64,000 nt of DNA from Mobula hypostoma (lineage: Eukaryota). Shown here in pieces: positions 1 to 64,000 of this stretch. The stretch is taken from NCBI RefSeq assembly GCF_963921235.1, contig NC_086097.1, positions 107,758,001 through 107,822,000 of the forward strand, in the 5' to 3' direction. Below the pieces are notes generated by a model that worked only from the letters and a program-made list of their open reading frames with translations, did no database searches and was not told where the DNA came from. The stretch's first letter is position 1; each line of letters opens with the position of its first letter. The position numbers and the translations under genes are program-made.

Positions 1-55
1 GAAGGGCCGAATGGCCTACTCCTGCACCTATTTTCTGTGTTTCTATGTTTCTATG
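1..55 (+). mobile_element. 3' terminus of CR1 LINE
   Basis: GAAGGGCCGAATGGCCTACTCCTGCACCTATT followed by a (TTTCTATG)n-type tail, matching the tails at 22841-22900 and 63867-63920. Confidence 0.85.
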
Positions 56-151
56 ATGAAGGAAGTCCTGAACACCACCAGAGACAGAGAACCTTCAATG
101 CTGCCCTAAATGCCAGCGGCATAATAGGCAGTAAGTAATTATCTGTCTTAC

Positions 152-233
152 CTTACAGCCTCCAATTTGTTGTCTCCAGTCACTTGTGTTTTGAATACAG
201 CTACTGCCCACTTAAGTGTTCCCTGGCCTCCAG
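152..233 (-). pseudogene. Candidate exon F of decayed minus-strand gene
   Basis: Acceptor ttctaatttgtAG, donor AAG|GTAAGA; phase-1 frame is open: GGQGTLKWAVAVFKTQVTGDNKLEAV. Confidence 0.4.
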
Positions 234-619
234 CTACAAATTAGAAGCTGCAGAGCTTTCATTACTATTGAGAGAAAAGCATCTTGTAGAAACGTATCTC
301 CACCTATATCATGGGGTTCAATGGGAAATCAGTTTCGCAATGTAGAAAAATCATAATACAGAGAGTTTTCTCGGAATGCACCCCCTCTGTAACATTGGGT
401 GCAACCTGTATCAAAGTCAACTATCAGTTAGCAAGACTGTAATCTTATCTCATAAAACTTCTAAGATCATATAGTATGGACTATGTAACTTATCAGATAC
501 TGTATCCTGTCAAATACAACAACAAATATATTAAAAAACTGATAGAAACAAACTGCTAATCCTTTGTCTACTTGTTCAATATTAAGTGGGTTAACAGTAA
601 AATAACAAACAAAAGAACA

Positions 620-722
620 TCACCTGAATGAAGGGGCTCAGCCTGAAACATTGACCATCTATTAATTTCCTTGGATACTGCCTGATCTGCTGAGTTCCTC
701 CAGCAATTTCTGGGTGTTGCTT
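620..722 (+). mobile_element. Degenerate Penelope pLTR fragment with decayed hammerhead
   Basis: CTGAATGAAGGGGCTCAGCCTGAAACATTGAC...TGCCTGATCTGCTGAGTTCCTCCAGCA, homologous to 34544-34640. Confidence 0.65.
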
Positions 723-991
723 TATCATTAAAATGTGTTAATTTTTTTTCATCATTTAAAATTATCAATGCAATCCTCCAGACAAATAAAAAAACCATGG
801 TTAGTCAAGGCACCAATTGATGAATAGAGCAAATTAACTGGTTATCTTGATACCTTAGATGCAAGTGACAGAATACTTGCATGAGAGTCACTTCTCCTTA
901 GGGTAAGGATAATAGTAAGATTTTTTTAATATAGGCAGTGAATATTAAAACTGCACAACAGTTAACCATCTGCCCTATCAATTGTACTTAC

Positions 992-1159
992 TTGTAAGAA
1001 TCAATGGATTAAACAGCAAGGAAGAAGACAACAGCTTATGGTTGCCTTCCAGATGCTGAATTTCAGCCTTTGCATACCAAGCCCTGTTTATTATTGTCAA
1101 TCTGTTCAGTCCTCATTATTCTGCAGTGTGTTCACTGGTTAAGAATAAACCAGATGTCT
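992..1159 (-). pseudogene. Candidate exon E (168 nt, two adjacent in-frame stops)
   Basis: Acceptor ttctacAG, donor CAA|GTAAGT; phase-1 frame TSGLFLTSEHTAE**GLNRLTIINRAWYAKAEIQHLEGNHKLLSSSLLFNPLILT. Confidence 0.4.
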
Positions 1160-2059
1160 CTGTAGAACTTAAAAATCATCGGGTATGCTGTTTTTAACAA
1201 TCAGGATATAAACTTATAGGTCCTTAATATAAATTTGTATTTAAGCCTGCAGCACAAATACTTCCACAGATACAAATTCTGTCTTCCTCATTGAAAGAAA
1301 TACTTAGATCATAAAGTAAGGCCATCAGTAGAATCAGATGCTTTAGATGTATGTACATATTGCAGAAATAATTAAAAATTGAAAAATACAATTAAAATAA
1401 AATCACTTTCCTGACACACCCTCTCAGCTGTCTATGCAATCTTTCTGAGACATGCTCTTCTGCCATTTACTATTTACATAGATGCAAAGCAAACAGAACA
1501 GAAAATGACATAATGTATTTCATTAAAGTGGAACATATTTTAGTGAAGAAAGATCTAGGATAATGGCATTTCTCAGCTTAAGTAATTTCCACATTAAGTG
1601 TTGGGAAGCATGCTCAATTTTAAAAAGGAAAACAGCTTCATAGAGATAACCAATCCTAATTCTGACTGTGAAATGAACCCATCATCCATAGAATTACCAG
1701 CAAATGGTAACCCATATAAAAACTGAATATGAACTTACTCTAGTGCTAGTTCAAGAATTATGTTTGAACACACATAAAATGCTGGCACAGCTCAGCAGGT
1801 CAGGCAGCATCTATGGAGGGCAATAAACATTCAGCGCTGTGTCCTCTAGTCTTAGACTCCTTCACCATAGGAAACATCGTCTTTGCATCCACTCTATTGA
1901 GGCTTTCAACATTCCATAAGTTTCAGTGAGGAAGTGCGTGAGATGTAGGTGTTCTGGTCTCCAACTGGAGACATGGTTTCCAATCCCACTCCTGGCATCT
2001 GCTGACTTTCACATTTGTAGGTTCAACTTCTCTTTAACCGGATGGTGATGAACATGTGA

Positions 2060-2240
2060 AATTCAATGGCTGTGGAGGCCAAGTCATTAGGTATATTTAA
2101 AGTGGAGATTGATAGGTTTTTGATTAGTAAGGGCAATAGAGGTTACAGGGAGAAGGCAGGAGAATGGGGTTGAGAGGGATAATAAATCAGCCATGATGGA
2201 ATGCCCTAATTGTTCTCCTATGTCCTAAGGACTTGTGGTC
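2060..2240 (+). mobile_element. CR1 3' end fragment
   Basis: GCTGTGGAGGCCAAGTCATT...GGAGAAGGCAGGAGAATGGGG CR1 ORF2 C-terminus and 3'UTR. Confidence 0.75.
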
Positions 2241-2286
2241 TTGGTAAAGATTGTTGATAGATGAATGTAGGAAGTGTATTCCATTA

Positions 2287-5200
2287 ATAGACAATAGATA
2301 ATAGGTGCAGGAGTAGGCCATTCGGCCCTTCGAGCCAGCACCGCCATTCACTGTGATCATGGCTGATCATCCACAATCAGTATCCAGTTCCTGCCTTATC
2401 CCCATAACCTTTGATTCTGCTATCTTTAAGAGCTCTATCCATCTCTTTCTTGAAAGCATCCAGAGACTAGGCCTCCACTGCCTTCTGGGGCAGAGCATTC
2501 CACATATCCACCACTTTCTGGGTGAAAAAGTTTTTCCTCAACTCCGTTCTAAATCGCCTACCCCTTATTCTTAAACTGTGGCCTCTGGTTCTGGGCTCAC
2601 CCATCAGCGGGAACATGCTTCCTGCCTCCAGCGTGTCTAATCCCTTAATAATCTCATATGTTTCAATCAGATCCCCTCTCAGCCTTCTAAATTTCAGTGT
2701 ATACAAGCCCAGTCGCTCCAACCTTTCAACATATGACAGTCCCGCCATCCCGGGAATTAACCTCGTGAACCTACACTGCACTACCTCAATAGCTAGAATG
2801 TCCTTTCTCAAATTTGGAGACCAAAACTGTACACAATACTCCAGGTGTGGTCTCACCAGGGCCCTGTACAACTGCAGAAGGACCTCTTTGCTCAACTCCC
2901 CTTGTTATGAAGGCCAACGTGCCACTAGCTTTCTTCACTGCCTGCTGTACCTGCATGCTTACTTTCAGTGACTGATGAACAAGGAGACCTAGATCTCATT
3001 GAACTTCCCCTTTTCCTAACTTGACACCATTCAGATAGTAATCTGCCTTCCTGTTCTTGCCACCAAAGTGGATAACCTCACATTTATCTACATTAAACTG
3101 CCTCTGCCATGCATCTGCCCACTCACCCAGCCTGTCCAAATCACCCTGTATTCTCATAACATCCTCCTCACATTTCGCACTGCCACCCAGCTTTGTGTCA
3201 TCTGCAAATTTGCTAATGTTACTTTTAATCTCTTCATCTAAATCATTAATGTATATTGTAAACAGCTGTGGTCCCAGCACTGAACCCTGCGGTACCCCAC
3301 TGGTCACCGCCTGCCATTCCAAAAGGGACCCGTTAATCGCAACTCTTTGTTTCCTGTCAACCAGCCAATTTTCGATCCATGTCAGTACTCTGCCCCCAAT
3401 ACCATGTGACCTAATTTTGCCCTCTAATCTCCTATGTGGGACTTTATCAAAGGCTTTCTGAAAGTCCAGGTACACTACATCCACTGGCTTTCCCTTGTCT
3501 ATTTTCATAGTTACATCCTCAAAAAATTCCAGAACATTAGTCAAGCACGATTTCCCCTTCGTAAATCCATGCTGACTTGGACTTATCCTGTTACTGCCAT
3601 CCAAATGTGTCGTAATTTCATCTTTTATAATTGACTCCAGCATCTTTCCCACCACTGACGTCAGGCTAACCGGTCTATAATTCCCTGTTTTCTCTCTCCC
3701 TCCTTTCTTGAAAAGTGCGACAACATTAGCCACCCTCCAATCCACAGGAACTGATCCTGAATCTATAGAATATTGGAAAATGATTACCAATGTGTTCATG
3801 ATTTCTAAAGCCACCTCCTTAAGTACCCTGGGATGCAGACCATCAGGTCCCGGCGACTTATCCAGCCTTCAGACCCAACAGTCCATCCAACACCATTTCC
3901 TGCCTATTATAAATTTCCTTCAGTTCATCCATTACCCTAGGTCCTTTGGCCAATATTATATCTGGGAGATTGTTTGTGTCTTCCCTAGTGAAGACAGATC
4001 CAAAGTACCTGTTCAACTCGTCTGCCATTTCCTTGTTCCCCATAATAAATTCACCCGTTTCTGTCTTCAAGGGCCCAATTTTGGTCTTAACTATTTTTTC
4101 CCTCTTCACATACCTAAAGAAGCTATCCTCCTTTATATTCTTGGCTAGTTTACCTTCCTACCTCATTTTTTCTCCGCGTATTGCCTTTTTAGTTATCTTC
4201 TGTTGCTCTTTAAAAGTTTCCCAATCCGCTGGCTTCCCACTCATCTTCGCTAAAGGATTCCTATACTGTCCTTTACTTCCCTTGTCAGCCACGGCCTCCC
4301 CTTAGGATCTTTCTTCCTCTTTGGAATGAACTGATCCTGCACCTTCTGCATTATTCCCAGAAAGACCTGCCATTGTTGTTCCACTGTCATCGCTGCTAGG
4401 GTATTGCTCCATTGAACTTTGGCCAGCTCCTCCCTCATAACTGTAATACTGACATTTCCGATTTTCCCTTCTCCCTCTCAATTTGTAGATTAAAACTTAT
4501 CATATTATGGTCACTTTCTCCTAATGGCTCCTTTACCTCGAGGTCCCTGATCAAATCCAACTCATTGCACAACACTAAATCTAGAATTGCATTCTCTCTG
4601 GTAGGCTCCAGTACAAGCTGTTCTAAGAATCCATCTCGGAGGGCCTCCACAAACTCCCTTTCTTGGGGTCCAGTACCAACCTGATTCCTCCAGTCTACCT
4701 GCATGTTGAAGTCCCCCATAACAACTGTAGCACTACCTTTGCGACATGCCAATTTTAACTCTTGATTCAACTTACACCCTACATCCAGACTACTGTTTGG
4801 GGGCCTGTAGATAACTTGCATTAGGGTCTTTCTACCCTTAGAATTTCTCAGTTCTATCCATACTGACTCTACATCTCCTGATTCTATGTCCCCCCTCGCA
4901 AGGGACTGAATATCATTCCTCACCAACAGAGCCACCCCACCCCCTCTGCCCATCAGTCTGTCCTTTCGATAAGACGTATACTCTTGAATATTCATTTCCC
5001 AGACCCTGTCCGCTTGAAGCCATGTCTCTGTTATTCCCACAACATCATACCTACCAATTTCCAACTGTGCCTCAAGCCCATCCACTTTATTTCTTATACT
5101 CCGTGCATTCATATACAATACTTTTAATTCATTACTCCCCTCACCTCCCATACCAATTCCTATTTCACTTGGCCATACTGTACAATCCCTCCTTGAGCTT

Positions 5201-5795
5201 TCTGCTCTGTTGATTCTGTTGTCTTTCTTAACTTTTCTTATTCTCACTTTCCCTTTATCTCCATCCTTATATTTCCAGTTCGTCCCCTCCCCCCCACAGT
5301 TTAGTTTAAACACACCCATGTTGCAGAGGCAAACCTGCCTGCCAGAATGCTGGTGCCCCACTTATTAAGGTGCAACCCATCCCTTTTGTACAATTCATCC
5401 TTACCCCGAAACATACTCCAGTGGTCCAAGAATCTAAATCCTTGATTCCTGCACCAGTTCCTCAGCCACACATTCAGATCCATTATCTCCCTGTTCCTGA
5501 CCTCTCCAGCACAGGGAACTGGAAGCAAACTGGAGATAACCACCCTGGAAGTCCTGCTTTTCAGCCTTCTTCCGAGTTCTCTGAAGTTGCACTGTAGAAC
5601 GTCTCTCCTCTTCTTCCCCATGTCATTTGTGCCGACATGCACCACCACTTCCGGATGTTCACCTTCACCCTTGAGGATTCCGTGCAATCGGTCCGTGACA
5701 TCCTGGATCCTGGCACCAGGCACCAGGGAGGCAACACACCATCCTTAAATCTCGCCTGTTGCCGCAGAAACCCCTTTCTGTACCTCTCACTGTGG
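2287..5795 (-). mobile_element. CR1 LINE, 5'-truncated in ORF1, frameshifted
   Basis: ORF1 SGNH esterase (PGARIQDV...HVGTND...DGLHLN, 5301-5723); APE endonuclease (YMNARSI...ITETWL...MGDFN...SDH, 4435-5361); RT (DFQKAFD, GVPQGSVLGP, FADD, 2996-3814); C-terminus 2467-2895. Confidence 0.95.
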
Positions 5796-7589
5796 AGCAA
5801 TGTGTAAGACTAGTTTAGCAGTTATTGGGAGGTGAGATTTGAAGCTGTATTCTCTGCCCTGTGAAGTCATTGAACATTTTTTCAGTGCCTCATTCAGATC
5901 CTTATGGCTTGATGCACCACATTCACATCAGTTTTTGTCTCTTTCCGCACCAGATTCCCTCACTGGATAATCTAGAAAAATCTGGAAATAATAATCATAT
6001 AAGGAGTCAGGGTAAGGGAATAGCCTCTTAGGATGAAGATGAGGAGAAATTTCATTCGGCTTCTGGTTGACACCTTATAGAATTTTCTAGCCCTGATATT
6101 TGAATGATTTAAACGCTGGGCCAGATGGATTGAAAAGGCAGGGGCGAGGGTTGGGCTGGTTCTGCTCACTGCTCTATGATGTTTACTCCAGTACGTGCTG
6201 AACTGAAGCATATGCTGCTTGAACTCTGGGGTATCTTCAGTGTCCACTTTTATTTCAGATTTCCAGCAATTATTGTGTTCTGCATTTCATGGTTCCAGTA
6301 TTTATTTTCTCTCTAGTTCCCTCATTCGCCTCCTTATATTTCCACATCATCTGATAAGCATATCAAACACTTCTTTTTTTTTGAGATCTCCAACATCTGC
6401 TGTATTTTAGCTCTTCCCCTACGCATAAAACAATGGTTTGCCAGTTGCAGTTTGTCTTGGAAAATAACACCCCCAGGTGTTAAGTTGAAATTGTCACCCT
6501 TTATATTGTTTGACGACTATGGTCAAATACTTAAATTATTGAGGTAACTCTACTGTTACACCTATTCATCCAAAATATCATTGCCATCTATTTTTTTCAG
6601 AGAGACAACATTTATTGTAACTCTGCTTAGGAAATCTCTACATGGTAATGTCCATTCTTTGTACTCCATCAAAGTTCCGTAAAATTTTTTCCCTTAGATC
6701 AAAAATTACTTAGGAAACAGAATCACCTCAAAAGTTCAAAAATATGCACATTAATTATTCATTAGCCCAGAAGTTTCAACTCAATTCTGGTAATAGTAAA
6801 TGCCACACTTTTTTTCTTTCTATATTCAGGCACCTTTAGGTGAATTCAGATAACTGAAAAGAAGATAATTTTTAAAATTAATTGTCATTCATTCATTTTA
6901 ATTTGGATTGCATAAAACAAAAGAAACTTAGATGTAACATAGTCATTGTAAAACCAGAGTTTGGGCTTCAAAGCTGCACCTTCCCCCAGGAAAAAACACA
7001 AAGTTGTGGATGATTCATGCAGTTTAAATAATTTCAAAACCATAAAAGAACACTAAAGATCCACAAAAAATTTGTATAGATTTGAATACTTCCAACAATG
7101 AAGATAAATACCACAAAAGGTGAAAAGCTTTCAATTCTTTAACAGAACAGAGGCTGATACTGAACACAAAGAGCAAACATTTCTACAGATGTACTTTCAA
7201 ACAAGGAATACTGAAGCAACAAGACATATTTTTGCATGAGCTGAAGCTGCCCACTTCTTTTACTCACATGTTTTTATGGCCCCATCTTCATTGTGTAAAG
7301 GTTTCAGTTCTGATCTCATTTGAACGGATGGCTTGATGTTGATAAGGTACCACTTCCTGGATCATGGATTTTATTCCTGATTGTGCTTGGGCTTCAGTAT
7401 TTGCCTTTTTCTGTAAATCATCCAAGTTTTACAGTATTAGAAATTCTCCATCTAGTGCCCCCGAGGCACTGCCCTGAACCCTTTGACCTATTGGCCCTTT
7501 AGGCAGAGTCAGTTTCCTTTTAGGTTGCCTAATCCACTGTCCACCTGTCCTATACTTTCCATTCTTCCACTGTCAACCTCTCAAGGTTC

Positions 7590-7903
7590 AATCAACGTGG
7601 TCTGTGCATTGTGGACTCGAACTCACATATGTTGTGTTTCTAGTTTTTCTGGTTGCTATTTCTTGTTGCTTGTTTGGGCAATTGTGAATCGGGGCGGACT
7701 GCAGATAACAAACACTGAGCTGATGCTTTTTGATTTTGTGTTTTATATTGAGTGCTTTTATTCTTATTTTTGTTGTTGTTCTGCAATTTTTTTGCACATA
7801 GTGGGGGTGGGGTGGGGGGGGTTGATGTTTTTTTCTTTGTTTTGTGACTGTGGGAAGATGAATCTCAGAGTTGTATATACTTTGATAATAAATGTACTTT
7901 AAA
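7590..7903 (+). mobile_element. LINE 3'UTR-like / SINE repeat
   Basis: T-rich body ending GAAGATGAATCTCAGAGTTGTATA...TAATAAATGTACTTT; related copies at 17740-18005 and 59470-59815. Confidence 0.65.
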
Positions 7904-8160
7904 TTTGTGGCTCCGGCAAACCTGACACAGTGGGACAAGACACCCACTCTTTCACCCTGTACCCAAATACCTTCCACTCTTCAACTTTCTTTTACACTCC
8001 ATATGAGCTCTTGAGTTTTAATGGGAACAATATGAAGCCTTCAGGATTTGTTGTTCAATTCTGCCTGATTTGCTCATTGACAATTGCAGTTCTCTTCTTC
8101 TTCTCAGACTGATTCTGATCATTAATACATGTGTCTTCATATGAAACCATCAATCCTAGT

Positions 8161-8574
8161 CTTTCTCCTGCTTCTCTTCTCCAGAAGTGGCTGCGTGACC
8201 TTGGCTTCACTAGAAGAGAGATCAAGTCAACCAGCAAGTCTGTAGCTGAGGCATCAGAGAAAGGATCAGCATGGGTGTGGACCAAGTATGTCCAGAGGGG
8301 CAGATAGTCAGACAATGTATACATATCTTGCAAACCCTTCAGTAGTTGCATAGACACCTGAAGAGCAGACTATCTGTTGGATGGAAGTGACCAACAACTC
8401 TGATAGAGGCAGATGCCAAGTTTTTAAAGCTTTAGCACTGCTGGCCCACCACCTCGAGGGAGTCTTGATCATAAGCGGGCCGAAACTCCTGAAGACAGGT
8501 GGCAGATCAACTGATGATCCCACTGGTGATAGCACAGGACAGTTAACATCTTAGTCCATGTGTTTTTTGTAACG
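8161..8574 (+). mobile_element. HERO-like (restriction-like endonuclease clade) LINE 3' fragment
   Basis: Translates QKWLRDLGFTRREIKSTSKSVAEASEKGSAWVWTKYVQRGR*, resembling the HERO C-terminus; flanked by CTAGT direct repeat (8156-8160, 8575-8579). Confidence 0.65.
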
Positions 8575-8656
8575 CTAGTTGCTTCTGTTTCTCTCCTTTA
8601 GAAGTTGGTTTACTAAAGCTTCCCCATCAGAGGCAATTGCTGCCAAGGCATCTTCC

Positions 8657-9250
8657 ATAAGATATAGAAGCAGAATTAGGCCACTCAGCCCACTGAGTCT
8701 GCTCCACCATTCCATCATGGCTGAACCCAGATCTCATGCAACTCCATACACCTGCCTTCGCGTCATATCTTTTGATGCCCTGACAAATCAGGAAACTAAC
8801 AACTTCTGCCTTAAATATACCCATGGACTTGGCCTCCACTGCAGTCTGTGGCAGAGCATTCCACAGATTCACTACTCTCTGGCTAAAAAAAAATTCCGCT
8901 TTACCTCTGTTCTAAAAGGTCACCCCTCAATTTTGAGGCTGTGCTCTCTATTTCTGGATACCCCCACCATAGGAAACATTCTCTCCACATCCACCCTATC
9001 TAGTCCTTTCAACATTTCAATGAGTTCCCCTGCATTCTTCTATATTCCAGTGAGTACACATCCAAAGCTGCCAAATGCTCCTCATGTGTCAATCGCTTCA
9101 TTCCTAGAATCATCCTCGTGAACCTCCTCTGGACTCTCTCCAATGACAACACATCCTTTCTGAGATATGCGGCATAATACTCCAAGTGCGGCCTGACTAG
9201 TGTCTTATAAAGGTTCCTTGCTTTTATATTCTATTCCCCTTGAAACAAAT
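8657..9250 (-). mobile_element. CR1 3' fragment
   Basis: NLWNALPQTAVEAKS...; tail CCATAAGATATAG on the plus strand. Confidence 0.9.
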
Positions 9251-9499
9251 GCCTTGTACAGATTAATTTTTTGACCCTCATTGTTTTTTCTGTTGTTGGT
9301 ATGCTAATGGCCAGTTATCTCTCATAACTTCTCGCTGCTGCATGAACCTGTGTCACCGGTTCAACTGCGTCTATCAGTCTATTCTCTTTCACAAAGTGCC
9401 TCACTCACTTGCCCAGAAAGACATTTTTGCTGTTCCCTACAGAATAATTTATTTATCTGTTATCTTTATCATTGTCTAATCCTGACAGGTCCCCAGTAT

Positions 9500-9750
9500 A
9501 TGTGTATATTTATTTGGAGAAACAGCACAGAAGAGGCCCTTCCGGTGGAATGACCCGCCTAGTTAACACTGGCCTTATCACAAGACAATTTACAGTGACC
9601 AGTTAACCTACTAACTTGTGTGTCTTTGCACTGTGAGAGGAAACCCATGCTCATGGGGAGAACACCTCCTTACAGAAGGCGCTGGAATTGAACTCTGAAG
9701 CAGCCCAAGCTATAATAGCATTGCGCTAACTGCTACATCACCATGGCGCC
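9500..9750 (-). mobile_element. V-SINE (HE1-like) remnant
   Basis: Reverse complement contains GGGTTTCCTCTCACAGTGCAAAGAC and a tRNA-like head GGCGCCATGGTGATGTAGCAGTTAGCGCAATG. Confidence 0.65.
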
Positions 9751-10084
9751 CTAAATTTAGTAGAGCCACTAAATATTTTAAATATGCATGATTTACCCAT
9801 CTGTTTTAAAAATCAGCAAGAGATTATTACTGATAGATTACAGGAATGAATTGAATGTCAATGTTGCATGTACAGTAATCCCTGATTACTAAAAGTCATG
9901 TACAAACGTACATATCTACAACCATCAGTATATACATAACTCAACATTTCAACAAGTATTGGCTTAGACATGATTATATGTAGCTCTTCTGTGGGTGAGT
10001 GACCAGTTTGCTGCTTCTACTGAAGCTACGGGTATTGGTTTCCTGGCACATTTATATTCTCAGACCTAGGCTCTTATCTGTAAT

Positions 10085-11302
10085 TTCATTTTGATGAAGG
10101 AAGGACAGTAGATGTAGTGTATATGGATTTCAGCAAGGCTTTTGATAAGGTATCCCATGCAAGGCTTATTGAGAAAGTAAGGAGGCATGGGATCCAATGC
10201 GACATTGCTTTGTGCCTCCAGAACTGGCTTTCCCACAGAAGGCAAAGAGTGGTTGTAGATGGGTCATATTCTGCACGGAGGTCGGTGACCAGTGGTGTGC
10301 TTCAGGTCTGTTCTGTTCTGGGACCCCTACTCTTTGTGATTTTTATAAATGACCTGGATGAGGAAGTGGAGGGATGGGTTAGTAAGTTTGCTGATGACAC
10401 AAAGGTTGGAGGTGTTGTGGTTAGTGTGGAGGGCTGTCAGAGGTTACAGCGGGACATTGATAGGATGCAAAACTGGGCTGAGAAGTGGCAGATGGAGTTC
10501 AACCCAGATAAGTGTGAAGTGGTTCATTTTGGTAGGTCAAATATGATGGCAGAATAGAGAATTAATGGTAAGACTCTTGACAGTGTGGAGGATTAGAGGG
10601 ATCTTGGGGTCTGAGTCCGTAGGATGCTCAAAGCAGCTGCGCAGGTTGACGCTGTGGTTAAGAAGGCATACGGTGTATTGGCCTTCATTAAACATGGAAT
10701 TGAATTTAGGAGCTGAGAGGTAATGTTGCAGCTATATAGGACCCTGGTCAGACCCCACTTGGAGTACTGTGCTCAGTTCTGGTCGTCTCACTACAGGAAG
10801 GATGTGGAAGCCATAGAAAGGGTGCAGAGGAGATTTACAAGGATGTTGCCTGGATTGGGGAGCATGCCTTATGAAAACAGGTTGAGCGAACTTGGCCTTT
10901 TCTCGTTGGAGCGACAGAGGTTGAGGGGTGACCTGATAGAGGTGTATAAGATGATGAGAGGCATTGATCATGTAGATAGTCAGAGGCTTTTTCCCAGGGC
11001 TGAAATGGTTGCCATAAGAGGACACAGGTTTAAGGTGCTGGGGAGCAGGTACAGAGGTGACGTCAGGGGTAAGTTTTTCACTCAGAGAGTGGTGAGTGCG
11101 TGGAATGGGCTGCCGGCAACAGTGGTGGAGGTGGATACGATAGGGTCTTTTAAGAGACTTTTGGATAGGTACATGGATCTTAGAAAAATAGAGGGCTATG
11201 GGAAAGTCTAGTAATTTCTAAGGTGGGGACATGTTTGGCACAACTTTGTGGGCTGAAGGGCCTGTATTGTGCTGTAGGTTTTCTATGTTCCTACGTTTCT
11301 AT
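10085..11302 (+). mobile_element. CR1 RT plus 3' end, distinct subfamily
   Basis: MDFSKAFDKV...FADD (10117-10557), LYRTLVRPHLEYC (10723-11211), TTCTATG-like tail. Confidence 0.93.
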
Positions 11303-11559
11303 TTTCCTTGCCAAACTACAGCTCTTCCCTGAAATGATGAGACTGAGTCCTGTTCAAGGACAGCTATACCCAAAAGGATGGTGTTCTGTTCAGTTTATTC
11401 AAGCAGTCAAATAGGTCAGGTGTCCATAACACCACAGACTGAGTGACCAACCATAGGGAATCCCCAAAGTCCTTGTGTTGATAGTTATGGTAAAGTTAAG
11501 GATATATTAGATAATACACTTACAGATTGAGATGCTGAAATTCATGGTCCACACCTCTT

Positions 11560-11850
11560 GAATACCCCATTCAGAGTTTCCAGATCATTTTAGAATCTAC
11601 CCCTTGAGCACCATTGCAGTATTGCACAATGTGAATGTGAAGTTGAGTGGGGAGAGGACGTGACCTAGTCTCCATAAGGACTGTGCTATCAGTACCATTA
11701 TAGACATCTGCAATGGGTAGATTGGTGAGAATGGGGTAGAGTACGTTTAACCCGTGTTGATTTGTCCTCCAGTTGTTGCATACCCAGTCCTGAGTTGTGT
11801 CCTTCAGGATGACCAGTAATGGTGACACACCAAGCTATTATCAGTAATGG
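11560..11850 (-). mobile_element. Ancient LINE endonuclease remnant
   Basis: ORF 11571-11828 (LYPILTNLPIAD...TVLMETRSR) resembles an APE domain end; heavily decayed. Confidence 0.4.
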
Positions 11851-12149
11851 ACTTGAGGGAAAAGTAAAGATCAATCATTGTTGTGTATCTATCTATTTCG
11901 ATATTACTTAATAAATTTGTTATCACACTAACCTTGAAACCATGAGTGAGAAGAAGGAATTACTTGTGACATTTCTCCCCAAGTCTTTGGGACTTTCTCC
12001 CAGTGCTGCTACATCTTTGTTTAGGCTTCTAGTATTTAGCCCTTCCCAGCATCTCTTGTCCTCATTAACTTGGACTATGATGCTTATATTAGTAAATCTG
12101 GCTATGAAAACATCCTTCACAGCTGGAAGTGTTCCAGAAGTAGACAATA

Positions 12150-13080
12150 AGTGGACAAGTAGACAGAAGTAGACAAATGAAATAAAGTGGCTGGAGATCT
12201 GTACAGGGATATAAAGGGAAATAAAGCGATATAAAGGGAAATTTGTACAGGAATATAAAGTGGAAGGGTAAGGTCCCTCAGGGGATGTGTTAAAAGAGAG
12301 AAATAGAAAAATGGTAGAGTCTTCAGTGTATAAGACATGAAGAGATTTGCAATAATAACAGCGAATCAGGGAGGGAGGAATTTAAAACAATCCTTATCAC
12401 AAGAAAAAATGTACAAAGAACTAGTTTCATCTGGATCTGATATCCTGCATCTTGGGGTCTTAAAGGAAATGGGTGTACTGGTTATAAACTCCCATGATTT
12501 TGGAGAAGTCTTAGAGGACTGGAAAATTGTAAGGGTAATGCCATTTTTCAAGAAAGAAGGAAGACAGAAAGCAGGATAGCCTAATGTCTTTCATTGAGAA
12601 AATGCTGGAACCATTGTTCAGAAGATAATAGCTGGACATTTAGAAAGTCATAAAACTATCAGTTCAAACATTGTTTTATAAAAGGGAAACTTGGCACAAA
12701 TTCACTGGACTCTTTGAGGATGGATAAAGGTCAACCAGTAGGTGCATATTTAGATTTCCAGAAGGTATTCAATATAATGCCACATGAAAGGCTCCTGCAC
12801 AAAATTATTGAGCACGGGTTTTTCATGGTCTGGGGAGTGCCTAACTGAGAGAAAACAAGGAGTTGGAATAAACAACCAGCAAATTACTTGCTGGAAGAAT
12901 TCAGCAGGCTGTGTGGCATCTGTTGGTTGAAAGAAATTGTCAATGCTTGGGGTTGATACCGTACATCAGAACTGAGAATGGAGAAGTGAAATGGCCAGTA
13001 AAAAGGATAAAGGAATCTTTTTCAGATTGCGCTCAGTAACTACTGGGCTACCACAAAGATCAGTGTTAGTCCTCAACTTT
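12150..13080 (+). mobile_element. Old degenerate CR1 ORF2 fragment with Penelope-derived insert (about 12872-13010)
   Basis: EDWKIVRVMPFFKKEGRQK, DFQK motif remnants. Confidence 0.75.
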
Positions 13081-15174
13081 AGGGTTGAAGTGTTCAAGAG
13101 TTCAAGAGACAATCTTGTCAGGAGGAGCCACAGCGATCAGGTCTCTGGCACTGAATCTGGTGCTGTGGCTCAGAAAAGCAGAGAGATGAAGAGTTCTGTA
13201 GTGTTGATAGGAGATTCCCTAGTCAGAGGAACAGAGATGAGGTATTTGGGCACCATAGATATACCCAAATGGTATATTGCCTCCCTGGTGCCAGGATCAG
13301 GGATGTCTCGGATCGTATTCATGGTATTCTCAAGGGTAAGGGTGAGCAGCCAGAAGTCTTGGTGCATATTGGCACCAAAGACATACAAGGTAAGAAGGTC
13401 CCGAAGAGAGATTTTAGGGAGCTAGGTAGAAAGCTGAGAAAAAGGACCTCAGGAGTTCAGTTGTGGATCATTGGGATCTCTTCTGGGGAAGATATGACCT
13501 GTACGAAAGAGACAGGTTACACCTGAACCTGAGGGGGTCTAATATTCTTTACAATCTCCAGAAGAGATCCCAATGATCCATAAATCTGAAACCATGTCCC
13601 TGCAGCAGTTCCTCAGCCACGCATTCACCTGCCAAACCATCCTATTCCTACCCTCACTGGCACGTGGCACGAACAGCAATCCAGAGATTAAACTAACTTG
13701 ACAGGGGGATAGGAACTGGAGTACTGTAATAGTTCTGAAGATGAGGTAGCTGGTTTACAAACAGAGGAAATGTGTAGTGAGGAGAGGCTGTTGATAGGGC
13801 AAAATTGCAGTCAACAGGAAGAGCTGCAATGTAAAAAGTGGACAGAATCAAAAATGGTGAATACAGGACTGAAGGTGTTATATTAGAATGCACACAGCAT
13901 ACGGATAAGGTAGATGAATTTGTAGCACAGTTACAGATTGGCACGTATGATGCTGTAGGAATCATTGAATCATGGCTGAAAGGAGATTATAGCTGGGAGC
14001 TTAATGTCCAAGGATACACAGTATCAAAAGGACAGGCAGGAAGGCAGAAGGGGTGGTGTTGCTCAGTTGGTAAAAAATAAAATCAAATCCTTAGAAAGAA
14101 GTGACATAGGGTCAGAAGGTGTTGAATTGTTGTGGTTAGAGCTAAGGAACTGCAAGGGTTAAAAAGACCTTGATGGGAGTTGTACACAACCCTCAAACAG
14201 TAGTAAGGATGCAGTCTACAAATTACAACGGGAGGTACAAAATGCATGCCAAAAGGGCAATGTTACAACAGGCAAGTGGGACTTCAATATGCAGGTAGAT
14301 TGGGAAAAACAGGTTGGTGCTGGATTATAGGAGAGGGATTTTATAAAATACTTTTCAGAGCAGCTTGTGGTTGAACCTACCAAGTGATGAGCTGTTCTGG
14401 TTTGGGTGTCATGTAATGAATCGGAATTGATTAGAGAGCTAAAGGTAAAAGAACCCTTAGGGTCAAGTGATCTTAATATGATCAAATTCACCCTGAAATT
14501 TGAGAAGGACAAGCTAAGGTCAGATAGATCAGTATTACGGTGGAGTAAAGGGGATTACAGAGACATAAAAGATGAGTTGGCCGGAATTGATTGGAAAAGA
14601 ACACTGGCAGCGATGACAGCAGAGCAGCAATGGCTGGAATTTCTGGAAGCAATTCAGAAGGCACAGGATATATACATTCCAAAGAGGAAGAAGTATTAAA
14701 TGCCAGATGACACAACCGTGGCTAACAAGTCAAAGCCAACATAAAAGCCAAAGAGAGGGCATATAATACAGGAAAAAAAGTGCAAAGATAAAGGATTGGG
14801 AAATTTTTAATAAACAACAGAAGGCAACTAAGAAAGTCATTAAGGAAAAGATGGAATATTAAAATAAGCTAGCCAATAATATTAAAGAGGATATCAAAAA
14901 TTTCTTCAGATGCATAAAGTTTAAAAGAGAGGCGAGAGTGGATATTGGACCACTGGAAAACGATGCTGGAGAGGTAGTAATGGGGACAAGGAAATAGAAG
15001 ACAAATTGAATAGGTATTTTGCATCAGTCTTCACTGTGGAAACCACTAGTAGTTTGGTAGAAATTCCAAGTATCAGAGGTCATGAAGTGTGTGAAGTTAC
15101 CATTATTAGAAAGATGGTTCTTGGGAAACTGAAAGGCCTGAAGGTAGATAAGTCACCTGGACCAGATGGTGTAC

Positions 15175-15307
15175 AAAAACGAGAGAAAATATGCAGATGC
15201 TGGAAATCCAAGCAACACACACAAAATGCTGGAGGAACTCAGAAGGCCAGGCAGTATCCATGGAAAAAATTACAGTCGACGTTTCGGACCAAAACCCTTT
15301 GGCAGGG
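15175..15307 (-). mobile_element. Penelope pLTR 3' fragment inserted in CR1
   Basis: Interrupts the CR1 SPGPDGV motif; carries GAAACGTCGACT with a mutated CUGA box (CTGCCAA). Confidence 0.8.
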
Positions 15308-16169
15308 TTGAAGAGTTTGAAGAGGCATTAGTAATGACCCTTCAAGAATCACTAGATCCTGGAATGGTTCCAAAAGACTGAAAAATTGAAAATGTCACTC
15401 CACCCTTCAAGGAAGAGAGGCAGGAGAAAGGAAATTTTAGGCCAGTTAGTTGGGAAGATGTTGGAGTTGAAGGATGAGGTCTCAGGGTACTTGGACACAC
15501 ATGATAAAATAGGCCATAGTCAGCATGGTTTCCTCAAGGGAAAATCTTGCCTGACAGATCTGTTGGAATTCTTTGAATAAATAACAAGCAGGATAGACAA
15601 AGGAGAATTGTTTGATGTTGTGTACTTCGATTTTCAGAAGGCCTTTGACGAGGTGCCACACATGAGGCTGTTAAAAAATCTACAAGCCCATGGTATTACA
15701 GGAATATTTCTAGCATGGATAAAGCAGTGTCTGACTGGCAGGAGGCAAAGAGTGTTTTTTTCTGGTTGACTGTCGGTGACAGGTGGTGTTCCACAGGGGT
15801 CTGTGTTGGGACCAATTCTTCTTACATTATATATCAATGATTTGGATGATGGAATTGATGGTTTTGTTGCAATATTGCAGACAATATGAAGATAGGTGGG
15901 GGGGCAGGGAGTTTTGATGAAGTAGAGAGGGTACAGCAGGACTTGGACAGACTAGAATGGGCAAAGAAATGACAGATGGAATACACTGTTGGGAAATGTA
16001 TAATCATGCACTTCGGTAGAAAGAATGAAAGGGTTGGCTATTTTCTAAATGGAAAGAAAATACAAAAAACTAAGATGCAAAGGGACTTGGGAGTCCTTAT
16101 GCAGGATTCCCGAAAGGTTAATTTGCAAGTTGAGTTTGCGGTGAGGAAGGCAAATGTGATGTTTGCATT

Positions 16170-17215
16170 CAGAATCAGAATCAGGTTTATTATCACTGGT
16201 ATGTGTCGTGAAATCTGTTATCTTAGCAGCAGCAGTTCAATGCAATACATAATATAGAAGAAGAAGAAAAAACATTTAAACATAAAAAATAAAATAATAA
16301 TAAATAAATCAATCAATTACAGTACAGTATTAAAAATCATGCAAAAAACAAATAATATACATATATTAAAAGAGTGAGGTAGTGTTCATGGGTTCAATGT
16401 CCATTTAGGAATCATATGGCAGAGGGGAAGAAGCTGTTCCTGAATAGCTGAGTGTGTGCCTTCAGGCTTCTGTACTTCTTATCTGATGATACCAGTGAGA
16501 AAAGGGCATGCCCTGGGTGTTGGAGGCCCTTAATAATGGACGCTGCCTTTCTGAGATACTGCTCCTTGAAGATATCCTGGGTACTTTGGAGGCTAATACC
16601 CAAGATGGAGCTGACTAAATTTACAACCCTCTGCAGCTTCTTTTGGCCCTGTGCAGTAGCACCCGCCCCCCCCCCACCCTATACCAGACAGTGATACAGC
16701 CTGTTAGAATGCTTTTTACGGTACATCTATAGAGGTTTTTGAGTGTATTGTTGACATACCAAATCTCTTCAAACTCTTAATGAAGTATAGTTGCTGTCTC
16801 GCCTTCTTTATAACTACACCGATATGTTGGGACTGGGTAAGGTCCTCAGAGATCTTAACACCCAGGAACTTGAAACTGCTCACTCTCTCCACTTCTGATC
16901 CCTCTATGAGAATTGGTGTGTGTTCCTTCATCTTACCATTCCTGAAGTCCACAATCAGCTCTTTTGTCTTACTGACGTTGAGTGCAAGGTTGTTGCTGCA
17001 GCACCACTCCACTAGTTGGCATATGTCACTCCTGTATGCCTTCTTGTCTCCATCTGAGATTCTACCAACAATGGTTGTATCATCAGCAAATTTATAGATG
17101 GTATTTGAGCTATGCCTAGCCACACAGTTATGGGTATAGAGAGAGTAGAGCAGTGGGCTAAACACACATTCCTGAGGTGCACTAGTGTAGATCGTCAGCA
17201 CGGAGGAGATATCAT
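16170..17215 (-). mobile_element. Rex1/Babar-like LINE 3' part
   Basis: APQECVFSPLLYSLYTH...KFADDTT...LNVSKTKELIVDFR; (TCTGAT)n tail. Confidence 0.9.
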
Positions 17216-18544
17216 CACCTCATTTATTTCAAGAGGACTAGAATACAAAAACAAGGATGTAGTTTTGAGACTTTATAAAGCAATGGTGAGGCCTCACTTA
17301 GAGTATTGTGAGCAAATTTGGGCCCCTGGATGTGCTGAAACTGGAGAGGGTTCAAAGGAAGTTCACGAAAATGATTCCAGGATTAAATGGCTTATATGAA
17401 GAGCTTTTGATGTCTCTGGGCCTGTATTCACTGGAATTCAGAAGAATGAGTATACACTGGAACATGTGGGGTGTCCATGTTACCAAATGCAATGAAATTG
17501 AAAGGAGCAGAGAATAAAGTACAAATAAAAAATCTGGCATATAGATTTGGCTAATGAAATTATTTTTTTCAGGGAATAAGGAGTGTCAAAATAGGACAGT
17601 TTGAAGGAATTTTACAGGATCCATGTTTGGATGTTGCATAGAACTTGGTCTCCATAATTAAGGACAGATGGACTTACATTGAAGATGGTGTAGAGAATAT
17701 TCACTAATTTGGTTCTTGGTATGAAGGGGTTGAGCAGCCTGTGTCAATTCTCATTAGTCTCCTCTCTGTGCTGAGCTGAGGCAGTGACCTGGAGCGGCTG
17801 TAGTGCTGATGGCTTTGTGGCTGTGGACTCACTTTTGTGAGCTTCAGTTGTTTTTTTGCTTTTGTTGTTTGTACAATTTGTTTTTTCTCATGCACATTGG
17901 GTGCTTGATGGCCTTCTTTTGGGTTGCTTTGATTTGTGGTTGCCTGTAAGGAGATGAATCTCAAGGTTGTAGATAGTATAGATACTTCAATAATAAACAT
18001 ATTTTGTCCTTATCTTGACCACAGATGAAGTGGAGATTATCTTATTGAAACACAAGAGTCTGAGTGGGGTTGACAAAATGGATGCTGAAAAGATGTATCT
18101 CCCAATGGAGGTGTCTAGAACTAGAAGGCACGTTTTCTGAATAAGGTGTCACCCACTTCAGTCAGAGATGAGGAACAATTTCTTCCCTCTGACAGGGATC
18201 TTGGAAACTGAACACCAGCAAGATGGGGAACTGGAGTCAATAAATACGTTGTCAGTTATTTAAACCACAAGGAATTCAAGGTGTATGGTGAGAGAGCGGG
18301 AAAGTGGTACAGCAGAGTGTTGTGGTGATCAGGTATAATTTAGGAGCTTGAGCCTCACTTGAATTAACGCATAATCACTTTCCAGAGTGGCAGAGTAATA
18401 CCTTACTAAACAACCCTTAGATGTAGCCATCAGGAAAATAGTACATATGCACTGAAAGTGTACACATGCATTTATGAGAACTGTGATTCTAAATTGTGTG
18501 TCAGTTGGTTAATAATAATGTATTGAAGAAGACAAACCATGTAC

Positions 18545-18680
18545 CTATCCAGTTAATGTTTTTAATGGCAGAAGAATTTCCGGCTATCTTTTCTTTATTT
18601 ATAATTTCTACATGATCTTGCTGCACGGTCTGATATATTTGCATTAAATGATCTCTAGCATTCTCATATAGTTGCTAATC
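18545..18680 (-). pseudogene. Candidate exon C (136 nt, one in-frame stop)
   Basis: Acceptor ttcctgcacatcccaattcaacaccAG, donor TAG|GTACAT; D*QLYENARDHLMQIYQTVQQDHVEIINKEKIAGNSSAIKNINWI. Confidence 0.45.
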
Positions 18681-19187
18681 CTGGTGTTGAATTGGGATGT
18701 GCAGGAAATCAAAATTGAGTGTGTGAAAAATTGGCAGAATTGAATTTCTTTGATACCTTTGAGAACATACTTGACTCTTCCCAGTAGAGCCATCCATTGA
18801 TAACACAAGAGAAAAGATGACATTTTAGACACTTGTGGAAGAAGGAAAATTTCTGTGGCAAGGATATACACTCAGTAGTCACTTTATCAGGTACAAATGT
18901 ACACCTGCTCGTTGATGTAAATACCTCATCAGCCAATGCAGCAACTCAATGCATAAAAGCATGCAGTCATGGTCAAGAGATTCAGTTGTTGTTCAAACCG
19001 AAACATTAGAATGGGGAATAAATTATTTTGCAGTGGAATGATTGTTGGTGCCAGACAGGCTGGTTTGAGTATCTCCTCGGATTTTCATGCAAAACAGAGA
19101 ATGGCATGAGAAACAAAAAAACATCCAGTGAGCGGCAGTTCTGAGGGCAAAAACGCCTTATTAATGAGAGAAGTCAGGTGAGAATGG

Positions 19188-22100
19188 CCATAAGACCATA
19201 AGAAATAGGAGCAGAATTAGGCCATTCAGCCCATCACATCTGCTCTGCCATTTCATCATGGCTGATTCCTGAATCAACTTAAACCCAAACACCTGCTTTC
19301 TCACCATATGCTTTGATGCCCTGACTGATCAGAGAACTATCAGCTTCCGCCTTAAATATACCCACAGACTTGGCCTCCACTGCAGTCTGTGGCAGAACTT
19401 TCCACAGATTCACTACCCTATGGCTAAAAGAATTCCCCTACCTCTGTTCTGAAAGGTTGCCCCTCAATTTTGAGGCTGTGCCCACTAGTTCAGGATACCC
19501 CCACCATAGGAAATATCCTTTCCACATCCACCCTATCTAGTCCTTTCAACATTTGGTAGGTTTCAATGAGATCTCCCACACATTCTTCTAAATTCCAGTG
19601 AGTACAGACCCAAAGCTCCCAAATGCTTCTCATACATTAACCCCTTCATTCCTAGAATCATCTTCATGAACCTTCACACCTTTCGGCGCAGGTGTGACCT
19701 GTACAAAAAGGACGGGTTACACTTAAATCCTAGGGGGACCAATATCCTGGCAGGGAGATTAGCGGGGGCTACTGAGGTGACTTTAAACTAGAATGGTTGG
19801 GGGGTGGGAATCAAATTAAAGCGGCTAGGTGTGAGGAGGTTAGTTCACAACAGAGGGATGGGAACCAGTGCAGAGAGACAGAGGGGTGTAAAGTGAGCGT
19901 AGAAGCAAAAAGTACAAAGGGGAAAAGTAAAAGTGGCAGGCCAACAAATCCAGGGCAAGCATTAAAAAGGGCTAAGAGAGTTGTAAAAGAGCGCCTGAAG
20001 GCTTTATGTGTCAATGCAAGGAGCATTCGTAATAAGGTGGATGAATTGAAAGTGCAGATTGTTATTAATGATTATGATATAGTTGGGATCACAGAGACAT
20101 GGCTCCAGGGTGACCAGGGATGGGAGCTCAACGTTCAGGGATATTCAATATTCAGGAGGGATAGACATGAAGGAAGGGGAGGTGGGGTGGCGTTGCTGGT
20201 TAAAAAAGAGATTAACGCAATAGAAAGGAAGGACATAAGCCGGGAAGATGTGGAATCGATATGGGTAGAGCTGCGTAACACTAAGGGGCAGAAGACGCTG
20301 GTGGGAGTTGTGTACAGGCCACCTAACAGTAGTGGTGAGGTCGGAGATGGTATTAAACAGGAAATTAGAAATGTGTGCAATAAAGGAACAGCAGTTATAA
20401 TGGGTGACTTCAATCTACATGTAGACTGGGTGAACCAAATTGGTAAAGGTGCTGAGGAAGAGGATTTCTTGGAATGTATGCGGGATGGTTTTTTGAACCA
20501 ACATGTCGAGGAACCGACTAGAGAGCAGGCTATTCTGGACTGGGTTTTGAGCAATGAGGAAGGGTTAATTAGCGATCTTGTCGTGAGAGGCCCCTTGGGT
20601 AAGAGTGACCATAATATGGTGGAATTCTTCATTAACATGGAGAGTGACGTAGTTAATTCAGAAACAAAGGTTCTGAACTTAAAGAGGGGTAACTTTGAAG
20701 GTATGAGACGTGAATTAGCTAAGATAGACTGGCAAATGACACTTCAAGGATTGACGGTGGATATGCAATGGCAGGCATTTAAAGGTTGCATGGATGAACT
20801 ACAACAATTGTTCATCCCAGTTTGGCAAAAGAATAAATCAAGGAAGGTAGTGCACCCGTGGCTGACAAGAGAAATTAGGGATAGTATCAATTCCAAAGAA
20901 GTAGCATACAAATTAGCCAGAGAAAGTGGCTCACCTGAGGACTGGGAGAAATTCAGAGTTCAGCAGAGGAGGACAAAGGGCTTAATTAGGAAGGGGAAAA
21001 AAGATTATGAGAGAAAACTGGCAGAGAACATAAAAACGGATTGTAAAAGCTTTTATAGATATGTAAAAAGGAAAAGACTGATAAAGACAAATGTAGGTCC
21101 CCTGCAAACAGAAACAGGTGAATTGATTATGGGGAGCAAGGACATGGCAGACCAATTGAATAATTACTTTGGTTCTGTCTTCACTAAGGAGGACATAAAT
21201 AATCTTCCAGAAATAGTAAGGGACAGAGGGTCCAGTGAGATGGAGGAACTGAGCGAAATACATGTTAGTAGGGAAGTGGTGTTAGGTAAATTGAAGGGAT
21301 TGAAGGCAGATAAATCCCCAGGGCCAGATGGTCTGCATCCCAGAGTGCTTAAGGAAGTGGCCCAAGAAATAGTGGATGCATTAGTGATAATTTTTCAAAA
21401 CTCGTTAGATTCTGGACTAGTTCCTGAGGATTGGAGGGTGGCTAATGTAACCCCACTTTTTAAAAAAGGAGGGAGAGAGAAACCGGGGAATTATAGGCCG
21501 GTTAGCCTAACGTCGGTGGTGGGGAAACTGCTGGAGTCAGTTATCAAGGATGTGATAACAGCACATTTGGAAAGCGGTGAAATGATCGGACAAAGTCAGC
21601 ATGGATTTGTGAAAGGAAAATCATGTCTGACGAATCTCATAGAATTTTTTGAGGATGTAACTAGTAGAGTGGATAGGGGAGAACCAGTGGATGTGGTATA
21701 TTTGGATTTTCAAAAGGCTTTTGACAAGGTCCCACACAGGAGATTAGTGTGCAAACTTAAAGCACACGGTATTGGGGGTAAGGTATTGGTGTGGGTGGAG
21801 AATTGGTTAGCAGACAGGAAGCAAAGAGTGGGAATAAACAGGACCTTTTCAGAATGGCAGGCGGTGACTAGTGGGGTACCGCAAGGCTCAGTGCTGGGAC
21901 CCCAGTTGTTTACAATATATATTAATGACTTGGATGAGGGAATTAAATGCAGCATCTCCAAGTTTGCGGATGACACAAAGCTGGGTGGCAGTGTTAGCAG
22001 TGAGGAGGATGCTAAGAGGATGCAGGGTGACTTGGATAGGTTGGGTGAGTGGGCAAACTCATGGCAGATGCAATTTAATGTGGATAAATGTGAAGTTATC

Positions 22101-23296
22101 CACTTTGGTGGCAAAAATAGGAAAACAGATTATTATCTGAATGGTGGCCGATTAGGAAAAGGGAGGTGCAACGAGACCTGGGTGTCATTATACACCAGTC
22201 ATTGAAAGTGGGCATGCAGGTACAGCAGGCGGTGAAAAAGGCGAACGGTATGCTGGCATTTGTAGCGAGAGGATTCGAGTACAGGAGCAGGGAGGTACTA
22301 CTGCAGTTGTACAAGGCCTTGGTGAGACCACACCTGGAGTATTGTGTGCAGTTTTGGTCCCCTAATCTGAGGAAAGACATCTTTGCCATAGAGGGAGTAC
22401 AAAGAAGGTTCACCAGATTGATTCCTGGGATGGCAGGTCTTTCATATGAAGAAAGACTGGATGAACTGGGCTTGTACTCGTTGGAATTTAGAAGATTGAG
22501 GGGGGATCTGATTGAAACGTATAAGATCCTAAAGGGATTGGACAGGCTAGATGCGGGAAGATTGTTCCCGATGTTGGGGAGGTCTAGAACGAGGGGTCAC
22601 AGTTTGAGGATAGAGGGGAAGCCTTTTAGGACCGAGGTTAGGAAAAACTTCTTCACACAGAGAGTGGTGAATCTGTGGAATTCTCTGCCACAGCAAACTG
22701 TTGAGGCCAGTTCATTAGCTATGTTTAAAAGGAAGTTAGATATGGCCCTTGTGGCTACAGGGGTCAGGGGGTATGGAGGGAAGGCTGGGTTCTGAGTTGG
22801 ATGATCAGCCATGATCATAATAAATGGCGGTGCAGGCTCGAAGGGCCGAATGGCCTACTCCTGCACCTATTTTCTATGTTTCTATGTTTCTATGTTTCTA
22901 TAACCTTCTCTGGACTCTCTCCAATGACAACGTATCTTTTCTGACACATGGGGCCCAAAACTGTTGACAATACTCCAAGTACAGCCTGACTAGTGTCTAA
23001 TAAAGCCTCAGTATTATCACCTTGCCTTTACATTCTATTCCCCTTCAAATAAATGCCAACATTGCATTTGCCTTCTTTACCACAGACTTAACTTGTAAGT
23101 TAACCTTCTGGGAGTCTTGCATGAGGACTCCCAAGTTCCTTTGCACCTTTGATATTTGAACCTTCTCCTCATTTAGATAATAGTCCGCACTATTGTTCCT
23201 TTTATCAAAATGCATTATCATACATCCTATCTGCCAACATTTTTTCCCATTCTTCCAATTTGTCTTAAGTCCTACTGCAATCACATTGCTTTCTCA
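19188..23296 (-). mobile_element. CR1 3' fragment (19188-19675 plus 22902-23296), host of a younger CR1
   Basis: (CCATAAGA)n tail at 19188; sequence rejoins across the AACCTTC duplication. Confidence 0.88.
19676..22900 (+). mobile_element. Young CR1 LINE with near-intact ORF2 (APE endonuclease plus RT)
   Basis: 802-aa ORF 19797-22205 plus 209-aa ORF 22166-22795 separated by one frameshift; end of ORF1 (DLYKKDGLHLN); (TTTCTATG)n tail; TSD AACCTTC 19669-19675 / 22902-22908. Confidence 0.97.
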
Positions 23297-24454
23297 GACT
23301 GGCTCAAGCTGATAAGAAGGTGATGGTAATTCAAGTAATCATGTGTTTCAACAGTGGTGTGCCAAAGAGCATTTCTGAATGCACATGGTGAACCTTGAAG
23401 TGGATGGGGCACAGCAGCAGAAGGCTACGAACATACACTTAATGTCCAGTTTACTAGGTACCTAATAAAGCGGCCACTGAGTCTATATGGTACTAATGTA
23501 ATTTCAGTAAATCAGTTATAAGTTTCTAAGTACTTACATCATGAACTTATTGCCCCACAAGAGATTTTATATACAAGAAACATCAAAGAGACAAGCTGCC
23601 TGGGTATTATCTATTAGTTACTCGATTTCCATGATTTTATAACTGAGGTTAGACGGCAGACCAGTTATAAAAGAGTTCCATGATTCTGCTGAAAAAGGAA
23701 GCTGACAGCGGTTCAGATCATCAACTACAACCAAGTTTTTTTCTGTATCACTTTTCAGTCATTTACTCCAGCATAAAACATGCCAGAATTTTGATAATCA
23801 GTAATAGGTTACGGCCATTTTAAGTTTACAAAGTTTTAAACGCCCCATGCCATAGCCAAAGAGAGTATTGCTCACATAGTGCTTCCATCAATACATAATG
23901 ATGAAATGCAATATATAATGTAACAAATACATTTTACCTCACAATCTGCCCTGGCTTTGCTAAAAACTGAGTGATAATCTACAAAAAAATGGAGAAAACA
24001 CCATAGTTTTGCAAACTGACAGGAGTTTCTAATCCAGGTAAAATGGAGCTCAATTTTCACAAATCTGGTGAAGAACAACAAGGCCCCCAAGTGGATGCAG
24101 AAGGAACGTTCACAAGATTGAAAAGAAGGATTTTTAAAATTCAACGATTAGGGTCTGGGCAACACCCACAAAAGCAGCATTTATTAGCATTCATATCTGC
24201 CCTTAGAAGTTGGTGGTAAATCACCTCAGACTGCTGTAATCCTTCTGGGAAAGCAGAGCTGCTGAGGATCAACTTCCAGGATTTAGACCTGTTAACTAAA
24301 AAGTACCAGTGGTATTATTTCGAATCATGATGGCCTGTGACTTGGAGGGGAATATGGCAAGTGGTAGTACTCCTTTTCATCTGCTGCCATTGCCCTTATG
24401 AACAGTAGAAGTTGCTGTTTTAAGAGAAACTGTGGAATAACTGAGCTGTGATGT

Positions 24455-25222
24455 CACAGCAACAACCTTGCACTCTATGTCAGGAAGATCAAAGAACTGA
24501 TTGTGGACTTCGGGAAGGGTAAGACGAGGGAACACACACCAGTCCTCATCTCTATGATCAGAAACGGAAAATGTGAGCAATCTCAAGTTTCTGGGCATCA
24601 ATAACTCTGAGGATCTATCCTGGATCCAGCATAACGATACTGCTACAAAGAAGCCATGACTATATTTCATTAGGAGTTTGAGATTTGATATGTCACCAAA
24701 GACACTCACAAATTTCTACAGATGTACTGTGGAGAGCATGCTAACTGGCTGCATCACCATCTTGAATGGTGGGGGTGGGGGGCTACTGCCCAGGATCAAA
24801 ATATACTGCAGAGATTTGTAAAATTAGTCAGCTCCGTCATGGGCATTAGCCTCTATCCATACTATCTAGAACATTTTCAAGGAGTAATGCCTCAAAAAGG
24901 TGGCATCCATCATTAAGGACCCCCATCACCCAGGACACCCCCTGCTCTCATTGCTACCAGCAGGAAGGAGGTACAGGAGCCTGAAGGCGCACACTCAACG
25001 ATTCAGGAACAACTTCTTCCCCTCTGCCATCCAATTTCTGAATGGACATGGAACCCTTGAACACTACCTCACTTTCTTAAAATATTCAGTTTTACCCTAG
25101 TTATTTATTTAATATAAATATACTTACTGTAATTGACAGTTTTTTATCATGCATTGCACTGTTCCTGCAAAGACAACAAATTTCATGACATATCCTGGTG
25201 ATATTAAACCTGATCTGATTCT
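24455..25222 (+). mobile_element. Rex1/Babar-like LINE 3' fragment
   Basis: KELIVDF...ASIIKDPHHPGHPLLSLLPAGRRYRSLKAHTQRFRNNFFPSAI; ATTAAACCTGATCTGATTCTG tail. Confidence 0.88.
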
Positions 25223-25879
25223 GCTGTGTATTTTATAGGCAGTACACATTGCAGCTATTGTGTACTGTTACAGAATGAACAAACGTTTATGGTGGTGGAT
25301 GGGACAGCCGATCAAGTGGGTTGCTTTATCCTAGATGGATTCATCTTGGAGCCGCACAACTGTGGTCAAATCTTTATTTTCCATCACATGCATCCCTTAA
25401 GGATGGTGGAAAGAGGGCAGCAGGTGAGTCACTTGCCGTAGCATACCCAGACACTAGTAGCCATGATATTGTAGTGACAGGTCAAGTTGAATGTGGTCAA
25501 TGGTGGCCCTCAGAATGCTGATGGTGATGGCAATATCAATGGTAGGTGAGTAAGTGACACTTATCAGCCCACTCTTCCTTTTGCTTAGACTTTACTGCAT
25601 GCAGACATATATTGCTTCATTTGTTGAAGAGTTGCAAATGAAAATAAACCAAGTCATCTCACTTCTGATGGTACGATGGAGGCTAGGTCATTGACAAAGC
25701 AGCTGTATATCGTTGGCCTGCAGAAAGGCAATGATGCCTTGGGGCTGAGATTACTAACATCAACAACCAAAAACCTTAGTGAAAAGGATGAGTCCAACCA
25801 TTGAAGGCTTTCCCTTTGATCTCCATTTTCAGTTTTACCACTCTTTGTCATCTGCTGCCTTGATTTAAATGGTAGTTAT

Positions 25880-26482
25880 GCATACAAAATGCTGGAAGAA
25901 CTCAGCATGAGAGACAGCATCTATGGAAAAGAATAAACAGTCGATGTTTCAGCAGCGACCCTTCTTCAGGACCGAGAAGGAAGGAGTTAAGATGCCAGAA
26001 CAAAAAGGTGGGGGGAGGAGAAAGAGGCTAGCTGGGAGGTGATAGGTGAAGCCAGGTGGGTGGGCAAGGTCAAGGGCTGAAGAAGAAAGAATCTGATAGG
26101 AAAGGAGAGTGGACCATAAGAGAAAGGGAAGGCTGAATGGACCAGGGGCAAGTTAAAGCCAGGTGAGAAGATGTAAAAAGTCAGAGTGGGAAATAGTGGG
26201 GGGGGGGGGGTAATTTTTTTTGACTGGAAGCAGAAATTGAAATTCATGCCATCAGGCTGTAAGCTATCCAGACCAAATATAAGGTTTTGCACCTTCATCT
26301 TGAGGGTGGCATTATCTTGACATAAGAAGAGGCCATATTGGTTAGTCCTGAAGAAGGATCTCGGCCTGAAACATCGACTGTTCATTCATTTCCATGGATG
26401 CTGCCTGACCTGTTGAGATCCTCCAGCATTTTGTGCATGTTGCCTTAGACTTCCTGCATCTGCAGACTTTCTTGTGTTTATG
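25880..26482. mobile_element. Penelope-derived inverted-repeat element (about 0.6 kb)
   Basis: Minus-strand pLTR plus GIY-YIG tail (FGLDSLQPDGMNFNF), then plus-strand pLTR end; TSD AAATGGTAGTTA / AAATGGTACTTA (25867-25878, 26483-26494). Confidence 0.85.
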
Positions 26483-26984
26483 AAATGGTACTTACTTCCA
26501 TTTACCACTGGAATTCAACTGTTGGTAGATGTTTACCCAAAAGACAGAGCTGAAGCCCGGAGCAGAATGCTCCTGTAAATCAGACTGGGCATCAGTGAAC
26601 ACACTATTTATAAGTTAGGTAATTCTTGATGGCACTGCTGATTATAACTGTAGCACTTTGCTAATGATTGATAGCAGACTGATTCTTTAGTAATTAGTTG
26701 AAATGGATTTGCCCTGCTGTTTGTGAATAAAACACAATGGAATAATTTCCACATTTTCAAGCAGCTATCAATGTTCTAACCGTAGTGGAACAGCTTAAAC
26801 AGAGTTGCAGCTACGCTGGAGAACAGGTTCTCAAGTTCATGTTTAAGTTCAGTTTATTGCAATTCAATACATGTATACCACCAAATGAAACAATGTTCCT
26901 CCAGACCAAGGTGCACACCACTGTACAGATAACTAACACACATATCACCTAAAGTACTATTAACACTAGTTATGAGCATGACAT

Positions 26985-27525
26985 TATTACAGCTCAGGGC
27001 ATCGGAATTCTGACGTCACCTGTAAGGAGTTTGTACATCCTCCCTGTGGAATGTGTAGGTTTGCTCCAGGTGCTCCAGTTTCCTGCCATAGTTCAAAAAT
27101 GCAATGATTAGTAGGCTAATGGGTAATTGTAAATTGTCCCGTGATTAAAGTAAAGGCATCCGTTAGTCTTGCGAGACCATGGATCTGCTCCTGAAAAGTC
27201 TTCACTCTCCAGGGCGCAGGCCTGGGCAAGGTTGTATGGAAGACCAGCAGTTGCCCATGCTGCAAGTCTCCCCTCTCCACGACACCAATGTTGTCCGAGG
27301 GAAGGGCATTAGGACCCATACAGCTTGGCACCAGTGTCATCGCAGAGCAATGTGTGATTAAGTGCCTTGCTCAGGGACACAACACGTTCCCTCGGCTGGG
27401 GCTCGAACTCACGACCTTCAGGTCACTAGTCCTATGCCTTAATCAATTGGCCACATCCCGTGATTAGGCTGGGGTTAAATCAGGGGTTACAGGGCCTATT
27501 CTACCCAGTACCTCTGAATAAAAAT
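26985..27525 (+). mobile_element. V-SINE (HE1-like), lying inside a minus-strand LINE 3' end (about 26830-27770)
   Basis: TGTAAGGAGTTTGTACATCCTCCCTGTG...GGTGCTCCAGTTTCCT V-domain; A-rich tail. Confidence 0.7.
27148..27455 (-). mobile_element. tRNA-headed CORE SINE with RTE-like tail
   Basis: A box TGGCCAATTGA, B box GTTCGAGCC, CORE-like GTTGTGTCCCTGAGCAAGGCACTTAA; perfect TSD TCCCGTGATTA (27137-27147, 27456-27466). Confidence 0.85.
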
Positions 27526-27774
27526 AAAATAAATTAACAAATAATAAAGTGCATTTACGACTCAAGTTAAAACAATATACCACTAGCACTTTGTGGGTGA
27601 TGAAGTCTGAGTGGTGGCAGGACATTCAGCAGTCTTACGGCTTGGGGAAAGAAGCTGTTTCTCATCCTAACAGTCCTTGTCTGAATGCTACGCTACCGCC
27701 TGCCTGATGATAGGGAGGTCAAAGAGATTCTTCGACGTATGGGAGGGATTATTGACAATGCTAAAGGCCCTGTC

Positions 27775-28475
27775 AATGGTGCAAATGGACTTGGGAGTCC
27801 TTGTGCAGGATTCCCTAAAGATTAACTTGCAGGTTGAGTCAGTGGCAAGGAAGGCAAATGCAATGTTAGCATTCATTTCAAGAGGACTAGAATATAAAAG
27901 CAAGGTTGTCGTGCTGAGCCTTTGTTGGTCAGACTGCAGTTGGTGTATTGTGTGCAGTTCTGAGCTCCTTATCTAAGCAAAGAAATGCTGGCATTGGAGA
28001 GGGTCCAGAGGATGTTCACAAGAATGATTCCGGGAATGAAATGCTTAAGATATAAGGAGCATTTGATTGCTCTGGGCCTGTAGTTGCTGGAGTTCAGAAG
28101 AATAAAGGGAGGATTTCATTGAACCCTCTCAAATATTGAAAGGCTTAGATAGACTGGATGTGGAGAGGAGTCTAGGAGCAAAGGGTACAACCTCAGAATA
28201 GTGGGATGTTCCTTTAAAACAGAAATGAGGAGCAATTGCTTTAGCCAGAGGGTGATGAATCTGCAGAATTCATTGCCACAGATGTTGTAGAAACCAAGTC
28301 ATTGGCCATATTTAAAACAGAGTTTGATATGTTCTTGATTAATTAGGGCACTAAAGGTTACAGAGAGAAGGGAGGAGAATCAGGTTGAGAGGGATAACAA
28401 ATCAGCCATGATGGAATGGCGGTGGCGACTCCATGGGCATAATAGCTAATTCTGCTCCTATGTCTGACGGTCTTA
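27775..28475 (+). mobile_element. CR1 3' fragment
   Basis: VQMDLGVLVQDSLKINLQVES...KANAMLAFISRGLEYKS. Confidence 0.88.
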
Positions 28476-28569
28476 CAGTGGTTTGATGATGAACTTCAAT
28501 AAAAAATAAATTTTTAAAAAAGAGAGTTCAATCAATATCTGACCTCCCACAGCCTTGCTTACTATCCCT

Positions 28570-28750
28570 AATAGTCAACATTTTGGGCTGAGGCCCTTTG
28601 ACAGGACACTATCCTGTCCTGCCAAAGGGTCTCGACCCAAATCGTTGACTGTACATTTTCCATGGATGCTGCCTGGCCTGCTGAGTTCCTCCAGCATTCT
28701 GTATGTGTTGCTTTGGATCTCCAGCATCTGTAGATTTTCTCCTGTTTCTG
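28570..28750. mobile_element. Penelope pLTR fragment with back-to-back decayed hammerheads
   Basis: Inverted pair 28572-28606 (-) and 28616-28651 (+), followed by the pLTR 3' end. Confidence 0.7.
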
Positions 28751-29545
28751 GCTACTTTCCATGTTCTTCTCCTTGGTGATGCAAAGTACTCACTTAGTAA
28801 CTCGCATACATCCTGTGGCTCCAAGCATAAATTCACTCCTTTGCTCTTGAGTGGTTCTACTCTCTCCCAAGTTACCCTACTGCTTTTAATCTATGCATCA
28901 AATAACTTGGGAATCTTTTAAATCCCGCTTACCAAGAACTTTCCATGGCCCTCCTGATTCCATTTAAATTCTCTCCTTATATTCCTCAAAGGCCCTGCCC
29001 AATTTCACCTTCCGGTTTCTTACATATGCTTCCCTTTTCTTTGTAATTGTCCTTTCCCCAATTTAGCAATTTACCACATGGTCCAATCTTATCCATATCC
29101 CTAAATGACTTCTCAAAATGCTTTCCCAGCAAAACTCCAGTCACCTGTTAATTAACCACAATCTGTGTCAAAAGACATCCTAGATGCACTTAACACATTT
29201 TGCCCCTATCTAAGTCTCTGGCACTATGGGATTCCTGATCAATACTGGGGAAAATTAACATCATCCATTACAAGAAATATATTGCTTTTATATTTTTCCA
29301 TAATCTGCCAACAAATCCATTCCTCTACCTCCCACTGGTTATTGGGAGAACTATAGATTAACCCTATCATAGTGATTGCACCTTTCTTATTCCTGAGGTG
29401 AACCCATATGACCTCACTGGATGAGACTTCCAGGATGTCCTCTCTGGGTGTAACTGTTAACATTTTCGCTGATTAGTAATGCAACTCCCCCACCTCTTCT
29501 ACATCCCTGTCTACTGTGTCTGAAACTCCTGAATCCTGAAACTTT
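28750..29545 (-). mobile_element. Deleted, degenerate CR1 endonuclease region
   Basis: REDILEVSSSEVIWVHLRNKKGAIT...DDVNFP. Confidence 0.75.
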
Positions 29546-32500
29546 AAAGATTACAGATTATCTTTATTTGCCACATGTACGTTGAAACATACAGTGAACT
29601 ACATCATTTTCTATCAGGTCAAATCAAATCAGTGAGGATTGTGCTGAGGGAAGCCCGCAACAGTTGCCACACTTCTGGCACCATCGCAGCGTGCCCACAA
29701 CTTACTAACCCTAACCTGTACATCTTTGGACTGTGGGAGGAAACCAGAGCACCAGGAGGAAAATCACATGGTCATGGAGAGAACGTTCAAACTCCTTACA
29801 GACAGTGGCAGTAATCAAACCCCGGTCACTGATTCAGGAGCCTGATGGTTGATGTTCTGAACCAGGACCTTGAGAGATAGTGCCCGACCAACTCAGTTCC
29901 TCCAGCAGTTTGTTCTGTGCTCCAGGTAGCAGCATCTATAATTTCTCCCGTCTTTACTTCAGTGGCTGGGCGTCATCACAGCACCACCAGGGATTCTGCA
30001 TGTTTCTAGATTACAAGATAAGCCATCTGTCATCCAGTACAGGTCAATATGGGCACAGGCAACAGCAGCAGCAGCACGATCTGGCCTATTTGATGGAGTA
30101 TCAAATTAAATGTACCCCTTATTTCCAGAATTAATACCATTTCCCTCATCCTTTAGTTATGTGTCCTATTTAACAGCTGCATAAATATTATAAACTAACT
30201 AACCTAATGATATCACAAAAGCAAAACTCTGCAGACTCTGGAAATCTGAAACAAAAAAAATGCTGGAAGACTCAGCAGAGCAAGTGGCAGCAGTGGCAGG
30301 AAAACAAGAACAGATGTATCAGAAAAGGATCCTTCATCAGACCTAGAATGTGAGAAAAAAAATGTTTTGAGTTGTAGCAAGGAGAATCAGAATCAGGTTT
30401 AATATCACCAGCACATGTTGTGAAATTTGTTAACTTAGCAGCAGCAGTACAATGCAATACATAATAATATAGAAAAAAATTAGCAAATCAATTACAGTAA
30501 ATATATATACATATTAAATAGTTAGATTAAAAATAGTGCAACAGAAGAGGGGAACAGGCTGTTCCTGAATCACTGTGTGTGTGTCTTCAGGCTTCTGTAT
30601 CTCCTTCCAGATGGTAGCAATGAGAAGAGGGCATATCCTGGGTCACGCCACCTCTCTAAGGCACCGCTCCTTGAAGATGTCTTGCATACTGAAGAAGCAA
30701 GTACCGAGATGGAGCTGACTAATTTTACAACTTTCTGTAGCTTCTTTCGATCCTGTGCAGCAGCACCCCCCGCCCCACCATACCAGAAAGCCTGTCAGAA
30801 CACTCTTGACCGTATACTGTAGAAGTTTTTGAGTGTTTTAGGTCACAAACCAAATCTCCTCAAACTCCTAATGAAATATAGGCACTGTCTTGTCTTCTTT
30901 ATAGCTGCATCGATACGTTGGGATCAGGTTAGATCCTGAGATATTGAATTGAATTGAATTGACTTTATTTCTTACATCCTTCACATACATGAGGAGTAAA
31001 AATCTTTACATTACATCTCCATCGAAATGTGCAACGTGCAATCATAGTGATTTATAATGAATAGAACAGTCAATGTAACATAGAATACACTCAAATCAGC
31101 GTGAGTTCATCAGTCTGATGGCCTGGTGGAAGAAGCTGTCCTGGAGCCTGTTGGACCCGGCTTTTATGCTGCGGTACCGCTTCCTGGATGGTAGCAGCTG
31201 GAATAGATTGTGGTTGGGATGGCTTGGGTCCCCAGTGACCCTTTTTACACACCTGTCCTCGTAAATGTCCTGAATCATGGGAAGTTCACAACTACAGATG
31301 TGCTGGGCTGTCTGCGCCACCCTCTGCAGAGTCCTGTGATTAAGGGAGGTACCGTTCCCATACCAGGCAGTGATGCAGTCAGTCAGGATGCTCTCATTTG
31401 TGCCCCTGTAGAAGGTTCTTGGGGCCCACACCAAACTTCCTCAACCATCTGAAGTGAAGGAGGCACGGTTGTGCCTTTTTCACCACACAGCTGGTGTGTA
31501 CAGACCACGTGAGGTCCTCGGTGATGTGCATGCTGAGGAACTTGAAGCTGTTTACCCTCTCAACCCCAGATCCATTGATCCTCCTGTAATCCACAATCAG
31601 CTCCTTTGTTTTTGCAACATTGAGAGAGATGTTGTTTTCTTGACACCACTGTGTCATAGAGATCTTCCTTCTAGGCCATCTTGTTATTGTCTGAGATAAG
31701 GCCAATCAATGTAGTTTTGTCAGCAAATTTATTTAACAGATTGGAGCTGTGTGTGGCAATACAGTCATGGTATACAGCAGTGGTCCCCAACCACCGGGCC
31801 GCAAAGCATGTGCTACCAGGCCGCGAGGAAACGATATGATTTGGCGATATGAGTCAGCTGCACCTTTCCTCATTCCCTGTCACGCCCACTGTTGAACTTG
31901 AACACACGCGAGGTCATTACTCACACGCCATCCATGTCAGCACGGGAAGAAGATCAACTCCTCAAGCATGCAAATGATGACGGGCTGAAAAGTATGTTCG
32001 ATATAACATCTCTGCCGGCATTCTGGATCAAAGTCAAGACTAAATATCCTGAGATAGCCACGAAAGCACTGAAAATGTTGCTTCCATTTCCAACATATCT
32101 CTGCGAAGCGGGGTTTTCTGCAATGAATGCAACGAAAACTAAATTGCGGAATAGACTGGACATAAGGAACCCCCTTCGAGTATTACTGTCTCCCATTACC
32201 CCTCGATAGGACTGTCTTGTTGCAGGAAAACAAGGCCAGAGCTCCCACTGATTCAGCAATATTGGTGTATTGCAATGATTTTATATGTTCATATGATGAA
32301 AATATGTGCTGTGTGTTTAATATCCAAACGTTACTTAAAATGTTATGATGCTATTGACTTATAAGTGACTTATAATTGAATTATCACTGTATTCATGTGA
32401 TGCACTGTGTGACTAATATTAAATTCGTTAGATAAACCCTTTTAGAAACGAAATTGAGTGTATTAGCCACTTATAAGTGACTTATAGTTGACTTATCACC

Positions 32501-32925
32501 TATATTCCAGTCATGATTAACACCCCACCCCCACTAGGGTTGCCAACTGTCCCGTATTAGCCAGGACATCCAGTATATTGGGCTAAATTTGTTTGTCCCA
32601 TACGGGACCGCCTTTGTCCCATCTTTCCCCTGCTAAGGTAGAGCATACCTATGAAATCTTTCATACCAAAATGGCATAAAGCAAAGAAACAATTACCATT
32701 AATTTATATGAGAAAAATTTTTGAGCGTTCCCAGACCCAAAAAATAACCTACCAAATCATACCAAATAACACATAAAAGCTAAAATAACACTAACATATA
32801 GTAAAAGCTGGAATGATATGATAAATACACAGCCTATATAGAGTAGAAATAATGTATGTACAGCAACACACATCAAAGTTGCTGGTTAACGCAGCAGGCC
32901 AGGCAGCATCTCTAGGAAGAGGTAC

Positions 32926-32961
32926 AGTCGACGTTTCAGGCCGAGACCCTTCGTCAGGACT
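32926..32961 (-). ncRNA. Minimal type I hammerhead ribozyme, intact core
   Basis: AGUC-CUGACGA-AGGGUCUCGGCCU-GAAA-CGUC/GACU: stem I AGUC:GACU, stem II AGG:CCU, palindromic ACGU stem III, GUC cleavage triplet. Confidence 0.85.
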
Positions 32962-34543
32962 AACTGAAGGAAGAGCTAGTAAGAGATTTGAAAGTGGGAG
33001 GGGGAGGGGGAGATCCAAAATGATAGGAGAAGACAGCAGGGGGAAGGATGGAGCCAAGAGCTGGACAGGTGATTGGCAAAAGGGATATGAGAGGAACATG
33101 GGACAGAAGGCCCAAGGAGAAGGAAAAGGGGGAGGGGGGGGAATCCAGAGGATGGGCAAGGGGTATAGTCAGAGGGACAAGGGGGAGAAAAAGGAGAGTG
33201 AGAGAAAGAATGTGTGTATATAAATAACGGATGGGGTACAAGGAGGTGGGGCATTAGTGGAAGTTAGAGAAGTCAATGTTCATGCCATCAGGTTGGAGGC
33301 TACCCAGACGGAATATAAGGTGTTGATCCTCCAACCTGAGTCATTTTTACATCTTTACCTTCATCTTTATAGTAGAGGAGGCCGTGGATAGACATGTCAG
33401 AATGGGAATGGGATGTGCAATTAAAATGTGTGGCCACTGGGAGATCCTGCTTTCTCTGGCAGACAGAGCGTAGGTGTTCAGCAAAGCGGTCTCCCAGTCT
33501 GCGTTGGGTCTCACCAATATATAGAAGGCCACATTGGGAGCACCAGATGCAGTACATCACCCCAGCCGACTCACAGGTGAAGTGTCGCCTCACCTGGAGG
33601 GACTGTCTGGGGCCCTGAATGGTGGTAAGGGAGGAAGTGTAAGGGCATGTGTAGCACTTGTTCCGCTTACAAGGATAAGGGCCAGGAGGGAGATCAATGG
33701 GGAGGGATGGGGGAGACGAATGGACAAGGGAGTCGCGTAGGGAGCGATCCCTGCAGAAAGCAGAGAGGGGGGAGGGAAAGATGTGCTTAGTGGTGGGATC
33801 CAATTGGAGGTGGCGCAAGTTACGGAGAATAATATGTTGGACCCAGAGCCTGGTGGGGTGGTAGGTGAGGACCAGGGGAACCCTATCCCTGGTGGGGTGG
33901 CGGGAGGATGGAGTGAGAGCAGATGTGCGTGAAATGGGGGAGATGCGTTTGAGAGCAGAGTTGATGGTGGAGGAAGGGAAGCCCCTTTCTTTAAAAAAGG
34001 AGGACATCTCCCTCGTCCTGGAATGAAAAGCCTCATCGAGGGAGAATACCTACGCTCTGTCCGCCAGAGAAAGTAGGATCTCCCAGTGGCCACACATTTT
34101 AATTCCACATCCCATTCCCATTCTAACATGTCTATCCACGGCCTCCTCTACTGTAAAGATGAAGCCACACTCAGCTTGGAGGAACAACATCTTATATTCC
34201 ATCTGGGTAGCCTCCAACCTGATGGCATGAACATTGACTTCTCTAACTTCCGTTAATGCCCCACTTCACCCTTGTACCCCATCCATTATTTATATACACA
34301 TATTCTATCTCTCACTCTCCTTTTTCTCCCTCTGTCCCTCTGACTATACCCCTTGCCCATCCTCTAGGTTCTCCCCCCTTTCCTTCTTCCTGGGCCCCCT
34401 GTCCCATGATCCTCTCATATCCCTTTTGCCAATCACCTGTCCAGCTCTTGGCTCCATCCCTCCCCCTCCTGTCTTATCCTATCATTTTGGATCTCCCCCT
34501 CTCCCTCTCACTTTCAAATCTCTTACTAGCTCTTTCTTCAGTT

Positions 34544-34579
34544 AGTCCTGACGAAGGGTCTCTGCCTGAAACGTCAACT
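34544..34579 (+). ncRNA. Hammerhead copy, stem I mismatch
   Basis: AGUC-CUGACGA-AGGGUCUCUGCCU-GAAA-CGUC/AACU. Confidence 0.7.
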
Positions 34580-35408
34580 GTACCTCTTCCTAGAGATACT
34601 GCCTGGCCTACTGTGTTCACCAGCAACTTTGATGTCTGTTGCTTGAATTTCCAGCATCTGCAGAATTCCTCGTGTTAATGTATGTACAGTGTAGTTTCAC
34701 TGGACAAAATTGCCAAAACTGATTTGTAGAAAAAAAATTGGCATGTACACGCATGCATACGGCATGTATGTGCATGGGACGCATGCGCACACAGGTGCCC
34801 ACACAAGGCTTCATGGTCATGGTAGTCTTTCTCGGGGTAAACACAGTGAGAAAGTGAGCAACCCTACCCACCCCCCCCACCCCCTAGTCTGCTGGTCCAC
34901 AAGAATATTGTCAATATTCAACCAGTCCGTAGTGCAAAAAAGGTTGGGGACCCCTGGCATACAGGGAGTAAAGGAGGGGACTCAGTACGCAGCACTGAGG
35001 GGCTCCTGTATTGAGTGACAGACGGGTGGAGGTGAGGGAGGCCACTCTTACCATCTTCTGGCAATCTGACAGGAAGTCCAGGATCCAGCTGCACAAGGCA
35101 GGGTCAAGGCCGAGGTCTCGGAGCTTCCTGTTGAGCCTGGATGGAATTATGGTGTTGAATGCTGAACTGTAGTCCAAGAACAGTATTCTCACATAGGCAT
35201 CCTTCTTCTCCAGATTTGTAAGGATGGTATGTAGAGCAGTGGCTATTGCATCATCTGTCGATTGGTTATGTTGGTAGGGGAAATGTAGGGGGTCCAGTGT
35301 GGGTGGTAGCAAGCTGCAGATGTAGTCCTTGACCAGCTTCTCAAAGCATTTGCTTATTATTGAGGTGAGTGTGACAGGACGCCAGTCGTTCAGGCAGGTT
35401 ACCTCGGT

Positions 35409-37824
35409 AAGTGGCGTATCTAAGGTATGGCACGTTTCCTGGGTGCCACTTGAAGGGGGGGGGCGCCACTGAGCAGTTTCTATTAAAGTCAGACAAGCCA
35501 TCCTCGGATAGTGAAAAAATAATTTTCTTTAGATGTATGATCTGTCTTTGATCATCATGGGTGAGAAGCACTAGGATGACCTTACTTCAGAGCATTGTGT
35601 AAGAAGACCATGAAATGTTTCTTCACGAAGAAGAAGGAAAGTGGGGCTCAAGGACCGAAGAGACAAAAGTTGGAGGCGGAGGAAGCCAAGAAGTTGAGCA
35701 AGTTCTTCATGCCTTTCTTTGAAAAGCCTGGAACAAGTAGTCTGACACGTTCCATGGAGTCGCCTGCACCTGCTACAAGTTTGTTAGAATCCGAAGGTGG
35801 ATCAAGTACAAATGCGTTACAAGCCGAGGAGGAAATCAAGTCAGATTAATCCGAGTATATTGAGATTAAGAGTGAGGCTGCCACAGAGAACGTGGACATG
35901 ACAGGAGGGGAAGACGATGGTGGTGGTGGTGATGTTGAGTTTATCGACGAGATTTTACCTGACAACACTGAACCTCGTGAACTGGATGGTGTCAAAGAGC
36001 CTCGAACTGTCATATCAGAAGTGATTGAACAGCATGACATTGGACTTCTGAAGTTCCACAAGGATACTGGAAAAGCAATTCTGCCTGACACGTTGAGAAC
36101 AGAAATAATAAAGCTGGGTTTGAAGTATTTCCAGAACAATGAGGTGCTTTTCCTACTAACAAATAACTGCTCAATGAACAAAAATTGGTTCAAGAGGAAA
36201 TTGGGAAATGGTCGTGGTGAGGAGGTGACTCGCTCCTGGCTGGTCTATTCCACTTCTAAAATGTCTGCATTTTGTATCTGTTGTCTTCTCTATTCCCAGT
36301 CAGACCATCAATCCTCATTGGAGCAGGAAAGTGGATTCAACCAGTGGAAAGCACCTGAAAGGATTAGTGTTCATGAAAATGCCAAGAATCATCGGGAATG
36401 CTTCACACAGTGGAAAGAAATTTAGCTGGAAACAGAGGAGTTATTGACGCGGTATTTCAGTCACAGATTGAGAAGGAAAAGCAGAAGTGGCGTGATATCT
36501 TGACAAGAATCCTTCACTGCATAAAATTCCTTGCAAATCAGAACCTGGCTTTGCGAGGACACAGGGAGTCACTTCAGCTAGACAATGACTCCAGTGTGGG
36601 AAATTTCCTTGGCTTACTGAAACTACTGGCCATCTTTGACCCTGTCATAAAAGAACACCTCACTCATTTGGAAAGTCATCCTGGATCCACGTCTTATCTT
36701 TCACCAGGTCTCCAGAACGAATTCATCCACATGATGGCATCCACTGTTCGCCAGAGTTTATTGAGAAGCATTCGTAAAGCCAAGTATTATGGTCTCATGT
36801 TCGACTCGACTCCTGATCAGGCACATCGTGAGCAGATGTCAGTAGTGAGGTATGTGGAAGTTAATTTTGAGAGGAAAACAGTCTGTGTTAGAGAGTCCTT
36901 CCTTGATTTTATCTAGATAAACCAGAAGGATGCTGAGAGCTTGGTTGAAGACATCTTGAAACAGCTAGAGAAGGATGAAATGGAGCTACAAGATTGTCAG
37001 TCACAGTGCTATGACAACGCTGCTGTGATGGCTGGACACAGAAGTGGTGTTCATCAAAGAATAAGAGAGAAAAGCAACCTGGCAGTGTTTGTGAATTACG
37101 ACAATCACTCACTCAACTTGGTGAGTGTACATGCAGCCAAGCAGGATACAATGATGGTCACGTTTTTTGGAACCATCGACACTGACGCCAAGTTTGGGTT
37201 CCTTCTCGATGTCGAGGACTGTGTCATGCGCTGACAGTAACAACCTAAAGAAGAAGTGCAAAAATTTGGGTGAATTCTACAGCTCTGATGTTGATGGACA
37301 CCAGCTATATGAAGAAATTTTGGATTGCAGAATGTTGCTATCAAGGCGGGTCAACATGAAAATATGAAGACCTGAAGAGCTTCTTGAATTTATTGTTCAG
37401 TATGGAGATGAGAGCGTCTTCCCCAATCTTTGCATTGCTATTCAGATAATGCTAACCATCACAGTTTCTGTTGCCAGCTGTGAGAGATCATTCAGCAAGT
37501 TAAAACTAATACTTTCGTATTTGAGAGCCTCCATGGGTCAAGGCAGACTCTGTGATCTTGCTCTGCTGAGTGTAGAAAGAGAAGAAACTGAAAAAACTGA
37601 CTTTGATCATATCATAGACCAATTTGCATCAGTGAAAGCAAGGAAGGTGTAGTTATAATTTTCATGTAGTGCCATAATTTGTTAATTAAAAGATTAACGA
37701 GCTTGACTTGCATTTTTGAGCTCATATTATGGTAAAGTTATCTGAAAGATGGGTGTCAGATGTTTGGACAGGGGTGCAATTTCAGTGCTTGCCATAGGCG
37801 CTATTTTCCGTAGATACGCCCCTG
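35409..37824 (+). mobile_element. hAT (Tip100/Zaphod-like) transposon with fragmented transposase
   Basis: TIRs AGTGGCGTATCTA / TAGATACGCCCCTG; 8-bp TSD ACCTCGGT / ACCTTAGT; TTF-type zinc finger (RSWLVYS...FCICCLL), NLALRGH, FDSTPD, YDNAAVMAG, SVASCERSFSKLK; internal deletion near 37170. Confidence 0.93.
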
Positions 37825-38232
37825 ACCTTAGTCTTTTTTGGTACAGGGACAATGGTAGATAATTTGAAGCAGGAAGGCACTCTACACTGGGAGAGGGAGA
37901 GATTTAAAATGTAAGCACACCTGCCAATTGTGCTGCACACATCCTAAGTACTGGGATGCTGTCTGGTCCCGCAGCCTTGCGGCTGTCCACTCATTGGAAA
38001 CATCTGCATACTTCAGCCTCAGAGATGACCAGGTTGCAGGTTGTAGCGGTGGCTTTCCTCGGAGGCTCAGAGGCTCAAGATTTAAAATTGCTCACTCTCT
38101 CCACTTCTGATCCCTCTATAAGAATTGGTTCATGTTCCCTTGTCTTACCCTTCCTGAAGTCCACAGTCAGCTTTCTAGTCTTACTGATGTTGAGTGCGAG
38201 GTTGTTGCTGCGACACCACTCAAATAGCTGGT

Positions 38233-38555
38233 ATACAAGGGGTGATTAATAAGTTTGTGGCCTAAGGTAGAAGATGAGTTATACAGCTCTCGTTACATGC
38301 ACACTCAGTCCAACATATTGAGTGATTATGCAGAAAGTTTGAAGTTGATAACTCATCATCTTCTATCTTAGGCCACAAACTTATCAATCACCCTTGCTGT
38401 GGACAGTTTCTGGAGGACCAAGATCCGTATGCTCCACGACCGCTAGACTAAGTGTGTAAATGTAGGAGGGGACTATGTTGAAAAATAAATGTGCTAGGTT
38501 TTCTAAGATTGACTCCTTCTACCTTAGGTCATGAACTTATCAATAACGCCTCCTA
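38233..38555 (+). mobile_element. Mariner-derived MITE
   Basis: TIR TACAAGGGGTGATTAATAAGTTTGTGGCCTAAGGTAGAAG and its reverse complements; transposase C-terminus LHDR*TKCVNVGGDYVEK*. Confidence 0.85.
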
Positions 38556-39879
38556 TCTCATCTCCATCTGAGATTCTACCAACAATGGTTGTATCATAAG
38601 CAAATTTCTAGGCAGCATTTGAACTATACCAAGCCACACAGTAATGGGTATAGAGAGAGTTGAGCAGCGGGCTAAGCACACACCCAAGGTGTGTCAGTGC
38701 TGATCATCGGTGAAGAGGAGATATTACTACCAATCTGCACAAATTGTGGTCTTGCTGTTAGGAAGTCAAGGATCCAATTGCAGAGGGAGATACAGTGGTC
38801 CAGGTTCTGTAGCTTGTTGATCAGGATCATGGGAACTGTAACTATAAACACTGAGCTATAGTCAACAAATAGCATCGTCACTTAGGTGTTTGTATTGTCC
38901 AGGTGATCTAAGGCCGTGTGAAGAGCCATTGAGATTGCATCTGCAATAGACCTATTGTGGCGATAGGCAAATTGCAGTGGGTCAAGGTCCTTGCTGAGGC
39001 ATGAGTGATTCTAGCCTTAATCAACCTCTCAAAGCATTTCATCACCATACATGTGAGTGCTACTGGACGACAGTCATTAAGGCAGCTCACACCATTCTTC
39101 TTTGGCACTTGTTAAAGCCCTTTTGAAGCAGGTGAGAACTTCCAACCACAGCAGTGAGAGGTTGAAAATGTCCTTGAATACTCCCGCCAGTTGGTTGGCA
39201 CAAGTTTTCAGAGCCTTACCAGGTACTCCAATAGGGTCTGCCACCTTGCGAGGGTTCACCCTCCTGAAAGACAGCCTGACATCGGCCTCTGAGACAGAGA
39301 TCACAGTGTCACTGGGTGCAGCAGGGATCCTCACAGCTGCGAAGCGGGCATAGACAGCGTTGAATTTATCTGGTAGTGAAGTATCGCTGCCATTCATGCT
39401 ATTGGGTTTCGCTTTGTAGGAAGTAATGTTTTGCAAACCCTGTCAGAGTTGATGTGCATCCATTGTTGTCACCAACCTCACTTGGAATAGCTTCTTCACT
39501 CTCGAAATAGCCCTCCACAAGTCATACCTGGTTTTCCTGCACAGTCCTGGGTCACCAGCCCGAAATTCCACAGATCTAGCCCTCAGCAAACAAACAACCT
39601 CCTAGTTCATCCACGGTTTTTGGTTTGTTATAAGTTCTATGCTCTATTTGAAACAAGCAATAGTCACCTGGGGTCTATCTTCATCCATCTTTGCCCCAAC
39701 TTAATCAGTTTCAAGCATGACATGATGTTGAACTTTTCTTCTGCTGCCTTTATCTTCATGTCCATTGTCTTGGCCAGGGGACCTCATCGCAGACCGTGGG
39801 ATCTTCTTCCTGTCTACAAAACTTCTAATCCAGCTGGAAAGCTCATTTCAAATTCTTTCCTTCTCTGGATCTGTACATA

Positions 39880-40988
39880 AAGGGTGGATGCAGGTGGGGG
39901 AGGGGAAGAAGGGTAATGGAGAATGGTGGGGAGGGGGATTTGAAAAGAAGGAGTGAGTGAGAGGACCTGGGTAATGAGAGGGAGAAAGAAACCAGCAGAG
40001 TGCAGGTTATGCGTAACTGGGGAATTCACTCAAACACGAGGAAATCTGCAGATGCTGGAAATTCAAGCAACACACACAAAATGCTGGTGCAACACAGCAG
40101 GCCAGGCAGCATCCATAGGAAGAAGCACAGTCGACGTTTCAGGCCAAAACTCTTCATCAGGACTAACGAAGGGTCTCATCCTGAAACGTCGACTGTGCTT
40201 CTTCCTATGGATGCTGCCTGGTCTGCTGCGTTCCACCAGCATTTTGTGTGTGTTGGAGAATTCACTGTTCATGCCATTGGGTTATAAACTACTCAGGCAG
40301 AATATGAGCTGAAGTTCCTCTAGTTTAGCGTTCAGCTTCAGCCAGGCAGTGGGGCAGTGGAGGAAGCCAAGAACAGTCTGGTTGCTGCTGGACTGGGGAA
40401 GGAAGGGCAAATAACATGCTATCAGAAGCTCAGGATAGCATCTGTGGACAGAGCCCAGATGTTCAGCAAAGCAGTTGCCTAGCCTACACTCAATCTTGCC
40501 GATGCAGATGAGGCCACATCGGGAACGCCAAATGAAATAAATGAGATTGGAGGAGCTACATGTGAATCTCTGCCTTTTCAGTCATCCTTACAGTATCTAG
40601 TTTATTTACCCTCCTTCACCTGGTCCCAGCTGCTTATCATCCACACTGAGTCCAATTCGCTTCCTTTGTCTTCCTACCCCTCCCCGCAACCCCCCCCCCA
40701 CACTATTTCCATCTGCCTAGCATCGCTCCCTAATCTGGTTCCAATCAGCACCTTCCATTTTTAACAGATTTCATAATCTGTAGCCCTCTGTTGTCTCCAC
40801 CAATCACCTACAACTCTCACTCCATGTGCCCATCAACCCTTCCTCACCTAGATGCACCTATCACTTGATAGCTCTTGCCTTATGCCTCTCCACCATATAT
40901 TTATATTGGCTATTCCTCCTTTACATTCAGACCTTTACAGATGCTGCCTGACATGCAGTTACAAATTCTCCAAATCCCAGCATCTGCA
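39880..40988. mobile_element. Old Penelope inverted-pLTR remnant hosting a younger miniature copy
   Basis: Purine-rich arm and GIY-YIG remnant (about 39880-40575, -); pyrimidine-rich arm ending CCAGCATCTGCA (+). Confidence 0.65.
40031..40254. mobile_element. Miniature Penelope hairpin element (about 225 bp) with hammerhead
   Basis: Arms 40068-40143 / 40180-40254; TSD GGGGAATTCACT / GGAGAATTCACT; hammerhead core at 40129-40164 (-). Confidence 0.88.
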
Positions 40989-42640
40989 TAAGATATAGGA
41001 GCAAAATTGAGCCACTTGGGCCATCAAGTCTGTTCTGCCATTCAATCATGGCTGATTCTTTTGATCCCATTCTCCCACCTTCTCCCCATAACCATGAAGG
41101 CCCTTACTAATCAAGAACCTATCAATCTCTGCCTTAAATATACCCAACTAGCTCCATGGCTTCTGTGGCAATGAATTCCACAGATTCACATTTTGGCTGA
41201 AGGAATTTCTCTTCACCACGGTTTTGAAAGGGAAGTCCCTTAATTCTGGGGTTGTACCTGAAAATCCTAAACTTTCTTACTAATGGAAACATCCTTTCCA
41301 CATCCACTCTATCCAGGTCTTTCAGTATTCCAGAAGTTTCAATGAGATTCCCCTTCATCCTTCTGAACTTTTATCAAAGTACAGGCCCAGGGCCATGAAA
41401 CACTCCTCATATGTTAAGCCTTTCATTCCTGGAATCATCCTTGTGAATCTCCTCTGGAAGCTCTCCAAGGCCAGCACGTTGTTCCTAAGATATATGCTCC
41501 AAAATTTCTCAACGGTACTCCAAATGAGGTCTGACCAATGTCTTATAAAGCCTCAACATGCTTTAATACATATGTTTATATTCTGGATCTCTCAAACTGA
41601 ATGATAACAGTACATTTGCTTTCATTGCTACCAACTTAGCTTGCAAGTTAACATTGAGGGAATCCTGCATGAGGACTGCCAACTCTTCTTTTCCTTTCCT
41701 ACTTGTGAATTTTTCTCCATTTAGAAAATGGTATACACCCTTATTCATTTACATCTACCACTTTTTTGCCCAATTGCCCAACCTGTCCAGGTCCTTCTGC
41801 AGATTCCCCGCCTCTGCGACACTTCTTGTCCCTCCAACTATCTTGGTATTGTCTGCAACTATGGCCACAATGTTATCAAATTCTCCATCCAGATCAGTAA
41901 TATATAACATGAAAAGAAGCGGTCCCAACACTGACCTCTGCAGAACCTCACTAATCACTGGCAGCCATTTTGAAAAGAACCCCCTTTACCCAACTCTCTA
42001 ACTTTCGCCAGTCAACCAATCTTCTAACCATGCTAATAGTACCTTGCCTCTAACATCATGGGCTTGTATTTTGTTTAGTAACCTTGGTTGTGGCACCTAG
42101 TCAAAGGCTTTCTGAAAATTCAAGTAAATAACGTCCAGTTATCCAGTTAGCCTTTGTCTAACCAGCTTGTTACCTCCCAAGAACTCTAACAGGTTTGTCA
42201 GACAAGATCCCCCCTTAACAAAAGTGTGCTGACTTTGTCCTATCTTATCATATGCAATCAAGTGCTCTGAAATTTCATCCTTAATAATGGACTCTCTTAC
42301 CAACCACTGAGGTCAGACTAACTGCTTATAAATTCCTGTGTTTTGCTTCCCTCCCTTATCTAACACATTTGCAATTTTCCAGACTGCTGAAACCTTCCTT
42401 GACTCCAGTGATTCTTGAATGATCACTGCTAAAGTCTACCCAATCTGTCCAGCTATCTCTTTCAGAATTCTAAGGTGTAGACTGTGTGATCCAGGCGATT
42501 TATCCATCTTCAGGACTTTCAACATCCCCAGCACCTTCTCCTTAGTAATATTCACCTCTCAACTTTTACCTTTGTTTCTTGACTCTCTTAAATCTTTGGC
42601 CTGTTACCGTCACTGTGAAGACTGACACTAAGTACTTCCT
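40988..42640 (-). mobile_element. Degenerate CR1 RT and 3' end
   Basis: SVLGPLLFMLYITDLD...VADNTKI. Confidence 0.88.
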
Positions 42641-42699
42641 GCTACTTTATTGGTACTTATTAAACACTGTTCCACCCTCTTCTTTGCTAGGGAGAGCAA

Positions 42700-43855
42700 G
42701 TTTAGAAATCCAAGGTGCAAAGGGACTTCATGCAATATTCCCCAGAGGTTAGCTTGTAGATTGAGTCAGTGGTAAGGAAGGAAAATGTAATGTTCGCATT
42801 CATTTTGATAGGGCTAAAATATAAAAGGAAAGGTGTAATGCTGAGGCTTCATAGGCACCGACTGCACTTGGGAGTATTGTGAGCAGTTCTGGGCTTATCT
42901 AAGAAAAGATGTGCTGGCATTGGGTAATGTCCAGAGGAGGTTCACAAAAATGATACCGGGAAAAAAGGGCTATTGTATCTGATGGCTCTGGACCTTCACT
43001 CACTGGAGTTTAGAAGAAATGGGGGGGGGGGTAAATCCCATTGAAACCTATCAAATATTGATAGGCCAAGACAGAGTGGACATGCAGAGGATGTTTCCTA
43101 CAGCCTCAGGAATCAAGGAGATTTCAATGAGACCCATTTCACTCTTCTACTTTCCAGAGTCATTTCTTTAACCAGACAGTGGAGAATCTGTGAAATTAAT
43201 TGCCACAAACAGCCGTGGAGGCCAAGTCATTGGGTATATTTCAAGCACAGGTTGATCAGAGCTTGATTAGTAATAGTGTCAAAGGCTATGGGGAGAAGGA
43301 TGGGTTGAAAGGGTTTAAAAAAAACCATGATGGAATGCGGGAGCAGATTCAACGGCGAAATGGCCTGATGGTCTTATGCTGGTAGGCAATAGGTGAAGCC
43401 AGGTGAGGGGGAAGACGGGGGGGGGGGTGTGAGGAAGGGGGATGAAGTGGGAAGCTGGGAGGTGATAGGTAGGAAAAGTTAAAAGGCTGAAGAGGAATCT
43501 GATAGGAGAGGAGAGTGAGTCATGGGAAAAAGGGAAGTATGAGGGGCACTAGAAAGAGGTGATGTGCAGGTGAGGAGGAGAAAAGTGTTGAGGGGGAGCC
43601 AGAATGGGGAATGGAAAAGAGAGAAGGAGGGAGGTAGGAGTAACTACCAGAAGTTAGAGAAACCAATATTCATGCTATCAGGTTGCAGGCTATCCAGACA
43701 GAATAGGAGGTGTCGCTCCTCCAACCTGAGAGTGGCCTCATCATGGCAGTAGAGGAGGCCATAAACTAACATGTTGGAATGGAGATGGACAGTTGAATTA
43801 AAATGATTGTCCACTGGGAAATCCTACCTGTTTTGGCAGACGGAGCAAAGGTGCT
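42700..43855. mobile_element. CR1 3' fragment (+, to about 43380) abutting a Penelope pLTR/GIY-YIG fragment (-)
   Basis: PQTAVEAKSLGIF; then purine-rich pLTR and AAGTTAGAGAAACCAATATTCATGCTATCAGGTTG, homologous to 33261-33300. Confidence 0.8.
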
Positions 43856-44959
43856 AATTGATAAACTTCTCTCTCGTCTTACTGAACTTATTTCTTTCTA
43901 CCCTGAAACTAAATAAGTAAGAAGTCTGCAACCATTTCAAACTATTAGTGGAAACCTTTGCATCAATAAACATTGGCAATGTGCTTCAATCCCAGGGTTG
44001 TCATACGGAGGCATATAGCATTTTATTATTAAAAGCAGGGTGATAGAAGTTCAAACGTTAAACTTTCAGTAATTTCAGTACTGGAATTTCGTCCCTGGAT
44101 ACAATTGTGAAATTGTGCCTAACATATACCTGAAGATGTCTCTCGAAGGTGTATATGCATTCATGTTTTCACACACACAATTTAGTATCACCTTTAATTG
44201 TAGAACGCACATTAATCAGAGAAATCAATATCGATAATTGAAAGAAAATCTGGAAAAGAGTCAAAGAAATTTCCAACCGCTTGTTGAGAATAAACCCAGA
44301 TAAACAAAATCCCTTTTAGATGGATCCTGGACACTGCAAGGAAAGCAGCAGTTTTCTCCACCCTCAAAACTTAAATATATTTGTGTAAATAACTGTCTTG
44401 AGACAATGAACTCTCTCCAATATTTCTTTATTGCAAATGATTGACCACCCATACTCCAAGGCAAGGCTACCCAAAAGACGGTTGTCCATTTGGTTCAGAA
44501 ACACGATTACCTCGATATCAGTATTAGTCACATCAAAATCACTGTATCCTCGGAAACATAGCTCTTGGCCAGGGAACTAAGCTGTCACAACTACTAAGAT
44601 AGACAACTATTTTTGTATAAATTATAATGGTCTGATTAGTTCAGAAAATGCCAAGAAAGCTAGGAAACTTTCTACAGTGACCAATCTTATCGTTAGACCT
44701 GGGTGACAGGAACAAAGAAGCCAACCCATCATTCCTGCAGACAGGTAACAAATTAACGCAAAACACATTAATCATTTATTTTTTCCTTTTTGTGGTAACA
44801 GAATGTGTGTAATGCATATGAAAAGTTGCAAATCTAAACCTTATACATATTAAACAAAACAGAATGCCACTTTAAACTTAAGGGAAACTGCTAATCAGTT
44901 ACAGCAGTTCTTTCATTTGCCTGTATTGCATTTCTCAAAGACTTTCACACAATGTTTCA

Positions 44960-45890
44960 GGAGGCAAAATCTTCTGTTAGTTGTGTTGAGTTGTCCTCTG
45001 ATCTTGGCAATTTACTTGCAAATGTTTCATCACTGTACAAGGAGACATCATCAGTGCGCTGTTAATTGCGATGTGTTCTCTGAATGCTCGGCCTTTATAT
45101 ACTTACCAATCTGCTGACTGGATCTTTACCGAGCAAAGCTATTGAACAAGACCAATGTGGACTATAAAATCCAGTGCAGGGACTGCAGCAAATATTACAT
45201 CAGCCCAACTGGGAGAAAGCTATCCACAAGGATCCATGAATATCAATTGGCTGCAAAGAGCTAGCTCTTCCTTCAGTTAGTCCTGACGAAGGGTCTCGGC
45301 CCGAAATGTCAACTGTACCTCTTCCTAGAGATGCTGCCTGGCCTGCTGCGTTCACCAGCAACTTCGATGTGTGTTGCTTGAATTTCCAGCATCTGCAGAA
45401 TTCCTCGTGTTTACGTTTTTAAACTCTGCAGATGCTGGAAATCCAAAGCAACACACACAAAATGCTGAAGGAACTCAGTAGGCCAGGTAGTACCTATGGA
45501 AAGGAGTGAACACTTGATGTTTCAGGCCGAGACCCTTGTGTGTTGCTTAGAACTCCCAGAAGCATGGTTTTCCACAAACAATTCTGTCAACAGACATGTA
45601 GATCTCAATCCTATTTATGAGCCAATATAGACAAAATTCCAGACTATAATGCACAAAGTTTGCCACGTAACCATTCAGCAATGAGACTTCCTCCCTACAT
45701 CACAATTGAGTTTCCATAAAGCTGACCAGTCAGCTGATTGGTAAGTACATAAAGGCCAACACATCACAATTAACAGCGTACTCACGATGTCTCCTCATAT
45801 GGTGATGGAATGTTTGCAAATACATTTGTAAATTGCCAAGATTGGAAACCCAACCATCAACCAGCCGAGCTACCCATTCTTGTTTACCTT
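44960..45890. mobile_element. Second Penelope family with inverted pLTR; family-1 pLTR pair inserted at about 45258-45552
   Basis: KTNVDYKIQCRDCSKYYISPTGRKLSTRIHEYQL (GIY-YIG, +); inverted repeat about 45003-45121 vs 45726-45840. Confidence 0.8.
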
Positions 45891-45913
45891 ATCCAGTGTC
45901 TCTACACACTTAC

Positions 45914-46196
45914 ATGCTTGAAAATGCCATCTTCATCAACATGCGGCAACATTTACAGATCCTTAATTATGATATTCTTCTTCAGATGCTGGAGAAACCA
46001 ATGGACATGGCCTAATACTGAGGCGAAGTTACCGACTCTCCTGCTTGACTCTCTTTTTATTTATAATTTTTTTAAGCTGTCTGACGACATCAGTGGGATT
46101 TTTGTAGATCATCCGTCTGTCTGCCTCTTTAATTTTGATCCATTTGACCAAGGGATAATTCTGTGCACTGAATCGTTGCTGAAACTGGAACATGAC
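45914..46196 (-). pseudogene. Candidate exon B
   Basis: Acceptor tttactacAG; open frame VMFQFQQRFSAQNYPLVKWIKIKEADRRMIYKNPTDVVRQLKKIINKKRVKQESR*; donors at 46032 (GTAACT) or 45913 (CAT|GTAAGT). Confidence 0.6.
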
Positions 46197-47029
46197 CTGT
46201 AGTAAACATTAAAAGAGAATATTTAAACATGGTGTTTCTAAAACCAAGGCTTGGAAGTGCAAAGAGATTGATGGGATTACAGCAGAGAGAAGTTTAGAAT
46301 TTAAATGGATATGAAACTGCAGAGAGTTTCAAGGTGTGGAGGGTGAGGAGGGCCAGTTCTATTCATTCATTTCCATACTGCTGCTTCTCGCAAAGTCAAG
46401 CTGAAGTACCTCACCTCAAATGCTTCTACCACTTACTTACTTTAAATCCATACATCCTGGTTTTTGATCCCTCTGCCAAGTGATATAGGCCCTTCCAATT
46501 TATCTATGTTGGCCCCTCAATTAAATCATGCTTCTACTGCAAAGAAAGCAACCCAAACTCATCTAATCTTTTCTCTCAGGGACAATTTTCCAGTGTGGTA
46601 ACACATTTATAAATCTCTTCTGCCTCTCTCCAGTGCAACAACATTGTCTCTGTAATATGGGCCAACTACAATGATGTAAACTTCTCTGTTCTTGCATTCT
46701 GTGTCTTGGGAAAGAAAGCAAAGTTTCCTGTACGTCTTCTCAAGCACCTGATCGATCTATCCTATTACCTTTTAAGAATTAGTGCATATAAACTTCTAAA
46801 TAATACTGCATGCAACATTGCTCCATATTCTCCCATTTAGTAGATATTCTTTTGCCTTGTTAAACCTCCCCAAAAGCATATCAAATACAGCATAAACAGA
46901 ACCACAAGATCAATGTCTAATCTTTCAAGGCCTCACAAAAAGCTGGCTCTTCTGAGACAGTGCTTCATATAGACGATGCACTGACTTCTGGCAAACAGCA
47001 GCTACAGAGTGTCCACAGTCACAGAGTAT

Positions 47030-47650
47030 TAGCATCATAGAAGACTACATCACAAAAACAGGCCCTTCAGCCCATCTAGTCTGTGCCAAACTATTATTTT
47101 GCGTAGTCTCATTGATTTGCACTCAGACTCTAGCTCTCCATTCCCCTCCCATCCATGTACCTATCCAAACTTCTCTTAAATATTAAAATTGAACCCAGAT
47201 CCACACACTCACCACCCTCTGAGTGAAAAGGTTCCCCCTCATGCTCCCTTTAAACATTTCACCTTTGACCCTTCCCCCATGACCTATAGTTCTAGTCTCA
47301 CCCAACCTCAGTGGAAGAAGCCTGCTTACCCAATCTGTACTCCTCATAATTTTGAATACTTCCATCAGATCTCCCCACATTCTCCTATCCTCCAGGGAAT
47401 AAATTCTTAACCTATTCAACTTTTCCCTACAACTCTGGTTCTCAAATCCCAGCAAAATCCTTGCAAATTTTCTCTGAACTCTTACTGATACCTTTCTTGC
47501 AGCTAGGGGACCAGAACTGCACACAATACTCCAGATTAGGCCTTATGGATAGCCTTATACAACTCAACACAACATCCCAAATTCTGTACTCAGTACTTTG
47601 ATTTATGAAGGCCAATGTGCCAAAAGCTCTCTTTACGACCCTATCTACCT
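47030..47650 (-). mobile_element. CR1 3' fragment (related 3' end at about 48585-48920)
   Basis: IRPNLEYCVQFWSP; RVQRKFARILLG...NLFTQRVV. Confidence 0.88.
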
Positions 47651-50279
47651 GTTTATGGGCTACCCTGGAGTCCACCATAATCAATAGCTGTGAAAAGACT
47701 CTTGGCTTCTCCACCTAGAAAAATATCAGAATCTGACTGATAAAAATTATCAAGAGATCAAGGAGACAGCATGGTCGAAATTCACCACTGCCTTCAACAC
47801 ACCAGCAGGACCTTTGTTTAATTTAGCTACAAGATATTTAAAGATGAAGACATCAAACATAGCACCAAAATCATGGTTTACTGCACAGCTCAGATCACTG
47901 CTTGAGACCAGGAATATTCTAACTGGATTCTCCAGGAATTGGAAAACACCATCAATGCTGTCTTCATAAAATTCTCCAAATTCACAGTAAGTATAAGAAA
48001 ATCAACATTGGTGAGTTACCTCTCCCAAGCCCATATTCCGAGGATTGCTTCAAATATATGAAGCAGCTTTGTAACAATAAATATTAAACCATAATTTGAC
48101 AATTTAGTTGAAATCCTTTCCCATATTCCCCTGGACTGTATTGTACAACCATCTAACTGCAACACTAAAATTAAGACTTTATGCTACCTATATGTATCAA
48201 TGTCATGTCAATGCCATATGATATTGACTAACTATAGATAAAAGATTAGAACATACAAATCACTTTTTTACTGATGCCCTGACCTTCATGATAATTGTTG
48301 GCTTTTAGCTTGTGTACTTTCCTGATTACCTTCCTGAAGTTTTTATTTTCCTGATCCACCTTGAACATCTTGGTCAGCCAATGATAAGAGACCTTCAGGG
48401 GTTCACATTACCATTGTTATGTTCACAGTTAATTACTTCCTTGTAAGTCATTACATCTGCACCCACAATTCTTTAATAGTCCCATGAAGATATTCGCAGG
48501 ACTGCAAAACCCAGTTAAAACAAAAAGTTTGCATCAGCTAAGATTCTTTGCTTTGGAACAGAGAGACTGAAAGAAATTAAATTATCATAGAGTCATATAG
48601 TACTACAGCACAGAAACAGGTCCTTTGGCCCATCTAATCAGTGCCAAACCATTATTCTGCATAGTCTCATTAACCTGCATCTGGACCATAGCTATCCATA
48701 CCCCTTCCATTCATGTGATTACCCAAACCTCTCTTAAATGTTGAAATCGAACCCTCATCCACCACTTGCGCTGGCTCGCTCCACACTTTCACCGCCCTCT
48801 GAGTGAAGAAGCTCCCCCTCATGTTTCCCTTAAATATTTAACCTTTTACTCTTGACCTCTAATGCTAGCCTCACCCAGCCTCAGTGGGAAAAGCCTGGTT
48901 GCAATTTACCCTATCTACAGCACTCATATAACATGCAAAATTTTAGGAGAGGCCTAGAGAGAATGTATAGAAAGGAAATATTCCCATTATCTGAAGGCTC
49001 AAAATTCAGTGGGCATACAGTAAATTTTAAGTAATACAGACATATATTTGGGAGGAGATGGAGAAACACGTTTTCACTCAGAGAGTAATAGAGTCTGTAT
49101 AGACAGGTGGTGGAGGCAGAAACCTACATCACACATGAATAGTCATTGTATTCAAAGAACCATAACCTTCAGGGTTTGGACCTATACTGGAAGGTGGAAT
49201 TAATTTATGTAGCTCTTTGCTCTCTAGCAGACAGAATTGATCAAATGGCCCTTTTCTACTATAAGCTACTATAAATTCCTCTATTTCCTAGAGGGGAGTA
49301 TTAGCCATTTATTCAGAACTTAAATCTTTTTTTATAAATAAAATTACAGACTTTAAATTCTAACCGGAATGAGATTAAACTGCATGTTTTGACTTGAACA
49401 CCTGCTTTCATTATACAACTGAACGCTTTGAAATGTTTCCAAAACATTATGTGATGAGCTATTTGTTGTGACAGATCAGATGCAGAATGCAAACCTTCTT
49501 CAGGGTTGGAGTTAGCCAGGCCACTGAAAAAATAGCTGCATTTGTTTTGTGAAAACATTTAAAAATTCAAATGACAGTTCAAGTAAGGATTTCCTGCAGG
49601 CAGGTGAATAATCAACACAAAGACCTTGCCTGCTAACCTTGGAGTCAAAAACATAGCTGGCATTGCAAAATTTTTAAATCTCTGCATGTATTATTAAGCA
49701 GTAATCCTGACCGCACTTCAAAAATTGATTTCAAAGCAGTTGAAGGTCTGGAGGTGCATTATTATTTTTTCAGAATGTTGATGGTTTGCTCCAGCTCTCC
49801 TTACATTTCATGAACAACCTACAGTATCATATAGTTTACCAATAACACCAAATGTGGCAGAAACGCAAACAGTGATGAACTTAAGAGAATGATCAAATGC
49901 TAAAAAGAGACAATCCGTGAGTGGTGGAGTTCAGTGTGGAAAAGTGTGAAACATCTCACAATGGAAGCACAGGCGTGATACCTTACTTAAATGGCATAAT
50001 TTTGAAAAGTGTAGATAAGCTAAGAAACTATGTACGTAAGTACTTGGAAGGTGCTTTACAAGCTGATTATAGTGATAAAATCAGATGGGTTTATTTATTT
50101 AATGAGATAGAGGGTGGAATAGTCCCTTCCAGTTCTTTGAGCCACACCGCCCAGCAAACCCTAGATGTAATCCTAGCCCAACTACAGTACAAGTCCCAAT
50201 GACATATTAACCTACCAACTGGTATATCTTTGGACTATGGGAGGAAACGGAAGCACCTAAAGGAAACTCATGCGGCCCA

Positions 50280-53200
50280 TTAAGTATGCTCCGCTTTTCA
50301 ATCATAGCAGATCCTTTTTCCTCCCTTCTTCAGCCCCACTCCCTGGCCTTATCCCTGTAACCTTTCATGCCATGTCCATTCAAGAACCCATCACACTCTG
50401 TCTTAAATATACCCAATGACCTGGCCTCTACAGCTGTCTGTGGTAATAAATTCCACAAATTCACCACCCTCTGGCTATGAAATTTCTTTGCTTTAAATGG
50501 ACGCCCCTCTATCCTAACGCCATGCCCTCTTGCCCGAGACACCCTGACGATGGAAAACATCCTTTCCACATCAATTCTGTCTAGGCCTTTCAACATTAGA
50601 AAGATTTCAATCAGATCTCCCCTCATCCTTCTAAATTTCAGCAAGTACAGACCCACAGCCATCAAACGTGCCTCATATGATAACCATTTAATTCCCGAAA
50701 TCAACCTTGTGAACCTCCTCTGAACCCTCTCCAATGCCAGCACATCGTTTCTTAGATGAAGAGCCCAAAACTGTTCACAATACTCAAGGTGAGGCCTCAC
50801 CAGTGCCTTCTCTGCTCTTGTATTATAGACCTCTTGAAATAAATGCTAACATTGCATTTGTCTTCCTCATCACCGGCTCAACCTGCAAATTGGTTCTTTA
50901 GGATGTTCGCACAAGGTCTCCCAAGTCCCTTGGCATCTCAGATTTTTGGATTTTCTCCCTGTTAAGAAAATAGTTCGCACATCCATTTCAACTACCAAAG
51001 TACATGACCATACATTTTCCAACATTGTATTTCATTTGCCTCTTTCTTGCCCATTCTCCTAATCTGTCTAAGTCCTTCTGTAGCCTATCTGTTTCCTCAA
51101 TACTACCTGCCCCTCCACCAATCTTCGTATCATCTACAAACTTGGCAACAAAGACATCTACTCTATCATCTAAATCACTGACATACAGCATAAAAAGAAG
51201 CGGTCCCAACACCAACCCCTGCAGAACACCACTAGTCACTAGCAGACAACCAGAAAAGGATCCTTTTATTCCCACTTGCTTCCTCCTACTAATCAGCCAA
51301 TGTTCTAACCATGGTAGTAACTTTCCTATAATACCATGGGGTCTTAACTTGGTAAGCAGCCTCATGTATGGCACCTTGTCAAAGGCCTTCTGAAAGTCCA
51401 AAAATACAACATCCACTGCATCCCCTTTAACTATCCTACTTGTAATCTCATCAAAGAATTCCAACGGGTTCATCAGGCAAGATTTTCCCTTAAGGATATC
51501 ATGCTGACATTGTCCTATATTGTCCTGTGTCGGTAAGTACTCCATAACCTCATCCTTAATAATTGACTCCAACATCTTCCCAGCCACTGAGGTCAGGCTA
51601 ACTGGTCTATAATTTCTTTCCTGCTGTCTTCCACCTTTCTTAAAGAGTGGAGTGACATTTGCAATTTTCCAGTCCTTTGGCACCAAGCCAGAGTCCAATG
51701 ATTTTTGAAAGATCATTACTAATGCCTCCACAATCTCTACCACTATCTCTTTCAGAACCCTAGAGTGCAGTTCATCATGTCCGGGTGACTTACGTATTTG
51801 AGCACCTTCTCCCTTGTAATAGTAACTTCTCTTCCCTCACACATCTAGCACACTGCCAGTGTCTTCCACAGTGAAGGCTGATGCAAAATGCTCATATAGT
51901 TCATCTGCCATCTCCTTGTCCGCCATTATTATTTTTCTGGCCTCATTTTCTAGCAGTCCTATATCCACTCTCATCTTTTATTTTTTACATGAAAAAGCTT
52001 TTACTATCACTTTGATATTGTTTGCTAGCTTGCTTTCATATTTCTTCTTGCGCATTTCTTAGCACGCATGCGCCGGTCGGGCATGCAGCCTGTTACAGTT
52101 GCTCCGTCTAGTTTTCTTACTTTTCTTCCTTTTTAAACTTTTTTACCTTACATTATTTGTTGTATTTTTCTCACGGTAACACGTTGAAGCTGCACCCTCT
52201 CTAACATGCTGGCGGAGAGTTTTATATGGGTTTTTAGCACTGGAAATAGTTACATTCGGACGCGTCTCATTAGTGTGGCAGCAGTATGGTCGCATTGTTT
52301 ATTCCAGGGACCAGCTAATTGCGTTCATGCCGGCCTGTTTAGCGAGCAGAGCAGCAGACACCCCGGCTGAAATCTGGAGGAAAACACACAGAGGATGCAG
52401 AGGGGGATCAAAAAGGCGAGGGAAGAGGACCGGGTTGAGACAACAGCGGCTTACGGAGAAGAGAAGTCATAAGCCGTGTCTCCCCTCGCTCATTATGGGC
52501 AATGTGAGGTCGCTGGGTAATAAAATGGACGAGTTGACGGCGTTAGTCAGGAGTCAGAGAACATTTTGGGAGAGCAGTGTTATGTGTTTTACTGAAACGT
52601 GGCTGCACGAGGACATACCCGATCAAAACGTTTCCATAGACAGCTTCCAGACCGTTCAGGCTGACCGGAATTGCACTGAGAGCAGTAAGCGTAAAGGAGG
52701 CGGGCTTGCTGTTCTGGTAAACAACAGATGGTGCAATCCTGGTCATATTACGGTCAAGGACCGTGTTGTAGCCCGGATATTGAACTTTTTGCTGTTGGAC
52801 TCCGCCCATATTATTTGCCAAGGGAAATCTCACATGCAATTGTGGTTCTTGTGTACATCCCTCCCTCTGCCAACCTGACGTCGGTGTGTAACATCATTTA
52901 CTCCGTCATAGTCAGATTACAAACACAGCACCCGAGTGCCCTCATTACCATCTCGGGTGACTTTAACCATGTTACCATGGCTAGAACACTGCTCAACTCC
53001 ACGCAGTATGTGAGCTGTACAACCAGAGGGGAGAGGACTCTGGATTTGATGTATGCTAACGTTAAGGATACATACAGCTCCTCTCCTCTCCCCCCACTGG
53101 GAAGATCAGATCACAACCTGGTGCATCTAAAACCCTGCTACGTGCCTCAGGTGAAGAGTAAACCTGCAACCTCGAGGACAGTGAGGAAATGGTCGGAGGA

Positions 53201-55845
53201 GGCTTATGAGGCGCTCCAGGGTTGTTTTGAGGTGACAGACTGGCAGGCACTCTGTGAGCCACATGGAGTGGATATTGATAGGCTCACAGACTTCTATGTG
53301 GACTGCAATGTTCCAACAAGAACTGTCCTTTGTTATTCAAATAACAAGCCACGGGTGACAAAGGACATTAAGGACATTCTGAACGCTAAAAAGAGGGTGT
53401 TTAGATATGGAAATAGGGAGGAGCTGAGGGCAATACAGAGGGACCTGAAAGCCAGGATCAGGGAGGCTGAAGACAGGTACAGGAGGAAGCTTGAGAGGAA
53501 ACTCCAGCAGAACAACATGAGAGAGGTCTGGAGTGGGATGAGGACCATCACTGGGTTCCAGCAAACTAGCAACAGAGGAGCTGAAGGCAGTGTGGACAGG
53601 GCCAACGAACTTAACCTGTTCTTTAACAGATTTGACATTGTGGCCTCTGCCCATCCCCCACATGATTCATCTGTTGTCAGCCCCCAACCAACACATATTC
53701 CACTCTCCCCTCCTACCCCTCCTCACAGTCCCCCACCCTGCTCTCATGACTATACCCCTTCCCCACACAAATTCACCACAGTGGGCTTCACAGCTGAACA
53801 GGTGAGAAGACAGTTGAAACGTCTCAACCCAAGCAAGGCTGCAGGCCCGGATGGTGTCAGTACCAGGATGCTCAAAGCCTGTGCCCCTCAGCTATGTGGA
53901 GTACTTCACCATGTATTCAACCTGAGCCTGAGGCTCCGGAGGGTTCCTGTATTGTGGAAGACGTCCTGCCTCGTCCCTGTGCCGAAGACGCCGCGCCCCA
54001 GCGGCCTCAATGACTACAGACGGGTGGCATTGACCTCCCACATCATGAAGACCCTAGAGAGACTTGTTCTGGAGCTGCTCTGGCCTATGGTTAGGCCACA
54101 CTTAGATCTCCTCCAGTTCGCGTACCAGCCCCGACTAGGAGTTGAGGATGCCATCGTCTACCTGCTGAACCGTGTCTACGCCCACCTGGACAAGCCAGCG
54201 AGCACATGAGGGTCATGATTTTTGACTTCTCCAATGCGTTCAACACCATTTGCCCTGCTCTGCTGGGGGAGAAGCTGACAGCGATGCAGGTGGATGCATT
54301 CCTGGTGTCATGGATTCTTGATTACCTGACTGGCAGACCACAGTACGTGTGCTTGCAACACAGTGTGTCCGACAGAGTGATCAGCAGCACTGGGGCTCCA
54401 CAGGGAACTGTCTTGTCTCCCTTTCTCTTCACCATTTACACCTCGGACTTCAACTACTGCACAGAGTCTTGTCATCTTCAGAAGTTTTCTGATGACTCTG
54501 CCATAGTTGGATGCATCAGCAAGGGAGATGAGGCTGAGTACAGGGCTACGGTAGGAAACTTTGTCACATGGTGTGAGTAGAATTATCTGCAGCTTAATGT
54601 GAAAAAGACTAAGGAGCTGGTGGTGGACTTGAGGGGGCTAAGGCACCGGTGACCCGTTTCCATCCAGGGGGTCAGTGTGGACATGGTGGAGGATGACAAA
54701 TACCTGGGGATATGAATTGACTATAAACTGGACTGGTCAAAGAACACTGAGGCTGTCTACAAGAAGGGTCAGAGCTGTCTCTATTTCCTGAGGAGACTGA
54801 GATCCTTTAACATCTGTCAGACGATGCTGAGGATGTTCTACGAGTCTGTGGTGGCCAGTGCTATCATGTTTGCTGTTGTGTGCTAGGGCAGAAGGCTGAG
54901 GGTAGCAGACACCAACAGAATCAACAAACTCATTCGTAAGGCCAGTGATGTTGTGGGGATGGAACTGGACTCTCTGATGGTGGTGTCTGAAAAGAGGATG
55001 CTGTCCAAGTTGCATGCCATCTTGGACAATGTCTCCTATCCACTACATAATGGACTGGTTGGGCACAGGAGTACATTCAGCCAGAGACTCATTCCACCGA
55101 GATGCAACACAGAACGTCATAGTAAGTCATTCCTGCCTGTGGCCATCAAACTTCACAACTCCTCCCTTGGAGGGTCAGATACCCTGAGCCAATAGGCTGG
55201 TCCTGGACTTATTTCCTGGCATAATTTACATATTAATATTTAATTATTTATGGCTTTATTACTATTTAATTATTTATGGTGCAATTGTAACGAAAACCAG
55301 TTTCCCTCGGGATCAATAAAGTATGACTATGACTATGACTATTCGTTTCCCTCCTGATGATTCTTTTAGTTGCTTTTTATAGGTTTTTAAAAACTTCCTC
55401 ATCTTTTATCTTCCTGTGAATTTTTGTTTTGTTAGATGCCCTCTCTTTTGCTTTTACATTAGCTTTGACTTCCCTTGTTAGCCATGGTTGTACTGTTTTG
55501 ACATTTGAGTATTTCTTCATTTTTGGAATACATCTCTCCTGCACCATCCTTATTTTCCCAGAAACTCCAGCCATTGCTGCTCTGCTGACACCCCTGCCAG
55601 CATCTCCTTCAAATTTACTTTGGTCAAATCCTCTCTCATACCACTGTAATTTCCTTTACTCCACTGAAATACTGCTATGTCAGACACCAGTTTCTCCCTA
55701 TCAAGTTTCAAGTTCAACTCAATCATATTGTGATCACTGTCTCTTAAGGATTCTTTTACCTTAAGCTCCTTAATTACCTCTGGTTCATTACACAACACCC
55801 CTAAGTAGGCTTAACGCCAAACTGGTCTAAAAATCCATCATGTGA
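50280..55845 (-). mobile_element. CR1 ORF2 (50280-52043 plus 55342-55845), split by a Rex1 LINE
   Basis: RT 50988-51743, C-terminus 50330-50800, endonuclease end 55550-55798 (SDHNMIE). Confidence 0.92.
52044..55341 (+). mobile_element. Apparently full-length Rex1/Babar LINE, pseudogenised
   Basis: 5'UTR; YSRDQL N-terminus; APE (GNVRSLGNKMDEL, CFTETWL, SGDFNH, SDH); RT (FDFSNAFNTI, GAPQGTVLSP, FSDD); AATAAAGT(ATGACT)n tail. Confidence 0.93.
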
Positions 55846-56650
55846 TTAGTCATTAATTACACCTCAGTTGATTTATTATGTACATTTCTGGATAGAAAAC
55901 CAATCAAAATGTTAAAAAAGCTGCAAATGTACTTTACTCTGATGTTGTTAAGTCTTCATTTTTGAGGGGTTAAGTCTGAATCCTTTGGAAGAGAGAAAAT
56001 TTAAAAGCTGACTTAAATTAGGCATCAAAGATAATGAATACTAGTGATAGAAAGGATAGGGAAAAAGAAAATCCTCCACTCATTTTGTTAAAAACCACAG
56101 CTGATAAATTCAAAACCATTGCTGAAAGATCTTCACAGGAAATTATGAGTTCTTTTCAGTTCTGTTGTCAGTTTCTAAAATCTTTCCTGGAGAGATTCAA
56201 AAGTTGTCATCCTAATTTTAAAATGTTTGAAAACTGTGTCTGAAAACCAGTGTGAGATTTACTAAGTGTGTTTTTTCAAGGAACTTGTGCAGGAACAATA
56301 AGATGAGTGGCTGTAACTTTCTAATTTTCTTTCCTCTTCCTGCCGTGTCTGATATACGGTAGCCTCAAAAGAAAGACCTGTAGTCCAGAATGAACAGTTA
56401 GGCCTTCAAGGGAAAATGGCGAGTACAAGTACAAAATGCTCCCTGTAGGTGGTGCCCAGGGGTTCTAGAAGTTCTATTTAATTAAAGGGATGGTGTGGGG
56501 GATGAAGGGGATAGATTGCTCAACTATAATGTGAGTAGGTAGTGACCATTAGCATAAAATCCTGACAAAAGACTTATTCCAACCTGATTTAGCAGCTCCT
56601 TATACTGAGCAAAGAGCAAAAAGCATTGGATAGAATTGGGTACGAGGCAA

Positions 56651-57185
56651 TCACCAATGGACACTTTGTCAGATCCATCTGTACACCTGCTCCTTAATGC
56701 AAATATCTCATCAGCCAATCATGTGGCAGCAACTCAATGCATAAAAGCATGATATCATGGCTAAGAGGTTCAGTTGTTGTTGAGGTCAAACATCAGAACA
56801 GGGAAGAAATGTGATGTAAGTGACTTTGACTGTGGAATGATTGTTGGCGCCAGACGGGGTGGTTTGAGTATCTCAGAAACTGTTGACCCCCTAGGATTTT
56901 CACGCACAACAGTCTCTTAGAGTTCACAGAGAATAGTGTGATTTTTTTTAAATCCAGTGAGCTCAGTTCTATGGGCAAAAATGCCTTGTTAACGTGAAGT
57001 CAGAGGAGAATTGCCAGACAGGTTCAAGCTGACAGGAAGATGACAGTAACTCAAATAAACACGCATTTCAACCATTGTGTGCAGAAAACCACCTCTGAAT
57101 GTGCAACACATCAGAACTTGAAGCGGATGTGCTACAGCAGTAGAAGACTACACTCCTGTACTTAATAAAGTGGCCACTGAGTGTA
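56651..57185 (+). mobile_element. Non-autonomous Tc1-like element, uninterrupted copy
   Basis: Colinear with 18868-19190 plus 23296-23483; right TIR TAATAAAGTGGCCACTGAGTGTA. Confidence 0.85.
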
Positions 57186-58066
57186 ACATCCATGCCAATG
57201 TCCAACCTTTATTCACTTTGGTCATCTTAAAGTCCTCAAGAAGATTCATCACTGAGATTAGTTGATGAGGTGTGCTGTAATTCAATGTACAGATCTTGAT
57301 TACAACAACTTGCTGCTCAGCAATGTCTTGGACAGTTGCAAGCATGAAACTTGGGCCAATATCAACACTCAGCTGTTTGGTACAGTATATGGTTAAAATA
57401 TTTAGCAATCACCTGCTTCTGTCCCCAAAACAATAGGCTCAATGTTATAAGTTTCAGATAAAATCTTGACTAAAACAACTATGTATTTGCAACTGCAAAT
57501 ATCTTGCTTCCCAGAAGTAGATGATGACACCATAAAGTTAATATATATTAGAAACCTGGTGCTTCCTCAGCATTTGTTATTTAAACTGCGTGATGGCTAT
57601 CACATATCCATGATTAATACCCATTTTGTTAATTTTCATTAATATTCAAAACCAATTAGATAATTCAAAGATAATTATTCAAATAATTCAAAGTTTACTG
57701 TTGCATAACGCAGGTCGTCAAGCTTATTGTCATTTAACTATATACATGTATACCATTAAATGAGACAACATTTCTCCGGACCAGGGTGTAAAGCACACAT
57801 GCAACACACAATAACTTAAGAATAATATCTACAAATGAATTATGCATAAAGTGCATAAACTAAATATTGTAGGGTACAGAACAATAAACCTACAGAATTT
57901 AGAAGGGCCATTTCATTCTTGAGAGCTAGGTGCCATACGCATCTTTAGGAGAGGACCTTACAATCCTGTGACTATTGCACATTACGTAGACATAGTTTCA
58001 AATGGATTTTCACATTCTCTGCAGGGCAATACTGTAAGTTCCCATTGATCCAGGTTCAGTACTTGC

Positions 58067-58163
58067 CTTGTTCAGAGAATCAGGAAGCAGTTCATCATAA
58101 AGTTCTCCTGTGATCATCGTTACAGAAGTTGCACTGGACAGAGGTTTAAACTGTGAAATGTCT
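58067..58163 (-). pseudogene. Candidate exon A (97 nt, open frame, GC donor)
   Basis: Acceptor tttttctcttttattgcAG; donor AAG|GCAAGT; DISQFKPLSSATSVTMITGELYDELLPDSLNK. Confidence 0.65.
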
Positions 58164-58839
58164 CTGCAATAAAAGAGAAAAAATTTAAGATGCCAATAAC
58201 TTACATGAGATTGCATGCATAATTTACCACAATACCATGACAACAAACACAAACAGAAATAACTTCAAAACCCTTTGCTTCCTCTCTCAAGTTACAAGTT
58301 TTACTGTAAATCACAAGTTACTTATAATTATTACATTCACTAGGCAGACCCAAAGTCTGGTTACTATATCTCCAAAGAGATTAATGCTTTGCTTGAGGTT
58401 ATTTAGTTTGTGTTAAGAATTACAGCTGATCAGGATAATTTATCTTCAGTTTCACCCTACTGTATACTCCATTATAAAAGCTTTCATAAAAAGGATATCC
58501 ATGTTAAAAATGCAAGGAAGTATGTTTTTATCAGTAAAATGAAATAAAAGAACCAAGGAGCTATTGGCTAAACCTTTCCGTTTGCTCAATATATGAATAT
58601 ACTTTGTGTTATTGCCATTTTGCTTTCTGGATCGACTGAACTGCATCAGTAGCTGAGGGCTTCATTCCATTGACCTGAGATCCTTGGCTGTGTTCTTTCA
58701 TGGATTGCCTTTTATGTGGAGCACAACTCACACTGCTTCAGTGAGGGAATACAGTGTAGGACCAGGCACAGCACAAGCAGCTAACAGCACTCTCAGAAAA
58801 CCTTTGATGCACATTAGGTATGATTAGTAAGTCTGTGGC

Positions 58840-60015
58840 AGCATGGAGATTGGTGGTGCTGTGGACACCAAAGTAGGTTGTCTAAGATTGCAGCTGAGTA
58901 TGAATCAGAATAAAAATTGGACAGAATATTAATACGTAGAATTTCATCCTGACAAGTGCACGGCGATGCATGTCTAATAGGGGTGAGGCACATACAGAAA
59001 ATGATAGGGTACAAAGAAATGAAGAACAGAAAGACCAAGGGGTGCAAGTCTATGGTTTCCTGAAAGTGGCAACACGGGCCTATGAGGTGAGCAATGCATT
59101 TTGCACGCTTGTCCTCTTAGGCTGGGTTATGGAATACACTGTTGGAGTTGAGACATTGTATTGCAACTTTACAAAGTTTGGAGTATTGTCTGAACAAGTC
59201 TGGTCACCACACTTTAGGAAGAATATGATTCCTTTGGAATGGGTAGAGAGGAAATCCACCAACATCTCAGCTAGACTGGATATCTTTAGTTATGTAGAGA
59301 TTGGATAGAATGAGCTTGTTTCCCCAAGACCTGAAAGAAGTAAACTACATTACAAGAGGCAAAATCCTTTTCCCATGGTGGGAATATCAATAACAAGTGG
59401 TCATAGGTCTAAAGTGAGAGGAAGGAGACTTAGAGGATCTGAGTCATATTTTTTATTTTACACAGAGAATGCTCCCCAGGGACGGCCCCTGCATTCGAAT
59501 GGTCTCTCTCTCCCTCGATGCAGTCTAAGGATGGTACCGAAGTTCTGAGTCAGCAGTTTATGGACTAGACTAACGAACATTGAGCAGCACTGAATATGGA
59601 CTCTTTTGATTTTGTGTTTCATTTTCTGTGTTTTGACCCGTTCTTTCTTGTTGCTGTTTGCACGATTTGATTCTTTTGTGCGGGGGGGGGGGACGGTTGA
59701 GGGTTTTCCTTTCAAGGGCTCCATGCTTTTCTTTGTTTTGTGGCTCTCTGTGGAAAAGATGATTCTCAGGGTTGTAAACTGCATAGACACTTTGATAATA
59801 AATGTATTTGGAACCCCTTGAGTAGTTGATTTCTGAAACTCTGCCAGAGGTGGTGGTGGAATCAGATGCAACTGCAATGTTTCAGAGTCATTTAGATAGA
59901 CTGTTAAATAGGCAAGGCATAGATGGACATGGTCCCCAATATGTTCAAATGGAAAGGTAGAAACGTCTGCGCAGATACGGTGGGCAAAGGGCCCCATTTC
60001 AGTGCTATACAACAC
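58840..60015 (+). mobile_element. Old CR1 3' region with inserted LINE-3'UTR repeat (about 59470-59815)
   Basis: EQVWSPHFRKNMIPLEWVERK remnant. Confidence 0.7.
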
Positions 60016-60305
60016 TATCAATTGATAAGAATGGCAACAGCGACTCAAATCAAAGTATCAATGGTAGTCATGTGAAAACCATTTCCATATCACCAAGGAA
60101 GAGTATGTAAAATGCAGGATGATATGGTATAGAGATGGTGCCTGGGCTACACCAGGGACAGATTATATAACCACACTTTGTTATATATCATAGTAGGTAG
60201 TGGTTTGTTCATTGGATCTGCACTGGCTCTTTAAAAAAGCAACAATTTGCACTTTGACTTTACCCATCAATACTCTTTTGATAGGATTGGATCTGTATCT
60301 ACTAC

Positions 60306-60490
60306 CTTTCAGGTTCTGCATCGAAATCATATCTCCTCAATTCATAACCAGATCTCACTTCACTTCCCCTTTGTTTTTCTCTTTGTCAAATATCTTAATT
60401 CTCTGATGAACTACTTTTGAGAGGCAAATATTTGGTATGTGCCTCGTCGATTTGCAGTTGGAAGATGGCATTTTTATTTTATTGTCCCCA
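60306..60490 (-). pseudogene. Candidate exon G (3' part), probably continuing beyond the CR1 at 63921-64000
   Basis: IFQLQIDEAHTKYLPLKSSSSEN*DI*QREKQRGSEVRSGYELRRYDFDAEPE, phase-2 end AG|GTAGTA matching the phase-2 start of exon A. Confidence 0.4.
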
Positions 60491-63400
60491 TGGATTGACA
60501 GTGGATATGCAATGGCAAGCATTTAAGGATTGCATGGATGAACTACAACAATTGTTCATCCCAGTTTGGCAAAAGAATAAATCAAGGAAGGTAGTGCACC
60601 CGTGGCTGACAAGAGAAATTAGGGATAGTATCAATTCCAAAGAAGAAGCATACAAATTAGCCAGAAAAAGTGGCTCACCTGAGGACTGGGAGAAATTCAG
60701 AGTTCAGCAGAGGAGGACAAAGGGCTTAATTAGGAAGGGGAAAAAAGATTATGAGAGAAAACTGGCAGGGAACATAAAAACTGACTGTAAAAGCTTTTAT
60801 GGATATGTAAAAAGGAAAAGACTGGTAAAGACAAATGTAGGTCCCCTACAGACAGAAACAGGTGAATTGATTATGGGGAGCAAGGACATGGCAGACCAAT
60901 TGAACAATTACTTTGGTTCTGTCTTCACTAAGGAGGACATAAATAATCTTCCAGAAATAGTAGGGGACAGAGGGTCCAGTGAGATGGAGGAACTAAGCGA
61001 AATACATGTTAGTAGGGAAGTGGTGTTGGGTAAATTGAAGGGATTAAAGGCAGATAAATCCCCAGAGCCAGATGGTCTGCATCCCAGAGTGCTTAAGGAA
61101 GTAGCCCAAGAAATAGTGGATGCATTAGTGATAATTTTTCAAAACTCTTTAGATTCTGGACTAGTTCCTGAGGATTGGAGGGTGGCTAATGTAACCCCAC
61201 TTTTTAAAAAAGGAGGGAGAGAGAAACCGGGGAATTATAGACCGGTTAGCCTAACGTCAGTGGTGGGGAAACTGCTGGAGTCAGTTATCAAAGATGTGAT
61301 AACAGCACATTTGGAAAGCGGTGAAGTCAGCATGGATTTGTGAAAGGAAAATCATGTCTGACGAATCTCAGAATTTTTTGAGGATGTAACTAGTAGAGTG
61401 GATAGGGGAGAACCAGTGGATGTGGTATATTTGGATTTTCAAAAGGCTTTTGACAAGGTCCCACACAGGAGATTAGTGTGCAAACTTAAAGCACACGGTA
61501 TTGGGGGTAAGGCATATGACAAGATAGGCAGAACTCAGCATGGATTCCTTAAATGAAAATCCTGCCTGACAAACCTATTACAATTTTTTGAGGAAATTAC
61601 CAGTAGGCTAGACAAGGGAGATGCGGTGGATGTTGTATATTTGGATTTTCAGAAGGCCTTTGACAAGGTGCCACACATGAGGCTACTTAACAAGATAAGA
61701 GCCCATGGAATTACAGGAAAGTTACATACGTGGATAGAGCGTTGGCTGATTGGCAGGAAACAGAGAGTGGGAATAAAGGGATCCTATTCTGGTTGGCTGC
61801 CGGTTACCAGTGGTGTTCCACAGGGATCAGTGTTGGGGCCGCTTCTTTTTACATTGTACATCAACGATTTGGATTATGGAATAGATGGCTTTGTGGCTAA
61901 GTTTGCTGACGATACGAAGATAGGTGGAGGGGCCGGTAGTGCTGAGGAAACGGAGAGTCTGCAGAGAGACTTGGATAGATTGGAAGAATGGGCAGAGAAG
62001 TGGCAAATGAAGTACAATGTTGGAAAGTGTATGGTTATGCACTTTGGCAGAAAAAATAAACGGGCAGACTATTATTTAAATGGGGAAAGAATTCAGCGTT
62101 CTGAGATGCAACGGGACTTGGGAGTCTTCGTACAGGATACCCTTAAAGTTAACCTCCAGGTTGAGTTAGTAGTGAAGGAGGTGAATGCAATGTTGGCATT
62201 CATTTCTAGAGGAATAGAGTATAGGAGCAGGGATGTGATGTTGAGGCTCTATAAGGCGCTGGTGAGACCTCACTTGGAGTACTGTGGGCAGTTTTGGTCT
62301 CCTTATTTAAGAAAGGATGTGCTGACATTGGAGAGGGTACAGAGAAGATTCACTAGAATGATTCCGGGAATGAGAGGGTTAACATATGAGGAACGTTTGT
62401 CCGCTCTTGGACTGTATTCCTTGGAGTTTAGAAGAATGAGGGGAGACCTCATAGAAACATTTCGAATGTTAAAAGGCATGGACAGAGTGGATGTGGCAAA
62501 GTTGTTTCCCATGATGGGGGAGTCTACTACGAGAGGGCATGACTTAAGGATTGAGGGGTGCCCTTTCAGAACAGAAATGCGAAGAAAGTTTTTTAGTCAG
62601 AGTGTGGTGAATCTATGGAATTTGTTGCCACGGGCAGCAGTGGAGGCCAAGTCATTGGGTGTATTTAAGGTAGAGATTGATAGGTATCTGAGTAGCCAGG
62701 GCATCAAAGGTTATGGTGAGAAGGCGGGGGAGTGGGACTAAATAGAATGGATCAGCTCATGATAAAATGGCAGAGCAGACTCGATGGGCCGAATGGCCTA
62801 CTTCTGCTCCTTTGTCTTATGTGGATGGAGAATTGGTTAGCAGACAGGAAGCAAAGAGTGGGAATAAACGGGACCTTTTCAGAATGGCAGGCGGTGACTA
62901 GTGGGGTACCGCAAGGCTCAGTGCTGGGACCCCAGTTGTTTACAATATATATTAATGACTTGGATGAGGGAATTAAATGCAGCATCTCCAAGTTTGCGGA
63001 TGACACGAAGCTGGGCGGCAGTGTTAACTGTGAGGAGGATGCTAAGAGGATGCAGGGTGACTTGGATAGGTTGGGTGAGTGGGCAAATTCATGGCAGATG
63101 CAATTTAATGTGGATAAATGTGAAGTTATCTACTTTGGTGGCAAAAATAGGAAAACAGATTATTATCTGAATGGTGGCCGATTAGGTGCAACGAGACCTG
63201 GGTGTCATTATACACCAGTCATTGAAAGTGGGCATGCAGGTACAGCAGGCGGTGAAAAAGGCGAATGGTATGCTGGCATTTATAGCGAGAGGATTCGAGT
63301 ACAGGAGCAGGGAGGTACTACTGCAGTTGTACAAGGCCTTGGTGAGACCACACCTGGAGTATTGTGTGCAGTTTTGGTCCCCTAATCTGAGGAAAGACAT

Positions 63401-63920
63401 CCTTGCCATAGAGGGAGTACAAAGAAGGTTCACCAGATTGATTCCTGGGATGGCAGGACTTTCATATGAAGAAAGACTGGATGAACTGGGCTTGTACTCG
63501 TTGGAATTTAGAAGATTGAGGGGGGATCTGATTGAAACGTATAAAATCCTAAAGGGATTGGACAGGCTAGATGCAGGAAGATTGTTCCCGATGTTGGGGA
63601 AGTCCAGAACGAGGGGCCACAGTTTGAGGATAGAGGGGAAGCCTTTTAGGACCGAGATTAGGAAAAACTTCTTCACACAGAGAGTGGTGAATCTGTGGAA
63701 TTCTCTGCCACAGGAAACAGTTGAGGCCAGTTCATTGGCTATATTTAAGAGGGAGTTAGATATGGCCCTTGTGGCTACGGGGGTCAGGGGGTATGGAGGG
63801 AAGGCTGGGGTGGGGTTCTGAGTTGGATGATCAGCCATGATCATAATAAATGGCGGTGCAGGCTCGAAGGGCCGAATGACCTACTCCTGCACCTATTTTC
63901 TATGTTTCTATGTTTTTATG
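60491..63920 (+). mobile_element. Young CR1 (same subfamily as 19676-22900), split by another CR1
   Basis: 60491-61512 and 62821-63920 align nearly base-for-base with 20748-22900. Confidence 0.95.
61513..62820 (+). mobile_element. CR1 of a different subfamily nested in CR1
   Basis: Uninterrupted 371-aa RT and C-terminal ORF 61626-62741, with its own 3'UTR ending GGCCTACTTCTGCTCCTTTGTCTTAT. Confidence 0.93.
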
Positions 63921-64000
63921 TGTGTGGTATAATAAATGCAGTTTCTAACTTTCTGCATGCCATACGTATTGGTTGCTCAGTTCTGATCCAGATGGTCCCA

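What the first reader, a model, noticed from the sequence alone, without database searches (positions are those of the whole stretch)
32926..32961. Intact minimal type I hammerhead ribozyme in the Penelope pLTR, dispersed in about ten copies
Seen: AGUC-CUGACGA-(AGG GUCUCGG CCU)-GAAA-CGUC/GACU has every conserved core nucleotide. Related copies lie at about 620, 15274, 25939, 26344, 28572, 28616, 34544, 40129 and 45279, mostly damaged at CpG positions. Established: Penelope-like elements carry minimal type I hammerheads with a palindromic stem III that are thought to cleave as dimers. Inference: at this density the genome holds very many hammerheads, and the intact copy here is sense to the candidate minus-strand gene, so it could cut that pre-mRNA.
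Basis: partly seen in the sequence, partly recalled or inferred. Interest (0 to 1): 0.7.

Follow-up and report, generated by a model that had tools for sequence, protein, structure and literature searches.

The report
Penelope hammerhead beyond a gene's end
The 36-base motif is a real, sequence-intact copy of a known kind of tiny self-cutting-RNA motif carried by a broken Penelope-like jumping gene in a ray-like genome, but it lies about 11.5 kb past the neighbouring gene's apparent RNA end and is predicted to be paired shut by its own mirror copy, so it likely does nothing to that gene.

Summary
The motif is there (- strand 32961-32926; predicted cut 32930|32929) and is not chance. It has the anatomy of the minimal hammerheads (min-HHR) published for Penelope-like elements (PLEs): core, one extra A, CG in place of helix III, 4-bp helix I. 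It lies in the pLTR of a dead, 5'-truncated, two-armed PLE insertion (32864-34675) with a GIY-YIG remnant, a Neptune/Nematis-type Cys linker, a one-sided 34-nt tail and a 14-bp target duplication. The window holds 13 recognisable copies; 6 keep the core, 2 pass a full descriptor. The host-gene inference is not supported: the minus-strand gene (an alpha/beta hydrolase) stops at 46029, and RNA-like contigs from two studies end at 44412/44413, 15 nt after an AATAAA, 11.5 kb before the motif. In read-through RNA, 35 of its 36 bases are predicted to pair with the inverted arm, which is transcribed first. Alone it is predicted to fold into an inactive rod, and helix II closes with G-U rather than the usual G-C. 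Cleavage was not tested. The scan has noted this same family many times elsewhere in this genome. Ordinary: a new member of a known kind.

The parts
32926..32961 (-). Minimal type-I hammerhead motif: helix I 5' 32961-32958; CUGACGA 32957-32951; extra A 32950; helix II 32949-32938 (closing G-U, CUCG loop); GAAA 32937-32934; CG 32933-32932; UC 32931-32930; predicted cut 32930|32929; helix I 3' 32929-32926
32864..34046 (-). Long arm of the PLE insertion: end of the ORF (linker and GIY-YIG) plus pLTR, 3' end without tail at 32864; inner boundary approximate
32864..33260 (-). pLTR / 3' non-coding part after the endonuclease stop (approximate 5' limit)
33300..34049 (-). Broken ORF remnant with CX4CX2C linker, GIY-YIG and Cys/His motif; frameshifted near its end; no RT left
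   Evidence: Pfam PF01541 E 0.0037, below curated cut-off; 31 homologues, 75% identity to a Hypanus protein, many with PF00078 RT; motifs
34044..34675 (+). Short inverted arm (EN C-terminus plus pLTR); 41 mismatches and 24 gap columns against the long arm over 619 columns; its hammerhead copy 34544-34579 has lost the helix I closing pair
34642..34675 (+). 34-nt tail present on this arm only
32850..32863 (+). Left 14-bp target-site duplication
   Evidence: word occurs only twice in the window
34676..34689 (+). Right 14-bp target-site duplication
40129..40164 (-). Second descriptor-complete copy (helix II 3 of 4 pairs), in a short fold-back insertion about 40031-40257 whose other arm (40159-40194 +) starts inside the core; 9-nt flanking repeat
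45279..45314 (+). Copy in the host gene's 3' UTR, antisense to the gene; core kept, G10.1-C11.1, but palindrome and helix I closing pair lost; insertion starts 18 nt before helix I
45512..45547 (-). Older copy in the 3' UTR, sense to the gene, core CUGANGA absent
26344..26379 (+). Copy with core kept and palindrome lost; right arm of an older two-armed insertion whose left arm carries the 25973-25939 (-) copy
28573..28650 (.). Decayed fold-back pair (28608-28573 -, 28615-28650 +), core broken in both
15274..15309 (-). Decayed copy, core broken (also 621-656 + and 12973-12938 -)
58067..58163 (-). Penultimate coding exon of the host gene (alpha/beta hydrolase, PF00561; named si:dkey-122a22.2-like in one hit), GC donor
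44412..46196 (-). Last exon of the host gene: coding to stop at 46031-46029, 3' UTR to about 44412, AATAAA at 44432-44427

Best explanation
This is a sequence-intact minimal hammerhead motif in the pLTR of a broken, two-armed Penelope-like insertion, and it is likely a silent passenger at this locus, lying 11.5 kb past the neighbouring gene's apparent RNA end and predicted to be paired shut by the element's own inverted arm. Shown here: motif, element anatomy (GIY-YIG remnant, inverted arm, one-sided tail, 14-bp duplication), position relative to the gene. From the literature: such motifs sit in PLE pLTRs, lack helix III, and cleave weakly and only when two copies share the ACGU helix. Inferred for the family: in a full element or tandem array two same-strand pLTR motifs would pair as a double hammerhead to trim element RNA from longer transcripts. 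Inferred for this insertion: a staggered 14-nt cut gave two 3' ends, each priming reverse transcription near the 3' end of an uncut element RNA at one of two sites 34 nt apart; both cDNAs stopped early and were joined head to head. Copies that span the cut site must come from uncut (or re-ligated) RNA. Intactness needs no selection: at about 3.5% drift per arm, a 36-nt stretch stays unchanged roughly a quarter to a third of the time.
For: Motif anatomy matches the description in PMC4209133 (extra nucleotide between 9 and 10.1, palindromic 15.2-16.2, helix I of 4-5 bp). Element anatomy matches PMC8557442 (inverted 5'-truncated copy, one-sided 30-40-bp tail, CX2-5CxxC linker). The motif class is general: in 97 distinct metagenome matches to a core-only pattern, 92 have non-G at 17 and 61 have 3 or more helix I pairs against a mean of 12.5 (maximum 23 in 1000 shuffles), neither specified by the pattern. 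Gene end at 44412/44413 in two studies. Masking of 35 of 36 bases. Monomer minimum-energy fold pairs the core GACG with CGUC (-10.0 kcal/mol, 51% of ensemble, z -0.37); active double hammerhead -9.5 against -20.0 for two rods. PMC4209133: monomer inactive, dimers weak. PMC11167929: both target strands are cut and extended, two RT start sites define the tail, HHR mutants do not affect insertion in vitro, no RNA-seq reads end at the site. Arm divergence 41 of 595 columns; 2 differences in the 36-nt motif is not unusual (p 0.26-0.63).
Against: No cleavage assay and no raw reads: contigs cannot show RNA ends or strand, and the runs are only guessed to be RNA; the tool rates the two-study stop as a weak hint, here strengthened by the AATAAA and by contigs that leave the window at the splice acceptor. 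Longer 3' isoforms or polymerase read-through over 11.5 kb are not excluded. Folding energies omit the non-canonical core pairs and proteins, so they understate the active form. A short RNA started inside this pLTR would lack the masking arm. The motif equals the column majority of the window copies at all 36 positions, which is also what selection would give.
Confidence: 0.88

Rival explanations
1. One reading: the intact sense copy cuts the minus-strand gene's pre-mRNA, or its read-through RNA as a termination aid.
For: Same strand as the gene; core and helix I complete; polymerase II runs past poly(A) sites (established knowledge, recalled).
Against: 11.5 kb past the apparent poly(A) site and 13.1 kb past the stop; predicted masking by an arm transcribed first; the nearest same-strand descriptor-complete partner is 7.2 kb away, inside its own fold-back and with a helix II mismatch; weak activity of this class even as dimers.
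Confidence: 0.03
2. This pLTR still makes a short RNA from its own promoter, free of the masking arm, which dimerises in trans with other pLTR RNAs and cleaves; harmless turnover of repeat RNA.
For: pLTRs hold promoters in other PLEs (passage in PMC6765202); contigs of this family are present in all four RNA-like runs laid; helix I and the ACGU palindrome are the same in many copies.
Against: No locus-specific transcript seen; laid contigs come from the whole family. The trans dimer rests on a 4-bp helix III and two 4-bp helices I and is predicted far less stable than the alternatives (-9.5 against -28.3 kcal/mol). G10.1-U11.1 is the minority form (6 of 97 metagenome matches).
Confidence: 0.06
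3. In this ray family the motif no longer cleaves at all and is kept as a structural landmark, for example marking the RNA's 5' end or an RT-binding site.
For: Every copy that spans the site came from uncut RNA (inference); inner junctions of several insertions fall at the foot of helix I (26341, 40167, 28608/28615, 45261); U11.1 in 8 of 13 copies; HHR mutants did not affect insertion in vitro for an anole PLE.
Against: The catalytic core is conserved across distant animals together with helix I complementarity, and the anole motif does cleave in vitro. The junction clustering rests on a handful of copies, and older subfamilies may only seem to start there. This rival concerns the family, and is compatible with the best explanation for this locus.
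Confidence: 0.25

Closest known systems
Minimal hammerheads (min-HHR) in pLTRs of metazoan PLEs, incl. fish Xena/Poseidon/Neptune (Cervera and de la Pena 2014, PMC4209133; abstract, results, discussion and start of methods read)
   Same: Type-I topology, full core, extra nucleotide before helix II, no loop 3 with palindromic CG, helix I of 4 bp, pLTR location, mostly solitary copies from truncated elements, nearby pairs on opposite strands.
   Different: Helix II is 4 bp and closes with G-U in this copy instead of G10.1-C11.1; host is a ray, a group not named in the parts I read (supplements not seen).
EN+ PLEs of the Neptune/Nematis type (PMC8557442; passages read)
   Same: C-terminal GIY-YIG, CX2-5CxxC linker, inverted 5'-truncated arm, one-sided tail of 30-40 bp, hammerhead in pLTR.
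   Different: RT is missing from this copy, so Neptune versus Nematis was not resolved by phylogeny.
PAc, Poseidon element of Anolis (PMC11167929; passages read)
   Same: Hammerhead close to the RT start sites; two ends differing by a tail; geometry fits extension from both target strands.
   Different: Other clade (Poseidon lacks the Cys linker per PMC8557442); PAc was tested biochemically, this family was not.
Non-LTR retrozymes (bioRxiv 10.64898/2026.07.22.740005; first part and passages read)
   Same: Type-I hammerhead of PLE pLTR origin; reported in one chondrichthyan genome.
   Different: Retrozymes are tandem head-to-tail units each with a hammerhead; this is a head-to-head insertion with coding remnant and one motif per strand.
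Domesticated vertebrate hammerheads (RECK intron, rodent Clec2 3' UTR; figure legend in PMC6155905)
   Same: Hammerhead core near a vertebrate gene.
   Different: Those lie inside the transcript and are drawn with tertiary contacts; this is a multi-copy transposon part outside the mapped transcript.

Membership tests
min-HHR of metazoan PLEs | Core CUGANGA, GAAA, UH | tested here: met
   All 11 invariant positions and C17 present
min-HHR of metazoan PLEs | Type-I topology with short helix I (4-5 bp) | tested here: met
   AGUC/GACU, 4 contiguous pairs
min-HHR of metazoan PLEs | No loop 3; palindromic 15.2-16.2 so that helix III forms only in a dimer | tested here: met
   A15.1-C-G-U16.1
min-HHR of metazoan PLEs | Unpaired nucleotide between 9 and 10.1 | tested here: met
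   A in 13 of 13 window copies; this register is the lower-energy one
min-HHR of metazoan PLEs | Helix II closed by G10.1 pairing with 11.1, usually C (described as highly conserved, not as part of the descriptor) | tested here: inconclusive
   Pairs, but as G-U in this copy; C in 5 and U in 8 of 13 window copies; C in 91 of 97 metagenome matches. C11.1-G12 is a CpG, so decay is a likely source
min-HHR of metazoan PLEs | Located in a PLE pLTR | tested here: met
   About 300 nt downstream of the GIY-YIG stop, 62 nt from the element's 3' end
min-HHR of metazoan PLEs | Self-cleavage as a dimer | not testable with these tools
   Only folding energies; needs in vitro assay
EN+ PLE, Neptune/Nematis type | C-terminal GIY-YIG endonuclease with Cys/His motif | tested here: met
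   PF01541 E 0.0037, below cut-off; homologues E 5e-104 to 3e-28, many carrying PF00078 upstream; sequence
EN+ PLE, Neptune/Nematis type | CX2-5CxxC linker before the GIY-YIG motif | tested here: met
   CKRNKCYTC in the window, same motif in 5 of 5 homologues inspected
EN+ PLE, Neptune/Nematis type | Telomerase-like RT and clade placement by RT phylogeny | not tested
   RT absent from this truncated copy; no genome held
EN+ PLE, Neptune/Nematis type | pLTR, inverted truncated arm, one-sided 30-40-bp tail | tested here: met
   34-nt tail on one arm, 14-bp duplication
Rfam hammerhead families | Score at gathering threshold | tested here: not met
   0 matches in the window; no hammerhead family at E up to 10 in 32700-33200
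Non-LTR retrozyme | At least two consecutive head-to-tail units, each with a complete hammerhead | tested here: not met
   The partner copy is inverted and 1.6 kb away; the next same-strand complete copy is 7.2 kb away in a separate insertion
Domesticated intronic or UTR hammerhead | Lies within the host transcript on the sense strand | tested here: not met
   11.5 kb beyond the apparent 3' end
Domesticated intronic or UTR hammerhead | Orthologous conservation above neutral | not tested
   No orthologous loci available; arm-to-arm comparison shows no excess

The most novel reading that the evidence does not exclude
Abundant short pLTR RNAs of this family act as trans partners that complete the double hammerhead on lone sense copies in nascent host RNA, so that a ray genome carries a very large, transposon-derived set of conditional RNA cut sites that shape termination and intron turnover; this copy would act on read-through RNA of the hydrolase gene.
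Probability: 0.03. Interest if true: 0.7.

Novelty: new member of a known kind. Interest (0 to 1): 0.12.

Why it matters
As found, little: it extends a known association (PLE pLTRs carry minimal hammerheads) to a ray family and gives a clean example of a two-armed insertion with tail and target duplication. The role of PLE hammerheads in vivo is an open question (PMC4209133, PMC11167929), and a very abundant family could help test it with RNA-end sequencing, but this particular copy is a poor test case for host effects because it lies outside the gene and is predicted to be masked.

Tried and rejected
Whole genome: none held, so no genome-wide count, consensus or orientation test. Rfam at gathering and at E up to 10: no hammerhead match. 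Sequencing runs: no RNA holder on record; 18 of 24 rows are guessed RNA. Laying four runs on 24000-43999 was swamped by repeats and showed no exon joints or locus-specific ends; absence of cover there is not used as evidence. Other exon candidates: 14 short ORFs gave no Pfam family at cut-off; the 25657-25875 ORF had no homologue; tblastn of five host-protein relatives found only two strong exons; I did not exclude a second, unrecognised gene over 32.9 kb. The 32-aa exon gave nothing in solved structures and four uninformative hits among cluster representatives. Splice-acceptor idea: a pyrimidine run and CAG end 2 nt before helix I, as the D. virilis intron does, but it scores 2.1 against 11.3 for the true exon and 4.7% of all AG sites score as well (scoring weights are recalled approximations; my score for the last exon used a wrong position and is void) - kept only as a lead. 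Selection on the motif: not shown. Lunse et al. (PMC5785218) is not held; its dimer result is taken from the review PMC6765202 (passages). Literature searches for hammerhead + Penelope + shark (1 paper, 'shark' only in the ribozyme's name) and + elasmobranch (0 papers) found no description of this family, within an open-licence library and without supplements; one search added nothing relevant (listing only).

Full report
Observation. The motif is present as described. On the minus strand 32961-32926 reads AGUC CUGACGA A GGGU CUCG GCCU GAAA CG UC GACU, with the predicted cut between 32930 and 32929. A 28-nt pattern with up to three mismatches has 6 matches in the window and none in 100 shuffles. 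Six of 13 keep the invariant core; two of 13 also keep the CG palindrome and the closing pair of helix I. In the nine named copies 20 of 38 substitutions are CpG transitions, with CpG in 9 of 31 columns. Rfam has no match.

[quoted passage not shown] The closing pair is then G-U. Five of 13 window copies have C there, as do 91 of 97 distinct metagenome matches to a core-only pattern that allowed either base (the scan stopped at 8 of 64 parts). In that set 92 of 97 have non-G at position 17 and 61 of 97 have at least three helix I pairs against a shuffled mean of 12.5, so the motif class is real and widespread; 7 of 123 loci also show the endonuclease C-terminus within their 300-nt flanks.

The element. 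The motif lies 62 nt from the 3' end of a long arm (- strand, about 34046 to 32864) that carries the end of an ORF with a CX4CX2C linker and a GIY-YIG domain (Pfam E 0.0037, below cut-off; 31 homologues, the best 75% identical from a stingray, many with an RT domain; motifs). A short arm (+ strand, 34044-34675) repeats the 3' 600 nt in the opposite direction and alone carries a 34-nt tail; a 14-bp duplication flanks the whole (32850-32863, 34676-34689). Inverted truncated arms, a one-sided 30-40-bp tail and the Cys linker are described for Neptune/Nematis-type PLEs (PMC8557442, passages). Three further two-armed insertions in the window (about 25.9-26.5, 28.6-28.7 and 40.0-40.3 kb) have the tail on one arm. 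Both outer ends are 3' ends of the element, which fits priming from both target strands at two sites on an uncut RNA, as shown in vitro for an anole PLE (PMC11167929, passages); I took this reading from earlier scan notes and checked only the geometry here. The arms differ at 41 of 595 aligned columns, so each has drifted about 3.5%; an unchanged 36-mer is then expected about a quarter to a third of the time, and the two motifs differing at 2 of 36 shows no excess conservation.

The host gene. The best minus-strand exon candidate (58163-58067, GC donor) matches an alpha/beta hydrolase (PF00561) of rays at 82-97% identity. tblastn places its last coding exon at 46196-46029; earlier exons were not found in the window. 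Contigs from two RNA-like runs of different studies leave the window at that acceptor, cover the 3' UTR at even depth (one with no difference in 611 nt) and stop at 44412 and 44413, 15 nt after AATAAA at 44432-44427; a DNA-like run continues beyond; a third RNA-like run at lower depth stops earlier, at 44680. Contigs cannot prove an RNA end, but the agreement with the signal is good. The motif is 11.5 kb past this point, so it is not in an intron or UTR of the mapped transcript. Inside the UTR, the pLTR copy with a core is antisense and the sense copy has no core.

Would it cut? Not tested. The 36-mer alone is predicted to form a rod in which core GACG pairs with CGUC (51% of the ensemble, z -0.37), and with flanks neither helix I nor II appears in the best fold. 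A two-strand double hammerhead scores -9.5 kcal/mol against -20.0 for two rods and -28.3 for the best co-fold; these energies leave out the non-canonical core. In minus-strand read-through RNA the antisense arm is made first, and 35 of 36 motif bases pair with it. Published data agree: a min-HHR monomer did not cleave and dimers cleaved weakly; a review reports very low rates even as dimers (PMC6765202, passages); the anole motif cleaves in vitro but is dispensable for insertion, and no RNA-seq reads ended at its site.

Verdict. Observation confirmed; class assignment right; host-gene role not supported. Works like, and is filed as, a min-HHR of a Neptune/Nematis-type PLE, with catalysis untested and the G-U closing pair as the one departure. 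My searches found no paper on this motif in sharks or rays, but a 2026 preprint reports hammerhead retrozymes in one chondrichthyan genome, and supplements were not seen. The scan has recorded the same family at many other places in this genome, with copy numbers of 50,000-100,000 that I could not check. Interest 0.12.

Noticed in passing
window 44412-46029 (-), 3' UTR of the hydrolase gene: The UTR holds nested inverted repeats (45001-45121 with 45726-45842; 45289-45537 pLTR pair). RNA-like runs show more T>C than A>G on the + strand (X1 14 to 5, X4 21 to 4, X9 19 to 12; DNA-like X19 31 to 27), as A-to-I editing of a minus-strand hairpin would give. Repeat reads and species differences confound it; needs DNA of the same animal.
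   Followed up: partly
window 26341, 28608/28615, 40163-40172, 45261: Inner (5') junctions of several insertions fall within about 20 nt of the foot of helix I rather than at the cut site, as earlier scan notes report genome-wide; few copies here.
   Followed up: partly
window 32986-32964 (-): Pyrimidine run ending in CAG 2 nt before helix I; older copies (12973, 25973) also have a pyrimidine run there. Recalls the intron end at helix I in D. virilis Penelope; score weak.
   Followed up: partly
window 58067|58066 (-): The last intron of the hydrolase gene (11.9 kb) has a GC donor with an otherwise strong consensus.
   Followed up: partly
window 31853-32206 (+) and flanks to about 34930: The PLE appears to sit in a DNA-transposon remnant; weak match to the hAT dimerisation domain (E 0.077, below cut-off).
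   Followed up: no
window 35850-37234 (+): Broken transposase-like ORFs with DUF4371 (E 1.6e-12), covered by low-depth family contigs in four RNA-like runs.
   Followed up: no
window 19776-22795 (+), 2467-5744 (-), 52180-54580: Long, nearly open endonuclease and RT reading frames of LINE-like elements; CR1- and Rex/RTE-like by recall, not searched.
   Followed up: no
L005/L006 (one 6020-nt metagenome contig); L040, L047: Hammerhead matches on opposite strands of one contig, 2.5 kb apart or about 50 nt apart, suggesting the same two-armed and fold-back insertions in other animals.
   Followed up: no
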